From assembly GCA_037140095.1 (NCBI GenBank), contig JBAXFD010000001.1, positions 1 through 46,790 of the forward strand: a DNA stretch of 46,790 nucleotides. The letters run 5' to 3'. Source of the stretch: Candidatus Saccharimonadota bacterium (GTDB lineage Bacteria; Patescibacteriota; Saccharimonadia; Saccharimonadales; Saccharimonadaceae). The notes beneath the pieces were generated by a model. The model searched no databases. It worked only from the letters and a program-made list of their open reading frames with translations, and had not been told where the DNA came from. Numbering within the stretch: position 1 is the first letter of the stretch; each line of letters opens with the position of its first letter. Position numbers and translations under genes: made by a program. Shown here in pieces: positions 1 to 46,790 of this stretch.

Positions 1-103
1 TCATTTTCTTTATGATGCCCCCTATAGTTTATTTATATAGTTTAAATATACTATGGCGTATATAAAAACACAAGCTCTTTGTTGTAAAATAATTCACACA
101 CTA

Positions 104-859
104 TCAATTTGGGCTACTAGCATAGATTGTGCCAGATATGTCTCGATTGGCTGTTTTTTCTGTGGCGGTTATTGTGATCTTGGCCGCAGTGGTTGGCGCA
201 GCCGTGTCCATCGAGAAATCTTTGATGTTTTCGACTAGTTTCATATCTGTTGTTTGACATAACGATCCAATTCGCCCGATTGCGCAACTGGGTTTTTGCC
301 AGATAGCGTTAGGGGGACAGCTGTTTGTGTAATTTGAGGGCATTATGACTCGTCGCCAAAGTGTATCCCCAGATACAAAATATACAGTATTCGTCATTAA
401 TGGCGGGTTCTGTGATATTTGCGGGCTGTTGCAATCAGTTATCGGGTTATTTGTATAAACTAATCCGCGGCTGTATGATAACGGGTTATCTGTGGTTGCG
501 AATGTGTTGATTATGATGGTTTTATTGGTGGTCGTCGCGCTAAAGGCAGTCGATCCGTTATCGGATCCTTGCGGTGTTGTTGGGTTTATACTGCTACCAA
601 GAAACTCCATACTTAATCTAGCATCATCTTCTATTCTATTCAGCGCGTCTTGGATGTTATATGCCAGCGTGTTAGCATTTCGAGTAGACATCACATCACC
701 AGTCATTTTGACAATTGCAAATATGAAACTACCAATTACCAATATGACAATTGGTGCTATGACCATCATTTCGACGACGGTGAAGCCATCAAAGTTTTTC
801 TTTGAAAAATTTAGGCGGGTAAAGCCCGTTGGTTTAGATTTTAATTTACTGTGTAGCAT
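104..859 (-). CDS. type IV pilin-like protein (prepilin N-terminal methylation motif; minor pilin/pseudopilin candidate)
   Basis: N-terminus ...NFDGFTVVEMMVIAPIVILVIGSFIF shows the G|FTxxE prepilin motif followed by a hydrophobic helix. Overlaps the upstream pilin gene by 14 nt. Confidence 0.7.
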   Translation of the reverse strand: MLHSKLKSKPTGFTRLNFSKKNFDGFTVVEMMVIAPIVILVIGSFIFAIVKMTGDVMSTRNANTLAYNIQDALNRIEDDARLSMEFLGSSINPTTPQGSDNGSTAFSATTTNKTIIINTFATTDNPLSYSRGLVYTNNPITDCNSPQISQNPPLMTNTVYFVSGDTLWRRVIMPSNYTNSCPPNAIWQKPSCAIGRIGSLCQTTDMKLVENIKDFSMDTAAPTTAAKITITATEKTANRDISGTIYASSPN

Positions 860-1256
860 AATATGTTGCCTCGGTTACGGACTGTTGAGGAATGTTATAT
901 TTTACTTTGACTGTAGTTTTGACGATTCTGAGACTAGTGTCAGGCTTCGCACATTGGTTGGTTACCTGTATCTCGACATCTGATAGTGATTCAATATTTA
1001 CTGGCTCGCCACTCGTTTTGGAATAGTATTTCGCTGAGACTATTTCATTAGCCTCGCAGTCCCAGGCTGCGTTTATGGTGTCTTTCTCGCGTTTTAGGTA
1101 ATCATAAGCCACATTACTAGCTTTGGCTCGGGCGCGTGCTTCGCCGCCATCGCGGATGATCATAGAATATAGTTGGTAGCCAGACATTAGGAATGCCACC
1201 GCTATGAATAGGGTGACTAGTAATTCAACGGTCGTAAATCCTCGGGTATTTTTCAT
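846..1256 (-). CDS. type IV pilin-like protein
   Basis: MKNTRGFTTVELLVTLFIAVAF... carries the prepilin motif. The ATG at 1256 overlaps the stop of the upstream gene as ATGA; the track ORF extends to 1280. Confidence 0.7.
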   Translation of the reverse strand: MKNTRGFTTVELLVTLFIAVAFLMSGYQLYSMIIRDGGEARARAKASNVAYDYLKREKDTINAAWDCEANEIVSAKYYSKTSGEPVNIESLSDVEIQVTNQCAKPDTSLRIVKTTVKVKYNIPQQSVTEATYYATQ

Positions 1257-1795
1257 TGGTTCTTGCTCGTTACGATACATATATTATCGGTGCATCCTGT
1301 TTGGGGTTTTTCGGTGTGATAGTAGAGTGTGAAATTGCGACATTTAGTATTGTTGACATCGTAAGAGGTGCATTGATAACCATATTGTGCAGTAGTTGGG
1401 GCGCTGGTTTTAAACAATTTGCTATCATTTGATCCAGGTGCCTGTAATGCCTCGGGGTTTAAATCTGGTAAATATTGACTGGCATTATAAGTTAACCTCT
1501 CCTGGGACGGGTAGTAACCAATATCTGTACTGTCATCTGTACCTGATGTATAAAAAGTCTCTAAATTCATAGCTATAGATTCGATATCGCCTTTACGTTC
1601 GGCATCGCGAGCGTTGATCTGGGCATCGGTCATATTAATAGTCCCTAGGATAATTAATATACCCATAACAGTTATAATTATGATCAATTCAACAATTGTA
1701 AACCCTCCTAAATTTCTCTTTGATAAATTTTGGAGGGCAAGCCCGCCAGAACATTTCTTTGACAAATTAAGATGATTAACAATACGATTCCTCAT
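1253..1795 (-). CDS. type IV pilin (PilA-like, candidate major pilin)
   Basis: ...NLGGFTIVELIIIITVMGILIILGTI... carries the prepilin motif. It is the first of three consecutive, overlapping pilin genes. Confidence 0.7.
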   Translation of the reverse strand: MRNRIVNHLNLSKKCSGGLALQNLSKRNLGGFTIVELIIIITVMGILIILGTINMTDAQINARDAERKGDIESIAMNLETFYTSGTDDSTDIGYYPSQERLTYNASQYLPDLNPEALQAPGSNDSKLFKTSAPTTAQYGYQCTSYDVNNTKCRNFTLYYHTEKPQTGCTDNICIVTSKNQ

Positions 1796-1840
1796 ACTAT
1801 TAGCATAAGGTTTTTGGGGTGAAATCGCAAGTGTAGGGGA

Positions 1841-2863
1841 CTAGACTATCTCTAATGGTTCTTGTTCGATTTGGATGTCGAATTCATCAAAGACTTTTTT
1901 GGCTATCTCATCGCGAGCATTGGCTAGGTCGTTGTATGATTGTGCGGATTCGTTAACTAGAACCAATGCATTTTTCTCATAAACTCGCATGCCATGTAGC
2001 AATTTACCTTTTAGCCCGGCATTTTCTATTAGCCAACCTGACGGTATCTTGTAATTACCATCTGGCGTTGCAAAGCTAGGTACGTCTGGGTCGATGGCTC
2101 GGGTCCTGTCTAGTTGTTCTTGGTCAATAATCGCATTTTTGAAAAAAGATCCACAGTTGGCCATAATTGATGGATCGGGTAATTTGAATTGGCGAATTGC
2201 CATCACGGCTGTGCGGATAGTTTGCGGGGTGTACGTTGTAATTCCGTTTTCATCTAGATATTTTTGCAATGAATCATAGAATGGGGCAGTTGGTGCGGAT
2301 TTGGATAATTTTAACGTGATGGATGTTATGATATAGCGTCCGGTTGATTCGCCGCGGAATATGCTGTGGCGATAGGCGAATTTGCAATCGGCATTTTGTA
2401 ATGTGACGAATTGGTCGGTTTGGGTATCATAGGCTTCTAATGATTGCAACGTATCGGCGATTTCTTGGCCGTATGCGCCGATGTTCTGGACTGGTGATGC
2501 GCCCATGGTCCCGGGGATGGCGGACATAGCTTCGATGCCGGTTAGATTCATATCAACTGTACGTTTGACGATATTATCCCAATTCTCGCCGGCGCCGATT
2601 TTAATTGTGATAGAATTGCTGTCTTCGGAGATTGTTTCGAATCCGGATATTTTGGGTTTGATAACTATGCCATTAAAACCTTCATCATGAGCAATCAAAT
2701 TACTGCCGCTGCCGATGATAAATATGGGTAGGTTTTGGAATTTGGCGTTTTTACAAATAGTTGCGATTTCTGTGGGCGTTGATGCGACCGCCATGAAACG
2801 GGCATTGCCGCCAATGCGCATAGTCGTGTGATTTTTTAGTGAAACGCCTGTGGTAATTTCCAT
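1841..2863 (-). CDS. murB: UDP-N-acetylenolpyruvoylglucosamine reductase
   Basis: 340 aa. N-terminal MurB/FAD-binding pattern (HTTMRIGGNA...IIGSGSNLI) and the C-terminal CGSFFKN motif. Confidence 0.9.
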   Translation of the reverse strand: MEITTGVSLKNHTTMRIGGNARFMAVASTPTEIATICKNAKFQNLPIFIIGSGSNLIAHDEGFNGIVIKPKISGFETISEDSNSITIKIGAGENWDNIVKRTVDMNLTGIEAMSAIPGTMGASPVQNIGAYGQEIADTLQSLEAYDTQTDQFVTLQNADCKFAYRHSIFRGESTGRYIITSITLKLSKSAPTAPFYDSLQKYLDENGITTYTPQTIRTAVMAIRQFKLPDPSIMANCGSFFKNAIIDQEQLDRTRAIDPDVPSFATPDGNYKIPSGWLIENAGLKGKLLHGMRVYEKNALVLVNESAQSYNDLANARDEIAKKVFDEFDIQIEQEPLEIV

Positions 2864-2871
2864 GCATAACC

Positions 2872-2880
2872 ATTATAACA
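2872..2880 (-). promoter_or_regulatory. extended -10 box TGTTATAAT, 8 nt upstream of the murB ATG (leaderless-type promoter)
   Basis: Reverse complement of attataaca. No Shine-Dalgarno sequence lies between the box and the ATG at 2863. Confidence 0.45.
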
Positions 2881-2892
2881 TTTAAGTCGCGA

Positions 2893-2935
2893 GTAGATTT
2901 TGGATTTTAGATTGTAGATTTTAGTATAAATCTCA
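2893..2935. repeat. phased A/T-tract module (GATTTTG/GATTTTA short repeats plus TAAATCTCA), copy 1
   Basis: tagattttggattttagattgtagattttagtataaatctcag. A related copy lies at 42214-42258. Both sit just upstream of a TGTTATAAT promoter for a minus-strand gene. Confidence 0.5.
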
Positions 2936-2943
2936 GAATCTCC

Positions 2944-3060
2944 TTGCAATTTTGAGATTCGGAAAAGAGCAGCCCAAGCAGCGGATTTACTCCGTGCGTG
3001 GCGCGATGAGAAAAACCTTTAGGTTTGTCTCATGGGTTTTCAGGGTTGACCTTGCAAATG
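2944..3060. repeat. MITE/REP-like intergenic repeat, copy 1 (left end missing)
   Basis: Shares GGAAAAGAGCAGCC ... CGTGGCGCGATGAGAAAAA ... with 16625-16772 and 32525-32672. Its right end CAGGGTTGACCTTGCAAAT is the reverse complement of the left ends of the other copies. Confidence 0.75.
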
Positions 3061-3072
3061 GGCCTTTTATTG

Positions 3073-3078
3073 TATAAT
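3073..3078 (+). promoter_or_regulatory. candidate -10 box TATAAT upstream of tRNA-Arg
   Basis: TTGCAA (3052-3057, inside the repeat end), a 15-nt spacer, then TATAAT. The tRNA starts about 60 nt downstream. Confidence 0.35.
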
Positions 3079-3139
3079 ATGCTTTTTTATTGGTTGTAAT
3101 AACAGTGGTAAAGATATATAATCAGTAAGTTAATTAAAT

Positions 3140-3216
3140 GCACCCGTAGCTCAGTGGATTAGAGCATCTGTCTTCGGAACAGAGGGTCGGCAGTTCGAAT
3201 CTGTCCGGGTGTACCA
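3140..3216 (+). tRNA. tRNA-Arg (anticodon TCG), CCA encoded
   Basis: Cloverleaf read by eye: acceptor GCACCCG/CGGGTGT (G1-U72), D arm GCTC..GAGC, anticodon arm TCTGT-CTTCGGA-ACAGA (TCG at 3174-3176), T arm GGCAG-TTCGAAT-CTGTC, then ACCA. Confidence 0.85.
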
Positions 3217-3254
3217 ATATAATAATCCTGCCATCGGTAGGATTATTATATTGG
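3214..3254. terminator. perfect 16-bp palindromic hairpin (bidirectional terminator candidate)
   Basis: CCAATATAATAATCCT - 9-nt loop - AGGATTATTATATTGG. The left arm begins with the tRNA-Arg CCA end. Confidence 0.6.
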
Positions 3255-3285
3255 TAACTCCGCGGAAGATTTGAACTGCCGACCT
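3252..3285 (-). pseudogene. tRNA 3'-half remnant (T arm + acceptor + CCA), inverted relative to tRNA-Arg
   Basis: The reverse complement AGGTCGGCAGTTCAAATCTTCCGCGGAGTTACCA resembles the tRNA-Arg 3' half GGGTCGGCAGTTCGAATCTGTCCGGGTGTACCA. No matching 5' half could be folded. Confidence 0.5.
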
Positions 3286-3338
3286 GGCAGCTTTAGCTGC
3301 CAATTGGTCGCAGTTCGGCGTAATGCAGTGAAATAAAA

Positions 3339-3950
3339 ATGTGTTTACATATTTTTATGAGCAAATGGAGGAGCCCGTCGCATACATGCGATGGGCGATA
3401 TTTGTCCGGTTTTATCTTTTTGCTTATGCTTGCGTATCTGTTATTAATAAGTCATGATTATGACATGGAACAGCCGGAAAGACAAAATGGTCATGAAAAG
3501 CCAAAGCTAAATGCAATGGAAGTTTTAAAGCAGGGCGGATGGTTCCCGGTTGTCTCATTTAACCAGGAAACAGGTATTTGCTTTTTCCAGAACAAAAGTG
3601 TTGAAGACCCCTTATTGAGTTCACGAGAGACAGAGGACGCAGACGTTTTGGATGGTTATAACGAGGGTGGGGCTGATATTCTAGACGGCATTACTATTGA
3701 CGCTGGTGGTCTGTTATTAGTTGATGATGAGACAATCGAAAAGTTAGAAGTTGAAATTTTTCCCCAAGATGCTGATGGAGAATATGGCAGTAGAAACAGA
3801 AGGGTCACTACAGGATGGGGCATCGCCATATCTTATGCCTCCAATGACCATAACCATGCCCACCCGTTAGGCATTATACAGGTCAGCGTTATAAGGATTG
3901 GTTCGAGATCCTGGATACACAGTGAAAGAGAAGAGCCTAAATCCCTATAA
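3339..3950 (+). CDS. hypothetical acidic protein (start uncertain; ATG at 3465 more plausible)
   Basis: Only long ORF here and no recognisable motif. The N-terminal 42 codons of the track ORF look non-genic. Confidence 0.35.
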   Translation: MCLHIFMSKWRSPSHTCDGRYLSGFIFLLMLAYLLLISHDYDMEQPERQNGHEKPKLNAMEVLKQGGWFPVVSFNQETGICFFQNKSVEDPLLSSRETEDADVLDGYNEGGADILDGITIDAGGLLLVDDETIEKLEVEIFPQDADGEYGSRNRRVTTGWGIAISYASNDHNHAHPLGIIQVSVIRIGSRSWIHSEREEPKSL

Positions 3951-3991
3951 TATTTTGGAATTTGGAATCATAAATCTTAATCATCAAAATC

Positions 3992-4000
3992 TGTTAAAAT
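3992..4000 (+). promoter_or_regulatory. extended -10 box TGTTAAAAT, 7 nt upstream of the uppP ATG (leaderless-type)
   Basis: ctgttaaaat-agtgtta-ATG(4008). The GTG at 4002 used by the track lies 1 nt after the box. Confidence 0.45.
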
Positions 4001-4007
4001 AGTGTTA

Positions 4008-4802
4008 ATGTCTATTTTTGATGCAATAGTTTTAGGCTTGGTCCAGGGGGTGACAGAGTTCATCCCAATCAGCAGTTCTGGCCACCTGGTTATTACTAGC
4101 CACCTGTTGGGTGTCGGTAGTGCGTTTACTTTTGATGTTCTATTAAATCTAGGCACGTTGTTGGCGCTGGTTATTTTCTATCGCAAACGGATTTGGTCAA
4201 TTATTGTTAGGATTTTTAGGGGTTCGGAATGGAAATTATTAGCCAAAGTTATATTGGCGACAATCCCGGCTATCGCAATTGGTATGCTATTAAAATCTCA
4301 GGTCGAATGGCTGAATGGCATGATTTGGGTAGTTATCGCGATGTTGGTTATTATCGGCATCCCGATGATATTAGTTGGTCGTGAGAAAAAAACTGCGGAT
4401 AATCGCGAGATTGAAAAATCAGTCGGCTGGCGGGCGACTGCTGCGATTGGTATTGCACAGGCGCTGGCTTTCATTCCAGGAACTTCACGCTCCGGTATTA
4501 CAATATTGGCTGGTTTACGATCCAATCTGTCCGCTGCACGGGCTGCCGAATTCAGCTTCCTGCTGGCAATCCCAATAATCGCTGGTGCCAGTTTCAAAAC
4601 CTTGCTGGACGGAGGATTCGAATTTATTAGCAACAATATGGCGGTTGTATTGGTCGGCAATATCGCATCGTTTGTGGCCGGTATATTGGCGGTTAGTTTC
4701 TTTATCAAATTTATTTCAACTAATGGCCTGAAAGCTTTCGGTTGGTATCGCATTGGACTAGCGAGTGTTTTGGCAGTTTTGGTTCTACTACAAGTTATTT
4801 AA
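4008..4802 (+). CDS. uppP: undecaprenyl-diphosphate phosphatase
   Basis: Motifs VTEFIPISSSGHL and IPGTSRSGITI; multi-pass membrane protein. The track start is 4002 (GTG). Confidence 0.9.
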   Translation: MSIFDAIVLGLVQGVTEFIPISSSGHLVITSHLLGVGSAFTFDVLLNLGTLLALVIFYRKRIWSIIVRIFRGSEWKLLAKVILATIPAIAIGMLLKSQVEWLNGMIWVVIAMLVIIGIPMILVGREKKTADNREIEKSVGWRATAAIGIAQALAFIPGTSRSGITILAGLRSNLSAARAAEFSFLLAIPIIAGASFKTLLDGGFEFISNNMAVVLVGNIASFVAGILAVSFFIKFISTNGLKAFGWYRIGLASVLAVLVLLQVI

Positions 4803-4862
4803 AATTAGATTAAAAGTTGTATAGCAATCTGTAAAATAGCCTGCAGCAATAAATAATTAGAT

Positions 4863-5411
4863 CTATTGGGCAGGTTCAGGATTTTCCCAGATATATTGCA
4901 AATAAGGTTTTTCGGTTGGTGATGATGGTGCTATTACTACGTAGCCGTTTTTGTCTTGTCCAATTAGGTATCGGTGGCTTTCTGCGATTTCTGCTAGGTA
5001 TTTTTCGATAGTGTCCAGGTTTTTAACTTGTTTCATACCGGCTAATTCAGCTGTTTTGCAAGCATTCACATATTCTATGCCTATGCTGGCCCATTTTGCC
5101 TTGCCAAATTCACGACAGGCTTGCAATATTTCGATCATACGTTCAAAACGGCTTTCTGGGTGTTCTTCATCGCGAGTCGAACCTGCGACGACTATGCGTC
5201 CGCTGGCAACTATTGCGGCTGCTCCGATACGCCCAAAGCCGGTTTGTAGCATTATGAACGAACTGGCTTCGCCAATCTTTTTGTGTAGTTTTTCGTCGCC
5301 ATTATAATTATTACCGTAGGCGTTTTTAATAACCTCGACCAAATATGGGGGCTCTTCGTAAAATATTACGGGCCGCAAAGCGTGATACCGGTTGGTTATA
5401 TCTGTATCCAT
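4863..5411 (-). CDS. hypothetical protein
   Basis: 182-aa ORF with a weak SD (AAGGGA) upstream. No motif recognised. Confidence 0.5.
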   Translation of the reverse strand: MDTDITNRYHALRPVIFYEEPPYLVEVIKNAYGNNYNGDEKLHKKIGEASSFIMLQTGFGRIGAAAIVASGRIVVAGSTRDEEHPESRFERMIEILQACREFGKAKWASIGIEYVNACKTAELAGMKQVKNLDTIEKYLAEIAESHRYLIGQDKNGYVVIAPSSPTEKPYLQYIWENPEPAQ

Positions 5412-5575
5412 TTTTTATCCCTTTTTGTTTTTGGCAAAGCAGGCACCTAGCTGCTTTTTTATAAACTCTTCGTATATTTATAATAACAAACATAGCCAGT
5501 TTTTAATGCCGTGTTTTTTACATGGTCCTGCGATGGTAAATCGTGGGGTCAAGTTACAGCTGGGCGATTCCAAAT

Positions 5576-5607
5576 AAAATAACCTATCCTTTCGGATGGG
5601 TTATTTT
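5576..5607. terminator. rho-independent terminator hairpin (14-bp stem, TTTC loop, flanking T/A runs)
   Basis: AAAATAACCTATCC-tttc-GGATGGGTTATTTT, located just downstream of the minus-strand gene ending at 5639. Confidence 0.65.
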
Positions 5608-5638
5608 ATTTGGAGGTCCGTAGTATTGTCTATTGGAA

Positions 5639-6169
5639 CTAGTTTTCAGTTAGCACAAGGTCAGAGTCCTGTGCTAGATAATAGATAAAATGCTCAGATA
5701 TGTACTCAGCAGTTGCTACAATTTCATCAGGAGATTGTCCCATAATAACTTGTAATGCATAAATTCTGGCTTTTCTAAGACTAGTAAGACATTGTTTGCT
5801 GGAGACTAAGTGAATCGACTTGTCATTAGGCATTTTTTTAATAGGCAGCTTGCCGTCCCAGTACCCTGAAGTGAAGATGAAACCATTAATAGAATAATTA
5901 TGAGATAGGGAGTTTCTTAAATCTAGAAGCACCTTAGATAGGGACTTAGGATAACCAAAAAACAACTCTGCACTCTCCCTAAACCATGCCCCGTTTTTAC
6001 CTGTGGGCACTTTACTCGTCTTATGATATACCCTTGCGATGACATCAATTGCGGAACAGTAAATTAAAAGAGGAGCCACAGTGGGCAGGTCTTTTAGGGG
6101 TGTCTTTTCTTCCAACTGCTCAAAACCTGTCTTTTTCAGTCTACCAGGAAGCCCTGTTGAAAATTGCAA
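5639..6169 (-). CDS. HEPN-motif protein (Abi-like RNase candidate); start codon unclear
   Basis: ...LDLRNSLSHNY... fits the HEPN R-x4-H motif. The frame stays open 51 codons upstream of the TTG start without ATG, GTG or TTG. Confidence 0.4.
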   Translation of the reverse strand: MQFSTGLPGRLKKTGFEQLEEKTPLKDLPTVAPLLIYCSAIDVIARVYHKTSKVPTGKNGAWFRESAELFFGYPKSLSKVLLDLRNSLSHNYSINGFIFTSGYWDGKLPIKKMPNDKSIHLVSSKQCLTSLRKARIYALQVIMGQSPDEIVATAEYISEHFIYYLAQDSDLVLTEN

Positions 6170-6281
6170 ATCTCGCTCAAGCTCAATAAGAACGCTCCGC
6201 CTTAATCTAGTATTTGCATCGTAGAGCTCATAACTTTGCTCAAGGAAAAACTCTCTGATAATGTCTTTTGGTTTCTTAAAA

Positions 6282-6443
6282 CTATTTATTTTGTGCCTTT
6301 CTGCCGCTGTAAATATCGTATGTTAACTCCGCTAATTTCTTAGCGTCCCTTTCTATTGCCAGTTTCTTTTTGCTGAGCTTTAGTGCATCTATTGCGAGTA
6401 AGCTCAATGTTTCAATTGTTGACTGGACTTCTTCATCGGACAT
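6282..6443 (-). CDS. 53-aa ORF, possibly the frameshifted N-terminal part of the downstream HEPN-motif gene
   Basis: MSDEEVQSTIETLSLLAIDALKLSKKKLAIERDAKKLAELTYDIYSGRKAQNK. It ends inside the open upstream extension of the 5639..6169 frame. Confidence 0.25.
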   Translation of the reverse strand: MSDEEVQSTIETLSLLAIDALKLSKKKLAIERDAKKLAELTYDIYSGRKAQNK

Positions 6444-6505
6444 ACTTTCAGCAGTTTTACCAAGTATCTCTCTTGCTTCATCGACGGATACTATATCGTT
6501 TGTAT

Positions 6506-6907
6506 CTATTTCAGAACCTTTCTTGGCTCAGGGCCGTTTGCTGGGCTGATGATGCCGTTATTCTCAAGCTCATCGATCATTCGAGCCGCACGAGCATATC
6601 CAACTCTGAACTTATGTTGGATCAAAGAAGCTGATGCTTTTTTTGACTCTATTACAAAATTAACCACCGAATCATACAGATCGTCATCATTATCACTGCA
6701 TAGATACACACCACTTAAATCATGGCCACAATTAGGACAAGTCTTCGTGCAATTGTGCCTATTCTGCTGATCGATTTGGTCTCTCATCGCTCGAATTGTC
6801 AGCTGTATTATGTATTCTTCTTTATCATACGGGTCATTCAAATCAAGCTCACGACCTAGTGGATCTGGATTATCTACGATGTGCTTTAGTGTGACTTTTG
6901 TGTTCAT
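6506..6907 (-). CDS. FtsK-gamma (KOPS-type winged-helix) domain protein with CxxC motif
   Basis: The C-terminus LYDSVVNFVIESKKASASLIQHKFRVGYARAARMIDELENNGIISPANGPEPRKVL is a typical FtsK gamma domain. CPNCGH lies upstream. GGAGG SD sits 6 nt before the ATG at 6907; the track start is 6946. Confidence 0.7.
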   Translation of the reverse strand: MNTKVTLKHIVDNPDPLGRELDLNDPYDKEEYIIQLTIRAMRDQIDQQNRHNCTKTCPNCGHDLSGVYLCSDNDDDLYDSVVNFVIESKKASASLIQHKFRVGYARAARMIDELENNGIISPANGPEPRKVLK

Positions 6908-6924
6908 ATTTAACCTCCGGTTAA

Positions 6925-9222
6925 TTAAATTGAAAATCTTTCCCATTTATCCTTATCGGTTGCAGAATAATCCAAATCTTCACAAATAAACAAACTCTTA
7001 TCCAATCTGACATCAATAATACCACCTGATATATCCAATCCTTTTTCTTGCTGTTCTTTGATATAGGACTGTAGGGCATCAGATTTTAGCTTCGTGTCAT
7101 TGCTCGTAATAGTTGATCCTTGCTTGGTATCATATATCCCAATTGATCCATCTTTATATCGAATAACATAATCAGGGTAGAATGATGCAGGTGTTTGTAT
7201 ACCGGTCTCTTCATCTAACGCAAGGAATGGCACGGCAAAATAATGCTGCATCTTTTCACCGTTCTTATACCACCACTCAACCCTTGCACTTTTATCAATA
7301 ATAGACTCGAAGTATTTTTCAGTATTAGGGCAAGAATCATGGGCAAAATAAGGTTCAAGTGCATGCTTATCATTAGGTGTCATAGTATAGTTCTCGCCAA
7401 ACTGATCTATCTCGGGTATCTTAAACGTAAAATCAGTTCTCGATCTTTTGCTCTCAATATCCTTGTGGCGTCCACCTTCAAACTCCGTTTTAGCCTCTTG
7501 AATAATAGATGTGAATATATCCTGATTCTTTCTAGAACAAACAAGGATACGTTGAATCTCATCAATTTTATCACGACCATAACCAGCTTTTTTGAACCAA
7601 TCGTATAACGCCGGTTTAAGCCTTTCAATCGAGCGAGTAAAGTTATATGGGGCACTCCAACCCTTCAGGGCGTATCTGAATGAATGTTCAACATTAGCAC
7701 TATCCTCAGTTGAAAGCATAGTCTTTATATTATTCTGATCAATATCATCAAGATTTTTAATCGTCACATCTGAAAGTATCGGCTTCAATAACTCTTCTGG
7801 GTACAATTCCAAATCATTATCGAGCTTTTTATAGACGACCTCCTTGCTGTCGCCATCTTTTAGGCCAAAACGAGAATCTAAAAGCCTAAATATAATAGGC
7901 CTAAATGCAGCCGTAAGGTCATGAAAGTCCGTTCTGTGCATATATACGCTCGGAAGCTCAATATTTTTTAGGAATGGGCGAATCTTGGCATATTTTGTTC
8001 GGAAAAATGCTTTTGCGTCACCATCATTAGGGTCAATAATAATACTGCCCAAATTCGTATAAACATACGCCGAATTCAAATCTATATTCTTATAATGATG
8101 TACTTCGGGCATTCTCATGATGCGTCCAACAGTTTGGATCTTGAATGTAACAGACTTCATTTCATGGAACATCACAAGTATCTGAGCACGAGGGCAGTCC
8201 CAACCTGTAGCAATTGCCTTTTTGAAGATTAAAACTTCTACTGGCGAGTCATCTTCTTCTATTCTTTCCTTATTACGCTTTTCCTCACTCAGCCATATAG
8301 CAAGCTTGCCGTTATTGTATGTTATATCTTTCGAGGCAAGGTAGTCCTCAATTTTTACACGGGTGCTCGTGTCAAGAACACTCGTCTTTTCAGATTCTTC
8401 TGTCGGTAACTGAATCAGTATCAACGGTTTTACTTCTGATTCTTCTTCTTTGTATTGTTTTTCAAGAATAGTTTTTCTTTCAAGTGCCGCTTCAATCATC
8501 GCTTCGTCGCTCGAATGTGCATCTAAATGCTTATCAATTTGATAATTTATACGAACCTCTTGTTTGATAAGCCCGCTAGAAACAACGTCTTCAAATGGAA
8601 CTATTACTTTCCGTGCTTTGTTGTTGGCAATATCATTATCAGACGGTTTTAGTATTGGCGTTGCAGACACCTCTAGTGTTAATCGAGGCTTTATTACTGT
8701 AGCAACAAGAAATTGTGAATTTGCCCCTAGGTAGGTTTGATGAGCTTCATCTACAATCAATATTACTTCCTTACCCTCGGCCTTTGTCGCTTCAAGTACA
8801 TCAACGATATTGCGTGAGTCTTCACCCTTTCTAACAGCTCTATTTGCCCACTCTCCGGTAGCCCTGACCGTCTTGGTGACACTCTCCCAGTTAGTGAATA
8901 AAACCGTATTTTCAGGTAACGCATCAGCGGTTAAGTCCTCAAGGCCTATAAGGTTATATCTCGAATCGGCAAGATAAGCCGCAAGCTTCTCGCGGCTCTG
9001 ACTATGGAGCTTATACATGCTAGCCCATATAAAAACATAGTTACCAGGCATATCTTCAAATGCCAAGCGTTTTAATAACTCTGCGGCCATAATCGTCTTG
9101 CCGCTGCCAGTAGGCGACTTAAAAACAATCTTTAAATCCTCATGGCTTGTTCTCAATAACAACCTGAATGCATCCATAAGGTTATTCACAGCATCTTCTT
9201 GATATTGGGCAAGTTTAAACAT
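6925..9222 (-). CDS. res: type III restriction endonuclease, Res subunit (helicase + PD-(D/E)xK)
   Basis: SPTGSGKT (motif I), IVDEAHQ (DEAH), SATP, TVGRIMR (motif VI), and C-terminal ...PDYVI...IYDTKQG nuclease-like motif. Overlaps mod by 8 nt. Confidence 0.85.
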   Translation of the reverse strand: MFKLAQYQEDAVNNLMDAFRLLLRTSHEDLKIVFKSPTGSGKTIMAAELLKRLAFEDMPGNYVFIWASMYKLHSQSREKLAAYLADSRYNLIGLEDLTADALPENTVLFTNWESVTKTVRATGEWANRAVRKGEDSRNIVDVLEATKAEGKEVILIVDEAHQTYLGANSQFLVATVIKPRLTLEVSATPILKPSDNDIANNKARKVIVPFEDVVSSGLIKQEVRINYQIDKHLDAHSSDEAMIEAALERKTILEKQYKEEESEVKPLILIQLPTEESEKTSVLDTSTRVKIEDYLASKDITYNNGKLAIWLSEEKRNKERIEEDDSPVEVLIFKKAIATGWDCPRAQILVMFHEMKSVTFKIQTVGRIMRMPEVHHYKNIDLNSAYVYTNLGSIIIDPNDGDAKAFFRTKYAKIRPFLKNIELPSVYMHRTDFHDLTAAFRPIIFRLLDSRFGLKDGDSKEVVYKKLDNDLELYPEELLKPILSDVTIKNLDDIDQNNIKTMLSTEDSANVEHSFRYALKGWSAPYNFTRSIERLKPALYDWFKKAGYGRDKIDEIQRILVCSRKNQDIFTSIIQEAKTEFEGGRHKDIESKRSRTDFTFKIPEIDQFGENYTMTPNDKHALEPYFAHDSCPNTEKYFESIIDKSARVEWWYKNGEKMQHYFAVPFLALDEETGIQTPASFYPDYVIRYKDGSIGIYDTKQGSTITSNDTKLKSDALQSYIKEQQEKGLDISGGIIDVRLDKSLFICEDLDYSATDKDKWERFSI

Positions 9223-10966
9223 CTATTCTCTCCTTAAATATTCGCTTATAAACCTCTAATATACTCTCAGGTATCGGTCGGATCGTGTATTGCAGCTTAG
9301 TTTCAGGCACATCCTCTTCGTAGGCATAATTTGAATAGCTGAATATATAGATACTCAATGGTTTTTCAATATCTATCTTTTCAATCTTCCTAATGCATTC
9401 TTCAATATTATGGGGATTGAATAAAATAGCCGCATTATGATCAATACCAGAGAATAGTTTCAAATCCTCCTCAGCGATAATGGGCTCATAGGTATCCTCT
9501 CTGATACGTATCATATCAGTGCAGCGTTCAACAAGTGAAAGCCTGGTTTGATCATCGGTCTTCTCTTTGTTTACAAAGTCTGTCCTAAAATAGCGAACAT
9601 TTGCAGGAACAGGTGCAGAATTTGAATAACCATTAATTACGTTTTTGATTCGTGGATAAGTAATTTCCTCAGCGATTTTACCTTCATTATTGGTAGCAAT
9701 GATAAAACGGCGACAGCCGCCATCATCATTATTCAATGATAATACGGCATGGCCAGTTGAGCCTGAACCAGCAAAAAAGTCTAGAACAGTTGCATTTTTG
9801 TTTTTATGATAATTTATCAAATGCTTCAACATTTTTATGGGCTTTTTGCCACTATTGAAGCCTACTCCGCCTTCTTGTCTGATATTGCCAAAATCAGGAC
9901 TATAGTCATAGAAATTTATTATAGGTTTATCTCGGCCCAATGAGCCAACTTCTAATGCGTCTCTCTTCTCTACAGGAATCTTAGCAAACATTTTGCCCCT
10001 AGAAGATGATGCCTTTTGAGGGTTTATCATATATCTGAAACCCAATCCATCTTCCCCTAGACCATATATTTTATAAATTGTTGATAAACCATCCTCTTCG
10101 ACTCTATTTTCAACAACTTTTTGATACATTTTGCCATGGCCAGTCCCTGAATATATCGAGCCTGAAATCCAAGTCTCCTTAAATAGATCAACATTGCCTT
10201 CTTTTTGTTTCTTTATGGAATATGAGCCGGCCAAGAATATATCTACACGCCTATTATTAACCTCGATAGTTTTATCGGGCACTTTGAGCTCCTGTATGTC
10301 CAAGTTAAAAGCTGCAAGACTATAATCTTCTGAAGGTTTATTGGCCATAAAGCACTTCGCATTATTTGCATAGATCAGTGTATATTCTATTAACTCTTGG
10401 AAGTCCTTCTTTTCATTCAGGCTTTTATTACCATAACGTACTTGGATATGATGTGTTGAGAGTCTATTCTCTTCTCCAAAAATCTCGTCACAAAGCATCT
10501 TTAATTGGGCCATCTCATTATCGTCAATAGATAAAAATATGATGCCGTCTTCAGTAAGAAGACGCCTTGCAAGTTTTAAACGCTTCCCCATAAATGAAAG
10601 CCACTTACTATGTTTGAACGTGTCTTCGTCATTTATCCATTTATCGTTATACTTAAAATCATCTTTTCCGGTGTTATACGGCGGGTCAATATAGATGACA
10701 TCTATCTTGCCAGCATGGGTATAATTCAAAACACTTAAAGAGTGATAGTTATCGCCTTCGATAATGAGATTTGTTGGACCGTTAATATCTTTTGCTATAG
10801 CTTTTTCGGGTACTTCCTCTAGCACTGGTAACATTTCTTGACACTGATCCACAACCTTTTCAGATTTATCTTCCCAAACAAGCCCAAACTTTTTTCGCTT
10901 CTTTAGAGACTTAATAGCCTCAATCAATTCCTCTTTTGTATATTCATCAAGTTTTTTAGTCATCAA
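9215..10966 (-). CDS. mod: type III R-M DNA methyltransferase, Mod subunit
   Basis: IYIDPPYNTG (motif IV) lies upstream of DFFAGSGSTGHAV (motif I), which is the beta-class order. It sits immediately 5' of res. Confidence 0.85.
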   Translation of the reverse strand: MMTKKLDEYTKEELIEAIKSLKKRKKFGLVWEDKSEKVVDQCQEMLPVLEEVPEKAIAKDINGPTNLIIEGDNYHSLSVLNYTHAGKIDVIYIDPPYNTGKDDFKYNDKWINDEDTFKHSKWLSFMGKRLKLARRLLTEDGIIFLSIDDNEMAQLKMLCDEIFGEENRLSTHHIQVRYGNKSLNEKKDFQELIEYTLIYANNAKCFMANKPSEDYSLAAFNLDIQELKVPDKTIEVNNRRVDIFLAGSYSIKKQKEGNVDLFKETWISGSIYSGTGHGKMYQKVVENRVEEDGLSTIYKIYGLGEDGLGFRYMINPQKASSSRGKMFAKIPVEKRDALEVGSLGRDKPIINFYDYSPDFGNIRQEGGVGFNSGKKPIKMLKHLINYHKNKNATVLDFFAGSGSTGHAVLSLNNDDGGCRRFIIATNNEGKIAEEITYPRIKNVINGYSNSAPVPANVRYFRTDFVNKEKTDDQTRLSLVERCTDMIRIREDTYEPIIAEEDLKLFSGIDHNAAILFNPHNIEECIRKIEKIDIEKPLSIYIFSYSNYAYEEDVPETKLQYTIRPIPESILEVYKRIFKERIDV

Positions 10967-11049
10967 AGTCCTTTTTAATATTCATTTGTGATCATGTACT
11001 AACCCTAATTCTACTCTAATAAGGGTATTTTAGGAAAGTTCTAAGTGGA

Positions 11050-11739
11050 TCAACAAGCCGGATATTGATAGCTCAATGTACTAAGTTGGCTTTGTAAGGC
11101 ATTTAGTTGATCCATTATTGTAGCCGACTCTAGGGCTATCAGTCGTTGTTTCTGTGCTTCAGTAATAAGGGTCCCGGCAGTCCTAGCGTCAATCGTTGCA
11201 GGTAAATCTGCTAGCTCCTGAGTCTTTTGGGCAATCTGTTGCCGTACAGGGGCCAGCATAGCCGCCCTGGTGTCGTTTATCTCCTGACATAGGGCAATTA
11301 GCCCTGAATTGTCTTCGGGTGGCTCAACGGGCGTATTTATAGGGGTCTGGGGCGTTGATACGGGTGCAGGTTTATCTGATGGAGCAGCAGGTGGCACGGA
11401 TGGTGGCGTTGTTGTCTGACCAGTATAGCGGCTACTGCCAGAATTACTAGATTGTTTAGGCTGATCGTTGTCTGACGATTCTTCGGGAGTCTTTGTATAT
11501 ACAGAACCCTGGTTGACCGTGTCTAGTGTCTGTGTATTGTCAATTCTTTGGACATCACTGTTCAGCACCTCTTGTTTATTGGACACATTAGACTCACGAG
11601 CATAAAACCCGACAGGTAACACAATGGCTAACATAGCAAATACTACAATCAACATCCTACGATTACCAATAGCAAATCTGCCAATTACAGCAACAACACG
11701 ATTTTTGGCGATTGATTTTAATACTTTTCTCATTATCAT
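11050..11739 (-). CDS. membrane-anchored Pro/Ser/Thr-rich hypothetical protein
   Basis: N-terminal TM helix LIVVFAMLAIVLPVGFY, a low-complexity Pro-rich middle, and a coiled C-terminus. Confidence 0.5.
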   Translation of the reverse strand: MIMRKVLKSIAKNRVVAVIGRFAIGNRRMLIVVFAMLAIVLPVGFYARESNVSNKQEVLNSDVQRIDNTQTLDTVNQGSVYTKTPEESSDNDQPKQSSNSGSSRYTGQTTTPPSVPPAAPSDKPAPVSTPQTPINTPVEPPEDNSGLIALCQEINDTRAAMLAPVRQQIAQKTQELADLPATIDARTAGTLITEAQKQRLIALESATIMDQLNALQSQLSTLSYQYPAC

Positions 11740-11807
11740 CTTAATTCACATTCTAGTCTTATTATGGTCTAAATGCTAGTTATTGACTGTAGAGCTATCG
11801 TCATCAT

Positions 11808-12041
11808 TTGAATACGCTAGTAGATAATATGACTAATCTCAAAGCTAGAAAAACATTCGGCGATAATATGCGGTCTCTACGCAAGCAAAAAGGCCTATCC
11901 CAAGAGGCCCTTGCCGATCTCGCCGGCTTACATCGAACTTATATCGGATCAATTGAGAGAGGCGAGCAAAACATCTCTCTAGATAACATCAACAAGATAG
12001 CAAAAGCACTCCGTGTAAAACCATCCAAACTTCTGATTTAA
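11808..12041 (+). CDS. XRE-family helix-turn-helix transcriptional regulator
   Basis: LRKQKGLSQEALADLAGLHRTYIGSIERGEQNISLDNINKIAKAL. An alternative ATG lies at 11829. Confidence 0.8.
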   Translation: MNTLVDNMTNLKARKTFGDNMRSLRKQKGLSQEALADLAGLHRTYIGSIERGEQNISLDNINKIAKALRVKPSKLLI

Positions 12042-12058
12042 TATAACGACTTATTAGA

Positions 12059-12457
12059 CTATTCAGCCTTATTTTTGGCTCTCGCAAGGCCAAAATCTCT
12101 GCAATGATCGATATATTCTATTGCCGAATCTCCCATTATAACTTTACTGTCTTTCAGGATTATATCTTTTAACTCTTCTGCATGTCCTTCGCCGCCAAAC
12201 ACAGCAATTATGAAAGCCCCGATCATCACATCTTCGCCAATATGTATTAACTGGAAAAGCTGTTCCTGGGTTAGTTCTGGCATATTAGGCACAGAATAGA
12301 ATGCCTCAGATGCCATCTCATATTCATCCACCTCGGACATATCATCAAAATCAATCGCAAATGTTTGTTTTCTGTCGTTAGTATTGGTGTAGTGTGCAGG
12401 CATCACTCTGTCGCTGGCATAAACTATACGCAACGTCTTTTCAACTAAATCATCCAT
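12059..12457 (-). CDS. hypothetical protein
   Basis: 132-aa acidic ORF with no motif. Confidence 0.45.
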   Translation of the reverse strand: MDDLVEKTLRIVYASDRVMPAHYTNTNDRKQTFAIDFDDMSEVDEYEMASEAFYSVPNMPELTQEQLFQLIHIGEDVMIGAFIIAVFGGEGHAEELKDIILKDSKVIMGDSAIEYIDHCRDFGLARAKNKAE

Positions 12458-12511
12458 AAGCCGATTATACCTCGAAACTGCAATTTTAAGACCTTTATAA
12501 TCTAATTTCGG

Positions 12512-12943
12512 TCACTTGGCCCTAGGATAGGCGACTCGATGGCATATCCTACAAAGAAACCTATTCTGCCCATCAGGGTTATATAGATACTTCACACGCC
12601 TATCGCAGCCATCACAAACGAAGTAAAACAGGAATCCCTTACCTAAATTAGAAGGTACAAAATCCCATGTCTGCCAGTACTGTCCATCACTCTGCACAGC
12701 TCTAAGTGAATTATAGATAGACTGGGGCGTGTTGAGCTTGTTTAATATCCATTTAGCCTCTCTATCTGTCCTGATCCTAAAATCTTCCAAACTAATCTCA
12801 TCTGGCAACAATACTCCTGATTCTTTTATCTCCTTAATAAACCCAAAAAGTGCATCAGTAGAACTGATCCTTTGAGACAAATCAGTCCTCCGATTGCGGA
12901 AGTAGTTTGAATTGTAAGGTATGAAGTTGCTTGCTTGATTCAT
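12512..12943 (-). CDS. hypothetical protein with C-terminal zinc-ribbon-like CxxC...CxxC
   Basis: ...FVCDGCDRRVKYLYNPDGQNRFLCRICHRVAY. Confidence 0.45.
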   Translation of the reverse strand: MNQASNFIPYNSNYFRNRRTDLSQRISSTDALFGFIKEIKESGVLLPDEISLEDFRIRTDREAKWILNKLNTPQSIYNSLRAVQSDGQYWQTWDFVPSNLGKGFLFYFVCDGCDRRVKYLYNPDGQNRFLCRICHRVAYPRAK

Positions 12944-12997
12944 TGTAAATCCCTAATAATCGCTAATAATTACACTACTATTATATAATGAATTAAG

Positions 12998-13663
12998 ATG
13001 TATGAAAATGAGGATAAGATGGAAGAAATAAAAGCACCACGTAAAATTAACACCAATAACAATATGCGTCTTGATGTCATTTATGCGGATAGAGAGTTTA
13101 AAGTTGCCACAAGGTTTTTTAAGGAAGATTTAGTTAAATACCTCATAGATAAAGGGTACTTTGAATTACCAGAGCATTTTACCTATTGTAGTAAGACATT
13201 GTTAGACAGGCTTTGTGATAAAAAGATAATCGATAAGTATAACAATATAATCAAAAAGTTTAATATATCCGATAACGAGTTATGGGTATTTTTAGGATTA
13301 AGCACAGCATCACATAGAGATAGCTCAATATCTATAGATTTAACTGCTGATAAAGAATATGTAACAATTAATATATATCCATGGGCTAAACAGGAGGATC
13401 TTAAGAGTTCTTGGTGCATGATTGAGAAGCTACTTAAAACTCGTAAGGGATATGTGGGCAAGCTTCGGGGGCCTAAAGACATTAAATTGATATACGCCGT
13501 TGCAAAAGCTTTGTCTAATGACATGGGATACAAAGACATCGCAAAATTGATTAATGACGATTTATTAAAGGGTTATAGAAGACCCGATGGCGACAAAAAA
13601 ACATGGTCTGGCCCAGAGCTAACTGAACATTTCAATCGATATAAGTATATATTATTTAAGTAG
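12998..13663 (+). CDS. hypothetical protein
   Basis: 221-aa Lys-rich ORF with no motif. Confidence 0.45.
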   Translation: MYENEDKMEEIKAPRKINTNNNMRLDVIYADREFKVATRFFKEDLVKYLIDKGYFELPEHFTYCSKTLLDRLCDKKIIDKYNNIIKKFNISDNELWVFLGLSTASHRDSSISIDLTADKEYVTINIYPWAKQEDLKSSWCMIEKLLKTRKGYVGKLRGPKDIKLIYAVAKALSNDMGYKDIAKLINDDLLKGYRRPDGDKKTWSGPELTEHFNRYKYILFK

Positions 13664-13712
13664 CTCGTAAACTACTACTGTAACAACTCGAGATTAGCCA
13701 TACCATACAGGT

Positions 13713-13952
13713 ATGATTAAGAATCAAAAATTATATGAAACTTCCGACCTGGGCCTAGCGGCGTCGTTGACTGCATCGGGTTTTCATATAGTTGATATAA
13801 ATAGGAATAACCTTCGCAGGGTTGTTTTTTGTTTTAGCAGCTCACAAGAGCTTCTAAACACAGCCGATTCTTATTGGGACAATACCTTACTTTTACCTGC
13901 ACAAGCCATTCTGGACCAGATTAAAATGCTTAAATCGAGGATCTACTCGTGA
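13713..13952 (+). CDS. small hypothetical protein (DUF5659-like by recollection)
   Basis: LYETSDLGLAASLTASGFHIVDINRNNLRRVVFCF... resembles the small mobile-element family I recall as DUF5659. Confidence 0.4.
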   Translation: MIKNQKLYETSDLGLAASLTASGFHIVDINRNNLRRVVFCFSSSQELLNTADSYWDNTLLLPAQAILDQIKMLKSRIYS

Positions 13953-13961
13953 GGTGGCCTT

Positions 13962-14171
13962 ATGTTGACTGATAATGACGTAAAGAAGTTTCAACGACTC
14001 TTTAGCAAGCAGTTTGGGGTAAATCTTAGCCATGATGACGCATATCGTAAGTTAACGATGTTAGTGCGTCAAATGGAGCTAATCTTTAAGCCAATTAGTC
14101 AAAAAAGATATGAACAATATGTAAATAAAGATGAGAATTATGACGAACTACAAAAACCCATATCAAGATGA
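13962..14171 (+). CDS. hypothetical protein
   Basis: 69-aa ORF closely following the previous gene. Confidence 0.4.
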   Translation: MLTDNDVKKFQRLFSKQFGVNLSHDDAYRKLTMLVRQMELIFKPISQKRYEQYVNKDENYDELQKPISR

Positions 14172-14700
14172 GATATTCTCTCTATTACCGGGTAAGGCTA
14201 TACTAGTGCATCCAGTGCTAAAGGACGTGACCGGTACACTAAATGCTGCAATATGGCTATCGCAAATGCTTTTCTTATGGGGACGTAAGCGTAAGCACCC
14301 TGATGAGGTATATAAATCACGAAACAAGTACGAAGAGGAAACGAGGTTATCTCGTGACCAACAGATACGTGCCGAGAACCGTTTAAAGAAACTCGGGATT
14401 ATAAATATTACAGTGAAATCAGGGTGCCCGTCATTGATTAATCACATAACTATTAATTCCGATGTGCTAAAAACACTAATTTCTAATGTACTCAAAACAC
14501 GTACATTGGAAGAACAAGGGGCTGATGTACTAACTAGCAAATCAACATCAGCGTTTAAAGTAAATCAATGTACTCAAAACACTGACAACATACCAGAGAT
14601 TACCCAAAAGAATATACAGAGAGATATTAAGGATAAAAATTCCGGGGATAATTCAGGGCATTTAAGCTTTAAAGAGACAAGGGAACGTTTAGGCATATGA
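14131..14700 (+). CDS. hypothetical protein (replication/wHTH-like mobile-element protein?)
   Basis: ...LNAAIWLSQMLFLWGRKRKHPDEVYKSRNKYEEETRLSRDQQIRAENRLKKLGII resembles phage/plasmid replication-associated wHTH proteins. The start may be the ATG at 14140. Confidence 0.4.
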   Translation: MRIMTNYKNPYQDEIFSLLPGKAILVHPVLKDVTGTLNAAIWLSQMLFLWGRKRKHPDEVYKSRNKYEEETRLSRDQQIRAENRLKKLGIINITVKSGCPSLINHITINSDVLKTLISNVLKTRTLEEQGADVLTSKSTSAFKVNQCTQNTDNIPEITQKNIQRDIKDKNSGDNSGHLSFKETRERLGI

Positions 14701-14701
14701 A

Positions 14702-14710
14702 TGCTATAAT
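14702..14710 (+). promoter_or_regulatory. extended -10 box TGCTATAAT for the recombinase transcript
   Basis: Lies directly after the stop of the 14131..14700 ORF, about 150 nt upstream of the recombinase ATG. Confidence 0.45.
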
Positions 14711-14716
14711 GTATGT

Positions 14717-14820
14717 GTTGACCCAGTTTAAATCCAAGAAGAATTTTTTTGCATTCTGCCTTTTAAGGGGCGGTCCTGCCAGAAGCCTTCTTGGTGACTG
14801 GGTCAACCTGGACCGTCCCT
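14717..14820 (+). promoter_or_regulatory. two interleaved inverted-repeat pairs in the recombinase leader (pseudoknot-capable RNA or protein-binding sites)
   Basis: GTTGACCCAGT (14717-14727) pairs with ACTGGGTCAAC (14797-14807), perfect. AGGGGCGGTCC (14766-14776) pairs with GGACCGTCCCT (14810-14820), 10/11. Confidence 0.5.
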
Positions 14821-14859
14821 TTAAAGTTATAAGAAATATTAATCCTATAAGGAGGTACT

Positions 14860-16521
14860 ATGAAAAACAACAAACAATTAAGATACATAGCATACGTTCG
14901 CAAATCAGAAGAGCGTGAAGATAGGCAGTTGCTATCCCATGAAGCTCAAGAAACCGAAATTAAAGCTAATTTTACTCAATTAAAAATAGTTAAATGGATG
15001 GAAGCTGAAAGCAAAAGTGCCTTCAAGACAGGCAGGCCCATATTCGATGAAATGATGGCCATGATTGAACGTGGTGAGGCCGACGGCATTGTCGCCTGGC
15101 ATCCTAATCGTTTATCGAGAAACGAGATCGACAGTGCTAGGATAACCTACATGCTTCGTGATAAATTGAAAGATCTGCAATTTTGCTCGTATAATTTTGA
15201 TAACTCCGCGGAAGGCATAATGATGCTTCAAATGGTTATGAATCAATCACAATACGAATCATCAAAACAGGGCCGTGACGTTAAACGAGGCATGAAGCAA
15301 AAGGCTTCTAATGGCGAACGGCCCGGCCCAGTCCCACCGGGATATATAAAAGTGCCAGTTCTTAATAAATATGGTGATGTTGTCCTAAATAAAGACAAAG
15401 TTGTAACAGAGACCAAGAATGATCCAGAACGTTACGAATTAGTACAAAAGATGTGGTCAATGTTGCTAGGTGGCAGATATAACGCTGCTCAAATTCGTCG
15501 CATAGCAAATGATGAATGGCACTTTATTACCCGAAAGACAGAGAAAATCGGTGGTGTGCCATTGAGTTCAAGCATGATCTATAATTTGTTTAATAACCCA
15601 TTTTACGCAGGTTGGATGTATCATAATGGTGATTTGTATGAGGGTGGCCATAATAAGATGATAACCATGGAAGAATTTGACTACGCCCAAAAGCTACTGG
15701 GTAAAAAAGGTAAACCTCGAAAAGGTGTATATCAATACGCTTTTGCAGGCCTAATCAAATGTGGAGTGTGTGGGTGCTCAGTGGTAAGTAAAACTGTAAT
15801 GAAGTATGTAAAGGATGTAGACACTACAAAAACCTATACATATCATTACTGTACTCGCAAAAGTGACAAGCGACCCTGTAATCAAAGTAAATACACTACA
15901 CTTGATGTGATAGAAAAACAGATAGATGAAGAATTGGGTAAATATACAATCCTGCCCGAATTCCAGGAAATGGCATTAAAGATATTGCAACGCAATAACA
16001 AAACTGAGGTCAAGGACCGTAACCAGATTTACCAGAGTTGCCAGAAAAGACGGGATACGATACAAAATCAACTAGATAAACTTGTCGACATGCTGACACG
16101 GGGGCTTCTGGATGAAGATGAGTACAAAGAGCAACGTAATAAGTTGAAGGTTGAAAGATCTGAAGTAGACAATCAATTGCGTAGTACAGAAGCAAATAGC
16201 GATAAATGGATGGAACTGACTGAAAAGATATTCGATTTTGCCACATATGCTCGTATCCGCTTCCAGGATGGCGATATAATGACCAAAAGAGACATACTAA
16301 TGACATTGGGTGAGAACTTGACACTCTTAGATGGTAAATTGATTATTATACCTAACGAATGGCTAATTCCGATCGCAGAGCACTATCCTGAGCTTGAGAA
16401 ACGCTACCTCTGGGTTAGAACCAACCAAAAAGCCTCTCCTACGGTGAAAGAAGAGGCAATGGAATCAATATTCGAACTTTGGAGGGCCAGGTGGGACTTG
16501 AACCCACGACATTCTGCTTAA
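14860..16521 (+). CDS. large serine recombinase (integrase-type)
   Basis: N-terminal resolvase domain (YVRKSEE... catalytic Ser; HPNRLSRN), recombinase domain, zinc ribbon (CGVCGCSV...YHYCTRK) and coiled coil. AAGGAGG SD. The last 14 codons are antisense to tRNA-Lys. Confidence 0.9.
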   Translation: MKNNKQLRYIAYVRKSEEREDRQLLSHEAQETEIKANFTQLKIVKWMEAESKSAFKTGRPIFDEMMAMIERGEADGIVAWHPNRLSRNEIDSARITYMLRDKLKDLQFCSYNFDNSAEGIMMLQMVMNQSQYESSKQGRDVKRGMKQKASNGERPGPVPPGYIKVPVLNKYGDVVLNKDKVVTETKNDPERYELVQKMWSMLLGGRYNAAQIRRIANDEWHFITRKTEKIGGVPLSSSMIYNLFNNPFYAGWMYHNGDLYEGGHNKMITMEEFDYAQKLLGKKGKPRKGVYQYAFAGLIKCGVCGCSVVSKTVMKYVKDVDTTKTYTYHYCTRKSDKRPCNQSKYTTLDVIEKQIDEELGKYTILPEFQEMALKILQRNNKTEVKDRNQIYQSCQKRRDTIQNQLDKLVDMLTRGLLDEDEYKEQRNKLKVERSEVDNQLRSTEANSDKWMELTEKIFDFATYARIRFQDGDIMTKRDILMTLGENLTLLDGKLIIIPNEWLIPIAEHYPELEKRYLWVRTNQKASPTVKEEAMESIFELWRARWDLNPRHSA

Positions 16522-16556
16522 GAGGCAGACACTCTAACCAGCTGAGTTACTGGCCC
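16480..16556 (-). tRNA. tRNA-Lys (anticodon CTT), CCA encoded
   Basis: Reverse complement: GGGCCAG-TA-ACTC-AGCTGGTTA-GAGT-G-TCTGC-CTCTTAA-GCAGA-ATGTC-GTGGG-TTCAAGT-CCCAC-CTGGCCC-T-CCA. Confidence 0.85.
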
Positions 16557-16624
16557 ATATTTACCCCACAACTATACATCATTACCCCTGTTGGCGCAAT
16601 ATGGTAGAAAATATATTATACAAT

Positions 16625-16772
16625 AAAAAGTTCATTTGCAAGGTCCGACCCTGCAATGAGATTCGAGATTTGGAAAAGAGCAGCCGTAGGCACCGGATTC
16701 ACTCCGTTCGTGGCGCGATGAGAAAAACCTTTAGGCTTGTCTCGTGAGGTTTCTAGGTTCAACCTCGCAAAG
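16625..16772. repeat. MITE/REP-like intergenic repeat, copy 2 (full length)
   Basis: Left end ATTTGCAAGGTCCGACCCTGCAAT, core GGAAAAGAGCAGCC...CGTGGCGCGATGAGAAAAA, right end CTAGGTTCAACCTCGCAAAGG. Confidence 0.75.
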
Positions 16773-16790
16773 GAGATTGCCTGACAGGTT

Positions 16791-16799
16791 TGATATAAT
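16791..16799 (+). promoter_or_regulatory. extended -10 box TGATATAAT, 6 nt upstream of the ATG at 16806 (leaderless-type)
   Basis: tgatataat-gagtat-ATG, with no SD. Confidence 0.45.
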
Positions 16800-16805
16800 G
16801 AGTAT

Positions 16806-17324
16806 ATGATTTATTTTATTCGTCATGGGGAAAGTCAGGCAAATGTTGATAACACATTTAGCGGGCCAGATTCATTGATTACAGATAATGGCCGCGCACA
16901 ATCGCAGATGGCAGGTGAGAAACTAGTGGCTGACGGTATCGTTATCGATCGGATTATCTCGTCTACTTATGAACGGGCGGTTGAGACTGCAAAAATAATT
17001 ACCAAGGCTATTGGCTTTGACGTTGATAAAATTCAATACGACCACAGGTTAGTGGAAATCGATTGCGGCTCGGTCACATACAAATCACAGGAAAATATAA
17101 CCCAGCGTCAGATGTTGGAATGTGATGGCGCTGAGGATGTAAACAGGTTCCAGGAACGAGTTATGAAAAGTTTTAACGAAATCAAAGACCTGCCCGGTAA
17201 TACACTAATTGTCAGTCACGCCGGAGTTGGGCGTATGATTAACGCTACCAAACAGGGTATCCAACCATCAGATTTCATCAATCTACCAGAATATCCAAAT
17301 GCTATAATTGCTGAATTAAATTAA
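16806..17324 (+). CDS. histidine phosphatase family protein (phosphoglycerate-mutase-like)
   Basis: MIYFIRHGESQAN (RHG motif) and ...IVSHAGV. Confidence 0.8.
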   Translation: MIYFIRHGESQANVDNTFSGPDSLITDNGRAQSQMAGEKLVADGIVIDRIISSTYERAVETAKIITKAIGFDVDKIQYDHRLVEIDCGSVTYKSQENITQRQMLECDGAEDVNRFQERVMKSFNEIKDLPGNTLIVSHAGVGRMINATKQGIQPSDFINLPEYPNAIIAELN

Positions 17325-19645
17325 CGTTTGGTCCACTGCCAATTATCGATTTCGGGCATATCAACACCATTTTGTTTGATGTATTCAGTGTTTTGATCGA
17401 TTTTTTGTTGGTATTTGTCGATTATAGATTTGGCGGTTTCATAAGGAATCTGTCCATTGGCCGTAAGTTTTTCAAATATCGCCATGACTAGGTGGTAACG
17501 GCTAGTTTTGTTGCGAACGTGCATATCAAACGGAGTTGTTGTGCTGCCACATTCGATGTAGCCGCGGATGTCAAATCGATTAGCGTCGGTAGCGTAATTA
17601 AACAGGATTGATTTCAATGTTTCGGGATAACCATGGAAGTTAAATATGACAGGTTTGTCGGTTGTAAATTGGCGGTTGAATTCGGTTTCACCAATATAGT
17701 TTTTGCCTTGACCGAATCCGCGTGATGTTAGCGAGCTGACGTTTACGAATCGTAGTTTGATTTCGGGCATTTCGGATTTGGCTAAGTCGATTGCGGCTAA
17801 GGTTTCTTTGGTAGGGTAATCGCCGATACCAGCCAGGACAACATCGGGGTTCTCGTCACTAGCAAAATCCCAGATCATCAACCCAGTCTGTAATTGTTGT
17901 CGTGCTAATTCTGGCGTCAACCATTGTGGCTCTGGAGTTTTACCAGCCACTACAACATTTATTTGTTTTGTTGCGGTCAACATTCTTTCCATCACGACTA
18001 GAGTGCTATTAACGTCGGCAGGGAAATACACGTCGACGAAATCACCGTGACGTTGCAATACTCCGTCAATAAAGCCAGGGTTTTGGTGGCTGAACCCGTT
18101 GTGATCTTGGCGCCAACCGGAACTGGTTAGGATGTAATTGAATGATGGGAATTTACCGCGCCATGGGAAATCAAAAGTATGTTTCAAGAATTTGGCATAT
18201 TGGTCCATCATGCTGGCGACAACTTGGACGAAAGCTTCATAACTGGCGAATACTGCGTGACGACCGGTCAATACATAGCCTTGGGTTAATCCCTGTAGGT
18301 TGTGTTCGGATAACATTTCCATTGCCCGACCGTTTGGTGCCATGTCTTTGTCCCATGATTCAATTGGCCATACCCAAGCGCGATTGGTTTGTTCGAAAAT
18401 AGCGTCTAGTTTGTTCGAATAAGTTTCATCCGGTGACATGAATCGGAAATTTTTATTGTCGGCGTTTAATTTGAAAACCTCGTTCAGATATTTGCCGGTT
18501 TGGATCATACTGCTACCGGTAGAGCCGACCGGGACGGCGAATTGTTCGACAGTAGGTAGATTTAGCGGTTTGTAGACAGCGTCACCACCATGTGCGTGTG
18601 GGCTCATGCCCATTCGCTGATTTTTTGCGGGTACGATTTCATCGACAAAGTCACCGAATCCGCGTTCGCGGTCGAATAATTCGTTGAAATTATATGATTG
18701 TAGCCATTGTTCTAATAATTTCAATTGCTCGGGGTCAGTTTTGGCCTCAGTCAGCACAACCTGGTGCGATAGACAGTTGCCTTCGACCTTATTACCATTT
18801 AGCTCTTTGACGCCGCTCCAGCCTTTTAATGTGCGCATTATAATCATTGGCATTCGTGGTGCAATAATTGCCTCGGGCGCGTTTTTGATGCCCCATATCG
18901 TTTGGTGAGCCCAATCCAATGCGTCTTCCATTTGCTGGTCTAGGTCATCGCCGCTGACTAATCTTGGCTCGTAGCCGTAGCCCCAGAATAATGCGCGTAA
19001 TTCGTCATCGCTCATACGACCAAATACAGTTGGGGCAGAGATTTTGTAGCCGTTCAAATGTAGAATCGGCAAGACTGTACCGTTAGTTTTAGGGTCGACT
19101 AATTTATTTAGGTGCCAAGATGCGGCAGCTGGGCCGGTTTCGGCTTCACCATCACCGACTAGGCAGGCTACTATCATATTCGGGTTATCTAGCGCTGCGC
19201 CGTAAGCTGTCGATAGGGAATATCCCAATTCTCCACCTTCTAGTATGACACCAGGTGTGCCAGGGTTGCTGTGGCTAGGGAATCCGTATGGCCAGCTAAA
19301 GTTTTTGCAAATATATTCGATACCCGCCAGGTCGTGGGTCGCGTTTGGATAAAATTCACCTAGTGTCCCTTCCATGAACAGGTTGGCTTGCAGGGCAGGG
19401 AATGCGTGGCCTGGTCCCAGGACGAACATCATTTCTTGGCCGTATTTTTTGATCAGTTTATTCAGGTGAGCATAGGCTAGGTTTACACCCGGTCCCGAAC
19501 CCCAGTGACCTAATAACCGCGGTTTGATATCAGCTGCCGTTAATGGGCGGTCTAGTAAAAAGTTATCTTGCAAAAAGATTTGCGCAACCGTCAAATAATT
19601 CGCTGCGCGCCTGAATTTATCAAATCCCACCATTTTTTCATTCAT
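17321..19645 (-). CDS. xfp: phosphoketolase (xylulose-5-P/fructose-6-P)
   Basis: 774 aa with GHWGSGPG, EGGELGYSL and the TPP motif GDGEAETGP. The length is typical of XFP. Confidence 0.9.
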   Translation of the reverse strand: MNEKMVGFDKFRRAANYLTVAQIFLQDNFLLDRPLTAADIKPRLLGHWGSGPGVNLAYAHLNKLIKKYGQEMMFVLGPGHAFPALQANLFMEGTLGEFYPNATHDLAGIEYICKNFSWPYGFPSHSNPGTPGVILEGGELGYSLSTAYGAALDNPNMIVACLVGDGEAETGPAAASWHLNKLVDPKTNGTVLPILHLNGYKISAPTVFGRMSDDELRALFWGYGYEPRLVSGDDLDQQMEDALDWAHQTIWGIKNAPEAIIAPRMPMIIMRTLKGWSGVKELNGNKVEGNCLSHQVVLTEAKTDPEQLKLLEQWLQSYNFNELFDRERGFGDFVDEIVPAKNQRMGMSPHAHGGDAVYKPLNLPTVEQFAVPVGSTGSSMIQTGKYLNEVFKLNADNKNFRFMSPDETYSNKLDAIFEQTNRAWVWPIESWDKDMAPNGRAMEMLSEHNLQGLTQGYVLTGRHAVFASYEAFVQVVASMMDQYAKFLKHTFDFPWRGKFPSFNYILTSSGWRQDHNGFSHQNPGFIDGVLQRHGDFVDVYFPADVNSTLVVMERMLTATKQINVVVAGKTPEPQWLTPELARQQLQTGLMIWDFASDENPDVVLAGIGDYPTKETLAAIDLAKSEMPEIKLRFVNVSSLTSRGFGQGKNYIGETEFNRQFTTDKPVIFNFHGYPETLKSILFNYATDANRFDIRGYIECGSTTTPFDMHVRNKTSRYHLVMAIFEKLTANGQIPYETAKSIIDKYQQKIDQNTEYIKQNGVDMPEIDNWQWTKR

Positions 19646-19713
19646 ACTTATGATTAATTGTATATCAGTGGCAGGTGTTTGTAAAATTAAAATTATGAGG
19701 TTATTCGGTTATT

Positions 19714-19722
19714 TGTTAAGAT
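19714..19722 (+). promoter_or_regulatory. extended -10-like box TGTTAAGAT, 7 nt upstream of the folD ATG (leaderless-type)
   Basis: tgttaagat-agaaaca-ATG(19730). Confidence 0.4.
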
Positions 19723-19729
19723 AGAAACA

Positions 19730-20554
19730 ATGAAATCATTAGATGGATCAGAATTATCAGGATATATCAAAGAACGCCAAGCAAAACAAGTCCGGGCGTT
19801 ACGGCAATCATGGCGAGTTATTCCGCGGCTAGCGATTGTTCGAACTGGCGAAAATTCGGTTATTGATAGATATGTTGGGCTGAAAAGTATTTACGGCGAA
19901 GACATCTTGATTGAGGTTGATATCTACACGCCTACCGACGAAGATTTGATGGCACAGATTGATAAACTGAATCGTGACGAATCGGTACATGGAATTATTA
20001 TTCAATTACCGCTGTCTGATCCATCGCAAACAGACGCGGCTGTCAATGCGGTTGCGCCCGAAAAAGATGTTGATGGGTTGGGTACTAATCCAATATTCAC
20101 GCCGGCTACCGCTATGGCGATAAATTGGTTGTTGGTTGGGTACAATGTTGATTTGGCTGACAAGAAAATCGCGATTGTTGGTAGGGGACGATTGGTCGGC
20201 GCACCGCTGGCAAAATTATGGCAAGATTCAGGTTACGATGTATCAGTCTACGGACGTGATGCGGATTTGAATAGTGTTTTGCCGGTTGCTGATGTTATTG
20301 TGACTGCCGCTGGCGTACCAGGGCTGATTCAGTCTAATATGGTTCGTAATGGGGCAGTGGTAGTAGATGCAGGTACTGCATCCGAAGATGGTAAAATCGT
20401 TGGCGATGTAGCCGGTGAAGTTCGCGATCGTCAAGATCTGACCATCACGCCAACACGTGGCGGAGTCGGCCCGCTGACCATTGCCGCATTATTTGACAAC
20501 GTTATTACCGCCGCTCGAAAAATAGCCGACGCCCGCGGACAACAAGATAATTAG
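19730..20554 (+). CDS. folD: bifunctional methylenetetrahydrofolate dehydrogenase/methenyl-THF cyclohydrolase
   Basis: IIIQLPLS, DVDGLG, VGRGRLVGAPLA and GGVGPLTIA. Confidence 0.9.
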   Translation: MKSLDGSELSGYIKERQAKQVRALRQSWRVIPRLAIVRTGENSVIDRYVGLKSIYGEDILIEVDIYTPTDEDLMAQIDKLNRDESVHGIIIQLPLSDPSQTDAAVNAVAPEKDVDGLGTNPIFTPATAMAINWLLVGYNVDLADKKIAIVGRGRLVGAPLAKLWQDSGYDVSVYGRDADLNSVLPVADVIVTAAGVPGLIQSNMVRNGAVVVDAGTASEDGKIVGDVAGEVRDRQDLTITPTRGGVGPLTIAALFDNVITAARKIADARGQQDN

Positions 20555-20563
20555 ATTATTCTA

Positions 20564-21070
20564 CTAGTTGTACTTTGACGCGAGGCATTTGTGGATTGCC
20601 TGGCTGAATGATTTTTTGCGACTAATTAGCTCTTCTATATTTTCGCATTTATATTTATCAGAGTCGCATGTTTTGGAATACTCTCGTATAATAATCCCAA
20701 ATTCTTCACCATTCTCAATGCATTTTGACACATATGGCGGCAATGGTACAGGGTCACTGCTATCTGTTATTATATCTAGCCCGTCGTAGATTGTGGCTGT
20801 GCAGATTAAATTGTAAATATTATCTTTTTTTGTTAATCCACCCTCTAGCCCAATCGCTATCAATTCTTCTTTTTCATCGATGGTATTAAATGCATTTCTG
20901 GATCTATTTAGCGATCCGATAGCAGTTTCTTCTTTGGATGTTGGCTGTTCGGGTATGTCTGAACTGACACTTTGCCCTAATATCTCATCATATTTTATAT
21001 TCAAGCTATTTAGGCAATCAATTAATATTTTGAGCTTATCTTCACTTTTAGAGCCTAATACTATTCGCAT
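20564..21070 (-). CDS. DUF84/YjjX-like non-canonical purine NTP phosphatase
   Basis: MRIVLGSKSEDKL...SSDIPEQPTSKEETAIGSLNRSRNA...IAIGLEGG parallels E. coli YjjX (...[22 protein letters not shown]...AIEAG) as I recall it. Confidence 0.6.
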   Translation of the reverse strand: MRIVLGSKSEDKLKILIDCLNSLNIKYDEILGQSVSSDIPEQPTSKEETAIGSLNRSRNAFNTIDEKEELIAIGLEGGLTKKDNIYNLICTATIYDGLDIITDSSDPVPLPPYVSKCIENGEEFGIIIREYSKTCDSDKYKCENIEELISRKKSFSQAIHKCLASKYN

Positions 21071-22270
21071 TTATATTTTCCTCAGCTTATGGTTCATTCT
21101 GTCTTTTTTTGTCTTGAGATATCTATTGCTTGTAGGGTTAGCCGGTATCTCATGTTGTTTTGCGCCTTTGACTATTACCCCTAGTGATTTTAGTTCGGTA
21201 ATCTTGTCAGGGTTGTTAGTTAGTAATACTATGCTTTTTATCTTTAAATCTTCAATTATATCTTTCACGATCTCATAGTTTCTCATCTCACTGGGCATCC
21301 CTAATGCTCTATTTGCGTCAACAGTGTCTAGCCCCTCCGCCTGTAATTTATAGGCTTTTATTTTATTTATTATATTTATGCCTCTGCCTTCTTGGAAAAG
21401 GTACATAATTACGCCCTGGCCCTCTTTGGATATTATTTTAAAGGCCTTGTCTAATTGTTGCCCGCAATCGCAATGCTTGGAATGTAATATATCACCTGTG
21501 ATGCACGAAGAGTGAACTCTGACTAAAACATCATGTTTGTTTTCGACATCTCCTTTTACTAGAGCCAGGTGATAACTGTAATCAACTGATGATTGATAAG
21601 CTGTTATTTTAAAATTACCATATTCAGTTTCTAGCTCGGCTGAGGCGGCTTTCGTATATATTTTGTTATGGGATTTTTTCAAGTAAAGTCCACTAAGTAT
21701 AGACTGGACGACTTCTTGGATATTTGTATCGGCATCTATCGAGAAATCAATGGGACAGTGATTACTAAGGAATTTACTGACGTCATTTAATTCGGCTGTA
21801 AAATAATGATATTCTTCCTCTAGTTCTTTGGTGGAATATTTTTTATTGGTTTTAATTAATACAGAGTCATCAAAAGGGCATAGTTCATTTTCTTTGGAAT
21901 ATTCTCTGTGGCAGATAGGGCAATGGTGCCTGCGCTGTCTTCTGCTCAATGATTTGTCTAGGCTGCTATTAAATTTTACTACTGCTTCAAGCTCGAACCC
22001 ATTTTTGTTTATAAAGTCGAGCATTTTTTCGGCTTCTTGCAAGTGCATTGGATAGCCCTCAATAATTATTGGGTTTTGGTTATCTTTATGGGCCATTAGT
22101 TTTAATGATCGGAATAATTGTTCGGCGCTCTTTGCGTAGTCTGTTTTATGGGTTTGTTTTTTTAATGTTTCACCCCATGATATATACTGGAAGTCAAAGG
22201 CGGATTTTAATATTTGAGCGGCCTTTGTTTTGTTTGACCCTGGCGTTCCTAAAAATAATAATATTTTCAT
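21071..22270 (-). CDS. fusion protein: adenylate-kinase-like P-loop kinase (Zn lid) + GTP cyclohydrolase II
   Basis: N-terminus: GTPGSNKTK P-loop and CPICHREY...CPFDD lid. C-terminus: VRVHSSCITGDILHSKHCDCGQQL...QEGRGINIINKIKAYKLQAEGLDTVDAN...LLTNNP matches RibA, including the three Zn Cys. Confidence 0.8.
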   Translation of the reverse strand: MKILLFLGTPGSNKTKAAQILKSAFDFQYISWGETLKKQTHKTDYAKSAEQLFRSLKLMAHKDNQNPIIIEGYPMHLQEAEKMLDFINKNGFELEAVVKFNSSLDKSLSRRQRRHHCPICHREYSKENELCPFDDSVLIKTNKKYSTKELEEEYHYFTAELNDVSKFLSNHCPIDFSIDADTNIQEVVQSILSGLYLKKSHNKIYTKAASAELETEYGNFKITAYQSSVDYSYHLALVKGDVENKHDVLVRVHSSCITGDILHSKHCDCGQQLDKAFKIISKEGQGVIMYLFQEGRGINIINKIKAYKLQAEGLDTVDANRALGMPSEMRNYEIVKDIIEDLKIKSIVLLTNNPDKITELKSLGVIVKGAKQHEIPANPTSNRYLKTKKDRMNHKLRKI

Positions 22271-23361
22271 GCTAGTTGTTTTTTACTATTTAAACTTTCT
22301 GCTAGTATAATACCACTTAATTTAATCAAATCGCTATCACATATTTTATAATCTAATAGTATAGCAATGACTCCTTTTTTCATGTCTAGCGCTTTATCAA
22401 AATCTGACCAGTCTATGAATGGATGAGTTCTGTCCCAAAATGGTAGTGTAAAAAGTATGCCACTATCTGTTATTTTTTCGTGTAAATATGAAGAATGCTC
22501 GACTATTATAGGGAATATCTTTGAGGGTATTTGTTGTCTGACAATCTCATTAGCAATGACCAGGCTATCCCTGTCCAGGTATGATTTTAGCACGTTATAA
22601 ATATGCTTAAAATTTCTGACATTAACGTTAGTGTACCCATCAATATCCAAGTTATTTATGATTTCTCTTGTTGCTGGGGGTATCCCTAATAGATAGCCAC
22701 CCAGGTTTTTATATCTGGCTCCATGTATGTCTGAAGGGTCAATACCGGTATGTATACCTGACCCAGGTTTGTTTATGCCATTTTGGTATTTTTTAAAGTT
22801 ATTATTTTCAGTGATAACTAGTTTCCGGGGTGGATTTATTATTTTGTTTATTTTATATTTTTCTTTACAGCAAAGTATCGCACCATTTGGTACGGGTAGG
22901 ATTTTTCTTAGGCTAAATATAATAAGATCACCAATGTCTCCTACGTTTTTTGAGAATAATGCGTAGGCGGCGTCTTCTATCACGAAACCACCTTGGTTGT
23001 GAATTGTATCGGTTAATCTCATTAATTTAGACGATTTGTTAACAATGCCAAAGAAATGTGTTAAAAATAATATATCTTTTTCTAATATTTCTTTTGTATT
23101 TATGCCTATGCTTTCAAATGGCGACCCTATTCTTTGAATATTATAAAATTTAACATTAAAGCCTAGATTGATTGCTACTGCTACTTCGTCGCCACAACTA
23201 TAAGCAGGCAATAGGATTCTTTTGTGTCCCATTTCTTTTAGCAAAGAAAGGGCTGCGTATATTGCATTCCTCCCAAATAGGTATTCATGGCAATAAAAAC
23301 GACTGGCAAATGCCTTGCCCTTTAATTTTGTTATTAATTTATTTTTTGAAGTAAAAATCAT
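22267..23361 (-). CDS. DegT/DnrJ/EryC1-type PLP-dependent aminotransferase
   Basis: LLPAYSCGDEVAVAINLG... and VIEDAAYALFSK..GDIGDLIIFSLRKILP (Lys in the SxxK context). The track start 23439 would overlap the upstream gene by 100 nt; ATG 23361 is preferred. Confidence 0.65.
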   Translation of the reverse strand: MIFTSKNKLITKLKGKAFASRFYCHEYLFGRNAIYAALSLLKEMGHKRILLPAYSCGDEVAVAINLGFNVKFYNIQRIGSPFESIGINTKEILEKDILFLTHFFGIVNKSSKLMRLTDTIHNQGGFVIEDAAYALFSKNVGDIGDLIIFSLRKILPVPNGAILCCKEKYKINKIINPPRKLVITENNNFKKYQNGINKPGSGIHTGIDPSDIHGARYKNLGGYLLGIPPATREIINNLDIDGYTNVNVRNFKHIYNVLKSYLDRDSLVIANEIVRQQIPSKIFPIIVEHSSYLHEKITDSGILFTLPFWDRTHPFIDWSDFDKALDMKKGVIAILLDYKICDSDLIKLSGIILAESLNSKKQLA

Positions 23362-24280
23362 ATACCTTCCTCGATAATATGGGCTGGAACTGTAATTTAT
23401 GGATTCGAGTCCCGTCCTCGGTCCCCAACTCACCGTCATTTATAAAGTCTATTCCTTGGCTTGATGCAATCTCGAAAGTAGAGAAGTATAGGTAGTCACT
23501 TGACCCTTTTGCGCCATTAATGGTTTCGTCATTCAGCCCCTTTAATATTGTTGTGCATGATACTCCCTGAGAGATTCTATGATCTATCGACAATAGACCT
23601 ACGGGCATTTTTTTGTAATATAATAGGTGGTTGCTAATATTATTATTGTTCGCGATGGTGGTCTGTTTTAGATAGTTCAACTCTTTATTTTTTCGGTCTT
23701 TTTTGTATATGTGAAGTCGAGTACTGTTCCAATTATCTAGTACAAATTTAGCATCATCTAACATGTCCAAATTAAACTTTTTAAGTTCAAAATCTGGATT
23801 TTTAATTATTTTATTTTTTTTGTAACGAATCTTGGAGAATTTTTTACCTGGTAATTCTGATAATAATTTTGTTGAATAAAAAACTTCGTTTTCGGAACGG
23901 ATGTTTTTTACGAAATCTAATGTTGTTAATTCATTCGTATAATTTGTGGATTGATTCTCACTATAATATTTAATGCTGATTTTATTAAAACTTTTTTTCC
24001 AAGAATTGACTATTTGAGCTAATTCATCGAAGTTTAATATCAATGGGAAAGACATGATTAGCTCATTATCATCGTACGTTATTGGCAGTATACTGCCCAG
24101 TTTGGTCTTTGCTATCATTATATTTGACCCGTAGGATATGTAATAAAATAATAGATCAGGGCTCTGCTCAAAAACTGCCTGCTCTGTATCAATACATTTA
24201 ATGATTAAATCTATTGTTTCTTTGGATTTTTTATTTGAGAAAGATTCTATCAAATCGTTATTTATAGAGATTTTTTTCAT
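23339..24280 (-). CDS. DUF2156-like protein (MprF C-terminal / aminoacyl-tRNA-dependent transferase fold)
   Basis: ...LPGKKFSKIRYKKNKI... and C-terminal ...INDGELGTEDGTRIHKLQFQP fit the DUF2156 pattern (GKKFKKIRN...; N.G...GL..FK..F.P) from memory. The ATG at 24280 overlaps the upstream stop as ATGA. Confidence 0.5.
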   Translation of the reverse strand: MKKISINNDLIESFSNKKSKETIDLIIKCIDTEQAVFEQSPDLLFYYISYGSNIMIAKTKLGSILPITYDDNELIMSFPLILNFDELAQIVNSWKKSFNKISIKYYSENQSTNYTNELTTLDFVKNIRSENEVFYSTKLLSELPGKKFSKIRYKKNKIIKNPDFELKKFNLDMLDDAKFVLDNWNSTRLHIYKKDRKNKELNYLKQTTIANNNNISNHLLYYKKMPVGLLSIDHRISQGVSCTTILKGLNDETINGAKGSSDYLYFSTFEIASSQGIDFINDGELGTEDGTRIHKLQFQPILSRKVYDFYFKK

Positions 24281-25110
24281 GATATCTTTTTTGGAAATAA
24301 TAGATCCATATTTAGGTTGGGCATAAGTAGGTATCTTTCGTATGCGCTTTCGGACCAATATAAGTATGCTTCTTGGTACGACTCATTCAGTGCCTGCGCT
24401 ATGTATGGGTAATTTGTTGCGAGAGCCTCTGTGCGATCTCTAATTTTATCATCTTGCCAGTTTAATATATTCTTATAGAATATTTCGTTCCGACCTTGTA
24501 CTATTTGTTTTTTATCTTCCTCTATGTTGGCAATCGGTATATTTGAACCTCGTTCGCCAATCAAATTATCTAAATTGTTTAATGCACTAAGCTTTTTAAT
24601 TATGAATTGTTTGGGTGATTTATCTAACAAATCTCTATAGTTTTTATCTAAAGATGTGCGAAAATCAGTATCAGATAGTTCGTCAAGATTTTCTATTAAT
24701 AAGTCACTAAAGTAAATTGTAAGGTTTATTTTGCAGCCAGCCGAGCTAAACAGGTGATATAGCTTCGTGAGAGTGTTTATATTATTTTTTGTCGTGTTGC
24801 CGATGACATTGTTGTATCCAATTTGTCCGGCTCCGATCTTATAGGAAGGGCAAAAAACGGAGACTATTTGTATTTCGTTTTTTAATATAATGTCTGATAA
24901 TATTTTATCTAAAGTTCTTGACTGTGTAACCTTTGGCAGAAAACCGAGATTCATCAAATCCATGATGCTACCAAATGTTTTTTGGGAATCTATTAAATAT
25001 TGTGTTTCTTGGTCCGTGAACACGATCTTTTGTCTAGTTTCTTGATGACCGATGTCTAATTTATAGGCTAATGCTTGTGTTTTGGCTGGTATGGTATAAC
25101 AGTTCATCAT
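24277..25110 (-). CDS. hypothetical protein (no recognisable motif)
   Basis: 277-aa ORF that starts 9 nt after the CCA end of the tRNA-like element. No SD. Confidence 0.5.
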   Translation of the reverse strand: MMNCYTIPAKTQALAYKLDIGHQETRQKIVFTDQETQYLIDSQKTFGSIMDLMNLGFLPKVTQSRTLDKILSDIILKNEIQIVSVFCPSYKIGAGQIGYNNVIGNTTKNNINTLTKLYHLFSSAGCKINLTIYFSDLLIENLDELSDTDFRTSLDKNYRDLLDKSPKQFIIKKLSALNNLDNLIGERGSNIPIANIEEDKKQIVQGRNEIFYKNILNWQDDKIRDRTEALATNYPYIAQALNESYQEAYLYWSESAYERYLLMPNLNMDLLFPKKIS

Positions 25111-25119
25111 ATAAAAGGT

Positions 25120-25195
25120 TGGAGCCCAAGGACAGACTTTAACTGTCGACCTCCTGGAAACTTTCCAGTTGCTCTCTCTTCTGAGCTACTCGGGC
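25120..25195 (-). ncRNA. tRNA-like element: canonical 76-nt cloverleaf with non-canonical anticodon loop (non-decoding or pseudo-tRNA)
   Basis: Reverse complement: GCCCGAG-TA-GCTC-AGAAGAGA-GAGC-A-ACTGG-AAAGTTT-CCAGG-AGGTC-GACAG-TTAAAGT-CTGTC-CTTGGGC-T-CCA. U8, A14, A21, G53, T54, T55, A58 and C61 are present; U33 and R37 are absent. Confidence 0.6.
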
Positions 25196-25816
25196 ATGGT
25201 TTAATAAACTGTCTGTAATTATATCACAATATTCTTGGGGGGTTTTCAGTGACATCTCTATTGCCTTAAACCCTAATTTGATCAACTTAGATTTGACCAG
25301 GTTATTATTTAATTCATAGTCCTGATATCTTATTGCAAAGTCTTCGTAGCTATCGCCATCTCTTGTCTTTAAAAGTTCTTTGCAGTCTGGGCAGCAAGTT
25401 TGTTCGGTTGATTGGTAATCGCAATTAGGACAAACTTTTCTGTCTTTTATCCTATCCCATGCGTCTTCGTGGCTAATATTTATGTTAAACACAAATCCCG
25501 GCAATAGGGAATTATCCTCCATTATGTCTTCTAGAACTTCTACTTCTCTTTCAAATTTTGGGAAGCCGTCGACTAAGATTATTTTTTCAGAATTTATTAT
25601 TGGTTTTTCTATCAACTTTTTTATTATCGGTTTTGGGTATTCTTCTAAATTATTTATATAGCTTAGCAATTTTTTACCAAATTTAGTTTTTAGCTCAATT
25701 TCCTGTCTGGCTAATTTACCTACGGACAAGTATTCTATGTCTTTTGGTAGCAGATTTGCTGCCGTGGTTTTTCCTGCGCCAGGGGCTCCGTATAATATGT
25801 TGATTTCTGACATCAC
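25139..25816 (-). CDS. adenylate kinase family protein (Zn-lid type)
   Basis: GAPGAGKTT P-loop and lid CPNCDYQSTEQTCCPDC. The last 18 codons plus the stop are the 5' part of the tRNA-like element read in frame. Confidence 0.7.
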   Translation of the reverse strand: MMSEINILYGAPGAGKTTAANLLPKDIEYLSVGKLARQEIELKTKFGKKLLSYINNLEEYPKPIIKKLIEKPIINSEKIILVDGFPKFEREVEVLEDIMEDNSLLPGFVFNINISHEDAWDRIKDRKVCPNCDYQSTEQTCCPDCKELLKTRDGDSYEDFAIRYQDYELNNNLVKSKLIKLGFKAIEMSLKTPQEYCDIITDSLLNHARVAQKREQLESFQEVDS

Positions 25817-26331
25817 TATTCCTCTGTCTTGTCTGTATCGCCTAGGACTCTTTCTATAGCAATAATTTTAAAGACGTCCGTGTTACCGTTACCTATGGTG
25901 AATTCGTCTCCAATCGTTTTGTTAATCATAGCTATTGCTATAGGAGCATCATAGGATATTACGTCATTGTCATAATCAGATTCTAGTGCCCCCAATATAG
26001 TTAAAGTATCCACGTCACTAGCATCATTAATGTTTTGGTAAGTTACCTTACTGCCGATCCAAACGACTTCCTTTGACTTAGTAATGAACTCTTCAGAATT
26101 TTCTACTAATATGGCAGATGCACGCATACCTATAAGCCTTTGTCGTTCGGCTGGGAGCTCTTGGTGAAATCTTGCCCTTATTTCCTTTGCAATTATGTTC
26201 TCTGGTAAGTCAGGATCATCAGCACAAGCTTCGCCCAATTCGCGCCGCAAATCTTTAACCTTTTTATCATGATTGTCTATTGAGGTTTCGAGTTTTTCTA
26301 GCCCTTTTTTTGTAAAGTAAACGCCTTCCAT
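25816..26331 (-). CDS. GreA/GreB/Rnk-family transcription factor paralogue
   Basis: N-terminal coiled coil with DLPEN (compare GreA DLKENAEY) and a C-terminal domain ...ISYDAPIAIAMINKTIGDEF (compare GreA ISVNSPIARGLIGK). Confidence 0.7.
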   Translation of the reverse strand: MEGVYFTKKGLEKLETSIDNHDKKVKDLRRELGEACADDPDLPENIIAKEIRARFHQELPAERQRLIGMRASAILVENSEEFITKSKEVVWIGSKVTYQNINDASDVDTLTILGALESDYDNDVISYDAPIAIAMINKTIGDEFTIGNGNTDVFKIIAIERVLGDTDKTEE

Positions 26332-26392
26332 ATCGACCTTTCTGCACTAAAAGTTGTATATATTAATATACTATAATAAATAACGTTAAAAA

Positions 26393-27322
26393 TCAAGGAT
26401 AAATAGTTAATTGACTAATTGCAGAATCACCAGCGCTACGTTCTTGCATTTTTTTAGTGATCTCTGATAGATCATTTTCATCGCATAATATCCTTAAGTC
26501 TCTTTTTATTTCTTCGCTGTTTGGCGTATGGACGCCTTGCCCGGCATAAAACAGTAGGGGTATATTTACAGAGTTGTGGACCCCATTAGAGGCTATATCG
26601 CCGCTGACAAGATGCCTATAAGCACCTATGGGATCAAGCGCAATAGATGACTGTGGTGATATCGATGAACCATTGATATGCCCTGCAAGTGACTTGTATG
26701 ATATATCTCCCCTCAGCGTGTTTGCCGAATAGGTTCCTTGTTTACCTCTCAGTGTACCAGACAAAAAATCACTTATAGGTAAATTGTTATCAAGATTAGA
26801 GGATGATTGGTTGGTAACTATAATTAGCTCAGATTCTTTATTTATATAATTTAGTGTTCGGGTTGGGAAGTCATAATAAGAGTCGGGCATGGCTATAGCA
26901 TGGGGGTAGAGTGACATATATTGATTTAGGCCAACTCTAATTTTTTTGTTAAATATGACATCCAGACCATTTAGTTCTAGGAGTTTTTTGCAATCGTCGG
27001 CTAATGTTAAAATCTCTGGCCTGACCAGAACTAGACCTATTCGATTTATGTCTAGTGATTCAAGACTAGCTTCTGCAGATAGTAATGACTCTGCCATATC
27101 GTCTTTGACAGATAATAATTTTTTATATTGTCTATTACGTATCAGTGAAGATATAGCTACGCCATAGATAGTATCAGCTAATACCTCATTTGCCTCTATT
27201 GCCTTTTTTGTTGGCAGAGAGCCTTCTATAGATTGTTCAATAAATTTATCATCATATAGATCAAGCATTATATCCATATTGGATTCATGCATATTTTTTA
27301 GATTGTTAGGTATATTTTCCAC
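26393..27322 (-). CDS. hypothetical protein with divergent nucleoside-diphosphate-kinase-like region
   Basis: IGLVLVRPEIL..., TLRGDI..., ...SGDIASNGVHNS and GVHTPNSEE are reminiscent of NDK (RGDF...N.IHGSDS). The start is uncertain (GTG 27322 or ATG 27292). Confidence 0.4.
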   Translation of the reverse strand: MENIPNNLKNMHESNMDIMLDLYDDKFIEQSIEGSLPTKKAIEANEVLADTIYGVAISSLIRNRQYKKLLSVKDDMAESLLSAEASLESLDINRIGLVLVRPEILTLADDCKKLLELNGLDVIFNKKIRVGLNQYMSLYPHAIAMPDSYYDFPTRTLNYINKESELIIVTNQSSSNLDNNLPISDFLSGTLRGKQGTYSANTLRGDISYKSLAGHINGSSISPQSSIALDPIGAYRHLVSGDIASNGVHNSVNIPLLFYAGQGVHTPNSEEIKRDLRILCDENDLSEITKKMQERSAGDSAISQLTIYP

Positions 27323-27437
27323 AATTTAGTAATCTCTCTATCTTTTATATAGATTATATAATATAAACTACTTTTTAGCCACAGCAGTTATTATTCTTGA
27401 TGAGATTTGTTGCAGCAATTATGATTTTATTCGGAGT

Positions 27438-27911
27438 TTATTCTACGTTCTTGATTAACAGGCTATAGTTATTAAATGAGATATCACTATTAATTTTTTT
27501 GCCAATCAGTGCGGTTGCTATGGGTGATTTGCGGCTAACTACTAATGCGCCGTCAATTTTTTTACCAGTGTTTATGGACCAGTCACCAGCGATGAAATAA
27601 TCTGTGGGTTTCTGTGTATCGTTATTTATGACCTGGACTGTTGATCCAATTCCAACTGTATTCTTCTTTTGTTTGGGCATACTAATTGCACAATTATTTA
27701 ATATTCGTTTTAGCTTTTGGCGTTCAGCGGATAACAGCGATTGATGGTCACGGACTGCTTCAAATGGTGCATTGTCATGGTAGGTCTCAGACGTTTGGTT
27801 AAAGACTTCGTAAAACCTTGGCCCCAGATCTAATATTTCTTGGTCAATTTCAGCAATTCGCTGGCGAGCGGCAATTTTATCAGATTCCAGGATTAATAAA
27901 TCTTGTTTCAT
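27438..27911 (-). CDS. GreA/GreB/Rnk-family transcription factor paralogue
   Basis: 157 aa with ...YHDNAPFEAVRDHQSLLSAERQ (compare ENAEYHAAREQQ) and C-terminal ...VSRKSPIATALIGKKINSD. Confidence 0.7.
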   Translation of the reverse strand: MKQDLLILESDKIAARQRIAEIDQEILDLGPRFYEVFNQTSETYHDNAPFEAVRDHQSLLSAERQKLKRILNNCAISMPKQKKNTVGIGSTVQVINNDTQKPTDYFIAGDWSINTGKKIDGALVVSRKSPIATALIGKKINSDISFNNYSLLIKNVE

Positions 27912-27920
27912 ATAGAATAA

Positions 27921-28400
27921 TTAAATCACACTTTTAAGGCTATTAATATTTATATATTCAACCAAAAAGTTTAATTCTTCTGGTAGTTCGGCAGATATAA
28001 ATTCTTTTAAAATATAAATTTTCTTTTTGTTAAAATATTGGGCACTGGCGATTTCTTTCATTGCGCCCCAGGCGTAACCTATACAAATAAACATATCACA
28101 TTGGCGATTAAATTCATCGGCTTGACGGTCCCAATCGCCACAAGATATTACCGTGCCAATTTTAGTATTCAAATATTCTTCGTGTCCACTTTCAATAGTC
28201 GGTATTATCAGTGATATTTTTTTACCACCAAATTCTAGGTATTTATTGCCGAAATATTCCAAAAGCGAGTCTTTGTCTGGGGTTAGAATTATTTCATTGC
28301 CAGAATCGGCCAAAATCTGGGCGACAGCATTAATTAGATGTTTTCTTGCATCAACATCCTGCCCATAGATTTTATTTGGACCAATTATTCCTATTTTCAT
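27921..28400 (-). CDS. LOG/SLOG-like Rossmann-fold nucleotide-binding protein (TIGR00725-like)
   Basis: MKIGIIGPN..., ...FGGKKISLIIP... and ...CDMFICIGYAWGAMKEIA follow the LOG/DprA-like layout. The PGGxGTxxE motif is only loosely kept. Confidence 0.45.
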   Translation of the reverse strand: MKIGIIGPNKIYGQDVDARKHLINAVAQILADSGNEIILTPDKDSLLEYFGNKYLEFGGKKISLIIPTIESGHEEYLNTKIGTVISCGDWDRQADEFNRQCDMFICIGYAWGAMKEIASAQYFNKKKIYILKEFISAELPEELNFLVEYININSLKSVI

Positions 28401-28407
28401 ATCAGAC

Positions 28408-28779
28408 TTAAACTATATTTAGCGCTTCTTTGACCTGTTGGACAACTTGGCGGGGGGTTAGATTGGCTTTGACAATATAACTGTTGACACCCAGGTTTTT
28501 CAGGGATTTTGGAGATTCTTCGATGCCTACATTGGTCAAAATGATTACCGGTACGGTTTTGCCCCATGTGCTTTTGCGGATGATTGCTAATGCTTCATCG
28601 CCATTCATTACTGGCATTTGCAGGTCTAATAGGACGATATCGGGGTTGAAAGATTCTACCAAGGCGACGCCTTGTTGCCCGTCCATCGCTAGCTGAGTTT
28701 CGAAACCATCGGCTTCAAATTTCATGCGATACATTTGGCTAATTACTGGGTCGTCTTCGATAATTGCAATCTTTGTCAT
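28408..28779 (-). CDS. single-domain response regulator (CheY-like receiver)
   Basis: IAIIEDD..., DIVLLDLQMP (phospho-Asp) and ...SYIVKA (Lys). No output domain. A TATTAT box lies 6 nt upstream of the ATG. Confidence 0.85.
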   Translation of the reverse strand: MTKIAIIEDDPVISQMYRMKFEADGFETQLAMDGQQGVALVESFNPDIVLLDLQMPVMNGDEALAIIRKSTWGKTVPVIILTNVGIEESPKSLKNLGVNSYIVKANLTPRQVVQQVKEALNIV

Positions 28780-28950
28780 AAATCTATAATACGCCAGAGC
28801 GTATGATTGCTCAAGTGCCAGCCGTCAGAATAAATGGTATAATATAGATGACCGAAACAGCGTTAGATCGCCGTCGCAGTATCCGTATTGCGTGAAAGCC
28901 TCATTTTAGGACGCTAGCATGGTTGGTGCAAGTCTAACTTGGTCAACTAA

Positions 28951-29289
28951 TTAGCAATTATATTTTTTCTTGATTTGTTCGAATCTATTTACTATATCTT
29001 CAAAATATTTTTCTAAAAATATATTATCCGGGGTATCTTTGTTGCAGCCTGGCGGAAGATAATCTTGGTCTGGTGTTAGTATCCTGCCTGGTGCACATGT
29101 TTCGAAGGATGCGGCTAGTTCTGCGAACTCTTCCAGTGCTGGCTCAATCAAGATTAGGTCATCATAATCATCACGCATCATAGTCGCTTCTATGATGCCA
29201 GATGCTATTTCGTCTTTTTTGATAGTATCGCTATTGATAAAACTATCGATTCTATCAGCAATTTCCTTTATTGAGTTATTTATATCCAT
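28951..29289 (-). CDS. hypothetical acidic protein
   Basis: 112-aa ORF. TGCTATAAT box lies 9 nt upstream of the ATG. Confidence 0.5.
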   Translation of the reverse strand: MDINNSIKEIADRIDSFINSDTIKKDEIASGIIEATMMRDDYDDLILIEPALEEFAELAASFETCAPGRILTPDQDYLPPGCNKDTPDNIFLEKYFEDIVNRFEQIKKKYNC

Positions 29290-29313
29290 ACATCACATAT
29301 TATAGCAATAAAA

Positions 29314-29339
29314 ATGCCCGTTATATTAATAACGGGCAT
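29314..29339 (-). terminator. rho-independent terminator
   Basis: ATGCCCGTTAT-atta-ATAACGGGCAT, followed on the minus strand by a T-run, just downstream of the gene ending at 29350. Confidence 0.65.
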
Positions 29340-29349
29340 GGGGCGGTTA

Positions 29350-30255
29350 TCACCGCGGCGGGTCATTTCTCCATTCGGATAGGATTTTCTCTCCATTTTC
29401 TCCAACTACGAGGTGGTAATGTTTGCCGGGGATTCCCTTATCTCTGACTATTATGTCAGTGACTATTATCCCTCTTGCATTGTTCCAGCCACTTTTTACT
29501 GTCGCATAGACTTCGGATTTTTTGTCGCCATATTGATAATCGCGACCTTTTTGAGTGTGAAATTCTTCAAGCCCAATTTTTTCATAATAGCCTGATCTCA
29601 TCGCTACTTCGCCTAGTCTGCGTTTGCGATCCTCGGTCTGTTTTTTCAACCAATTTAAATGGTCGTCAAACTCTTTCTTGGCTGCATTGAATTTTGCTTG
29701 TTTTTCTTCACATGCTGCTTTGACTGGTTTGTAGCGGGCGCTGACTTCACTGAACTCGGTTTTTAATCGAGCAGTTTTCTGCTTTGCTCTGTCAAAATTT
29801 GCCTTATTCCCGTTATTGTTGTAACGGTATTGCGAATCTTTCGATTGAGAAATATGATACCTTACATTCGCACTTGCAGACTCCATCTGTGATTTGTAGC
29901 CTTTACCCGTTTCGGACCAAGATTTTGCAGCAGCACCGTCGCGCCTGTCATGGGCGGCCGAAGCTTGTTGGTATGCTTCAACCATTTGACGGTAGTATCT
30001 GTCGCTCTCTTCCTTGTAGCTGTTAATCTTATCACTGATGTCTCGCATTACACGTTGGTGGAACTCCCAATCTGCTTGTTGTGCATCGTAAAGTTTTTTT
30101 TGTGCCTTAAAGGCCTCATCTAACTCATCATGCAATCTGGAACATTCCTTACCTAGCCGGTTTTTTTCTTCACGAATAGAGCATAACTCTTTGTAGACTC
30201 TATCTCGTGTATCGCCCAAGCTATTAAGCTTTGCATCATTTGACATTTCCTTCAC
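29350..30255 (-). CDS. coiled-coil hypothetical protein
   Basis: 301 aa, Lys/Glu/Arg/Gln-rich helical N-terminal 200 aa and a compact C-terminal domain. No catalytic motif recognised. Confidence 0.5.
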   Translation of the reverse strand: MKEMSNDAKLNSLGDTRDRVYKELCSIREEKNRLGKECSRLHDELDEAFKAQKKLYDAQQADWEFHQRVMRDISDKINSYKEESDRYYRQMVEAYQQASAAHDRRDGAAAKSWSETGKGYKSQMESASANVRYHISQSKDSQYRYNNNGNKANFDRAKQKTARLKTEFSEVSARYKPVKAACEEKQAKFNAAKKEFDDHLNWLKKQTEDRKRRLGEVAMRSGYYEKIGLEEFHTQKGRDYQYGDKKSEVYATVKSGWNNARGIIVTDIIVRDKGIPGKHYHLVVGENGEKILSEWRNDPPR

Positions 30256-30330
30256 CTCTTAATGTACGATTTTACAACTCCTTAGAACTGTAATCTATGT
30301 TATTATACCATAAAAAGCTAATTTACAATA

Positions 30331-30356
30331 ATTTACAAGGTTCAACCTCGCAATTG
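30331..30356. repeat. solo end of the MITE/REP-like repeat
   Basis: ATTTACAAGGTTCAACCTCGCAATTG versus ATTTGCAAGGTCCGACCCTGCAATGA. A 16-nt identity (AGGTTCAACCTCGCAA) is shared with the copy-2 right end. Confidence 0.55.
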
Positions 30357-30494
30357 GGTCTTGTTATTGAGAGTATAAACTAGGGTTAAGCTTGACAATA
30401 TATGGTATCATGTGTGATTATATATATTGTAAAACTAACTTTCCTCCTGTACGGGGTAGAAGAGTTGGCGTATTTTGAAAAGGAGGAATGAGAA

Positions 30495-31538
30495 ATGAAG
30501 GAATTTGATTGTAGTTGTAACCCAAAAACAGCATGGCTTACTCTGAATCGTCAATGTAATTTTCGTTGTCGTTGGTGTTATGGTGAGGATACTCATTATG
30601 ACCCGAAAGAGACAATGTCGCTTGCAATGGCCAAAGAGTTGGTTATGGTCGCGCATGAAATGGGAGTGGATCACTTTAATGTCATAGGCGGAGAACCTAC
30701 ATTATGGCCTGATCTTTTGGAATTTAATAGGTTTTGCAAAGACCTGGGTGTTACTAATTGTATTGTTACTAATGCAGCGTTGTTTGGTGATGACAGCTTT
30801 TGGGCAGAATATCAACAAAGTCCGTGCGATAACGTTTCTATATCCGTTAAAGCAGTTGGGCTTGAGCAATTTAAAGATGCTACCAAGGTTGGGATCTATG
30901 ATCAAACGATGAAGGGGATTGAAAGGGCAATTAATTTCTATCAAACTGGCGTCAGCACTGTATATAACAGTCTTGTCGGTATGGATGGATTAAAGCAAAT
31001 TGCTACTTTATGTCATGAACTTGGTGCAAAATCTTTCTTGGTTGACCTATGTTGTCCTGTAATTACTGACGAGGGCGTGTCTCTGGGATATTCTATTGAG
31101 CCGCATCAACTGGCGAATGACATCATGGAGATGCATCCATTTTTGGACGAATTGTACAATGGTAAAATCGAGATCGAGACCTACATCCCACTATGTTTAT
31201 TCCCTGAATCATTCATAGAAAAAATGCTGGGATCACGCCAAATAGCAACCATTTGTCATGTTTATGGTCGTAGTGGCCTTAATTTTGACACCAATGGTGA
31301 TGTTATGGCATGTAATCAATTACTGGGGAGCATTATAGCTCAAAAAGGGATAGACTATAATGACGGAACCAGTCTTTCAGAGCATCTTAATAGTGATGAA
31401 CTAAAGGAAGATTACAAGCAACTTCTACGCTATCCATCAGAAGAGTGTGATAAATGTCGTTGGAACGTATATTGTCGCGGGGGATGCCTAATCAACTGGA
31501 TGATATTTGATCCATCTATGTGCCACGCCATAAAGTGA
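30495..31538 (+). CDS. radical SAM/SPASM domain protein (peptide-modifying maturase candidate)
   Basis: CNFRCRWC (CxxxCxxC, residues 21-28). C-terminal SPASM: C-x13-G-x4-C then CDKCRWNVYCRGGC (Cx2Cx5Cx3C). AAGGAGGA SD. Confidence 0.85.
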   Translation: MKEFDCSCNPKTAWLTLNRQCNFRCRWCYGEDTHYDPKETMSLAMAKELVMVAHEMGVDHFNVIGGEPTLWPDLLEFNRFCKDLGVTNCIVTNAALFGDDSFWAEYQQSPCDNVSISVKAVGLEQFKDATKVGIYDQTMKGIERAINFYQTGVSTVYNSLVGMDGLKQIATLCHELGAKSFLVDLCCPVITDEGVSLGYSIEPHQLANDIMEMHPFLDELYNGKIEIETYIPLCLFPESFIEKMLGSRQIATICHVYGRSGLNFDTNGDVMACNQLLGSIIAQKGIDYNDGTSLSEHLNSDELKEDYKQLLRYPSEECDKCRWNVYCRGGCLINWMIFDPSMCHAIK

Positions 31539-31608
31539 CAAGTCTAGTCATATAAGGCTAGCGGCGTCAATTCATATGGGACGATTATTATGAAAGGAGG
31601 AGTAGGCT

Positions 31609-31731
31609 ATGAAAAAATTGCTTTCTCGAATGAATAAAGTCGGTTCCACGCGTTTCTTGGAACCAACTGATTCTCATTCCCCTAATTTCTCTGGCTGCGG
31701 AAGCCAGAACAGTCGTTGCCGTTGCAAATAA
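31609..31731 (+). CDS. 40-aa Cys-rich peptide, candidate RiPP precursor (not in ORF track)
   Basis: MKKLLSRMNKVGSTRFLEPTDSHSPNFSGCGSQNSRCRCK. AAGGAGGA lies 7 nt upstream, and a terminator follows 17 nt after the stop. Confidence 0.5.
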   Translation: MKKLLSRMNKVGSTRFLEPTDSHSPNFSGCGSQNSRCRCK

Positions 31732-31748
31732 GCTTCGGCAATAAATAA

Positions 31749-31777
31749 AGTGCTAATCATTATGATTAGCACTTTTT
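31749..31777 (+). terminator. rho-independent terminator
   Basis: AGTGCTAATCA-tta-TGATTAGCACT followed by TTTT. Confidence 0.7.
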
Positions 31778-31809
31778 AAATTCTAATTTCGCGCTATAAT
31801 ATCAAATAT

Positions 31810-32526
31810 ATGGAGTTTAAATATAAAATTCGCTATGACATCAAAAAAGATATGTGGAACTGGCGCGATTCTTTACGTTATACGTTTATGGGCCAGAATT
31901 GGATTGATAATATTGACAATGATGATGACAGGAAGATTGCCGAGCAGATTGTTGGTTTAAAAAAGCAACCTGCCGAGGCAATATTAAAGCCTTATCTTTT
32001 GGCCCAAAAAAATGATCCAAATAGCAAGTTGAGTAAATTTTTCAAAATAGCCGAAGATGATTTTCGTAACAAGTTCACGGATGCATGCTTGGTGCTAGAG
32101 AGAATCACAAAACGCCCAATGATGTCGAACAGTTTTACTTTTTATATTACGACATTTCCGGCTATGCCTTTTTTCTATGATACGTGCGAAATTTTGATGT
32201 ATGATTCGACAGAAGGTATTTGGGGCATGCCGATTGATGGTTTTTTACACGAGGGCCTGCATTACCAATTTATGCGCTACTGGCAGTTTGACGAATCTTC
32301 CCCGGTTTCTAAATTAAGCGCAGATGAATTCGATTATTTAAAAGAGGCACTAACAGTCATCTTGGATGATGAGCTTAAACCTTTAATTAGCCAGCCAGAT
32401 AATAGTTATCCGTCTCAGGTTAAATTCCGCAATATAATACACGACCATTGGCGCGAACATCATGATTTTGATAAATTGGTTGATTTTGGACTGGAAAAAT
32501 TGGGCGATTACGTAGTTAGAACATAA
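31810..32526 (+). CDS. hypothetical protein with HExxH motif (putative metallopeptidase)
   Basis: ...DGFLHEGLHYQF... A TATAAT box lies 9 nt upstream of the ATG. The last codons and stop lie in the sequence duplicated at 33400-33425. Confidence 0.5.
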   Translation: MEFKYKIRYDIKKDMWNWRDSLRYTFMGQNWIDNIDNDDDRKIAEQIVGLKKQPAEAILKPYLLAQKNDPNSKLSKFFKIAEDDFRNKFTDACLVLERITKRPMMSNSFTFYITTFPAMPFFYDTCEILMYDSTEGIWGMPIDGFLHEGLHYQFMRYWQFDESSPVSKLSADEFDYLKEALTVILDDELKPLISQPDNSYPSQVKFRNIIHDHWREHHDFDKLVDFGLEKLGDYVVRT

Positions 32527-32672
32527 AAAGTTCATTTGCAAGGTCCGACCCTGCAATGAGATCCTGAGATTTGGAAAAGAGCAGCCCAAGCAGCGGATTC
32601 ATTCCGTGCGTGGCGCGATGAGAAAAAACCTTGGGTTTGTCTAATGGGGTTTCTAGGACGGACCCCGCAAAG
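32525..32672. repeat. MITE/REP-like intergenic repeat, copy 3 (full length)
   Basis: Near-identical left end to copy 2; right end CTAGGACGGACCCCGCAAAGG. Confidence 0.75.
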
Positions 32673-32682
32673 GTATTCCAAG

Positions 32683-32691
32683 TGGTATAAT
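32683..32691 (+). promoter_or_regulatory. extended -10 box TGGTATAAT, 6 nt upstream of the ATG at 32698 (leaderless-type)
   Basis: tggtataat-ttatcc-ATG. Confidence 0.45.
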
Positions 32692-32697
32692 TTATCC

Positions 32698-33375
32698 ATG
32701 ATCAAGGTTAATTTATTAGTAGCAAATGCGAACGATAACTTTTCATCTAATCAGTTAGATATTTTTAATCAAGCGGTTGTAGCGGTAGAGAAATTTATCG
32801 CTGATAATTTTGATTTGGACTATGAGGTTGATGTGGTTGTTGTTTCGCCTTCTTATTTATTAAAGACAATTCCCGAAGACGGCATCGGCGGCAGAACGTA
32901 TCGGTCAGATTTAATAGTGATTACTGTTGATACAGAATCGGAATTATCCGAAGATTTCTTCTACGAGACATTGTGCCATGAATTGTCTCATTCAATCCGT
33001 TGGAATCAAGTGTCGGAACATACGGTAACATTATTAGATGATATTGTGTTGGAGGGTCTGGCAATAGTGTTAGAAGAAAAGGCGATGAACGATAGCGGTA
33101 GGCCCAATGTTCAATATTTTTTGAAACAAATGCATGCAATGGACGAGCAGACTGCTAATGATATTTTGGCTAATTTGAAAAATAAACTTAATGACAAAGA
33201 ATATGATTACGAAAAGACATTTATTAGTGGTGATGAAGATCTGCCGAGATGGGCCGGTTATAAATTAGGCTATTGGCTAATTAAAGAGTCATTGGCCAAT
33301 AAATGCACAGAAATTGCCAGCGCAACATTGGATAGCTATAAAAATCTGAAAAATAATTTAAAAACCCCATCGTGA
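32698..33375 (+). CDS. putative Zn-dependent protease (HExxH; DUF2268-like)
   Basis: ...ETLCHELSHSIRWN... The track start 32644 lies inside the repeat, so ATG 32698 is preferred. Confidence 0.55.
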   Translation: MIKVNLLVANANDNFSSNQLDIFNQAVVAVEKFIADNFDLDYEVDVVVVSPSYLLKTIPEDGIGGRTYRSDLIVITVDTESELSEDFFYETLCHELSHSIRWNQVSEHTVTLLDDIVLEGLAIVLEEKAMNDSGRPNVQYFLKQMHAMDEQTANDILANLKNKLNDKEYDYEKTFISGDEDLPRWAGYKLGYWLIKESLANKCTEIASATLDSYKNLKNNLKTPS

Positions 33376-33399
33376 TATGCGTAACGATTGGTCATATGC

Positions 33400-33457
33400 G
33401 GGTGATTACTTAGTCGTAACATAAAAACCTCATTTGCAAGGTCCGGCCCTGCAATGG
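33400..33457. repeat. partial copy of the repeat left end plus ~26 nt of the 3' tail of gene 31810..32526
   Basis: GGGTGATTACTTAGTCGTAACATAAAAACCTCATTTGCAAGGTCCGGCCCTGCAATGG versus GGGCGATTACGTAGTTAGAACATAAAAAGTTCATTTGCAAGGTCCGACCCTGCAATGA. Confidence 0.6.
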
Positions 33458-33542
33458 ACAAAGATTGTAAGATAAATAAAATAGCTCCCAGCAACACCGT
33501 AAGGTATTACTAGGAGCTTTACAGCACATAATCTGGATAATT

Positions 33543-33872
33543 TTAATCTTCCTCTTTATCCAGAATCAGCCATACTGAGAACCCAGGTATCATCATGATG
33601 TCTATAAGGCCTTTGCCTACGCTTACACGAGTGCCTTCGGGGCTTGCTGCCTCAAAAAGGTTCTTGACGTCTGCCCAGTCCATTTTACATAGATCACGTC
33701 CAGATTTCATTGACATATACACAAAGTGCTTGCTTGCAATCCCAGGGCCACCGTTAGCATAATCTTTAACGGCACGGTCGTGTAACTGCTTTATCAACTT
33801 GTCCATATTAATAGACTTTTCTAGGGTGTTTCTTATGGCGCTGTCATGTGCTTCTTTGTTAATAATATTCAT
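33543..33872 (-). CDS. hypothetical protein
   Basis: 109-aa ORF with a strong SD (AAGGAGGTGA) and a downstream hairpin with T-run. Confidence 0.55.
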   Translation of the reverse strand: MNIINKEAHDSAIRNTLEKSINMDKLIKQLHDRAVKDYANGGPGIASKHFVYMSMKSGRDLCKMDWADVKNLFEAASPEGTRVSVGKGLIDIMMIPGFSVWLILDKEED

Positions 33873-33966
33873 TTATCTCACCTCCTTGGATGAAAAATCT
33901 ACTCTTTAACCCGAGCGCGGGGCTAATATTAACAAGAATAACTCTATTATAGCACATGTCAGTTAG

Positions 33967-33985
33967 TATGTCAATTTATGACATA
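33967..33985. promoter_or_regulatory. palindromic operator candidate TATGTCA-N5-TGACATA
   Basis: Perfect 7-bp arms plus a third ATGTCA half-site at 33956-33961, in the divergent intergenic region between 33872(-) and 34120(+). Confidence 0.3.
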
Positions 33986-34119
33986 TAGTTTTACAAAAGA
34001 TTTGGCGGTTTTTCTATATTTTAAAGTTTGTGGTTTAATAGGGTTAGAAATCAACTAAAATAAAAACAGCTGATATTGTTTGAAATAGTCATAAAGTTGT
34101 TGTATAATATAGGATAGTT

Positions 34120-35256
34120 ATGAATGAAAATAGCAAATATGCGAAACCGTTAGATCTCTCAATTAAAACACCTTATCTACTGATTAACTTGGATAAGATT
34201 TGTGAATCGTATAATAAAATATCAAAGTTTTTTGAAGATATTGAGATTTTTTATGCCATCAAGGCAAATCCAAATCCAAAAATTATGAAGACTGTTTTGG
34301 ATTGCGGGAGCGGATTTGAGATTTCTTCTGCTTTTGAAATGTTCAAAGCTCTAGAGGCTGGCGAGAAGCCTGAGAGGATATTGTTTAGCAACCCAATTAA
34401 AACATTTGATGATATAAAAGCGGCTTTTGATGCAGGGGTGCAGTATTTTGCCTTCGATAGCATTAGTGAAATCGATAAACTAGCCGAAGCCGCACCAAAC
34501 GCTAAAGTTTATGTTCGGCTATCAATACCGGTTCGAAAAAGCACGGTTGCGAGCGAGGGTAAGTTCGGGGTATCAATAGAGCAAGCACTAGACCTAATGG
34601 TCTATGCAAAGAGCAAGGGGCTCGTACCATACGGAGTGTCCTTCCATGTAGGTTCACAAATGCTAGACAACGACTCTTGGGGTTATGGTATACAGCATAG
34701 CGCCAAATTGTTCAACATGCTCAAGAAGAAAGGTATAAAATTAGAATTCTTGGATATAGGTGGTGGATTCCCTGTTTGTTACCAGGATGTTCAGCGTGAT
34801 AATTTGGACAAGATATCCAAGATAATTCTAAAATCAGTCAAAAAGTATTTGCCCAAAGGGACTCGGGTTGTGGCCGAGCCAGGCCGATATATTGTTGCCG
34901 AGTCTGGCACCATGGTTAGCTCGGTTATTGGTACCGCTGAGAGGTTTGGCAAGAAATGGTTGCATTTAGATGTTGGGGCGAATAACGGGATGATGGAAGC
35001 AGTCCAGACTTCAAACGCCTTGCTGTTCCCTGTCGGTGATTCATGTAGGTCTTCAGAAAAAGAGATATTTACACTAACTGGCCCTACCTGCGATAGTCAA
35101 GATACAATATTATTTGATGTGCCAGTTTCATCCAATATACAGATTGGTGATATTATATATTTCGAATTCGCTGGTTCATACACGACAGCCATGACAGAAA
35201 ACTTTAATGGGTTCCCAGACCCCGAGACTTTGATAGTAGATAATCGTAAAGGTTAA
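34120..35256 (+). CDS. PLP-dependent ornithine/lysine/DAP decarboxylase family (group IV, ODC-like)
   Basis: FYAIKANPNP (PLP Lys), HVGSQ, GGGFPV, EPGRYIV and GPTCDSQD. Confidence 0.85.
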   Translation: MNENSKYAKPLDLSIKTPYLLINLDKICESYNKISKFFEDIEIFYAIKANPNPKIMKTVLDCGSGFEISSAFEMFKALEAGEKPERILFSNPIKTFDDIKAAFDAGVQYFAFDSISEIDKLAEAAPNAKVYVRLSIPVRKSTVASEGKFGVSIEQALDLMVYAKSKGLVPYGVSFHVGSQMLDNDSWGYGIQHSAKLFNMLKKKGIKLEFLDIGGGFPVCYQDVQRDNLDKISKIILKSVKKYLPKGTRVVAEPGRYIVAESGTMVSSVIGTAERFGKKWLHLDVGANNGMMEAVQTSNALLFPVGDSCRSSEKEIFTLTGPTCDSQDTILFDVPVSSNIQIGDIIYFEFAGSYTTAMTENFNGFPDPETLIVDNRKG

Positions 35257-35258
35257 TT

Positions 35259-36488
35259 ATGGCTGACGGAAAATCTAAAGATAACAACGAAAAAAGTTTT
35301 ACGCCTATTGAAAAATTAGAATTGAATGCAGAACGTCCTGCAGTTGATTTTAATAGCTATGCCGAGATATGTAATTACAATAACGACAGTTCTAGGCGTC
35401 GTGGGATATTATCACCAGAAATGTATGCTGATATTATTCAGGATGATAGTACTGGTTTTATAGAATCAGATGGGGTGCAAATACCAGCGTTGATAGACAT
35501 TAAACATGGTCTAGCTATGGGTTACGATGCCGATAAATGTAAAAAATATGCCGAGGAAATATCTGATAATGTAAAAATTTTATCCGTTCCGTTCCACGAA
35601 TTGGATGAATCAGAAAAAGAACAGGTTACAAAATTATTGCAAGAAAATGGTAAATGCGCGATTTATTTTTGCGATCACGAGAATGATGAATCTATGGCTT
35701 TGGGCGAATATTTGAAAAAACATGATATAGAATTTTCTGAAAAACCATTGATTGATACGAGAGCCGCAGCAGGAGACGAGCAGGCAGCGTTGTCTCTATA
35801 CTCTTGTTTTGTTGAAAATACAAATGAGTATTCAGGAGACAAGCCTGTTGATTTACGCGATATAAAAGATTATTTTGATAAAAATATTGGTCCAGTTATT
35901 TCTGATAGTGGTAAAACGGCAACAACTCTAAATATGGGAGACAATATCTCTGATGATGAAGCTGATGAGATGTGGAAAATATTTAATTCTAGATTTGATT
36001 TTCTTGGGGAGAACCACCCATTATCAATGCAGGATACAAAGGATGATTTTTTATTACCGCTAAGGTCAAAAGATTCAATTATAGCAGCCACATATAATAT
36101 AGATGAAGATGGGTCGGCAAGACAGCTGGTTTGTTTTACTTATTTTATAAATAATGTAGACAGTTTATATTGGCTTAATAGTAAATATATAGAGCAAGAG
36201 TTTATAATAGATTCTGGTAAAAGGAGTGGTGTTATTAATATCTATACACCAGGTTTAGTTTCTTCTGCAGTTGGGGCTAGCTATGCGTCATTACCGATTG
36301 GTCTATTTACGACCGTATGTGATTCAGCGGGTATCAGTGACAATGTATTATATGAGAACACTAATTTTTCTAAGAGATATATACCTAGGATTGTTGATCG
36401 AGCAACAAGTAGAGCGTGCAAGGGGTCTCTTTATCACAAATCTAAAATCATTGATGAAGTTACATATCGTTTGTGGTCTATAAGCTAA
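35259..36488 (+). CDS. hypothetical protein
   Basis: 409-aa ORF starting 2 nt after the decarboxylase stop (same operon). No motif recognised. Confidence 0.5.
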   Translation: MADGKSKDNNEKSFTPIEKLELNAERPAVDFNSYAEICNYNNDSSRRRGILSPEMYADIIQDDSTGFIESDGVQIPALIDIKHGLAMGYDADKCKKYAEEISDNVKILSVPFHELDESEKEQVTKLLQENGKCAIYFCDHENDESMALGEYLKKHDIEFSEKPLIDTRAAAGDEQAALSLYSCFVENTNEYSGDKPVDLRDIKDYFDKNIGPVISDSGKTATTLNMGDNISDDEADEMWKIFNSRFDFLGENHPLSMQDTKDDFLLPLRSKDSIIAATYNIDEDGSARQLVCFTYFINNVDSLYWLNSKYIEQEFIIDSGKRSGVINIYTPGLVSSAVGASYASLPIGLFTTVCDSAGISDNVLYENTNFSKRYIPRIVDRATSRACKGSLYHKSKIIDEVTYRLWSIS

Positions 36489-37473
36489 GTGGTTTTATAG
36501 TCTTTTTCTCTAAAAAGCGGGAAGGTGGTAAATGTTCTTTGAAGCTCCTTAAACCCTCTATGCCAAGATCTTGTTCAATGTTTATTTCTCCAATATTATC
36601 TTTTTCTAGTATTTTTGATAGTTGATAAACTGTGAAATAGAAGATGTATTTTATAGAATAATCAACTTTTAGATGGTTACCCCCAGCGGTATCATTATCT
36701 AAGTAAGAGACTAGACCCAATGAGGTAATTTTACCATTTATTTTTATTATTAAAGCCTTCTTGCCAAATTGTGAGGCGTATTTCATATTATTTTTTATGG
36801 CAATTGGTTCATTGATATTATTTGCCGCTGAGAATGGGTTATTATTCATAGGCATTGTCTTTATGTGTTTTAGGAACGCTTTTTTGATTTGATTATTAAA
36901 CTTTTTATAGTAAAGTATTTCTATTTTATCCTTTGCGTGTTCTTTTTCGAATAGTTTAATTCTTCTGCGTTGGTCACTAAAATATTTACCATTCATCAAA
37001 CACTGCTGACGTGTATCTAATATATATTCATAGCTATCACGATCATCTTCTATAATCCATTTATTTTTATCTAGTTTGTCGCATATTTTTGAAGGTATTT
37101 CACGGATCTCAAGTGGTAGGTTATGTTGTTTTAAATATTTCATTATATCTTCAATAACTTTGTCGCTAATGGAATTAGCAATCGGGATTATGTTAAACTT
37201 ATTGTCATTTAATACATTAGTATATTTGATTATCAAAGTATCATTTAAATCACTGATCATTAAGTCATTTTTCATATTAAGCCAAGCTATCATATTCTCT
37301 GGATGTAAGTCAGCGTAAGGGTTTATACCTTGACTTATATAATATTCATAATACCAATCACTGTCTTTGATGGTAAAAGGTCTGAATTTTGGAAATTTTG
37401 GTATTGTTTTGGCCATTTTATATTTGTGATATTCTGTTATTTTACCGAATTGCTTATGTATACACGGTAGCAT
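36478..37473 (-). CDS. DUF2156-like protein (MprF C-terminal / aminoacyl-tRNA-dependent transferase fold)
   Basis: FRPFTIKDSDWYYEYY...YADLHPENMIAWL... and C-terminal NIEQDLGIEGLRSFKEHLPPS fit the DUF2156 pattern. An alternative start is ATG 37416. Confidence 0.55.
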   Translation of the reverse strand: MLPCIHKQFGKITEYHKYKMAKTIPKFPKFRPFTIKDSDWYYEYYISQGINPYADLHPENMIAWLNMKNDLMISDLNDTLIIKYTNVLNDNKFNIIPIANSISDKVIEDIMKYLKQHNLPLEIREIPSKICDKLDKNKWIIEDDRDSYEYILDTRQQCLMNGKYFSDQRRRIKLFEKEHAKDKIEILYYKKFNNQIKKAFLKHIKTMPMNNNPFSAANNINEPIAIKNNMKYASQFGKKALIIKINGKITSLGLVSYLDNDTAGGNHLKVDYSIKYIFYFTVYQLSKILEKDNIGEINIEQDLGIEGLRSFKEHLPPSRFLEKKTIKPLSL

Positions 37474-37493
37474 TTATCAGTTACAATATCAAC

Positions 37494-39671
37494 GTGGACA
37501 TAGCATTATTCTTAATTAATTTGTTTTCGATTGTTGGTATATTTGCCATCGCTGCAATTATACTGATGAGCGGCTTTAGTAGGCAGAAGTTGTTTTTTGC
37601 ATTGTTTATAGGCTCTTTGTGTGTCTGGTTGTTACTTCAATGTTCTGCACAGTTTTTTTCATTGAACGGAGAGATAGGCTTAAGATTAATTCAAATCGAC
37701 TCGTTAATCCCTTTTGTGTCAGCTTTGCTATTTCTTTTCTTCATTAGAGAATATTTAGGCAAGAGTATCCCCAAAAAAATATATGTTTTTTCCTTAATAT
37801 TTACTATTGCAGAGATTTTTTTAAATATATCTGGCTTAATGATTCAGGAAGCCTGGGGTGAGCCAGCTGGAGTGGTTACTAATAAATTTACAGAATTATA
37901 TTTAATATATTCACTAGTAATTGGTTTGGTTTTTTTGGTGCCTATAATACAATTGATAAAAAATAGTTTATCTAACAAAATAGAGAAAGAGAAGTCTCGT
38001 AATAGATTGATAATTATTGCAATATTACAAATTGTGATTATTTCAATATTGTCGGCCTTTTTGCTTTCATCATCTGCGATAGCACAAATGACAACGCCGA
38101 TATCTATATTAATAATGGCCGTTATGATTGGTTTTGCAATAATAAGGCATGGTTTATTCGACATAAAATCCGCAATTATCCGCACCTCTGCCTATGCCTT
38201 GTCGCTAATAACTTTGGCGGCGGTTTATTTTGGGCTGGCGTATTTGACTTCAATGATTATGTTCAGCGGGCAGTCTTCGCAAGCTGTCAGTGTGAATCCC
38301 GTAAATATTATCCTGGCGCTGTTGTTAGCGTTTATATTCCAACCGGTTAAACGTTTCTTTGACAAAATCACCAATAAGATATTTTACAAAGACAATTACA
38401 ACACTGACGACTTCTTTGCGAAGTTGAATAAGATTTTAGGGTTTACTACGGATTTGAGAGGATTACTGGAGCATACGGCGACTACGATAGGGCAGACACT
38501 GAAAGGCGAACAGGCTTTCTTCTTTATCAATATGGGCGATGGACATTATGTTACGGCCGGGTCGCCAAAACATAAGGTCCTGCCAAAATCTGATGCTGAT
38601 CAATTAGGCACGGTTCCGCCAACTAAAAACGGCGTTATTATTGCTTCGTTATTAGAAGATGCAGATCCAATAAAACGATTGATGATATCGCATCGAATCG
38701 AATTGGTTCTACTGCTAGTACAAGATGGCAAGGCGCTGGGATATCTGTGTCTGGGTGATCATTTGACTTCTAGCTATACTAACCGCGATATTAAAGTGTT
38801 GAACACGATTTCTAACGAATTAATCATTGCCATTCAAAACGCCCTAGCAGTGCAAGAAATTCGCGAATTTAATATCACGTTGCAACAGCGAATTGCCAAT
38901 GCAACCAGGGAACTGCGTGCCAGTAACGCTCAATTGCGTCATCTGGATAAAGCAAAGGACGAGTTCCTCAGCATGGCCTCACACCAGCTACGAACGCCGC
39001 TGACCAGCGTCAAAGGCTATATATCAATGATTATGGATGGCGACGCCGGCAAGGTCACTAGTGACCAAAAGAAGCTATTGGGTGAGGCATTCGGTAACAG
39101 CGAACGCATGGTCGGGTTAATCAACGATTTTCTATCTGTTTCGCGTATTCAAACTGGTAGGTTCGTAATCGATAAAACCCCATTAGATTTATCATTGGTG
39201 GTCGAACAAGAAACTAACAGTTTGAAACAAAACGCCAGCGCCCGTCAGATGGAATTGGTATATGAGAAACAACCAGATTTCCCAATGTTGGATATAGATG
39301 AGGGCAAGATTCGCCAGGTCATAATGAATTTCATAGACAACGCTATCTATTATTCACATCCAGGCACGTCAATTAATGTCAGTATGCAGGTCCAGGGCAA
39401 AGACGTGGTGTTTACAGTAAAAGATACCGGCATTGGTGTTCCGGCTAGCGAACGCGACGAATTGTTTACGAAATTTTATCGAGCCAGCAATGCCAAGAAA
39501 ACGCGCCCAGATGGTACCGGTGTTGGGCTGTTTTTGGCAAAGAAAATTGTTGATGACCACGACGGCAAAATTATATTTGAATCAGTAGAGGGTAAGGGAA
39601 GTACGTTCGGTTTTAGTCTACCAATAAAAGAATTAGCTGCCGCTGACCAGGCCGACGATTTGAAAAATTAG
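37494..39671 (+). CDS. membrane sensor histidine kinase
   Basis: Multi-TM N-terminus, H-box SHQLRTPL, N-box NFIDNAIYY, G1 VKDTGIGV and G2 GTGVGL. GTG 37494 sits 6 nt after a TACAAT box. The track start 37389 overlaps the convergent-start gene. Confidence 0.85.
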   Translation: MDIALFLINLFSIVGIFAIAAIILMSGFSRQKLFFALFIGSLCVWLLLQCSAQFFSLNGEIGLRLIQIDSLIPFVSALLFLFFIREYLGKSIPKKIYVFSLIFTIAEIFLNISGLMIQEAWGEPAGVVTNKFTELYLIYSLVIGLVFLVPIIQLIKNSLSNKIEKEKSRNRLIIIAILQIVIISILSAFLLSSSAIAQMTTPISILIMAVMIGFAIIRHGLFDIKSAIIRTSAYALSLITLAAVYFGLAYLTSMIMFSGQSSQAVSVNPVNIILALLLAFIFQPVKRFFDKITNKIFYKDNYNTDDFFAKLNKILGFTTDLRGLLEHTATTIGQTLKGEQAFFFINMGDGHYVTAGSPKHKVLPKSDADQLGTVPPTKNGVIIASLLEDADPIKRLMISHRIELVLLLVQDGKALGYLCLGDHLTSSYTNRDIKVLNTISNELIIAIQNALAVQEIREFNITLQQRIANATRELRASNAQLRHLDKAKDEFLSMASHQLRTPLTSVKGYISMIMDGDAGKVTSDQKKLLGEAFGNSERMVGLINDFLSVSRIQTGRFVIDKTPLDLSLVVEQETNSLKQNASARQMELVYEKQPDFPMLDIDEGKIRQVIMNFIDNAIYYSHPGTSINVSMQVQGKDVVFTVKDTGIGVPASERDELFTKFYRASNAKKTRPDGTGVGLFLAKKIVDDHDGKIIFESVEGKGSTFGFSLPIKELAAADQADDLKN

Positions 39672-39823
39672 TTTTAGTATTGCTATTAAATAAAATATGT
39701 TATAAAGATATTGTATTTTAAGGTGTTCTGTGATAAATTTATTGATAAATGGGATGAAGTATTCTCATAGTATTTTTATATGTCATACCATTCCCGAATA
39801 ACTAGTGAAAGAAGGTGAGCAAT

Positions 39824-39931
39824 TTGAAGACTAGACTTGGTAAGAGGTCATGTGTTGTGTTTGCAGGTAATCGTAACCGCATCATCGCAACACGTGAGTC
39901 TACTGGCGCTTTTAAGTATAAGGCCCAGTAA
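39824..39931 (+). CDS. 35-aa basic peptide, candidate RiPP precursor (TTG start; not in ORF track)
   Basis: (M)KTRLGKRSCVVFAGNRNRIIATRESTGAFKYKAQ. GAAGGTGAG SD lies 5 nt upstream, and an in-frame GTG at 39815 is an alternative start. It lies 88 nt upstream of an RRE-containing radical SAM gene. Confidence 0.35.
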   Translation: MKTRLGKRSCVVFAGNRNRIIATRESTGAFKYKAQ

Positions 39932-39964
39932 TTGTATTTGTCAGCCATCGTTGTTTGGTCACTT

Positions 39965-39991
39965 GACGGCAGGCCCCTGGGGCTTGTCGTC
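39965..39991 (+). other. GC-rich intercistronic hairpin between peptide ORF and radical SAM gene
   Basis: GACGGCAGGCCCC-t-GGGGCTTGTCGTC (two G-U pairs), with no following T-run. Confidence 0.45.
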
Positions 39992-40019
39992 GGACCATAA
40001 AAATTAGGAGGTTTTTTAA

Positions 40020-41384
40020 ATGCTTATTAATTCCAGAGGTGATAATCACCTAGTAGTTAGACCGGACGTTTTGCAATGGGCTATTGTTAATGATACTGGC
40101 TTGGATATAGCCAAGCTTCTTTTTGATGAAGGATTCTCAGTCTCACAGGTCGTTTCGTCGTTATCGGCGGACTATACCAAAGAAGATGTTGAGGAGATGT
40201 GTCAAGAATTGTTGTCGTTGTTTCAGGCTAGCACAGATGAAATTTTCGAAACAACCAAGTCTTTAACTTCGAAAACGACAATTGCTATGATCGCTTTGAC
40301 GGATGTTTGTAATTTGGAATGTCCTCATTGTTATGTTGATGCGAATACTGATGTTGGTCAAGAATTAAGCTTGTCCGAACACAGAGTTATCGCCAACAAA
40401 CTGAAAGAGCAATTGGCTACGAATATCGATACAAAGTATGGGGTTGCATTAACTGGTGGTGAACCGTTTTTGAAATCCGATATTGTCGATATAATCAAGG
40501 CTTATCAGTCGGAAGGTCTAGGAGTAACAATCAGCACGAATGGATTACTGATAACTGAAGATCAAGCTAGATTTTTAGCTGATTCGGATGTTAGTATCTC
40601 GATATCATTAGACGGACCAAACGCTGGTACTCATGATATGATCCGCGGAGAGGGCAACTTTGACCGTGTTATTGATCAAATCAATATGATTGTAGATTGT
40701 GGTGTTCGTGTCGGTATCAATCATCTGGTCCATGAAGCCAATTTTGACCATTTGGAAGAAACCATTACTCTAGCTTACGAGCTTGGCTGTAATGGTTTTA
40801 ATCCTATGAATTTGGTCCAACTTGGCAGAGCTTGCGATTCTCCATTGAAAAGAGTATTGGAAACACAAATCTTCAAGAGGATCGCGGATCACTTGGTTGC
40901 TAATCCAGAAGAATTGTTCTTGTTTGAAAAGACCTCATTGTTTTCATCAATGGGCGCAGCTTTACTCTCTGGTGTAACTTGCAGTTCGTGCGGTTTAGGT
41001 GAGAGACCCTGTGTCTATATCGATTCGATAGGTCGGGTTTTCCCCTGCGCTAATACCCAAAATGATAGATTTTTATTGGGTAATGTCAGGGACAAGTCTT
41101 TGTCTGATATTCTGCCAGTCGATCATCCAATTTTGCAAGAACTGCGATTGCTAAAAGTTGATACTTTGAATGATAAGTGTTCAAAGTGCCAAGTTCGTAG
41201 TTTTTGTGGAGGAGATTGCAGGGGAGAAACTTATGGTGTGACAGGTGATATTCGTGCGCCGTATGTGGCGTGCCAAGATCGTCACGATTCTATCATTGAA
41301 ATGATGTGGATAGTGGCAGAATATCCTGAACTGTTTGAAACGCGTGCGAATGAATTCACGTTTAACGCTCATCTGTCAGTTTAA
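40020..41384 (+). CDS. radical SAM/SPASM maturase with N-terminal PqqD-like RRE domain
   Basis: The N-terminal ~85 aa (VVRPDVLQWAIVNDTGLDIAKLLFDEGFSVSQVVSSL...EEMCQELLSLF) are PqqD-like. Also CNLECPHC and C-terminal CSKCQVRSFCGGDC. TAGGAGG SD. Confidence 0.85.
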   Translation: MLINSRGDNHLVVRPDVLQWAIVNDTGLDIAKLLFDEGFSVSQVVSSLSADYTKEDVEEMCQELLSLFQASTDEIFETTKSLTSKTTIAMIALTDVCNLECPHCYVDANTDVGQELSLSEHRVIANKLKEQLATNIDTKYGVALTGGEPFLKSDIVDIIKAYQSEGLGVTISTNGLLITEDQARFLADSDVSISISLDGPNAGTHDMIRGEGNFDRVIDQINMIVDCGVRVGINHLVHEANFDHLEETITLAYELGCNGFNPMNLVQLGRACDSPLKRVLETQIFKRIADHLVANPEELFLFEKTSLFSSMGAALLSGVTCSSCGLGERPCVYIDSIGRVFPCANTQNDRFLLGNVRDKSLSDILPVDHPILQELRLLKVDTLNDKCSKCQVRSFCGGDCRGETYGVTGDIRAPYVACQDRHDSIIEMMWIVAEYPELFETRANEFTFNAHLSV

Positions 41385-41426
41385 AAAAAGTATTGGGTCA
41401 TTGAAATGTAGCCCGGTACCGTCAGA

Positions 41427-41915
41427 TTAAATACTTTTTTCCATTTCCAGCTCGCCTACTAGCGAGCTGTTTTTAATTTCTGAAAATCCAATTTTTTTGT
41501 ATAAATTAATAGCTATCGTGTTTTCGTTCAATACGCTAAGGTAGATTTTTCTGACGCTATGGTTTGTTTTGGCATAATCCATAATAAAATCCATAGATTT
41601 TTTTCCGATACCCTTACCCTTGGCGGCATCATTCAAAACTATGAATACTTCGCCGGTTTTAAATGTTGGGTCTATGTTCATCAAGCCAACCATGCCGCAT
41701 GGTTCACCATTGTTATAGACTATGAAAAAATATTTGGTTTTTTCAGTTTCATATTTTTTAAACCACTCTATATTATCAGATGGGGATATTTTATTGTCTA
41801 ATCCAATTAGCTCACAGTTTTTGCCATCATTAACAATCGTGGCTCTATATTGAATATTGCCTTCATTTAGGGGCTCGAATTTTAGTAAGTTGTTATAGTC
41901 TGTTCTGTCATTCAT
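41427..41915 (-). CDS. GNAT family N-acetyltransferase
   Basis: ...LNDAAKGKGIGKKSMDFIMDYA... (acetyl-CoA binding motif A). Confidence 0.8.
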   Translation of the reverse strand: MNDRTDYNNLLKFEPLNEGNIQYRATIVNDGKNCELIGLDNKISPSDNIEWFKKYETEKTKYFFIVYNNGEPCGMVGLMNIDPTFKTGEVFIVLNDAAKGKGIGKKSMDFIMDYAKTNHSVRKIYLSVLNENTIAINLYKKIGFSEIKNSSLVGELEMEKSI

Positions 41916-41965
41916 AGATTAAGTCTATACCATTTTTGGATTTAATGCGCTATAGCAGGTAAAGG

Positions 41966-42187
41966 TTATCCGCCGCTAACCAGACCAACGATTTGAAAGA
42001 TTAGAATAATCACGAATATCACGATGCCGGATGTAATTAGAACTGGTTTTATAATTTTTTTGCGTTCGAACCAAAATTGCCCGATGGCTGATCGCTGGAC
42101 GGCTGCAATACGGGTAATAATCGGTTTGGTTATCGCCGCATCAACGCCAGTGTAAACCTTGTTTCGTTTTTTCTTATTCTTGCTCAT
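41966..42187 (-). CDS. small basic membrane protein
   Basis: MSKNKKKRNKVYTG... with a C-terminal TM helix. TGTTATAAT lies 6 nt upstream of ATG 42187. The track ORF extends to 42283. Confidence 0.5.
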   Translation of the reverse strand: MSKNKKKRNKVYTGVDAAITKPIITRIAAVQRSAIGQFWFERKKIIKPVLITSGIVIFVIILIFQIVGLVSGG

Positions 42188-42193
42188 AGTTAC

Positions 42194-42202
42194 ATTATAA
42201 CA
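42194..42202 (-). promoter_or_regulatory. extended -10 box TGTTATAAT, 6 nt upstream of ATG 42187 (leaderless-type)
   Basis: Reverse complement of attataaca. The same box and upstream A-tract module occur at murB. Confidence 0.45.
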
Positions 42203-42213
42203 TCTGGGGTACA

Positions 42214-42258
42214 AGTAGATTATAGATTTTGGATTTTGGATTTTAGAATAAATCTCAA
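42214..42258. repeat. phased A/T-tract module, copy 2
   Basis: agtagattatagattttggattttggattttagaataaatctca; compare 2893-2935. Confidence 0.5.
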
Positions 42259-42276
42259 AAATAATCATTAGGGTAT

Positions 42277-42310
42277 AAAACAACCCCGCTGTTTAGGGCG
42301 GGGTTGTTTT
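42277..42310. terminator. rho-independent terminator (bidirectional hairpin)
   Basis: AAAACAACCCCGC-tgtttagg-GCGGGGTTGTTTT, downstream of the LPXTG gene. Confidence 0.7.
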
Positions 42311-42346
42311 GTCTGAATCACTTCAGAAGGAGCGGTCAGACTCGTG

Positions 42347-43564
42347 TTATTTTTTCAACGACACACGACGGCTGGTAACGAAGTAAACGATACCAGTAAT
42401 CAATGCACCAAGACCCAATAATGCGGCGATGTTCTCGCCAGGACCAGTGTATGGAAGTTTACCTGGGGTTACCGGGGGAACGACTGGAGGAACAACTGGT
42501 GTACATACTTTTGGGACAGTAACAACGGCGGTATCTTCACGAGTGACGTTACCGGTTGTGACTGCAGCTTTGTTGGTTAGGGTATTAACACCACAATTTT
42601 TTAGATCGTTGTTTTTGGCAACTCGCGCGCTAAATATAACTTTAGCATTTGCGCCAGGAGCATATGAACCGATGTTTATACCAATACCATTTGCAATGTT
42701 ATCGCTGGCAGGGGTACCCGTTGGGTGGTTGCCGTTGCGGTAACTGGTCGAATGCATTTCGTAAGTTTGGCCAGCAGGTAATGTGTCACGAACAGTGACG
42801 TTATCTTGCTGTACTTGGCCTATGTTTTTGTATTCAATCATGTAATCAACTAATTCACCTGGTTGGGCTGTGTAGTTTTCTACCCATTGATTCAAGCCGT
42901 GTTTACTGACAGTTTTGCTGACAGTAAAGTTTGAAGTTTTGGTAAACTGAGGCTTAACAGTAAAGGAAACATATCCAGCGTAATAAATACAACCTGGGAT
43001 TTTGCCGCCTTGTAAATTGTCAAAACCGATTCGTGCACCAGTACTGGTGAAAATGCTTTCAGGTAATGGTGTACCATCTGTAAAGTGGTTATTTCGGTAT
43101 TTCAAACTGTTATCAACATATGACAAGTTGAATTCCGTGCTGCCGTTGAAAGTAGCATGGTCATAAACTTCGTTAGGTGTTGCGTTAGTTGAATTCAAAA
43201 AACCGTTTACTTGGATAGATTTTGCTGTGTTGGTTGGCAGGTTGAACCTAGCCGTTACGTTTTCAGCTACCAATTTTAATTTGGATTCTGCGTCGTTATG
43301 AACATACATACGAACGTCGTAGCTTTTACCTTCAGCGACAGTCATATTGTCCGTCCATAGGCCATTTGTACCAGTTTCTCGGATACCAACGAAATTTCGT
43401 TCGTCACCACCGATGTTTGGGTTGTCTGTTATTGAGTTAAATGTTATATGGTTGGCTGGTATTTCCATCGTGAATGTATCACGACTAGGTCCCCAGGCTA
43501 ACAATGTTGCCGGGATGATAATTGCTAATGCAATCATCACCACAAGGGCGATTAATTTTTTCAT
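42347..43564 (-). CDS. LPXTG-anchored surface protein with DUF11-type repeat domain
   Basis: Signal/TM N-terminus, ...PGELVDYMIEYKNIGQVQQDNVTVRDTLPAG... (DUF11-like), and C-terminal LPYTGPG plus a hydrophobic stretch plus RRVSLKK. GGAG SD before ATG 43564. Confidence 0.75.
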   Translation of the reverse strand: MKKLIALVVMIALAIIIPATLLAWGPSRDTFTMEIPANHITFNSITDNPNIGGDERNFVGIRETGTNGLWTDNMTVAEGKSYDVRMYVHNDAESKLKLVAENVTARFNLPTNTAKSIQVNGFLNSTNATPNEVYDHATFNGSTEFNLSYVDNSLKYRNNHFTDGTPLPESIFTSTGARIGFDNLQGGKIPGCIYYAGYVSFTVKPQFTKTSNFTVSKTVSKHGLNQWVENYTAQPGELVDYMIEYKNIGQVQQDNVTVRDTLPAGQTYEMHSTSYRNGNHPTGTPASDNIANGIGINIGSYAPGANAKVIFSARVAKNNDLKNCGVNTLTNKAAVTTGNVTREDTAVVTVPKVCTPVVPPVVPPVTPGKLPYTGPGENIAALLGLGALITGIVYFVTSRRVSLKK

Positions 43565-43729
43565 TATATAATTCTCCATTCTTGGCTAATCTCGCAGATT
43601 CGGCCAAAGTTAATCCGCCGAAACTTTTTTGCAAAAGTTTAGGAGGACAAGTTAATAGTTTCTAGTTTAGGATCCACCGACATTTCATAGAAATTTTGGT
43701 GGACAGGTCTTGGTGCCGTGTTGTTAAAT

Positions 43730-43765
43730 GTTACAAATCAGATCATTACAATGTGCACATCCTCC
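43730..43765 (+). repeat. conserved ~35-nt motif, copy A (inverted relative to copies B and C)
   Basis: GTTACAAATCAGATCATTACAATGTGCACATCCTCC. Confidence 0.6.
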
Positions 43766-43898
43766 ATTTTTTAGAATGGTTACGAGGATATTAATCAACT
43801 TGGAAAGGATGTTTTTCATTGTATAGGTTGCCTAGGAAGGGCGGCGGGATAAACCGCCACCCAACATAAACATATTGGATTGAGGCAGTCCTTTGTGG

Positions 43899-44966
43899 TT
43901 AGACTGTCCCGGTATTCACGTTGCCCGTGCCTTCACCAGGTTCTGGTGATGGGATTGGGGCTGGTGTTGTTTTTGGTACCTGTGTGCCTTTCGGTACTGG
44001 AGTTATAACCACAACCTTTGGAGTTGGGTCGACTCGAGGTACCGACGTTGTATCCGCCATTTTGTCTTTCGGGATAGCTTTTCCTGGTCCTTTGGTGTCA
44101 TTTTTACCGCCGATGCTGTCCATTATCTTTTTGACTAAGGCAGCCGGATCCTTGGAAGGATCTTTTGGGCTAGGTAAAACTAACTGTAAATTGCCGCATG
44201 GACCTCTAAAGCACAGAACTGCACCGCTACTAGGTGATGCAAAGAACGTTAGCATCTCTCCTGGGTAGCCTTTTCGCACTCCGGAATATGTTACTATCCC
44301 ATTGTGTATCGAGGTGTTCCCAGCATAGTAGAATACTATCGTTGATTGCCCGCTGCTCCAATTGGAAGCGTCCGCCATTTCTGACTTCGTGCTTCTTGCT
44401 AGGATCAGCGATGCGTTTAGTGCCGCTGTGCCATTTGGTGATCTACCAAACAAAAAGTTGATAGATTCTGACGGTGTTCTAGTCCCACTGTACGTGTAAC
44501 TTCCATGGCCAGCCTTTGACTTATCTTTCGATATGTCGATATCTTTGCCTTTTTTTAGGTCCTTGTCTTTCCAGCCTTTTTTCTTTAACGCGTTATCAAT
44601 CTTTTTCTGGATTTCTGGTTTTGTTGTAGGGGCTAGAGTTGGGGCTGGGGTCGCAGTAGGCGTAGTTGTTGGTGCTGGAGTTGCTGTCGACGCTAGCGTC
44701 GGTTCAGCTGTTGCTGTGGGCGCAGTTGTTGGTTCCGGAGTCGCTGTCGGTGCTGGTTTCGGCAAATACATTATTATCACTATTATCAATGCCAAAACAA
44801 ACAGTGGGATCAATACTTTTAACGACTTGTTGTCATTAACTATCTGCCTTGATGTCACTGATACATTCCGTAACCAATCACGTAACCAATCAAAATTAAT
44901 ATTTTTGAATGGCTTAATTAACACTTTCCAAAACTTTTCAAAATCTTGCAAAAATCTATTCATCAT
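43899..44966 (-). CDS. membrane-anchored Pro/Thr/Ala-rich surface protein
   Basis: AGGAGGAATT-ATGATG at 44966, TM helix VLIPLFVLALIIVIIMYL, and a PTATPEPTTAPTATAEPT... linker. The track start 45104 is unlikely. Confidence 0.6.
   Translation of the reverse strand: MMNRFLQDFEKFWKVLIKPFKNINFDWLRDWLRNVSVTSRQIVNDNKSLKVLIPLFVLALIIVIIMYLPKPAPTATPEPTTAPTATAEPTLASTATPAPTTTPTATPAPTLAPTTKPEIQKKIDNALKKKGWKDKDLKKGKDIDISKDKSKAGHGSYTYSGTRTPSESINFLFGRSPNGTAALNASLILARSTKSEMADASNWSSGQSTIVFYYAGNTSIHNGIVTYSGVRKGYPGEMLTFFASPSSGAVLCFRGPCGNLQLVLPSPKDPSKDPAALVKKIMDSIGGKNDTKGPGKAIPKDKMADTTSVPRVDPTPKVVVITPVPKGTQVPKTTPAPIPSPEPGEGTGNVNTGTV
44625..44765. repeat. imperfect tandem repeat encoding the Pro/Thr/Ala-rich linker
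   Basis: Repeated units of the type GTTGTTGGTGCTGGAGTTGCTGTCG... on the plus strand. This explains the Gly/Val/Ala-rich antisense track ORF 44533..45015. Confidence 0.5.
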
Positions 44967-45040
44967 AATTCCTCCTAATAATATATATTTTTTGCTTGTG
45001 CGTTTACCACCATAATCGCACGGCCTCCAAATATAAAATC

Positions 45041-45091
45041 TCAGAGGCAGCACACCGGGTTGGAATGTCCAGTCCAGGGTGCTGTCTCTGA
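45041..45091 (-). other. 13-bp stem-loop in the ~190-nt leader of gene 43899..44966
   Basis: TCAGAGGCAGCAC ... GTGCTGTCTCTGA (one G-U), with an inner TGGA/TCCA stem. Confidence 0.4.
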
Positions 45092-45162
45092 AAGAGGTGA
45101 TCAAAATAGATAAATGTAGAGAAAGTCCACTAATTTAACCTATACAATTACATATCTTTTCA

Positions 45163-45201
45163 GATGTGCACTGTAATGATCTGACTTGTTAACGATCCTC
45201 C
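45163..45201 (-). repeat. conserved ~35-nt motif, copy B
   Basis: Plus strand: GATGTGCACTGTAATGATCTGACTTGTTAACGATCCTCC. It matches the reverse complement of copy A with a 2-nt indel. Confidence 0.6.
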
Positions 45202-45312
45202 GCTATCCTAGGTCCTCACACCTTGGACAACTGATAGATTCAATATACCACAAACACGTTAAAAAGTCAATATAATACAGCATATTATCATGATAAGCAC
45301 AAGCAAAATAAA

Positions 45313-45333
45313 TAGAGCCCCAGAGGGGCTCTA
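45313..45333 (-). terminator. rho-independent terminator
   Basis: TAGAGCCCC-aga-GGGGCTCTA, then a T-rich run on the minus strand, 10 nt after the stop of gene 45344..45670. Confidence 0.65.
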
Positions 45334-45343
45334 TCCGTTTAGA

Positions 45344-45670
45344 TCAGATGATTTTGGGTAAACCCAAGATTGTTGCTGCTACCGCTCCTAGGGTAACTGC
45401 CATAAATATGGCTGTTACATAGGTTAGATTGCGACTGCAGGTATTCTGCACCAGGATGTCTTCGTCCTCATCGCTAGGCAAGTCAAATTCATCTTTCAAT
45501 GAGATAGCCGCTGTTTCGGCGGCTTTTTTTAGGTTCATACCTTTTGACATATTATGTCGGACGTAGGTATAACCTTTTTTTACAATCTGTCCTAGGTCTT
45601 TTCGATCTTTGATCGTGGGCCCCAGGGATTTTTTAATAGCATTTACGATACTGTTCTTTGAAACAAACAT
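45344..45670 (-). CDS. tail-anchored small membrane protein (hypothetical)
   Basis: AAAGAGGAGG SD and a C-terminal TM helix VTAIFMAVTLGAVAATILGL. Confidence 0.5.
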   Translation of the reverse strand: MFVSKNSIVNAIKKSLGPTIKDRKDLGQIVKKGYTYVRHNMSKGMNLKKAAETAAISLKDEFDLPSDEDEDILVQNTCSRNLTYVTAIFMAVTLGAVAATILGLPKII

Positions 45671-46011
45671 TTTAATTCCTCCTCTTTATTCTTGGTTTTT
45701 CATATCTTTTAACATACAAGCTGTCCAAAAAATCCGGGGCAGCCGTTAAATAATCTAAAATCTAGATTAATTAGCGCGCTGCCTCTGATAGGGGGAGGCA
45801 AATCATCTGATTTATTAAACGTCTTCGTTCGTATCTGGTGGTTAAACCCAACACGATTGATAATTCACATTATAGCATAACCAGTCTATAAAGTCAAGTT
45901 GTATGTATTAAAAATCAATTCATTACAAAAGCGTGCGTCTGTACAGTTGGGTAGTACCCAGGGGCCAATTGGCCCCAGTTGTAGTTTGACCCCGTTTATA
46001 GGTGCCGTTTT

Positions 46012-46254
46012 TTAGCCCTGGGCGAATATGAAAACCGGCAAGGATGTGACTACCAATAAGGCTATCGCGATTCCTGTCACGGCTAACTTATTCTTGGATA
46101 GCCCATGGAATAGGTTTTCCTTTACGGGCTTGGTTCTCGTCGTTTTGATGAGACCTAGCAGTTTACTGTCGTCAAAGTGGTGGCCGATGGCTTGTAGCCC
46201 GGCTTTTAGTCCCATTTCATGGGGCTGGTCTGTTGTACTAGCTAATTGGTACAT
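46012..46254 (-). CDS. tail-anchored small membrane protein (hypothetical)
   Basis: AAAGGAGG SD and a C-terminal TM helix LAVTGIAIALLVVTSLPVFIF. Confidence 0.45.
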   Translation of the reverse strand: MYQLASTTDQPHEMGLKAGLQAIGHHFDDSKLLGLIKTTRTKPVKENLFHGLSKNKLAVTGIAIALLVVTSLPVFIFAQG

Positions 46255-46351
46255 TTGAGTAGTCCTCCTTTGTTTTTACGCATCTGTTAGAAAGCATATA
46301 TGTGACAGTCCGTTGGCTAAAAATATGGCTAATCGCCAAGGTTTTTTAGAC

Positions 46352-46385
46352 ACACGCTGTAATGATCTGACTTTTAATGATCGTC
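46352..46385 (-). repeat. conserved ~35-nt motif, copy C
   Basis: Plus strand: ACACGCTGTAATGATCTGACTTTTAATGATCGTC. It is in direct orientation with copy B. Confidence 0.55.
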
Positions 46386-46500
46386 TATTGATTCGAGGCG
46401 GTTGCATCTAGCAATATATAAGTAGATTATAACATGCTGATGGATATAATGCAACATTTTTGGCTAAAGATGAAAAACTCTAGTCAAAAGAGAGTTTTTT

Positions 46501-46509
46501 TGGTACAAT
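46501..46509 (+). promoter_or_regulatory. extended -10 box TGGTACAAT upstream of the tRNA-Glu copies
   Basis: tggtacaat lies 22 nt before the first tRNA-Glu-like 5' end. Confidence 0.4.
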
Positions 46510-46531
46510 CATCTGGCAATTGCATTGGCAT

Positions 46532-46590
46532 GGTCTCATCGTCTAACGGTTAGGACACCAGGTTTTCATCCTGGCAACCCGGGTGAGAAC
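46532..46590 (+). pseudogene. tRNA-Glu(TTC)-like copy lacking T-loop and 3' T-stem (12-nt deletion-like)
   Basis: The first 53 nt are identical to the copy starting at 46736. After CCGGGT it continues GAGAAC, which can pair with the 5' acceptor strand GGTCTCA (6 of 7). Confidence 0.5.
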
Positions 46591-46735
46591 TGTAAGTCTA
46601 CAGTTCGCAAGGCCGGAAGCTGGATGACAATTTATTGTCACCAACTGAGGCGGGGTCGAGAAAAATTCGGAACGAATTTTATCGTGACCGATTCCCTGTG
46701 CGGAATTGAACCACAGCATACTGCAATACAGGTAC

Positions 46736-46790
46736 GGTCTCATCGTCTAACGGTTAGGACACCAGGTTTTCATCCTGGCAACCCGGGTTC
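46736..46790 (+). tRNA. tRNA-Glu (anticodon TTC), 5' 55 nt only (truncated by window edge)
   Basis: GGTCTCA-TC-GTC-TAACGGTTA-GGAC-A-CCAGG-TTTTCAT-CCTGG-CAAC-CCGGG-TTC... The window ends in the T-loop. Confidence 0.7.

Follow-up and report, generated by a model that had tools for sequence, protein, structure and literature searches.

The truncated class-I synthetase GluQRS adds glutamate to the queuosine of tRNA-Asp, and LysRS::MprF (LysX) is, after ErdS, a second fusion of the synthetase::DUF2156 type; to our knowledge, the characterised DUF2156 enzymes all acylate a lipid or sterol hydroxyl, and none a nucleotide. DUF2156 is an aminoacyl-tRNA transferase domain, fusions of which to aminoacyl-tRNA synthetases (aaRS) channel aminoacyl-tRNA, with glycerolipids and ergosterol as acceptors (PMC7334510). 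Here, we analysed a 46,790-nucleotide stretch of DNA from a Candidatus Saccharimonadota bacterium (the window), in which a DUF2156 gene lies in an operon of ultrasmall (CPR/Patescibacteria) bacteria that is conserved and undescribed: it has no counterpart among known pathways, defence systems or papers.

Operon layout and distribution

The region comprises the following features, all on the minus strand.

28408..28779, minus: stand-alone response-regulator receiver domain, window-specific (Response_reg PF00072, 9.2e-21)
27921..28400, minus: SLOG cluster-4 (LOG-like) protein, window-specific (PF18306, 1.5e-06)
27438..27911, minus: Gre2, second Gre-like factor, specific to the window (GreA_GreB 9.9e-12; TIGR01462 7e-17)
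26393..27322, minus: NDK-fold protein with a helical N-terminal extension of ~80 aa, local accessory (AlphaFold and Foldseek)
25816..26331, minus: Gre1, operon-dedicated Gre-factor paralog, 171 aa (GreA_GreB C-terminal domain, 6.4e-16)
25139..25816, minus: adenylate-kinase (ADK)-family NMP kinase with a 4-Cys zinc lid (Pfam ADK, 8.5e-19)
25120..25195, minus: apparently non-decoding tRNA-Thr-like RNA gene (cloverleaf fold, covariation, family model)
24277..25110, minus: 277-aa founder of a new family, with a predicted Rossmann fold like those of class-I aaRS, cyclodipeptide synthases (CDPS) and isonitrile synthases (AlphaFold and Foldseek)
23339..24280, minus: soluble DUF2156/LPG_synthase_C-type aminoacyl-tRNA transferase domain protein, 313 aa (Pfam PF09924)
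22267..23361, minus: divergent DegT/DnrJ/EryC1-type PLP-dependent (sugar) aminotransferase, 364 aa (10-ortholog profile)
21071..22270, minus: fusion of an adenylate-kinase-like domain (1-~195) to GTP cyclohydrolase II (GCH II, ~200-399) (Pfam, TIGR00505)
20564..21070, minus: YjjX/DUF84-type non-canonical purine NTPase, 168 aa (PF01931, 2.7e-17)

The 11 minus-strand open reading frames described in the earlier note are all present with the same coordinates, and a second, independent gene caller run on the source contig returned the same set, with starts placed slightly further in for the genes of the DegT-like (364 aa from 23361), DUF2156 (313 aa from 24280), ADK (224 aa from 25813) and NDK-like (299 aa from 27292) proteins. 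The tight junctions reported there are likewise found, namely, an ATGA overlap at 24277-24280, a 4-nt overlap at 22267-22270 and abutment at 21070/21071, and 0-1 nt separates Gre1 from the ADK gene at 25816. Most of the family guesses were accurate as well (YjjX-type NTPase, kinase::GCH II, DegT-type PLP enzyme, DUF2156, Zn-lid adenylate kinase), including, by Pfam and Foldseek, those of an NDK fold, two Gre factors, a SLOG protein and a receiver.

The proposed 11-gene unit survives as one functional module with a collinear core, but the conserved unit is smaller, consisting of 7 proteins and the tRNA-like RNA, from Gre1 to the NTPase, in the order Gre – ADK – tRNA-like – new family – DUF2156 – DegT – kinase::GCH II – NTPase. 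Gene neighbourhoods in several CPR lineages show its ADK-to-NTPase core to be strictly collinear, with identities of 25-45%, in over a dozen loci (L003, L008, L010-L014, L016, L024 and L025; partial loci L005, L006 and L015). The core order is constant across distant CPR classes and the flanks differ; the operon of L008 is preceded by an O-antigen-type polysaccharide locus. Six of the 7 loci from named genomes belong to CPR/Patescibacteria, the 7 GTDB genome matches being 2 Saccharibacteria, 1 Paceibacterota, 1 Amesbacteria, 1 Patescibacteria group, 1 unclassified 'bacterium' bin and 1 Nanoarchaeota-labelled bin. The organisms carrying the operon, where named, are almost always CPR/Patescibacteria. 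Distant variants have the arrangements GCH II – NDK::family, FolE2 – CYTH – family::ADK – NDK – Nudix, and APH-like kinase – FolE2 – family – methyltransferase – dTMP-kinase-like – U32, in all of which the new family is still paired with a GTP cyclohydrolase and with nucleotide kinases or hydrolases; GCH II and FolE2 lead to different end products, so that any substrate common to the new family across the variants is putative. The AT-richness that had been noticed by eye is also real, the cluster having 35.4% G+C compared with 40.1% elsewhere in the window and 45.8% in the folD/phosphoketolase flank.

Four genes lie outside this unit as local additions, namely those of the receiver, the SLOG protein, Gre2 and the NDK-like protein. 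The SLOG and receiver genes are absent beside the operon in other loci. The NDK-like protein has no sequence match to known families, and its AlphaFold model (pLDDT 91.3) retrieves nucleoside diphosphate kinases as all of the top 50 Foldseek matches. Its homologs, about 70 in number, are all unannotated, with one named Saccharibacteria; the gene represents a broader Saccharibacteria family, which is also found where the operon is lacking, and in L004 a canonical NDK fragment occupies its position.

The earlier attribution of two Gre-like factors to the operon holds insofar as both carry GreA_GreB domains, but Gre1 alone is operon-dedicated: Gre2, in whose tip motif one acidic residue is left, was not found beside the operon in other loci. 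An ortholog profile of Gre1 gives a full-length alignment with E. coli GreA (1grj, 4e-21), and the tip motif DPDLPEN keeps the D41/E44 equivalents; Gre1 is predicted to be cleavage-competent. Only 5 close homologs were found in 5.8 billion proteins, and the one that we looked up lies directly upstream of a related operon; more generally, a Gre-like gene adjoins the operon in 11 related loci, a link that in some lineages could be regulatory or merely inherited synteny.

The tRNA-like RNA and the 277-aa family

The tRNA-like element at 25120-25195, which the earlier note had listed as a minor item, is real, as attested by its cloverleaf, its conservation in the same spacer and its covariation, but the low rank does not stand, since this is the most informative feature of the operon. 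ARAGORN and Rfam made no call for it in the window. The element has a 7-bp acceptor stem, a T arm, U73 and an encoded CCA (3' UCCA), together with a D arm that lacks G18G19 and a variable anticodon hairpin centred on A-G-U; RNAfold yields a cloverleaf (z = -2.46), and the last ~19 ADK codons overlap the element. The 76-nt cloverleaf occupies the same spacer in 15 related loci, being kept between the ADK and new-family genes in all CPR loci, and in the alignment 98.9% of cells are paired; 9 of the pairs are compensatory, and covariation is strong, scoring 0.469 as against 0.213 in shuffles. The family covariance model R1 assigns the element 93.6 bits versus 54-64 bits for the ordinary tRNAs of the window. 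ARAGORN identifies most of the related-locus copies as tRNA-Thr. The tRNA-like gene of the FolE2-type variant loci is of the tRNA-Val(UAC) kind and has A73, and tRNA and covariance-model searches found no tRNA-like gene in the L019-type variant or the short L017 contig.

Invariant in this RNA family are G1-C72, C2-G71, G35, U36 and U73, a pattern in which the element retains what we take to be the threonyl-tRNA synthetase identity set. Position 34 is free, the loop size also varies, U33 is lost in 5 of 13 copies and 8 of 13 have a pyrimidine at position 37; judging from these positions, the RNA has lost decoding features.

Searches of Pfam and NCBIfam gave no match for the 277-aa protein or 50 relatives, nor did a PDB sequence search with the family. 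In Foldseek, the AlphaFold model (pLDDT 81.6, pTM 0.78) matched PvcA/IsnA at 7e-5, then TrpRS/TyrRS and CDPS at 1e-4 to 1e-2, with pantothenate synthetase among the weaker matches. The fold match is modest (TM about 0.5) and best for the isonitrile synthases, enzymes that do not use tRNA. The protein founds a new family, with about 89 representatives in 1.84 billion proteins and a predicted tRNA-synthetase/cyclodipeptide-synthase-like fold. Its invariant residues are C87, P88, Y90, G104, E140, Y212 and R226; the CDPS catalytic Ser/Tyr/Glu pattern, the HIGH/KMSKS motifs and an anticodon-binding domain are absent. The family is found fused to DUF2156 (in L006, L008, L016, L024 and L025), to ADK and to a preceding NDK, and a GTP cyclohydrolase gene always adjoins it in the loci inspected. 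The earlier note had counted a single aminoacyl-tRNA-related transferase fold; DUF2156 remains one, but given the predicted synthetase-like fold of the 277-aa protein, then labelled unknown, there would be two such enzymes.

Amino-transfer and nucleotide enzymes

The PF09924 match of the DUF2156 protein lies just above the cut-off (9.6e-07, 28.6 bits against 27.5 bits), orthologs match at up to 5.5e-09, and the gene is collinear in all related loci. The DegT-like protein alone has no Pfam match; a profile of 10 orthologs retrieves sugar aminotransferases from PDB (7b0m at 1.3e-18, also WecE, BtrR, QdtB and ArnB), the Asp (IEDxAx) and PLP-Lys (FSLRK) motifs are invariant among the orthologs, and the L008 ortholog matches PF01041 directly.

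The kinase::GCH II fusion, present in all complete related loci, matches GTP_cyclohydro2 at 5.8e-62 and, at its N-terminus, ADK at 1.2e-07 (Pfam), and scores 222.5 bits with TIGR00505 ribA (cut-off 205.85 bits). Compared with E. coli RibA (2bz0, 7e-44), it keeps the three Zn cysteines and the equivalents of Tyr105 and Arg128, and its GCH II active site is intact. The separate ADK-like protein, with collinear orthologs in all related loci, scores below the trusted cut-off of TIGR01351 (2e-26) and is therefore regarded as a paralog rather than a proven adk. The NTPase_I-T protein matches TIGR00258 inosine/xanthosine triphosphatase (4e-16), and its gene is the last of the operon in every complete locus. 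As previously claimed, other riboflavin genes are missing: the GCH II domain alone was found among the scanned ORFs, and no other riboflavin gene was seen in any related locus inspected. The window also encodes MurB, an enzyme that needs flavin; CPR bacteria are generally regarded as unable to make flavins.

Candidate functions

The region contains a conserved accessory operon. We favour, with moderate confidence, the view that it turns GTP into a threonyl-decorated (aminoacylated, aminated) nucleotide and that the route depends on tRNA. A product of this general kind, derived from GTP and either aminated or aminoacylated, had been suggested before, and the fusions, the pairing with GTP cyclohydrolase and the embedded tRNA-like gene all point there, but the product itself is putative. 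The kinase domains would keep the guanine nucleotide, or a later product, in the right phosphorylation state, and GCH II would open the imidazole ring of GTP to give 2,5-diamino-6-ribosylamino-pyrimidinone 5'-phosphate. The DegT-like enzyme might then aminate a keto form of this intermediate, conjecturally an Amadori-type ketone, this being the only carbonyl available without an oxidoreductase. Host ThrRS would charge the private RNA, given that ThrRS identity elements are kept and decoding features have decayed; the invariance of G35 and U36, next to a new-family protein without an anticodon-binding domain, also fits charging by ThrRS better. The new-family enzyme, in the manner of a cyclodipeptide synthase, and the DUF2156 transferase would move aminoacyl groups from the tRNA onto the intermediate, and the NMP kinase (with NDK where present) would convert the product to a di- or triphosphate. 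The YjjX-type NTPase may limit or detoxify the product, and Gre1 may act in one of two ways, by rescuing the host RNA polymerase from the analogue or by mediating what the analogue does, much as the earlier note proposed for both Gre-like factors.

It is rather unlikely that the new family is instead a minimal dedicated synthetase charging the private RNA with an amino acid or a related acid, from which DUF2156 would serve a lipid, sterol-like or cell-envelope acceptor as in MprF or ErdS, with the GTP cyclohydrolase, kinase and NTPase separate or supporting. The predicted fold does resemble class-Ic aaRS catalytic domains, the L008 operon comes after a polysaccharide locus, the DUF2156 enzymes known to us acylate lipids and sterols, and the new family::DUF2156 fusion resembles LysRS::MprF. 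It mirrors, too, the AspRS::DUF2156 fusion of ErdS, in which aminoacyl-tRNA is channelled, glycerolipids and ergosterol being recorded acceptors (PMC7334510). However, G35 and U36 are invariant even though the family has neither HIGH/KMSKS motifs nor an anticodon-binding domain; a Pfam scan of the operon ORFs found no membrane domain; and this model leaves unexplained both the ADK and NDK fusions and the variants that, without DUF2156, retain the new family, the tRNA-like gene, GTP cyclohydrolase and kinases.

Attachment of a GTP-derived base or nucleotide to the tRNA-like RNA, yielding a modified regulatory or toxic RNA, would suit a truncated class-I aaRS-like predicted fold of about GluQRS size, the co-occurrence of the new family, GTP cyclohydrolase and tRNA-like gene in two architectures, and an anticodon loop freed from decoding constraints. 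This appears improbable, as the loci inspected encode neither a transglycosylase (TGT/DpdA-like) nor any other enzyme of base insertion, the free position 34 and variable loop size leave no fixed modification site evident, the NMP/NDP kinases, NTPase and Nudix point to the free nucleotide pool, and the L019 variant has no detectable tRNA. Only a small chance attaches to the proposal that the new family is a HUP-class nucleotidyltransferase joining an NMP to the GTP-cyclohydrolase product in a dinucleotide-type cofactor or signal, with kinases supplying NTP and the RNA serving in regulation or processing: class-I aaRS are by fold members of the HUP nucleotidyltransferase superclass, pantothenate synthetase is a weaker fold match, the ADK and NDK fusions suit an NTP-consuming enzyme, and a flavin-dependent MurB is encoded in a CPR genome, but the top Foldseek matches are not nucleotidyltransferases, H-x-G-H or ISxxxxR-type motifs are absent among the invariant residues, and neither DUF2156 nor the ThrRS/ValRS identity elements kept in the RNA are given a role. 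A chance gathering of nucleotide-salvage genes (adk, ndk, ITPase) with a stray ribA, an ordinary tRNA-Thr gene and greA, although every domain comes from a common housekeeping family and ARAGORN reads most RNA copies as tRNA-Thr, is already disfavoured and most improbable in view of the strict order across distant CPR classes with differing flanks, the gene fusions, the extreme rarity of the new family and of the Gre1 paralog, a tRNA without G18G19, with free position 34 and, in a subset of copies, pyrimidine 37 or no U33, the lack of any other riboflavin gene in the loci inspected, and a cluster G+C below that of the flanks.

Whether or not the favoured tRNA-dependent route to a threonyl-decorated nucleotide is correct in each step, the operon of these bacteria unites an enzyme that opens the ring of GTP with nucleotide kinases, a private, apparently non-decoding tRNA of threonine type, two folds of a tRNA-using kind and a Gre factor of its own.

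The conserved gene unit, its variants and its surroundings

The eleven minus-strand open reading frames that the earlier note listed at 20564-28779 are all present, and genes called independently on the source contig agree with them. The tight junctions are likewise confirmed: neighbouring genes overlap by 4 nt at 24277-24280 and again at 22267-22270, two abut at 21070/21071, and the operon-dedicated Gre homolog (Gre1) meets the adenylate kinase (ADK) gene at 25816. Most of the family assignments made by eye were upheld by profile searches: the YjjX/DUF84 NTPase (2.7e-17), the fusion of an ADK-like kinase domain to GTP cyclohydrolase II (GCH II; 5.8e-62, with TIGR00505 ribA at 222.5 bits exceeding the trusted cut-off of 205.85 bits), the DUF2156/LPG_synthase_C protein with its double-GNAT domain (PF09924, 9.6e-07, at 28.6 bits barely above the 27.5-bit cut-off), the Zn-lid ADK homolog, the two Gre homologs, the SLOG cluster-4 protein and the receiver. 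The DegT-type aminotransferase alone lacks a Pfam match; a profile of 10 orthologs retrieves solved sugar aminotransferases (1e-18), and the PLP-binding Asp and Lys are retained. Neither profile nor sequence searches matched the protein likened to nucleoside diphosphate kinase (NDK); its AlphaFold model (pLDDT 91.3) agrees with the original assignment, the best 50 Foldseek matches all being NDKs. The impression that the region is AT-rich was also correct, with 35.4% G+C in the cluster compared to 40.1% in the rest of the window and 45.8% in the folD/phosphoketolase flank.

The description of these genes as a single eleven-gene operon stands only for its core. The order ADK, tRNA-like element, new family (founded by the 277-aa protein at 24277-25110, minus strand), DUF2156, DegT-like, kinase::GCH II and NTPase is strictly collinear across related loci (designated by L-numbers) at 25-45% protein identity, being complete in L003, L008, L010-L014, L016, L024 and L025, and partial in L004, L005, L006 and L015. 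The receiver, SLOG, second Gre-like (Gre2) and NDK-like genes fall outside the conserved unit: none of the first three was found beside the operon in other loci, and the NDK-like gene is one of a broader Saccharibacteria family, members of which also turn up in an unrelated context; in L004, its position is taken by a canonical NDK fragment. In an all-against-all comparison of neighbours, the sole further recurrent partner was a Gre-like gene. Promoter and terminator counts were not above shuffled expectation and are thus uninformative on transcription units.

Seven loci come from named genomes: two Saccharibacteria, and one each from Paceibacterota, Amesbacteria, a Patescibacteria group, an unclassified 'bacterium' bin and a 'Nanoarchaeota' bin, the last on a 4.5-kb contig that may have been mis-binned. 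Given that the GTDB genomes were scanned with a single peptide pattern derived from a 17-sequence alignment, these seven matches are a lower bound; a scan of genome contigs with a 3-sequence alignment returned nothing, and a 50-sequence alignment was too diverse to yield search patterns. The metagenome contig scan added one further locus.

Distant members of the new family reside in other operons, yet a GTP cyclohydrolase is always next to them, along with enzymes that phosphorylate or hydrolyse nucleotides:

L017: GCH II, NDK::new-family fusion; short contig
L009 and L018: tRNA-Val(UAC)-like gene, FolE2-type GTP cyclohydrolase, CYTH, new-family::ADK fusion, NDK, Nudix
L019-L021: APH-like kinase, FolE2, new family, 668-aa methyltransferase, dTMP-kinase-like, U32-family (UbiU/TrhP-like), unknown 293-aa protein

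The FolE2-type enzyme of the L009/L018 variant scores 243 bits, above the cut-off. GCH II and FolE2 yield different final products. No tRNA-like gene was detected in L019-L021, where one was looked for; such a gene occurs in two of the four architectures, with the anticodon (NGU for Thr, UAC for Val) and the discriminator of one synthetase kept. Comparison of the variants thus reduces the invariant association to a GTP cyclohydrolase, the new family and a nucleotide kinase.

The genomic surroundings differ among loci. In L018, the FolE2-type variant lies beside a defence-island-like assemblage at 6095-7436, which comprises a reverse transcriptase (RVT_1) with an RT-16 RNA (Rfam RF03019, 86 bits), an AAA_5 ATPase and a MazE-domain protein, and the variant of L019-L021 is carried by a conjugative element (TraC/TraG-like ATPase, NlpC/P60, transposase). 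In the Patescibacteria contig L008, an O-antigen-type polysaccharide locus (1-9168; Wzy_C, flippase, glycosyltransferases, WbqC, PIG-L and a second DegT) directly precedes the operon, maybe by chance, as there is only one such instance. The window itself contains the following further features:

6925-10966: Type III restriction-modification pair, ResIII helicase-nuclease (765 aa) and N6/N4 DNA methylase (583 aa)
14860-16521: large serine recombinase gene, overlapping the 3' part of tRNA-Lys(CTT) at 16480-16556
28951-29289, minus strand: unknown 112-aa protein
29339-29314: strong terminator-like hairpin between the 112-aa gene and the DUF1771 gene
29350-30255, minus strand: coiled-coil DUF1771 protein (301 aa)
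30495-31538: radical-SAM gene (Radical_SAM and Fer4_12; C-terminal Cys-rich tail, SPASM-like by eye)
40020-41384: radical-SAM gene (Pfam SPASM)
46736-46790: tRNA gene cut off by the window end (Rfam tRNA, 32.5 bits, 3' end missing)

The recombinase segment is found in L002 as in the window, and L001 has an APH-kinase gene instead; because these two assemblies, both of which carry the operon, differ exactly at this point, the comparison suggests an integrative element at tRNA-Lys. The DUF1771 and 112-aa genes precede the receiver gene and share its strand; in other loci, neither they nor the two radical-SAM genes are conserved beside the operon. The radical-SAM gene at 30495-31538 diverges from the upstream side of the cluster; a viperin-like role for it was considered and rejected, given its opposite strand and lack of conservation beside the operon.

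The tRNA-like RNA and the protein families

The tRNA-like element (25120-25195, minus strand) is real, as its cloverleaf fold and the recurrence of the same element in related spacers demonstrate. In the window, neither ARAGORN nor Rfam, at gathering and then at permissive E-value thresholds, called it. The copy nonetheless folds into a cloverleaf (z = -2.46) whose acceptor stem has 7 bp, whose T arm carries a loop of 7 nt and whose 3' end reads U-CCA, and the same element occupies the spacer between the ADK gene and the new-family gene in 12 of the 12 related loci then compared. ARAGORN calls it in all twelve, mostly as tRNA-Thr with the anticodons UGU, AGU, GGU and CGU, and the Rfam tRNA model detects six of the twelve other copies searched with it (52-57 bits), missing the remaining six and the window copy. 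In an alignment of 13 copies, the cloverleaf has 21 pairs, with 98.9% of cells paired and compensatory changes in nine pairs (41 cells in total); the covariation score of 0.469 compares with 0.213 for shuffles, none of 500 of which reach it, and with at most 0.138 for slid controls. The covariance model built from the aligned copies gives the window copy 93.6 bits and finds the element at the same position in L024 and L025, two loci outside its training set, with 93.9 bits, compared to 54-64 bits for the ordinary tRNA-Lys and tRNA-Arg of the window. In every CPR locus, the tRNA-like gene sits one gene upstream of DUF2156, a placement that hints at an aminoacyl-tRNA as the donor for that transferase. 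In the window, the ADK frame extends 57 nt into the element, with the stop codon inside the T loop.

The pattern of conservation appears to separate charging from decoding. U73 is the same in each of the 13 copies, and G1-C72, C2-G71, G35 and U36 show no or next to no variation; these four are identity elements of bacterial threonyl-tRNA synthetase (ThrRS). Features linked to decoding, by contrast, are lost: position 34 can be any base, 5 of the 13 copies have no U33 and 8 carry a pyrimidine at position 37, the L012 copy has a 9-nt anticodon loop, the D loop (AGMAGAGA) lacks the G18G19 doublet, and the copies of the window, L003, L004 and L010 no longer have C56. Within the Saccharibacteria clade, the predicted fold leaves the window copy an anticodon loop of as few as 3 nt, and the other copies of the clade, by eye, one of 5 nt. 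Set against a canonical tRNA-Thr, the RNA has the cloverleaf with acceptor, D, anticodon and T arms, but the combination of a 7-nt loop bearing U33 and purine 37 with G18G19 and C56 was not found; the window's own tRNA-Lys and tRNA-Arg have all canonical decoding features. Thus, to judge from its sequence, the tRNA-like RNA looks chargeable by ThrRS yet unfit for decoding.

The 277-aa protein encoded downstream founds a new family. A word-indexed search of 5.8 billion proteins recovered only two homologs; when 1.84 billion cluster representatives were searched exhaustively with an HMM, the family grew to 89 representatives. Pfam searches of 50 members gave no family match beyond scattered chance ones, and profiles of 3 and 50 sequences retrieved nothing meaningful from the PDB by sequence. 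The AlphaFold model (pLDDT 81.6, pTM 0.78) best matches the isonitrile synthases PvcA/IsnA (Foldseek E 7e-5, with a modest TM of about 0.5), followed by the catalytic domains of TrpRS and TyrRS and by cyclodipeptide synthases (E 1e-4 to 1e-1); against a viral structure library, the model yielded only weak matches to giant-virus TrpRS/TyrRS and no phage relative. HIGH and KMSKS motifs are absent from the family alignment, in which C87, P88, Y90, G104, E140, Y212 and R226 are invariant. The predicted fold, within the limits of a modest match, is synthetase-like. Elsewhere, family members are fused to DUF2156 (five representatives), adenylate kinase (three) and NDK (one), and the fusions to NMP and NDP kinases argue that the substrate or product of the family is a nucleotide.

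The partner enzymes retain their expected catalytic residues. The GCH II domain aligns with E. coli RibA (2bz0) at 7e-44 and keeps the three zinc cysteines and the equivalents of Tyr105 and Arg128, the single replacement among the residues compared being D126 to Glu; judged by these intact active-site residues, it is a bona fide GCH II. Loss of Tyr105 alters the product in some Streptomyces paralogs. The DegT-like family keeps the motifs IEDxAx and FSLRK. In the NDK-like family, R91, T192, R194, H255 and E261 are invariant and presumably correspond, by our own motif-based mapping, to K12, T94, R105, H118 and E129; given that there is no Pfam NDK match, membership is assigned at the fold level only (Foldseek TM of up to 0.77 of the target). 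DUF2156 orthologs match PF09924 at up to 5.5e-09, and against the PDB their profile finds 2hqy alone, weakly (E 0.078). A second DUF2156/LPG_synthase_C gene (7.3e-08) occurs at 36478-37473 on the minus strand, in the most AT-rich part of the window (34120-37473, 29.4% G+C), which it shares with a neighbouring unknown gene of 409 aa (35259-36488) and a gene for an Orn/DAP/Arg decarboxylase (34120-35256); this region may represent a further tRNA-dependent aminoacylation module.

Apart from the window, eight related loci have a Gre-like gene immediately before or after the operon, its strand varying, and L024 and L025 have one as well. Gre1 (25816-26331) has five close homologs in the 5.8-billion-protein search, and the one that was looked up lies directly upstream of the operon. 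The Gre1-type profile aligns over its full length (residues 1-155) to E. coli GreA (1grj, 4e-21), covering both the N-terminal coiled coil and the C-terminal globular domain, and the acidic tip residues (D41 and E44 in E. coli) are kept, DPDLPEN being aligned to GDLKEN; Gre2 (27438-27911), present in the window only, has one acidic position at the tip. In GreA, the two acidic tip residues are needed for transcript cleavage. Gre1 is accordingly predicted to be cleavage-competent, which, together with its dedication to the operon, would fit a role in shielding the multisubunit RNA polymerase of the cell itself from an analogue that is misincorporated or terminates the chain. Alternatively, Gre1 could act in the manner of a DksA/ppGpp-like effector.

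Comparison with known systems

The closest parallel to the DUF2156 component is offered by the systems in which DUF2156 is located beside, or fused to, a synthetase-like domain, namely, fungal ErdS/ErgS, mycobacterial LysX and MprF, an arrangement that implies hand-over of aminoacyl-tRNA. DUF2156 is the aminoacyl-tRNA transferase module of MprF and ErdS, and in ErdS, the fused AspRS channels Asp-tRNA to it (PMC7334510). Unlike in these systems, the partner here is the 277-aa family, which has neither synthetase motifs nor an anticodon-binding domain, a private tRNA-like gene lies within the operon, and the module is tied to a GTP cyclohydrolase, nucleotide kinases, an NTPase and a Gre factor. 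An ErdS-like charging and transfer to a non-nucleotide acceptor is a rival explanation that draws on the same likeness; the lipid or sterol context of known DUF2156 proteins was not found, the protein being 313 aa long with no other domain and the conserved operon encoding no membrane protein.

Cyclodipeptide synthases (AlbC, Rv2275, YvmC) resemble the new family in their small, class-Ic synthetase-like Rossmann fold without ATP motifs (Foldseek E 5e-3 to 1e-1), and a charged tRNA is likely to be the acyl donor common to both. By contrast, the new family shares with them neither sequence similarity nor the Ser/Tyr/Glu triad, and its neighbours are nucleotide enzymes rather than cyclodipeptide tailoring enzymes. 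The isonitrile synthases PvcA/IsnA, the closest in structure, are alike at the fold level only. These enzymes join the nitrogen of an amino acid to the carbonyl carbon of a sugar phosphate, ribulose 5-phosphate (PMC7949033). By analogy, a condensation of this type could be applicable to an Amadori-type GTP-derived ketone; unlike in the scheme proposed for the new family, however, IsnA uses no tRNA. No DIT1_PvcA Pfam match was obtained among 50 family members, and no Fe(II)/2-oxoglutarate oxygenase is encoded in any locus.

The RNA has its counterpart in the staphylococcal non-proteinogenic tRNA-Gly, which feeds Fem peptidyl-transferases. In both cases, a tRNA appears to be kept for non-ribosomal aminoacyl transfer, with altered features barring it from translation. 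The RNA described here differs in its location inside a biosynthetic operon, in being of the Thr type (Val type in the variant), in the absence of G18G19, and in the loss of U33 and purine 37 in many copies.

With the riboflavin and toxoflavin pathways (RibA/ToxB), the likeness is confined to a GCH II with intact active-site residues. In toxoflavin synthesis, glycine is built onto a GCH II-derived diaminopyrimidine. Here, GCH II is fused to a kinase rather than to RibB; the earlier note's statement that ribD, ribB, ribH and ribE-like genes are lacking holds for the scanned window ORFs, and RibD, RibB, RibH and RibE are likewise absent from the related loci, as are ToxA, ToxC, ToxD and ToxE from both the window and those loci. 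With no other pathway gene among the scanned window ORFs or in the related loci, a riboflavin or toxoflavin pathway is rejected.

The puromycin pathway employs the Pur4 aminotransferase, the Pur7 Nudix hydrolase, the Pur6 aminoacyl ligase and a Pur10-type dehydrogenase. The resemblance would be one of logic only: a DegT/StsC-type aminotransferase acting on a nucleotide, a hydrolase clearing an NTP toxic to RNA polymerase, and attachment of an amino acid. Unlike in puromycin synthesis, there is no Pur10-type dehydrogenase, the amino acid would come from tRNA rather than from an ATP-dependent ligase, and the purine ring would be opened by GCH II.

Each of the closest systems fails at least one defining feature, none of the PADLOC defence models significantly matched the ten operon proteins submitted (all except the receiver), and full-text literature searches for combinations of the operon components returned nothing relevant. 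On these grounds, we rate the system as outside any described kind, with building blocks that belong to recognisable families and with tRNA-dependent aminoacyl transfer as the nearest concept.

A proposed scheme and its biological meaning

The conserved set of genes, the fusions, the RNA with its pattern of conservation and the intact active-site residues are observed; from them we infer the chemistry outlined here, each functional reading drawing on sequence, predicted structure and gene context. GCH II would open GTP to a diaminopyrimidinone ribosyl 5'-phosphate, the keto form of which would be aminated by the DegT-like enzyme; the Amadori ketone is proposed as the substrate because it is the sole carbonyl available without an oxidoreductase. 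Housekeeping ThrRS would charge the private tRNA, from which the new-family enzyme, acting in a cyclodipeptide synthase-like manner, and DUF2156 would move the threonyl group, and possibly a second aminoacyl group, onto the intermediate. The NMP kinase and NDK would then phosphorylate the product to a di- or triphosphate, the level of which would be limited by the YjjX-type NTPase, or by Nudix in the variant. To the general scheme, in which a GTP-derived nucleotide is aminoacylated in a tRNA-dependent manner, we assign roughly an even chance, and to any single chemical step far less.

Apart from transfer to a non-nucleotide acceptor, the rival explanations are RNA modification, a nucleotidyl-transfer or cofactor pathway, and a chance gathering of housekeeping neighbours. 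Conversion of a tRNA-bound amino acid by a kinase and a PLP enzyme, as in PSTK/SepSecS, was also considered, but seems less likely for a kinase homologous to NMP kinases and a PLP enzyme nearest to sugar aminotransferases.

The tRNA-dependent aminoacylation of a GTP-derived nucleotide can be extended, tentatively and with the balance of probability against it, to a specific proposal: a previously undescribed module in which a private non-decoding tRNA and a synthetase-like family aminoacylate the product of a GTP cyclohydrolase, which is then re-phosphorylated to a non-canonical NTP; this analogue would act on RNA polymerase, either as a signal or as a weapon that terminates chains or is misincorporated, with a dedicated, cleavage-competent Gre factor and the NTPase providing self-protection, in bacteria thought to be almost devoid of biosynthetic capacity, and with FolE2 relatives spread on defence islands and conjugative elements. 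Each of the proposed steps is testable in vitro with a few small proteins and one 76-nt RNA.

If the scheme is correct, it would add a new enzyme family with a synthetase-like fold that is always coupled to GTP cyclohydrolases, and a new class of non-decoding tRNAs that have retained synthetase identity elements and shed the ribosomal ones. To our knowledge, a Gre factor tied genetically to one small-molecule pathway has not been described so far; the link to Gre1 would offer a way to study how factors of the secondary channel deal with nucleotide analogues. The acceptors known for tRNA-dependent aminoacyl transfer are lipids, peptides and cell-wall precursors, and nucleotides would join these classes. 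Finally, CPR bacteria, or Patescibacteria, are usually seen as having a minimal metabolism in which neither nucleotides nor cofactors can be made. If such cells spend GTP and a private tRNA on a conserved pathway of eight components, this would imply that they invest in specialised nucleotide chemistry, perhaps in the service of their epibiotic lifestyle, of competition or of defence against phages.

Follow-up and report, generated by a model that had tools for sequence, protein, structure and literature searches.

Among described systems, the closest to the locus reported here are the non-proteinogenic tRNA-Gly species of S. aureus, the donors for FemXAB. They are extra isoacceptors that keep their synthetase identity, they carry changes expected to bar them from the ribosome or EF-Tu, including loss of G18G19 (PMC4052509), and they are used by aminoacyl-tRNA transferases of the GNAT fold. 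Their anticodon loops are normal. The tandem-GNAT transferases MprF, L-PGS and A-PGS, ErdS, FemX, VlmA, PacB, DhpH/K and Orf11/Sbb17 draw on housekeeping aminoacyl-tRNAs; DUF2156 serves as the catalytic domain in aminoacyl-tRNA transferases (PMC7334510, PMC8913301), and in a 2026 review the terms "tRNA gene" and "dedicated" are absent (PMC12945691). Cyclodipeptide synthases (CDPSs) draw the aminoacyl group from aminoacyl-tRNA and have a Rossmann-type fold, as do the class-Ic aminoacyl-tRNA synthetases (aaRSs) TyrRS and TrpRS and the isonitrile synthases PvcA and PIsnA. The isonitrile synthases use free amino acids and are not known to depend on tRNA. With PSTK and SepSecS, tRNA-Sec forms a unit of a specialized tRNA with unusual arms, to which dedicated enzymes bind, a kinase and a PLP-fold enzyme. 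At the level of messenger RNA, the E. coli thrS operator places a threonine anticodon-like G35-U36 motif just before a start codon (PMC9976931), and tRNAs punctuate polycistronic transcripts. No description of the RNA or operon reported here was found in the literature searched.

The locus lies in a 46,790-nucleotide stretch of Candidatus Saccharimonadota DNA, the whole of which we call the window. The operon runs in the order GreA-like gene, kinase, tRNA-like element, gene X, DUF2156 gene, DegT-like gene, kinase-GTP cyclohydrolase II fusion and NTPase, as follows.

25816..26331, minus strand: GreA/GreB-like factor (Pfam and NCBIfam)
25139..25816, minus strand: adenylate-kinase-like P-loop kinase with a Cys4 lid (Pfam ADK, 8.5e-19; alignment A1)
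25120..25195, minus strand: tRNA-Thr-like RNA gene, 76 nt, with AGU at the anticodon position, A33, U37, no G19, A56 and an encoded CCA (the element)
24277..25110, minus strand: protein X, an unannotated family with a predicted Rossmann fold like those of class-Ic aaRSs, CDPSs and isonitrile synthases (AF2 model and Foldseek)
23339..24358 (likely start 24280), minus strand: DUF2156-type tandem-GNAT aminoacyl-tRNA transferase, the second gene downstream of the element (Pfam PF09924 and AF2/Foldseek)
22267..23439, minus strand: DegT/DnrJ/EryC1-like protein of PLP aminotransferase fold (weak NCBIfam match only for the window copy)
21071..22270, minus strand: fusion of an adenylate-kinase-like domain with GTP cyclohydrolase II (Pfam GTP_cyclohydro2, 5.8e-62, and ADK; passes the TIGR00505 cutoff)
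20564..21070, minus strand: NTPase_I-T (DUF84, inosine/xanthosine triphosphatase family; Pfam, 2.7e-17; NCBIfam; synteny)

The element resembles the S. aureus tRNA-Gly species in being an extra isoacceptor that appears to keep its synthetase identity and in carrying a change, the loss of G19, that might help to bar it from the ribosome or EF-Tu; its use by transferases of the same GNAT-fold class is proposed by inference. It differs from them in its threonine identity and Patescibacteria host, in an anticodon loop that is degraded (A33, U37), in being embedded in the operon of its putative partner enzymes, where it overlaps an open reading frame, and in the nature of those partners, which are DUF2156-type and aaRS/CDPS-like enzymes and not Fem proteins.

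The reverse complement of 25120-25195 reads as a 7/4/5/5 cloverleaf with one G-U in the acceptor stem and an A27.G43 mismatch in the anticodon stem. It has the conserved tRNA bases U8, A14, A21, G53, T54, T55, A58 and C61. Its anticodon loop reads AAAGUUU, position 56 is A and G19 is missing, whereas the genuine tRNAs of the window possess G18G19, U33, R37 and C56. The minimum free energy fold (-28.9 kcal/mol, z = -2.98) resembles a cloverleaf and contains a zipped anticodon arm of 6 bp with a triloop. A preliminary description of this sequence had given the 76-nt cloverleaf, the self-complementary loop that closes to a triloop, and the context of a 57-nt kinase overlap, 9 nt from CCA to the next ATG and a DUF2156 gene two genes downstream. 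The cloverleaf held to the base and the context held as described; the zipped loop held in the predicted fold. The self-complementary loop and the A/A at positions 19 and 56 are peculiar to the sub-lineage of the window and are not features of the family. ARAGORN and Rfam RF00005, suggested there as checks, miss the window copy: ARAGORN does not call it at default settings, and RF00005 gives no match at the gathering threshold nor at E<=10. With -ps (95% threshold), ARAGORN reports a tRNA-Thr(AGT) whose ends coincide with 25120-25195 and marks it as a possible pseudogene; in dinucleotide shuffles of the whole window, false calls arose in 0/40 at default, 1/40 with -ps and 11/40 with -ps90. That the element is more than chance is established by its relatives and not by the window copy alone. 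A promoter scan was uninformative (48 promoter-like sites against 38 +/- 7 expected), and a terminator scan found no terminator-like site near the element.

We recovered 14 distinct copies from Patescibacteria-type MAGs and metagenomes (alignment A4), all positioned between an adenylate-kinase-like gene and gene X: X lies downstream at 14/14 loci and the kinase upstream at all 13 loci that have upstream sequence. Base pairing is maintained in 98.6% of alignment cells, against 31-47% with slid partners, and two-sided changes occur at 8 pairs, including all five of the anticodon stem. A family covariance model (R1) scores the members at 92-103 bits, with the window copy at 94.9, and ordinary tRNAs at no more than 69 bits. 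Identity of the element is 94.7% and 89.5% between loci whose flanks share only 55-62% identity. Within the subgroup in which the element is overlapped by the kinase reading frame, 12/12 substitutions are non-synonymous, all fall in loops or are compensated, and one destroys the stop codon. The outcome of weighing compensatory against codon-like substitution is thus clearly on the RNA side: constraint acts on the RNA and not on the protein, and the element is a real, conserved, structured and strictly syntenic RNA gene. Three of the loci (L021, L022 and L023) were picked via protein X and not via the RNA, yet the element is present; in L021 and L022 position 6 is G, which the DNA search pattern could not match, yet the D arm is identical. 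Of 185,579 species-representative genomes, only 6 contain the D-arm pattern; one of these duplicates L004, and the other five are new loci, all in the operon. Such rarity means that the element is not the standard tRNA-Thr of the clade. Viral contigs gave 0 matches to the pattern and hence no indication of a phage origin. Two other pattern matches were discarded, one without a cloverleaf (L014) and one in an unrelated tRNA array (L011). The operon is carried by the MAGs GCA_038323465.1, JALHYA01, JBAZJH01, CAYRPO01, JAKAHT01 and GCA_027348785.1 and by the Amesbacteria genome GW2011_GWB1_47_26. A distant variant of it (L024) lacks the element but retains genes for X, GTP cyclohydrolase II, NTPase, ADK and GreA.

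Threonine identity resides in acceptor-stem pairs and anticodon nucleotides (PMC9976931). G35-U36 is present in 14/14 copies, the acceptor pairs from G1-C72 to C4-G69 and U73 are invariant, as is C74, and CCA is encoded in 7/14; in the T stem, 49-65 is always G-C and 51-63 is U-A or C-G. It can be inferred, on sequence grounds only, that the identity elements for threonyl-tRNA synthetase (ThrRS) are retained. The features required for decoding have been relaxed. A or G stands at position 33 in 6/14 copies and a pyrimidine at position 37 in 11/14, and in 3/14 the anticodon stem measures 6 bp or the loop 8 nt. Every copy has AG[A/C]AGAGA as its D loop, so that G19 is absent from all, and C56 is lost in 5/14, the window included. 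All four bases occur at position 34 of the orthologous locus. The element is accordingly a tRNA-Thr derivative that has kept G35-U36 and the acceptor stem while its decoding features have relaxed. Nine of the 14 relatives reach the RF00005 threshold (52-63 bits) and are called tRNA-Thr by default ARAGORN, and just two (L006 and L016) combine U33 with a purine at 37 (A37) in fully canonical anticodon loops; it is possible that some copies of the family can still decode. The operon genes use every one of the four ACN codons. A lone tRNA-Thr with AGU cannot suffice for these, nor could one NGU tRNA whose wobble base is A34 or C34 read the full set, an indirect hint of a further tRNA-Thr. None was seen in the readable host DNA, which amounts to 46.8 kb plus about 9 kb only; the sole tRNA beyond the window on a 57-kb overlapping contig is tRNA-Glu.

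The most constant partner of the element, as synteny shows, is X, ahead of DUF2156. In the window the X reading frame starts at 25110, 9 nt past the CCA of the element, and at 13/14 loci (L022 was not read) the start codon lies 0-20 nt past the 3' end of the element, the gap being 0 nt in L004, 2 nt in L021 and 4 nt in L023. Sequence searches of X against Pfam and PDB gave no match, so X is informative only through structure comparison. Its AF2 model (pLDDT 93.4) matches, by Foldseek, PIsnA (9dh4), PvcA (3e59), TyrRS (6bqy), TrpRS and CDPSs (6ez3/6y4b) with TM-scores of about 0.4-0.5. The best neighbors are the isonitrile synthases PIsnA and PvcA at only about 0.5, and similarity to the CDPSs is at the level of fold (E about 1e-2, TMq 0.40), membership of the CDPS sequence family being unsupported by the Pfam and PDB sequence searches. 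X shares a predicted Rossmann-type fold with all of these enzymes; it differs from them in having no detectable sequence similarity and in constituting a separate small family with about 105 representatives. Residues F86, C87, P88, S89, Y90, D136, E140, E254 and R259 of X are invariant. The protein is about 280 aa long without an anticodon-binding domain, and no HIGH/KMSKS-type motifs were identified in its alignment. X is fused to DUF2156 in L001, P0060, P0062 and P0070, and X-ADK and NDK-X fusions occur in other genomes. Both enzymes downstream of the element thus have folds, as predicted by model, of the kind that handle aminoacyl-tRNA or amino acids, and they are found fused together in some genomes.

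The DUF2156 protein scores 28.6-28.9 bits against PF09924 (cutoff 27.5), and six of seven family members match, the best at 2e-10. Its AF2 model (pLDDT 91.7) finds 2hqy, 5vrv, FemX, L-PGS/A-PGS, MprF and Sbb17/Sba18 by Foldseek with E values of 1e-10 to 1e-13, and the predicted structure bears out a tandem-GNAT fold. It has this fold and the PF09924 domain in common with the transferases listed above, and differs from them in being soluble, about 315 aa long and without a flippase domain. Those transferases use housekeeping aminoacyl-tRNAs, whereas the operon protein would, by inference, use a dedicated tRNA. The gene follows X at 9/10 loci with enough sequence. The exception, L021, keeps the element but has neither a DUF2156 nor a DegT-like gene, which rules out DUF2156 as the only or indispensable user of the element. 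A second DUF2156 gene in the window (36478-37473) is no close paralogue of the operon copy and is unlinked to the element. In the remainder of the operon, the DegT-like orthologues of L020 and L022 have precomputed PF01041 matches, the kinase-GTP cyclohydrolase II fusion is conserved in all operon loci, and the NTPase_I-T gene is the last of the conserved block. The GreA/GreB-like gene is operon-linked in nearly all loci, on either strand, and adjoins the operon in L001, L004, L020, L021, L023, L024 and the P0002 contig. PADLOC defense models run against ten operon and neighboring proteins returned P-loop noise only.

The upstream kinase reading frame (25139-25816) ends in ...ARVAQKREQLESFQEVDS followed by the stop, and the final 57 nt of this frame, comprising 18 codons and the stop, form the 5' part of the element. 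Five other lineages have the stop at U8-A9-G10 of the element, still others have it upstream of the element, and the protein tail is missing in most lineages; the functional kinase protein likely ends near 25196. The earlier view of a non-decoding tRNA-like RNA in an operon, tied to an aminoacyl-tRNA transferase and merely run into by the kinase reading frame, is supported. In at least 8/14 lineages the kinase stop codon is inside the element, and excision of the RNA would cut the kinase mRNA 5' of its stop codon. This counts against the model that follows and needs explaining.

We propose that the element is a dedicated non-decoding paralogue of tRNA-Thr, a private aminoacyl carrier for a small-molecule pathway. 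We lean toward this reading by a modest margin, and it stands without data on expression, processing or aminoacylation. The element would be transcribed within the operon transcript and excised by the normal tRNA-processing enzymes. Charging with threonine by the housekeeping ThrRS is proposed because the acceptor-stem pairs and G35-U36 have been kept. The aberrant anticodon loop and elbow would keep the RNA off translation, and its aminoacyl group would pass to X and the DUF2156 tandem-GNAT transferase, with the frozen acceptor stem and D arm as a handle by which the operon enzymes may recognize their private tRNA. The acceptor may be nucleotide-derived, from the kinase, GTP-cyclohydrolase-II and NTPase genes. 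Excision, ThrRS charging, exclusion from the ribosome, threonine transfer and the nature of the acceptor are all inferred. A bolder reading, which we consider rather more doubtful than credible, is an undescribed tRNA-dependent biosynthetic system of the Patescibacteria, in which a ThrRS-chargeable, ribosome-orthogonal tRNA sits inside the operon of its pathway. The aminoacyl group, possibly modified on the tRNA by the operon kinase and PLP-fold enzymes, would be moved by X and DUF2156 onto a nucleotide scaffold derived from GTP cyclohydrolase II, and excision, besides punctuating the transcript, would determine how strongly the flanking genes are expressed relative to each other.

It is possible, though less likely, that the element is only a cis-acting mRNA element and never an aminoacyl donor, recruiting RNase P/Z to split the transcript and leave an almost leaderless X mRNA, or serving as a ThrRS-bound translational operator before the X start, or both. 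This would not exclude the carrier reading. The X start is 0-20 nt past the element, often without room for a Shine-Dalgarno sequence; with the kinase stop inside the element in at least 8/14 lineages, processing and kinase translation would be coupled; there is no nearby terminator-like site; and a ThrRS-binding mimic of the tRNA-Thr anticodon before a start codon is an established mechanism (PMC9976931). The element is like the thrS operator in presenting G35-U36 just before a start codon, and like punctuating tRNAs in being a tRNA shape between cistrons. It differs from the operator in having a complete cloverleaf that includes the acceptor stem, U73 and often a gene-encoded CCA, in not being upstream of thrS, and in forming a conserved gene-like unit. 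A processing signal has no need of a conserved G35-U36, an anticodon-arm operator has no need of an invariant acceptor stem, U73, C74 or CCA, ThrRS is not encoded in the operon, and the aminoacyl-tRNA-using folds of the neighbors would be a coincidence. RNase P/RNase Z punctuation, also raised in the preliminary description, is neither shown nor excluded and is compatible with a carrier. A different alternative is that the amino acid is chemically transformed on the element, or that a residue other than threonine is charged by X; the P-loop kinase and DegT-like protein would work on the residue while it is bound to the tRNA, in the way that PSTK and SepSecS do with Ser-tRNA-Sec, with X or DUF2156 transferring the product. 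Synteny links the element with two ADK-like kinases and a PLP-fold enzyme of DegT type, which make up a unit like that of tRNA-Sec if operon enzymes do recognize the RNA; the predicted fold of X is aaRS-like, X-kinase fusions exist in other genomes, and the invariance of the D arm and acceptor stem suggests recognition by dedicated proteins beyond ThrRS. We nevertheless consider this unlikely, the support being purely analogical. The kinases are of the NMP-kinase (adenylate-kinase) type and not the PSTK type, with no evidence that they act on the element, and the GTP cyclohydrolase II and NTPase genes suggest nucleotide substrates for them; X lacks an anticodon-binding domain and identified HIGH/KMSKS-type motifs; and tRNA-Sec is a decoding tRNA, for UGA.

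That the element is an ordinary decoding tRNA-Thr isoacceptor, cotranscribed with protein genes as in some bacterial operons, is very unlikely. In its favor are the nine relatives called by both default ARAGORN and RF00005, the anticodon NGU throughout, U33 with A37 in L006 and L016, and the encoded CCA, which is found on the genuine tRNAs of the window as well. Against it stand the aberrant positions 33 (6/14) and 37 (11/14), the odd stems or loops of 3/14, G19 in none and C56 lost in 5/14, together with a wobble base that drifts through four nucleotides at an orthologous locus, a window copy missed by both detectors at default, an RNA found only with this rare operon (the 6 loci, one a duplicate, among 185,579 species genomes), and acceptor and D-arm invariance far above what is usual for such distant genomes. 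A decayed tRNA or attachment-site remnant of an old integration, or a chance cloverleaf in a protein-coding tail, can be all but ruled out. The G+C content of the block (32-38%, flanks 40-47%) and the ARAGORN pseudogene flag would suit a scar. However, the genes on either side are syntenic with the element in all lineages, deeply diverged genomes included, compensatory evolution at 90-95% identity denotes active selection, no repeat of the 3' part of the element occurs in the window, and no integrase-type gene flanks the block; the protein-coding tail is missing in most lineages. The suggestion of a decayed tRNA at an integration site is accordingly rejected on synteny, purifying and compensatory selection and the lack of a 3' repeat. 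The dedicated aminoacyl carrier, the leading hypothesis of the preliminary description, remains the best explanation, with X now added as the most constant partner and tRNA-Thr as the origin, aminoacylation and transfer still being inferred.

Genome pipelines annotate most copies of the element as ordinary tRNA-Thr and miss the rest, so that tRNA inventories are inflated or distorted, and gene callers run the upstream kinase reading frame through the RNA gene. If the carrier reading is true, the element would be, within the literature searched, the first pathway-encoded tRNA that does not decode and is dedicated to aminoacyl-tRNA-dependent chemistry beyond the cell wall. It would be a naturally ribosome-orthogonal tRNA and a natural case of a tRNA partitioned from translation. 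X would then likely be, to judge from its predicted fold, a new family of enzymes that handle aminoacyl-tRNA or amino acids, and the operon would offer a concrete way into an unknown metabolite pathway of the poorly understood and metabolically minimal Patescibacteria.

The preliminary description had set out the 76-nt sequence on the reverse complement of window positions 25120-25195; that sequence held exactly, as did its arm lengths, conserved bases, encoded CCA and aberrant anticodon loop AAAGUUU. Two further claims also held: that the next gene begins 9 nt beyond the CCA, from the ORF start position, and that a DUF2156 gene lies two genes downstream, from its PF09924/DUF2156 match. The minimum free energy fold of the element is cloverleaf-like (-28.9 kcal/mol, z = -2.98). 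ARAGORN does not call the window copy at default settings, and Rfam RF00005 does not match it even at E ≤ 10. At a 95% threshold ARAGORN reports tRNA-Thr(AGT) at exactly 25120-25195, a setting that produced a single false positive when the window was dinucleotide-shuffled 40 times. The window copy taken alone is suggestive, not compelling; it is its relatives that establish the element as a real RNA.

Only three close homologues of the adenylate-kinase-like protein encoded upstream of the element were found among 5.8 billion proteins. The tail ARVAQKRERL..FQEVDS is common to the three, one continuing beyond it, because the 76-nt element is nearly unchanged in their DNA. The elements of loci L001-L003 are called tRNA-Thr by ARAGORN at default stringency. 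A scan with the D-arm pattern matched six of 185,579 species-representative genomes, one locus (L009) duplicating L004 and the five new loci all lying in the operon, as well as nine metagenome loci; viral contigs gave zero matches. The genomic-locus records, all MAGs, are labelled Patescibacteria, Paceibacteria, Paceibacterota, Saccharibacteria, unclassified "bacterium" and, once, "Nanoarchaeota". The Nanoarchaeota carrier is L005 (JBBSXF010000060.1), all others being Patescibacteria; either this MAG was misbinned or misclassified, or the operon has crossed between domains. The scan requires positions 5-25 to match, and therefore further loci were gathered via X, the unannotated protein encoded directly downstream, rather than via the RNA. 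The element is also present in three of these (L021, L022 and L023); L021 and L022 carry G6, which the scan pattern cannot match, and nonetheless have an identical D arm.

When the canonical cloverleaf is imposed on an alignment of 14 distinct copies, 98.6% of cells are paired, versus 31-47% with partners slid by 1-3 columns. Eight pairs show two-sided changes, and all five pairs of the anticodon stem covary. With a family covariance model, members reach 92-103 bits and ordinary tRNAs no more than 69; the model finds one copy per locus. The reality, conservation, structure and synteny of the element are shown.

The constraint on the element acts at the RNA level and not at the protein level. 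The window copy is 94.7% identical to that of L004 and 89.5% identical to that of L001, whereas the flanks (300 nt each side) are 55-62% identical. All 12 substitutions in the overlapping reading frame are non-synonymous, and each either sits in a loop or is compensated (31:39 G-C to A-U; 27:43 A.G to C-G); one makes a sense codon of the TAA stop located in the T loop. The earlier observation that the kinase ORF runs into the element was confirmed, the last 57 nt of 25139-25816 (-), ending in ...ARVAQKREQLESFQEVDS and the stop, lying inside it (25139-25195). The kinase stop varies in position among lineages. At least 8 of 14 have it within the element, three reading at least 57 nt in and five others ending ...MPE at the element's U8-A9-G10 (TAG); in further lineages it comes ahead of the element.

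Kinase stops at U8-A9-G10
L006 3032-3041
L007 5025-5034
L010 4689-4698
L021 5852-5861
L022 5952-5961

Given these substitutions and the shifting stop, the 18-codon kinase tail is incidental to the RNA gene, as the preliminary description had suspected. Excision of the element would leave a stop-less kinase mRNA, implying a trade-off between the two products.

On sequence grounds the element is a derivative of tRNA-Thr. All 14 copies read GU at positions 35-36 and share unchanged acceptor pairs 1-72 to 4-69 as well as U73; most have AGGUC as the variable loop. Threonine identity resides in acceptor-stem pairs and anticodon nucleotides (PMC9976931). In E. coli the set is G1-C72, C2-G71, G35 and U36. 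Decoding features are relaxed throughout, while the acceptor pairs and G35-U36 are retained.

Decoding-related positions in the 14 element copies
Position 34: C in five, U in six, A in two, G in one
Position 33: U in eight, A in five, G in one
Position 37: U in ten, A in three, C in one
U33 and A37 jointly: L006 and L016 only
Anticodon arm: 6-bp stem or 8-nt loop in three
D loop: AG[A/C]AGAGA in all 14, hence no G19
Position 56: C lost in five
3' end after U73: C74 invariant; CCA in seven, CAA in three, CUA, CCG, CAC and CCU in one each

The copies missed by Rfam are exactly the five without C56; the remaining nine, at 52-63 bits, would pass in annotation for ordinary tRNA-Thr. The genuine tRNA-Arg and tRNA-Lys of the window have G18G19, U33, R37, C56 and an encoded CCA, and the operon genes use all four ACN codons (ACA 48, ACT 25, ACC 21, ACG 14). 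Because the D-arm pattern is so rare and its new loci are confined to the operon, the element is not the housekeeping tRNA-Thr of the clade. The genuine tRNAs, codon usage and rarity all speak against such a role, with the caveat that host tRNA-Thr sets were not inventoried. Two other tRNA observations were made.

L011 88-2489 (-): unrelated metagenome contig with an array of 14 tRNA genes, including duplicates; "tRNA-???" at 1403-1475 has the G19-less D-loop type of the element (AGGAGAGA) and a shortened anticodon arm
Window 46736-46790 (+): tRNA-Glu(UUC) cut by the window end, complete in an overlapping 57-kb contig (L025 8861-8935)

The kinase precedes the element in 13 of 13 loci with upstream sequence, X follows it in 14 of 14, and a DUF2156-like gene follows X in 9 of 10 with enough sequence. 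The block continues with a DegT/DnrJ/EryC1-like gene, then a gene joining an ADK-like domain to a genuine GTP cyclohydrolase II, then one for an NTPase_I-T (DUF84); a GreA/GreB-like gene adjoins the block on either strand in nearly all loci. The X start codon, read in 13 of 14 loci, is 0-20 nt past the element 3' end, directly after CCA in L004, often leaving no room for a Shine-Dalgarno sequence. Processing of the 3' end would give a near-leaderless X mRNA.

Element-to-X junctions
L004 1825-1828
L021 5927-5931
L023 5996-6003
Window 25108-25119

There are two exceptions. L021 keeps the element without the DUF2156 and DegT-like genes; an Acetyltransf_3 GNAT gene after its NTPase (8729-9301) is a possible functional replacement for the tandem-GNAT transferase. 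L024, the most distant variant, lacks the element; at 5362-9380 it carries a divergent GreA, a 500-aa X fusion, stand-alone GTP cyclohydrolase II, NTPase and ADK, with no tRNA-like element, DUF2156 or DegT-like gene, and it could represent an ancestral, tRNA-independent core. PADLOC defence models gave no match. The G+C content of the block (32-38%, window 20564-28000) is below that of its flanks (40-47% in the FolD/phosphoketolase region), which would fit horizontal acquisition of the whole block, although neither mobility genes nor repeats turned up. Several genes lie just upstream of the operon in the window.

25816-26331 (-) and 27438-27911 (-): GreA/GreB-like paralogues
26393-27322 (-): 309-aa protein without family match, upstream of the GreA-like gene
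27921-28400 (-): SLOG-cluster-4 protein
28408-28779 (-): stand-alone response-regulator receiver

The 309-aa protein is possibly part of the system, since the contig of P0002 has a 305-aa counterpart at the corresponding place.

The DUF2156-like protein is marginal in Pfam for the window copy, and six of seven family members match. Its confident model (pLDDT 91.7) matches DUF2156 domains (2hqy, 5vrv), FemX, L-PGS, A-PGS, MprF, Sbb17 and Sba18 at E 1e-10 to 1e-13 and TMq 0.60-0.68. In aminoacyl-tRNA transferases, DUF2156 forms the catalytic domain (PMC7334510, PMC8913301). Sbb17 and Sba18 are aminoacyl-tRNA-dependent peptide synthases. A second soluble DUF2156/LPG_synthase_C protein (331 aa) is encoded at window 36478-37473 (-) in a very low-G+C stretch, adjoining a histidine kinase and an ornithine/DAP-decarboxylase-like gene; BLASTP (E = 1.9) rules it out as a close paralogue of the operon copy. 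At the sequence level, protein X is related only to members of its own small family (21 clusters in one search; about 105 representatives among 1.84 billion in another). Its model (pLDDT 93.4) best matches the isonitrile synthases PIsnA/PvcA (E ~6e-5, TMq ~0.5) and also TyrRS, TrpRS and, at E ~1e-2, cyclodipeptide synthases, and X is predicted to belong to the class-Ic aaRS-like Rossmann superfamily. The CDPS branch of that superfamily uses aminoacyl-tRNAs. Fusions join X with DUF2156 in L001, P0060, P0062 and P0070, with ADK domains in P0077 and P0079, and with an NDK domain in P0101; X therefore acts together with the transferase as well as with nucleotide kinases. The kinase fusions suggest local production of a nucleotide that X consumes.

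The nearest known parallel is found in the non-proteinogenic tRNA-Gly isoacceptors of S. aureus, which likewise replace G18G19 and serve GNAT-fold transferases (PMC4052509). Unlike them, the element has threonine identity and a degraded anticodon loop, is embedded in and overlaps the operon of its own enzymes, is partnered with DUF2156 and a new aaRS/CDPS-like protein, and is hosted by Patescibacteria. We found no description of the element or operon in the literature searched, and neither "tRNA gene" nor "dedicated" occurs in a 2026 review of aminoacyl-tRNA-dependent natural-product enzymes (PMC12945691).

It is possible that the element acts purely in cis, as a processing signal or ThrRS operator, which would be compatible with our model. 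The proximity of the X start codon and the kinase stops inside the element favor such a role, and excision would strip the X mRNA of nearly all its leader and the kinase mRNA of its stop codon; however, it leaves unexplained the conserved acceptor end together with G35-U36. By analogy with PSTK/SepSecS, an amino acid might be modified on the element, or X might charge it, which we regard as improbable. That the element is an ordinary decoding isoacceptor is less credible still; the idea suits L006 and L016 best and the window copy worst. An integration scar or chance cloverleaf can be all but dismissed; the window has neither an integrase nor a repeat of the element's 3' part.

The best reading, held with moderate confidence, is a dedicated, non-decoding tRNA-Thr paralogue that serves as donor or substrate for the operon enzymes. 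The folds and fusions of those enzymes and the pattern of relaxed and retained bases are shown; excision, charging, exclusion from translation, transfer and the acceptor molecule are all inferred, without biochemical data. After its release from the operon transcript by excision, the element would receive its amino acid from ThrRS, the abnormal anticodon loop and elbow would bar it from the ribosome, and X and/or the DUF2156 transferase would use it as aminoacyl donor or substrate. The same pathway would process a guanine nucleotide via the kinase, GTP cyclohydrolase II and NTPase. The invariance of the acceptor stem and D arm far exceeds what ThrRS by itself should need, and probably marks the RNA for these private enzymes.

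What the first reader, a model, noticed from the sequence alone, without database searches (positions are those of the whole stretch)
39824..41384. RRE-containing radical SAM/SPASM maturase preceded by a short basic peptide ORF and a GC-rich hairpin (candidate RiPP locus 2)
ORF 40020..41384 begins with ~85 aa that look like a PqqD-type RiPP recognition element. These are followed by CNLECPHC and a C-terminal CSKCQVRSFCGGDC SPASM motif. An RRE strongly implies a peptide substrate.

The only plausible ORF in the 348-nt upstream gap starts at TTG 39824, with a GAAGGTGAG SD 5 nt upstream and an in-frame GTG at 39815. It encodes (M)KTRLGKRSCVVFAGNRNRIIATRESTGAFKYKAQ and ends 88 nt before the maturase. 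A GACGGCAGGCCCC/GGGGCTTGTCGTC hairpin lies in between, which is typical of precursor/enzyme stoichiometry control.

The peptide has only one Cys. The chemistry could therefore be non-thioether, for example an aromatic-to-side-chain crosslink at FKYK, or epimerisation; that is speculation. A GNAT acetyltransferase lies convergent downstream.
Basis: partly seen in the sequence, partly recalled or inferred. Interest (0 to 1): 0.65.

Follow-up and report, generated by a model that had tools for sequence, protein, structure and literature searches.

The report
Uncharacterised radical SAM peptide-maturation cassette
A tiny unannotated gene for a 35-residue basic peptide sits in front of a radical SAM enzyme that has a peptide-binding domain; the same pair recurs in about fifteen mostly candidate-phyla-radiation genomes with an almost invariant peptide tail, so it is a real, apparently undescribed peptide-modification system whose chemistry is unknown.

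Summary
Its main inference, that the small ORF is the substrate of an RRE-containing radical SAM/SPASM enzyme, holds up against related loci.

- **Enzyme (40020..41384):** it has the CX3CX2C motif and a full seven-Cys SPASM motif. The N-terminal 70 residues are modelled with three strands then three helices. Their best structural matches are solved RiPP recognition elements: CteB N-terminus, TbiB1 and lasso-peptide B1.
- **Co-occurrence:** all 15 orthologous loci with upstream DNA (46-63% identical enzymes) carry a homologous small ORF directly upstream. Its consensus is hhhx-GN-x5-A-x-REAIGAMKYK[AGS][QE]-stop. Invariant residues use 2-5 different codons.
- **Hairpin:** each of the 10 orthologous loci folded, and both distant relatives, has a strong GC-rich stem-loop between peptide and enzyme genes. 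The position is conserved but the sequence is not.
- **Accessory gene:** a GNAT acetyltransferase (9/15 loci, including the window) or a class I methyltransferase (4/15).
- **Prior description:** none found. The peptide matches no Pfam or NCBIfam model, the enzyme reaches no family-specific NCBIfam cutoff, and no paper holds the motif.
- **Chemistry:** no Cys is conserved, so thioether formation is unlikely. Only Gly-Asn, Glu and Tyr are invariant (a second Gly has one exception), which points to Tyr- or Glu-centred chemistry. That is inference.

I read it as a new variant of radical SAM RiPP systems.

The parts
39742..39771 (+). Candidate sigma-70-like promoter (TTGATA, 18 nt, CATAGT) in the AT-rich gap upstream of the small ORF
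   Evidence: Consensus scan, 9 of 12 matches. Weak: the scan found 11 such sites in the region against 7.8 expected from shuffles.
39811..39819 (+). Shine-Dalgarno sequence of the peptide gene (GAAGGTGAG)
   Evidence: Read directly. The equivalent position reads GGAGGTGA in L160 and L161, 5 nt before the TTG.
39824..39931 (+). Precursor-peptide gene: 35 aa from TTG 39824 (38 aa if GTG 39815 is used), (M)KTRLGKRSCVVFAGNRNRIIATRESTGAFKYKAQ
   Evidence: Homologous small ORF directly upstream of the enzyme in 15/15 orthologous loci. 28 homologous clusters with E down to 7e-18. The gene is not called on the public contigs that carry this enzyme.
39866..39928 (+). Conserved part of the peptide: GNRNRIIATRESTGAFKYKAQ (family consensus GNRxVIRASREAIGAMKYKAQ). 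It probably holds the site or sites of modification.
   Evidence: G, N, A, R, E, A, K, Y and K are invariant in 11 loci while using 2-5 codons each. Across distant relatives only GN, E and Y stay fully invariant; the second Gly has one exception. It is the only copy of the motif in the window.
39956..39997 (+). GC-rich stem-loop between the peptide and enzyme genes (18 pairs, loop CUG, no T-run after it)
   Evidence: z = -4.19, 0/200 shuffles as stable. A comparable stem-loop is at the same position in L001-L007, L160, L161, L162 and L163, with unrelated sequences.
40006..40011 (+). Shine-Dalgarno sequence (AGGAGG) of the radical SAM gene, 8 nt before the ATG
   Evidence: Read directly.
40020..41384 (+). 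Radical SAM/SPASM peptide maturase, 454 aa
   Evidence: Pfam Radical_SAM E = 1.1e-24 and SPASM E = 1.1e-7. AF2 pLDDT 91.2. Best PDB fold match is CteB 5wgg, E = 2.8e-18, TM 0.69 over the full length.
40020..40229 (+). N-terminal RiPP recognition element (residues 1-70, three strands then three helices; W20 invariant in the family)
   Evidence: AF2 topology. Foldseek matches to the CteB RRE, TbiB1 and lasso B1, rmsd 2.2-3.4 A. Pfam PqqD sub-threshold.
40308..40331 (+). CX3CX2C motif (C97, C101, C104) for the SAM-binding [4Fe-4S] cluster
   Evidence: Invariant in 37 aligned family members.
40989..41273 (+). SPASM domain with the seven-Cys pattern C324-x13-G338-x4-C343 ... C387-x2-C390-x5-C396-x3-C400 ... 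C418 (two auxiliary clusters expected)
   Evidence: All seven Cys and G338 are invariant or nearly so in alignment A1. Pfam SPASM covers residues 328-391.
41448..41479 (+). Terminator-like hairpin plus T-run after the radical SAM gene, lying inside the 3' end of the convergent GNAT gene
   Evidence: Consensus scan: 8-pair stem followed by TTTTTAATTT.
41427..41915 (-). GNAT acetyltransferase (162 aa), the conserved accessory gene of the cassette
   Evidence: Pfam Acetyltransf_1/3/4. Homologous GNATs adjoin the cassette in 9/15 loci, 27-56% identical to each other with all E <= 3e-16.

Best explanation
The region 39824..41915 is a three-gene peptide-maturation cassette of an undescribed family, found mostly in Patescibacteria (candidate phyla radiation).

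**Shown by tools**
- The small ORF encodes a 35-aa peptide that always accompanies the enzyme.
- The enzyme has an N-terminal RRE-like domain, a radical SAM core and a full SPASM domain.

**Inferred mechanism**
1. The peptide is made in excess. The stem-loop at 39956-39997 terminates part of the transcripts or protects the peptide mRNA 3' end.
2. The RRE binds the conserved hydrophobic stretch (CVVF here, HVVF in relatives) as an added beta-strand, as in CteB and the lasso-peptide B1 proteins.
3. The radical SAM cluster cleaves SAM to a 5'-deoxyadenosyl radical, which abstracts a hydrogen from the conserved C-terminal segment (RE-x2-G-x3-Y-K).
4. The two auxiliary clusters take up the electron while a new bond forms.

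No Cys is conserved, and Glu and Tyr are the invariant side chains able to react. The likeliest product therefore carries a carbon-carbon or carbon-oxygen crosslink at the Tyr, either to Glu (PqqE-like) or to a neighbouring basic residue. This chemistry is a guess.

The GNAT, replaced by a methyltransferase in other lineages, then caps an amine or serves as self-protection. No protease or exporter is conserved nearby, so the product may stay in the cell.
For: **Enzyme**
- Radical_SAM and SPASM domains score above Pfam thresholds.
- CX3CX2C and the seven SPASM Cys are invariant in 37 relatives.
- The closest solved structures by sequence profile are CteB (E = 1.4e-30, aligned over 12-435) and SkfB.
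- The closest by fold are CteB, SkfB, SuiB and TigE.
- The RRE fold was modelled twice. The domain model's nine best PDB matches are all RREs.

**Peptide**
- Present in 15/15 orthologous loci, on the same strand, with its stop codon 63-99 nt before the enzyme gene in the loci measured.
- Two distant relatives of the enzyme (33% and 39% identity) also have related peptides.
- Codon analysis: 244 synonymous against 140 non-synonymous pairwise differences in the last 12 codons.
- An exhaustive HMMER search of 1.84 billion representatives found 17 hits. Fifteen are short ORFs of 33-59 aa, one is a 140-aa call with the motif at its C-terminus, and one is a repeat protein.

**Hairpin and accessory genes**
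- A stem-loop was found in every locus folded, with z from -2.2 to -6.3.
- GNAT in 9/15 loci, methyltransferase in 4/15.
Against: - There is no experimental evidence of any modification.
- Sequence-level RRE evidence is below threshold. Pfam PqqD scores 20.2 against 23.4 bits, and the domain profile finds nothing in PDB sequences.
- Foldseek E-values for the isolated domain are modest (4.6e-3 to 0.1).
- The peptide is unlike most RiPP precursors. Its N-terminal part is variable and basic, while the putative core is nearly invariant.
- No protease or transporter is conserved next to the cassette.
- The window's own peptide is the most divergent member (RESTGAFKYKAQ against REAIGAMKYKAQ).
- The start codon (TTG or GTG) is not settled.
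- The window's hairpin lacks a U-tract, so termination there is not assured.
- Only 7 orthologous loci turned up among 185,579 GTDB species representatives, in a scan limited to two exact motifs. The system therefore looks rare.
Confidence: 0.8

Rival explanations
1. The peptide is the precursor of a peptide-derived small-molecule cofactor, analogous to PQQ or mycofactocin. The radical SAM enzyme crosslinks the invariant Glu and Tyr, and host enzymes then trim the rest.
For: - The C-terminal 12 residues are nearly invariant, while the enzymes are only about 50% identical. PqqA and MftA show this pattern; antimicrobial RiPP cores do not (general knowledge).
- Glu and Tyr are the only reactive side chains that stay invariant in distant relatives.
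- No exporter or immunity gene is conserved.
- MftC and PqqE models do hit the enzyme (127.7 and 76.7 bits).
Against: - Both hits are far below the family cutoffs of 265 and 381 bits.
- No PqqB/C/F-like or MftD/E/F-like genes lie next to the cassette in any locus.
- The Glu-to-Tyr spacing is 7 residues, against 4 in PqqA (from memory).
- The Tyr is not C-terminal, unlike in MftA.
- The sporadic distribution argues against a core cofactor.
- No candidate cofactor-dependent enzyme is linked to the cassette.
Confidence: 0.12
2. It is a sactipeptide or ranthipeptide system: the enzyme makes Cys-to-carbon thioether bridges, as its nearest characterised relatives (StsB, CteB, SkfB) do.
For: - The best NCBIfam hit is the StsB sactipeptide maturase family (179.9 bits over residues 6-433).
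- The best solved-structure relatives are the sactisynthases CteB and SkfB.
- The window's peptide has one Cys.
Against: - The Cys is not conserved. That position is H, C, V, T or R, and the neighbouring position is C, F, S or H, across relatives.
- Many family members have no Cys at all, for example MKKKQKKHIIFKGNRNKIRASREAIGAMKYKAQ.
- The StsB score is far below the 625-bit cutoff, and the SCIFF-maturase model scores 80 against 425.
Confidence: 0.03
3. The small ORF encodes a free-standing small basic protein, for example one that binds the ribosome or nucleic acid. It is modified on one residue, or merely co-transcribed, and is not a leader-and-core RiPP precursor. The GNAT would be a RimI/RimJ-type protein acetyltransferase.
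For: - The N-terminus is rich in Lys and Arg, as in small ribosomal proteins.
- There is no protease or exporter.
- In L006 the GNAT-peptide-enzyme cassette sits between secY and adk, inside the ribosomal-protein gene cluster.
- The GNAT hits RimI and RimL models weakly.
Against: - Neither Pfam nor NCBIfam matches any peptide, including ribosomal protein models, at E <= 10.
- The ribosomal-cluster position is seen in one locus only.
- An RRE fused to the enzyme, and strict adjacency, are the hallmarks of peptide substrates.
- If the enzyme modifies it, this reading overlaps with the main explanation and differs only in the fate of the product.
Confidence: 0.05

Closest known systems
CteB / SCIFF maturase (thermocellin sactisynthase, PDB 5wgg/5why)
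   Same: - Same three-part architecture: N-terminal RRE, radical SAM core and SPASM domain with two auxiliary clusters.
- Best match by sequence profile (E = 1.4e-30, aligned over residues 12-435).
- Best match by fold (E = 2.8e-18, TM 0.69).
- The RRE alone superposes at 2.2-2.4 A rmsd.
   Different: - Only about 18-20% identical.
- The SCIFF-maturase model TIGR03974 scores 80 against a cutoff of 425.
- The substrate has no conserved Cys, whereas SCIFF peptides have six.
StsB (GggB) family, streptosactin maturase (NCBIfam NF045574)
   Same: Highest-scoring curated family (179.9 bits), aligned across almost the whole protein including the N-terminal domain. It also has a short precursor gene directly upstream of the enzyme, as in streptococcal radical SAM RiPP loci (general knowledge).
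   Different: - The score is far below the 625-bit cutoff.
- The precursor is unrelated and lacks the Cys donors.
- The hosts are candidate-phyla-radiation bacteria, not streptococci.
- No quorum-sensing regulator or exporter is adjacent.
PqqE/PqqA/PqqD (PQQ) and MftC/MftA/MftB (mycofactocin)
   Same: - A radical SAM/SPASM enzyme uses a PqqD-type RRE to act on a very short peptide.
- The peptide is highly conserved, and its reactive residues include Tyr (and Glu in PQQ).
   Different: - The RRE is fused here rather than separate.
- The family models score well below their cutoffs (76.7 against 381; 127.7 against 265).
- No downstream processing genes are present.
- The residue spacing differs, and the Tyr is not C-terminal.
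Cyclophane-forming radical SAM RiPP systems with a GNAT (HaaN of the His-aromatic cyclophane family; YhhB/XyeB triceptide maturases)
   Same: A radical SAM/SPASM maturase is combined with a GNAT tailoring enzyme and an aromatic residue in a short conserved motif. Both GNATs tested here, the window's and L007's, touch the HaaN model faintly (E = 0.03-0.07).
   Different: - The HaaN hit is insignificant (about 13-14 bits against a cutoff of 250).
- YhhB scores 85 against 445.
- The residue two positions after the Tyr is Ala, Gly or Ser, so a three-residue aromatic-to-beta-carbon cyclophane cannot be general here: Gly has no beta-carbon.

Membership tests
Radical SAM / SPASM subfamily | CX3CX2C motif for the SAM-binding cluster | tested here: met
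   C97/C101/C104 are invariant in 37 sequences. Pfam Radical_SAM scores 87.9 bits against a cutoff of 29.5.
Radical SAM / SPASM subfamily | Seven-Cys SPASM pattern (C-x9-15-G-x4-C, then C-x2-C-x5-C-x3-C, then C) | tested here: met
   C324, G338, C343, C387, C390, C396, C400 and C418 are all invariant or nearly so. Pfam SPASM scores 32.4 bits against 21.5.
RiPP recognition element (PqqD-like) | Pfam PqqD (PF05402) at or above its gathering score | tested here: not met
   20.2-20.4 bits against 23.4, E about 7e-4. Only 3 of 27 family members hit it at all.
RiPP recognition element (PqqD-like) | Winged helix-turn-helix fold: a three-stranded sheet followed by three helices | tested here: met
   AF2 models of the full protein (pLDDT 91) and of the domain alone (pLDDT 86) both give strands 2-6, 9-14 and 19-23 and helices 25-36, 41-48 and 54-68. 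This is a prediction, not a solved structure.
RiPP recognition element (PqqD-like) | Closest structural neighbours are known RREs | tested here: met
   The top nine Foldseek PDB matches are the CteB N-terminus, TbiB1 and lasso B1, followed by ThcOx and McbB. E = 4.6e-3 to 0.1, rmsd 2.2-3.4 A.
RiPP recognition element (PqqD-like) | Binds the leader region of the precursor peptide | not testable with these tools
   This needs a binding assay. Co-folding of enzyme and peptide was not possible with the tools on hand.
RiPP biosynthetic gene cluster (radical SAM class) | A short precursor gene adjacent to and co-occurring with the maturase | tested here: met
   15/15 orthologous loci, plus 2/2 distant relatives.
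RiPP biosynthetic gene cluster (radical SAM class) | Leader peptidase and/or exporter in the cluster | tested here: not met
   None is conserved within 3-4 kb in any locus. The only recurrent neighbours are a GNAT or a methyltransferase.
StsB sactipeptide maturase family (NF045574) | Score at or above the curated cutoff (625 bits) | tested here: not met
   179.9 bits.
Sactipeptide / ranthipeptide systems | Conserved Cys donors in the precursor | tested here: not met
   No Cys column is conserved, and several members have no Cys.
PqqE / PQQ pathway | TIGR02109 at or above its cutoff, and pqqB/C/F-type neighbours | tested here: not met
   76.7 bits against 381. No such neighbours are present.
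PqqE / PQQ pathway | Precursor with conserved Glu and Tyr that become crosslinked | tested here: inconclusive
   Glu and Tyr are both invariant, but at a different spacing (E-x6-Y). Whether they are crosslinked is unknown.
Mycofactocin maturase MftC | TIGR03962 at or above its cutoff, and a precursor ending in Val-Tyr | tested here: not met
   127.7 bits against 265. The peptide ends in K-Y-K-[AGS]-[QE].

The most novel reading that the evidence does not exclude
The cassette makes a conserved, intracellular, peptide-derived product in candidate-phyla-radiation bacteria. This would be either a new redox cofactor built from the invariant Glu and Tyr, or a crosslinked small basic protein with a housekeeping partner. 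It would not be a secreted antimicrobial. Such a product would explain three things: the near-invariant 12-residue tail across enzymes only about 50% identical, the absence of a protease, exporter or immunity gene, and the interchangeable amine-capping enzymes (GNAT or methyltransferase).
Probability: 0.17. Interest if true: 0.85.

Novelty: new variant of a known kind. Interest (0 to 1): 0.62.

Why it matters
- Radical SAM/SPASM enzymes with an RRE are the main source of new peptide chemistry. Each new precursor family has so far brought a new bond type, and this one has a defined motif without Cys or Trp, so its chemistry is probably new or at least unassigned.
- The hosts are mostly candidate-phyla-radiation bacteria with very small genomes, in which few dedicated peptide-modification systems have been described. 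A cassette kept there, with a product sequence held almost constant, suggests a function worth knowing.
- The system is small: a peptide of about 35 aa, one enzyme and one optional tailoring enzyme. It can therefore be tested directly by co-expression and mass spectrometry.
- The peptide gene is not called on the public contigs that carry this enzyme. The finding therefore also shows what annotation misses.

Tried and rejected
1. **First genome scan.** The single-protein scan of genome contigs found no relatives. The repeat with alignment A1 gave 7 orthologous loci plus about 70 distant archaeal AhbD/NirJ-like enzymes that lack the N-terminal domain, which I set aside.
2. **Metagenome scan.** It returned no useful orthologous locus, only a 91-residue fragment (L081).
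3. **RRE by sequence.** A profile of the N-terminal domain alone found nothing meaningful among PDB sequences; the best E was 0.15, to coiled-coil and designed proteins. The RRE call therefore rests on predicted structure.
4. **Is the peptide a known protein?** I considered a divergent known small protein, because of faint resemblances to bL36 (KIIRRKGR...) and CsrA (GNQVRIG...REEI). Pfam and NCBIfam gave no hit for any member at E <= 10. I treat these resemblances as chance.
5. **Double-glycine leader.** Cleavage at G-A would release MKYKAQ. The surrounding residues do not fit the usual motif and no C39 peptidase-transporter is nearby, so I did not pursue it.
6. **Literature.** Four searches (peptide motif strings; Patescibacteria, candidate phyla radiation or Parcubacteria combined with radical SAM, SPASM or RiPP) found no description of this family.
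7. **Taxonomy of the window.** The FolD search returned unnamed metagenomic proteins, and the names given by sources were cut short. Assigning the window to Patescibacteria is inferred from the enzyme's relatives only.
8. **Peptide profile search.** The first attempt failed because the leading sequence was under 40 aa. It was repeated as A3.
Full report
**1. Observation**

- A 454-aa ORF runs from 40020 to 41384 on the + strand.
- A 348-nt gap follows a histidine-kinase gene (37389..39671; HisKA and HATPase_c).
- In that gap, a small ORF ends at 39931. It can start at GTG 39815 or at the in-frame TTG 39824, and GAAGGTGAG lies at 39811-39819.
- From the TTG it encodes (M)KTRLGKRSCVVFAGNRNRIIATRESTGAFKYKAQ.
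- A stem-loop lies between its stop and the next gene. It has 13 pairs (39964-39976 with 39980-39992, loop CUG), extended by five more pairs (39956-39960 with 39993-39997).
- The 101-nt stretch folds at -37.3 kcal/mol against -24.0 +/- 3.2 for dinucleotide-preserving shuffles. That gives z = -4.19, and none of 200 shuffles folds as well.
- AGGAGG at 40006-40011 precedes the ATG by 8 nt.
- A GNAT gene (41427..41915, - strand) converges on the radical SAM gene.

**2. The enzyme**

- Pfam finds Radical_SAM (residues 93-251, E = 1.1e-24) and SPASM (328-391, E = 1.1e-7).
- In an alignment of 37 relatives (A1), the CX3CX2C cysteines (C97, C101, C104) are invariant. So are seven C-terminal cysteines in the canonical SPASM spacing (C324, C343, C387, C390, C396, C400, C418). 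Two auxiliary clusters are therefore expected.
- No NCBIfam model reaches its cutoff. The best is the StsB sactipeptide maturase family (179.9 bits against 625), aligned over residues 6-433. Well behind come heme-related NirJ/AhbD, mycofactocin MftC (127.7 against 265), WgkB, DynA, PapB, the SCIFF maturase and PqqE.
- A profile of A1 against PDB sequences puts CteB first (E = 1.4e-30, aligned over 12-435), then SkfB. SuiB, TigE (8vpo) and PqqE come further down the list.

**3. Is the N-terminal domain an RRE?**

By sequence the evidence is weak.
- Pfam PqqD scores 20.2 bits, below its gathering score of 23.4.
- Only 3 of 27 family members hit PqqD at all.
- A profile of the domain alone finds nothing in PDB sequences.

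By predicted structure the answer is yes.
- The full-length AlphaFold2 model is confident (pLDDT 91.2, pTM 0.90). It shows strands at 2-6, 9-14 and 19-23 followed by helices at 25-36, 41-48 and 54-68.
- The domain modelled alone gives the same topology (pLDDT 86).
- Foldseek with the full model returns CteB (E = 2.8e-18, TM 0.69, 468 columns), SkfB, SuiB and TigE, with anSME interleaved among them. All but anSME are RiPP maturases with N-terminal RREs.
- Foldseek with the domain alone returns only RREs in its first nine places: the CteB N-terminus (rmsd 2.2-2.4 A over 69 columns), TbiB1 bound to its leader peptide, and lasso-peptide B1. ThcOx and McbB follow further down.
- The E-values for that domain search are modest (4.6e-3 to 0.1), as expected for a 70-residue domain.

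I accept the RRE assignment at the level of a structure prediction.

**4. Is the small ORF real?**

This was the decisive test, and it is positive.
- The enzyme has about 50 full-length relatives at 46-63% identity. The ones that carry names are from Andersenbacteria, Parcubacteria, Berkelbacteria and 'Patescibacteria group'. Azambacteria and Komeilibacteria appear among the genome records.
- I obtained DNA upstream of the enzyme gene for 14 relatives: L001-L007, L160, L161, L165 and L169-L172.
- Every one has a homologous small ORF on the same strand directly upstream. The stop-to-start gap is 63-99 nt in the loci measured.
- Examples: MKKKQKKHIIFKGNRNKIRASREAIGAMKYKAQ (L006) and MAASKKTSKKSSHIVFKGNRSVVLATREAIGAMKYKGQ (L171).
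- A profile search of 5.8 billion proteins found 28 clusters (E from 7e-18 to 1.5e-10). All are 33-62 aa and, where named at all, 'hypothetical'. Many sit on contigs whose lengths match those of the enzyme hits.
- An exhaustive HMMER search of 1.84 billion representatives found only 17 hits. Fifteen are short ORFs of 33-59 aa, one is an over-called 140-aa ORF, and one is a spurious repeat protein.
- Across 11 loci the invariant residues (G, N, A, R, E, A, K, Y, K) are encoded by 2-5 different codons each. The last 12 codons show 244 synonymous against 140 non-synonymous pairwise differences. Selection therefore acts on the protein.
- The window holds one copy of the motif.
- The gene is not called on the public contigs that carry this enzyme.

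**5. Anatomy of the peptide (alignment A5)**

- An N-terminal stretch of 8-20 residues varies in length and sequence and is rich in Lys and Arg.
- A hydrophobic stretch follows: HVVF, HIIF, or CVVF in the window.
- Then come invariant Gly-Asn, five variable residues, Ala, Ser/Thr, and REAIGAMKYK[AGS][QE] at or one residue from the C-terminus.
- The window's member is the most divergent (RESTGAFKYKAQ).
- More distant members read REAVGTMRYRAE, REAYGTIHYNSEKG, REAISAMKYKAQ, CEAFGALKYKGE followed by a 35-residue tail (L162; enzyme 39% identical, followed by a second radical SAM gene), and KESQGTMYYRSE (L163; enzyme 33% identical).
- Across all of them only Gly-Asn, Glu and Tyr are fully invariant. 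The second Gly has one exception.
- No Cys position is conserved, and several members have no Cys.

**6. Start codon**

L160 and L161 are the closest relatives (63% identity). They read GGAGGTGAgtactTTG. The GTG is therefore part of a perfect Shine-Dalgarno sequence, and the TTG follows at a normal 5-nt spacing. The window has the same layout (GAAGGTGAgcaatTTG). The gene caller chose the GTG in L160, so the point is not settled.

**7. The hairpin**

- Each of the 10 orthologous loci that I folded, and both distant relatives, has a perfect or near-perfect stem of about 8-17 pairs between the peptide stop and the enzyme's Shine-Dalgarno sequence. Most stems are GC-rich. The z-scores run from -2.2 to -6.3, and the sequences are unrelated.
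- In L002, L005 and L007 the stem is followed directly by a T-run, as in an intrinsic terminator. L006 has a T-rich tract there.
- In the window, L160 and L161 it is not. In the window and L160 an A-run follows.
- A conserved position with a free sequence indicates a structural RNA role. Partial termination, or protection of the peptide mRNA 3' end, are the usual readings for RiPP and bacteriocin operons. Which applies here is inferred.

**8. Accessory genes**

- A GNAT of about 155-170 aa adjoins the cassette in 9 of 15 loci. It is convergent downstream in the window, L160, L161 and L165, and upstream on the same strand in L004-L007 and L169.
- These GNATs are 27-56% identical to each other (all E <= 3e-16). 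Their pairwise identities correlate with those of the enzymes (r = 0.57).
- In four other loci (L002, L003, L171, L172) a class I SAM methyltransferase of about 245 aa takes the convergent downstream position. These are 39-43% identical to each other.
- L163 has a 29-32% identical homologue downstream on the same strand.
- L001 and L170 have neither.
- No protease, transporter or regulator recurs.
- One plausible reading is that two different group-transfer enzymes attached to the same nearly invariant peptide cap the same kind of group, for instance an amine. Self-protection by acetylation is also possible. Neither was tested.

**9. Mechanism proposed**

Shown here:
- the enzyme's domain make-up and cluster motifs;
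- the strict pairing of enzyme and peptide;
- purifying selection on the peptide;
- the conserved stem-loop and the accessory genes.

Inferred:
1. The RRE binds the hydrophobic stretch of the peptide.
2. The 5'-deoxyadenosyl radical abstracts a hydrogen in the conserved C-terminal segment.
3. The auxiliary clusters accept the electron as a new bond forms.

No Cys is conserved, so a thioether is unlikely, even though the closest characterised relatives are sactisynthases. The invariant Tyr and Glu make two products the leading guesses: a crosslink at Tyr, either to Glu as PqqE does or to a neighbouring basic residue as the streptococcal Lys-Trp and Arg-Tyr enzymes do (both from general knowledge). 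A three-residue cyclophane of the triceptide type does not fit, because the residue two positions after Tyr can be Gly. Epimerisation cannot be excluded.

**10. What is unusual**

In typical antimicrobial RiPPs the leader is conserved and the core varies. Here the C-terminal part is held almost constant while the enzymes have diverged to about 50% identity. That pattern is known for PqqA and MftA. Together with the absence of export and cleavage genes, it leaves room for an intracellular product: a cofactor or a modified small protein.

Against a core role, only 7 orthologous loci were found among the 185,579 species representatives of GTDB. That scan depended on two exact motifs, both of which are invariant or nearly so in the family. 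I give the cofactor-like reading about 0.15.

**11. Novelty**

The kind of system is well known: an RRE-dependent radical SAM/SPASM maturase with an adjacent precursor. This family appears undescribed.
- No curated model for either the peptide or the enzyme reaches threshold.
- No paper among about 8.3 million full texts contains the motif strings.
- Searches that combined the host groups with radical SAM, SPASM or RiPP terms found nothing relevant.

These are limits of the libraries searched, not proof of absence. I class the finding as a new variant of a known kind. The substrate motif points to chemistry different from that of the nearest relatives.

**12. Verdict**

- Confidence that the small ORF is the substrate of the RRE-bearing radical SAM/SPASM enzyme: about 0.8.
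- Confidence in any particular chemistry is low.
- Interest: 0.62.

Noticed in passing
window 30495..31538 (+), with neighbours out to 37473: A second radical SAM gene (347 aa) without an N-terminal RRE. It has weak SPASM-type alignments reaching its C-terminus (anSME, DynA and SCIFF-maturase models, all far below cutoff). Downstream lie two proteins with no family match, a DUF2268 Zn-peptidase-like protein (32644..33375), a LysA-like PLP decarboxylase (34120..35256), a 409-aa protein with no family match, and an LPG_synthase_C-like protein (36478..37473, -).
   Followed up: partly
L006:518..6818: In this 27% GC genome the GNAT-peptide-radical SAM cassette sits between what look like secY and adk inside the ribosomal-protein gene cluster (L18, S5, L15, SecY, cassette, Adk, Map). 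The genes were identified by eye from the translations. It is the only locus with this placement.
   Followed up: no
L001:3709..6202: One ortholog lies on a 105-kb contig binned as a Microcoleaceae cyanobacterium. Genes that look like a BrnT/BrnA toxin-antitoxin pair lie just downstream. Its peptide has a long, non-basic N-terminal region. This is either transfer outside the candidate phyla radiation or a binning error. L006 is likewise labelled Gammaproteobacteria.
   Followed up: no
L162:1861..4968: A distant relative (enzyme 39% identical) has the motif internally...RGNSQVIETVCEAFGALKYKGE followed by a 35-residue tail. A second radical SAM gene overlaps the end of the first.
   Followed up: partly
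window 41448..41479 (+): A terminator-like hairpin with a T-run for the radical SAM transcript lies inside the last codons of the convergent GNAT gene.
   Followed up: no
window 6925..10966 (-) and 14860..16556: There is a Type III restriction-modification pair (ResIII helicase, 765 aa; N6_N4 DNA methylase, 583 aa). A large serine recombinase (553 aa) has a 3' end that overlaps a tRNA gene on the opposite strand (16483..16556). This could mark an integrated element.
   Followed up: no
window 42347..43579 (-) and 43899..45104 (-): There is a DUF11-repeat surface protein with a weak LPXTG-anchor match. Next to it is a Pro/Thr-rich 401-aa protein with only a sub-threshold 'New_glue' hit.
   Followed up: no
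window 37389..37473: The mechanical TTG start of the histidine-kinase ORF (760 aa) overlaps the 5' end of the divergent gene 36478..37473. Public gene calls give 725 aa, so the true start is probably further downstream.
   Followed up: no
P0098 (756 aa): A distant relative (25% identity, 96% of the query covered) is a fusion of a class I methyltransferase with a radical SAM/SPASM enzyme. This echoes the methyltransferase that accompanies some cassettes of the present family.
   Followed up: no
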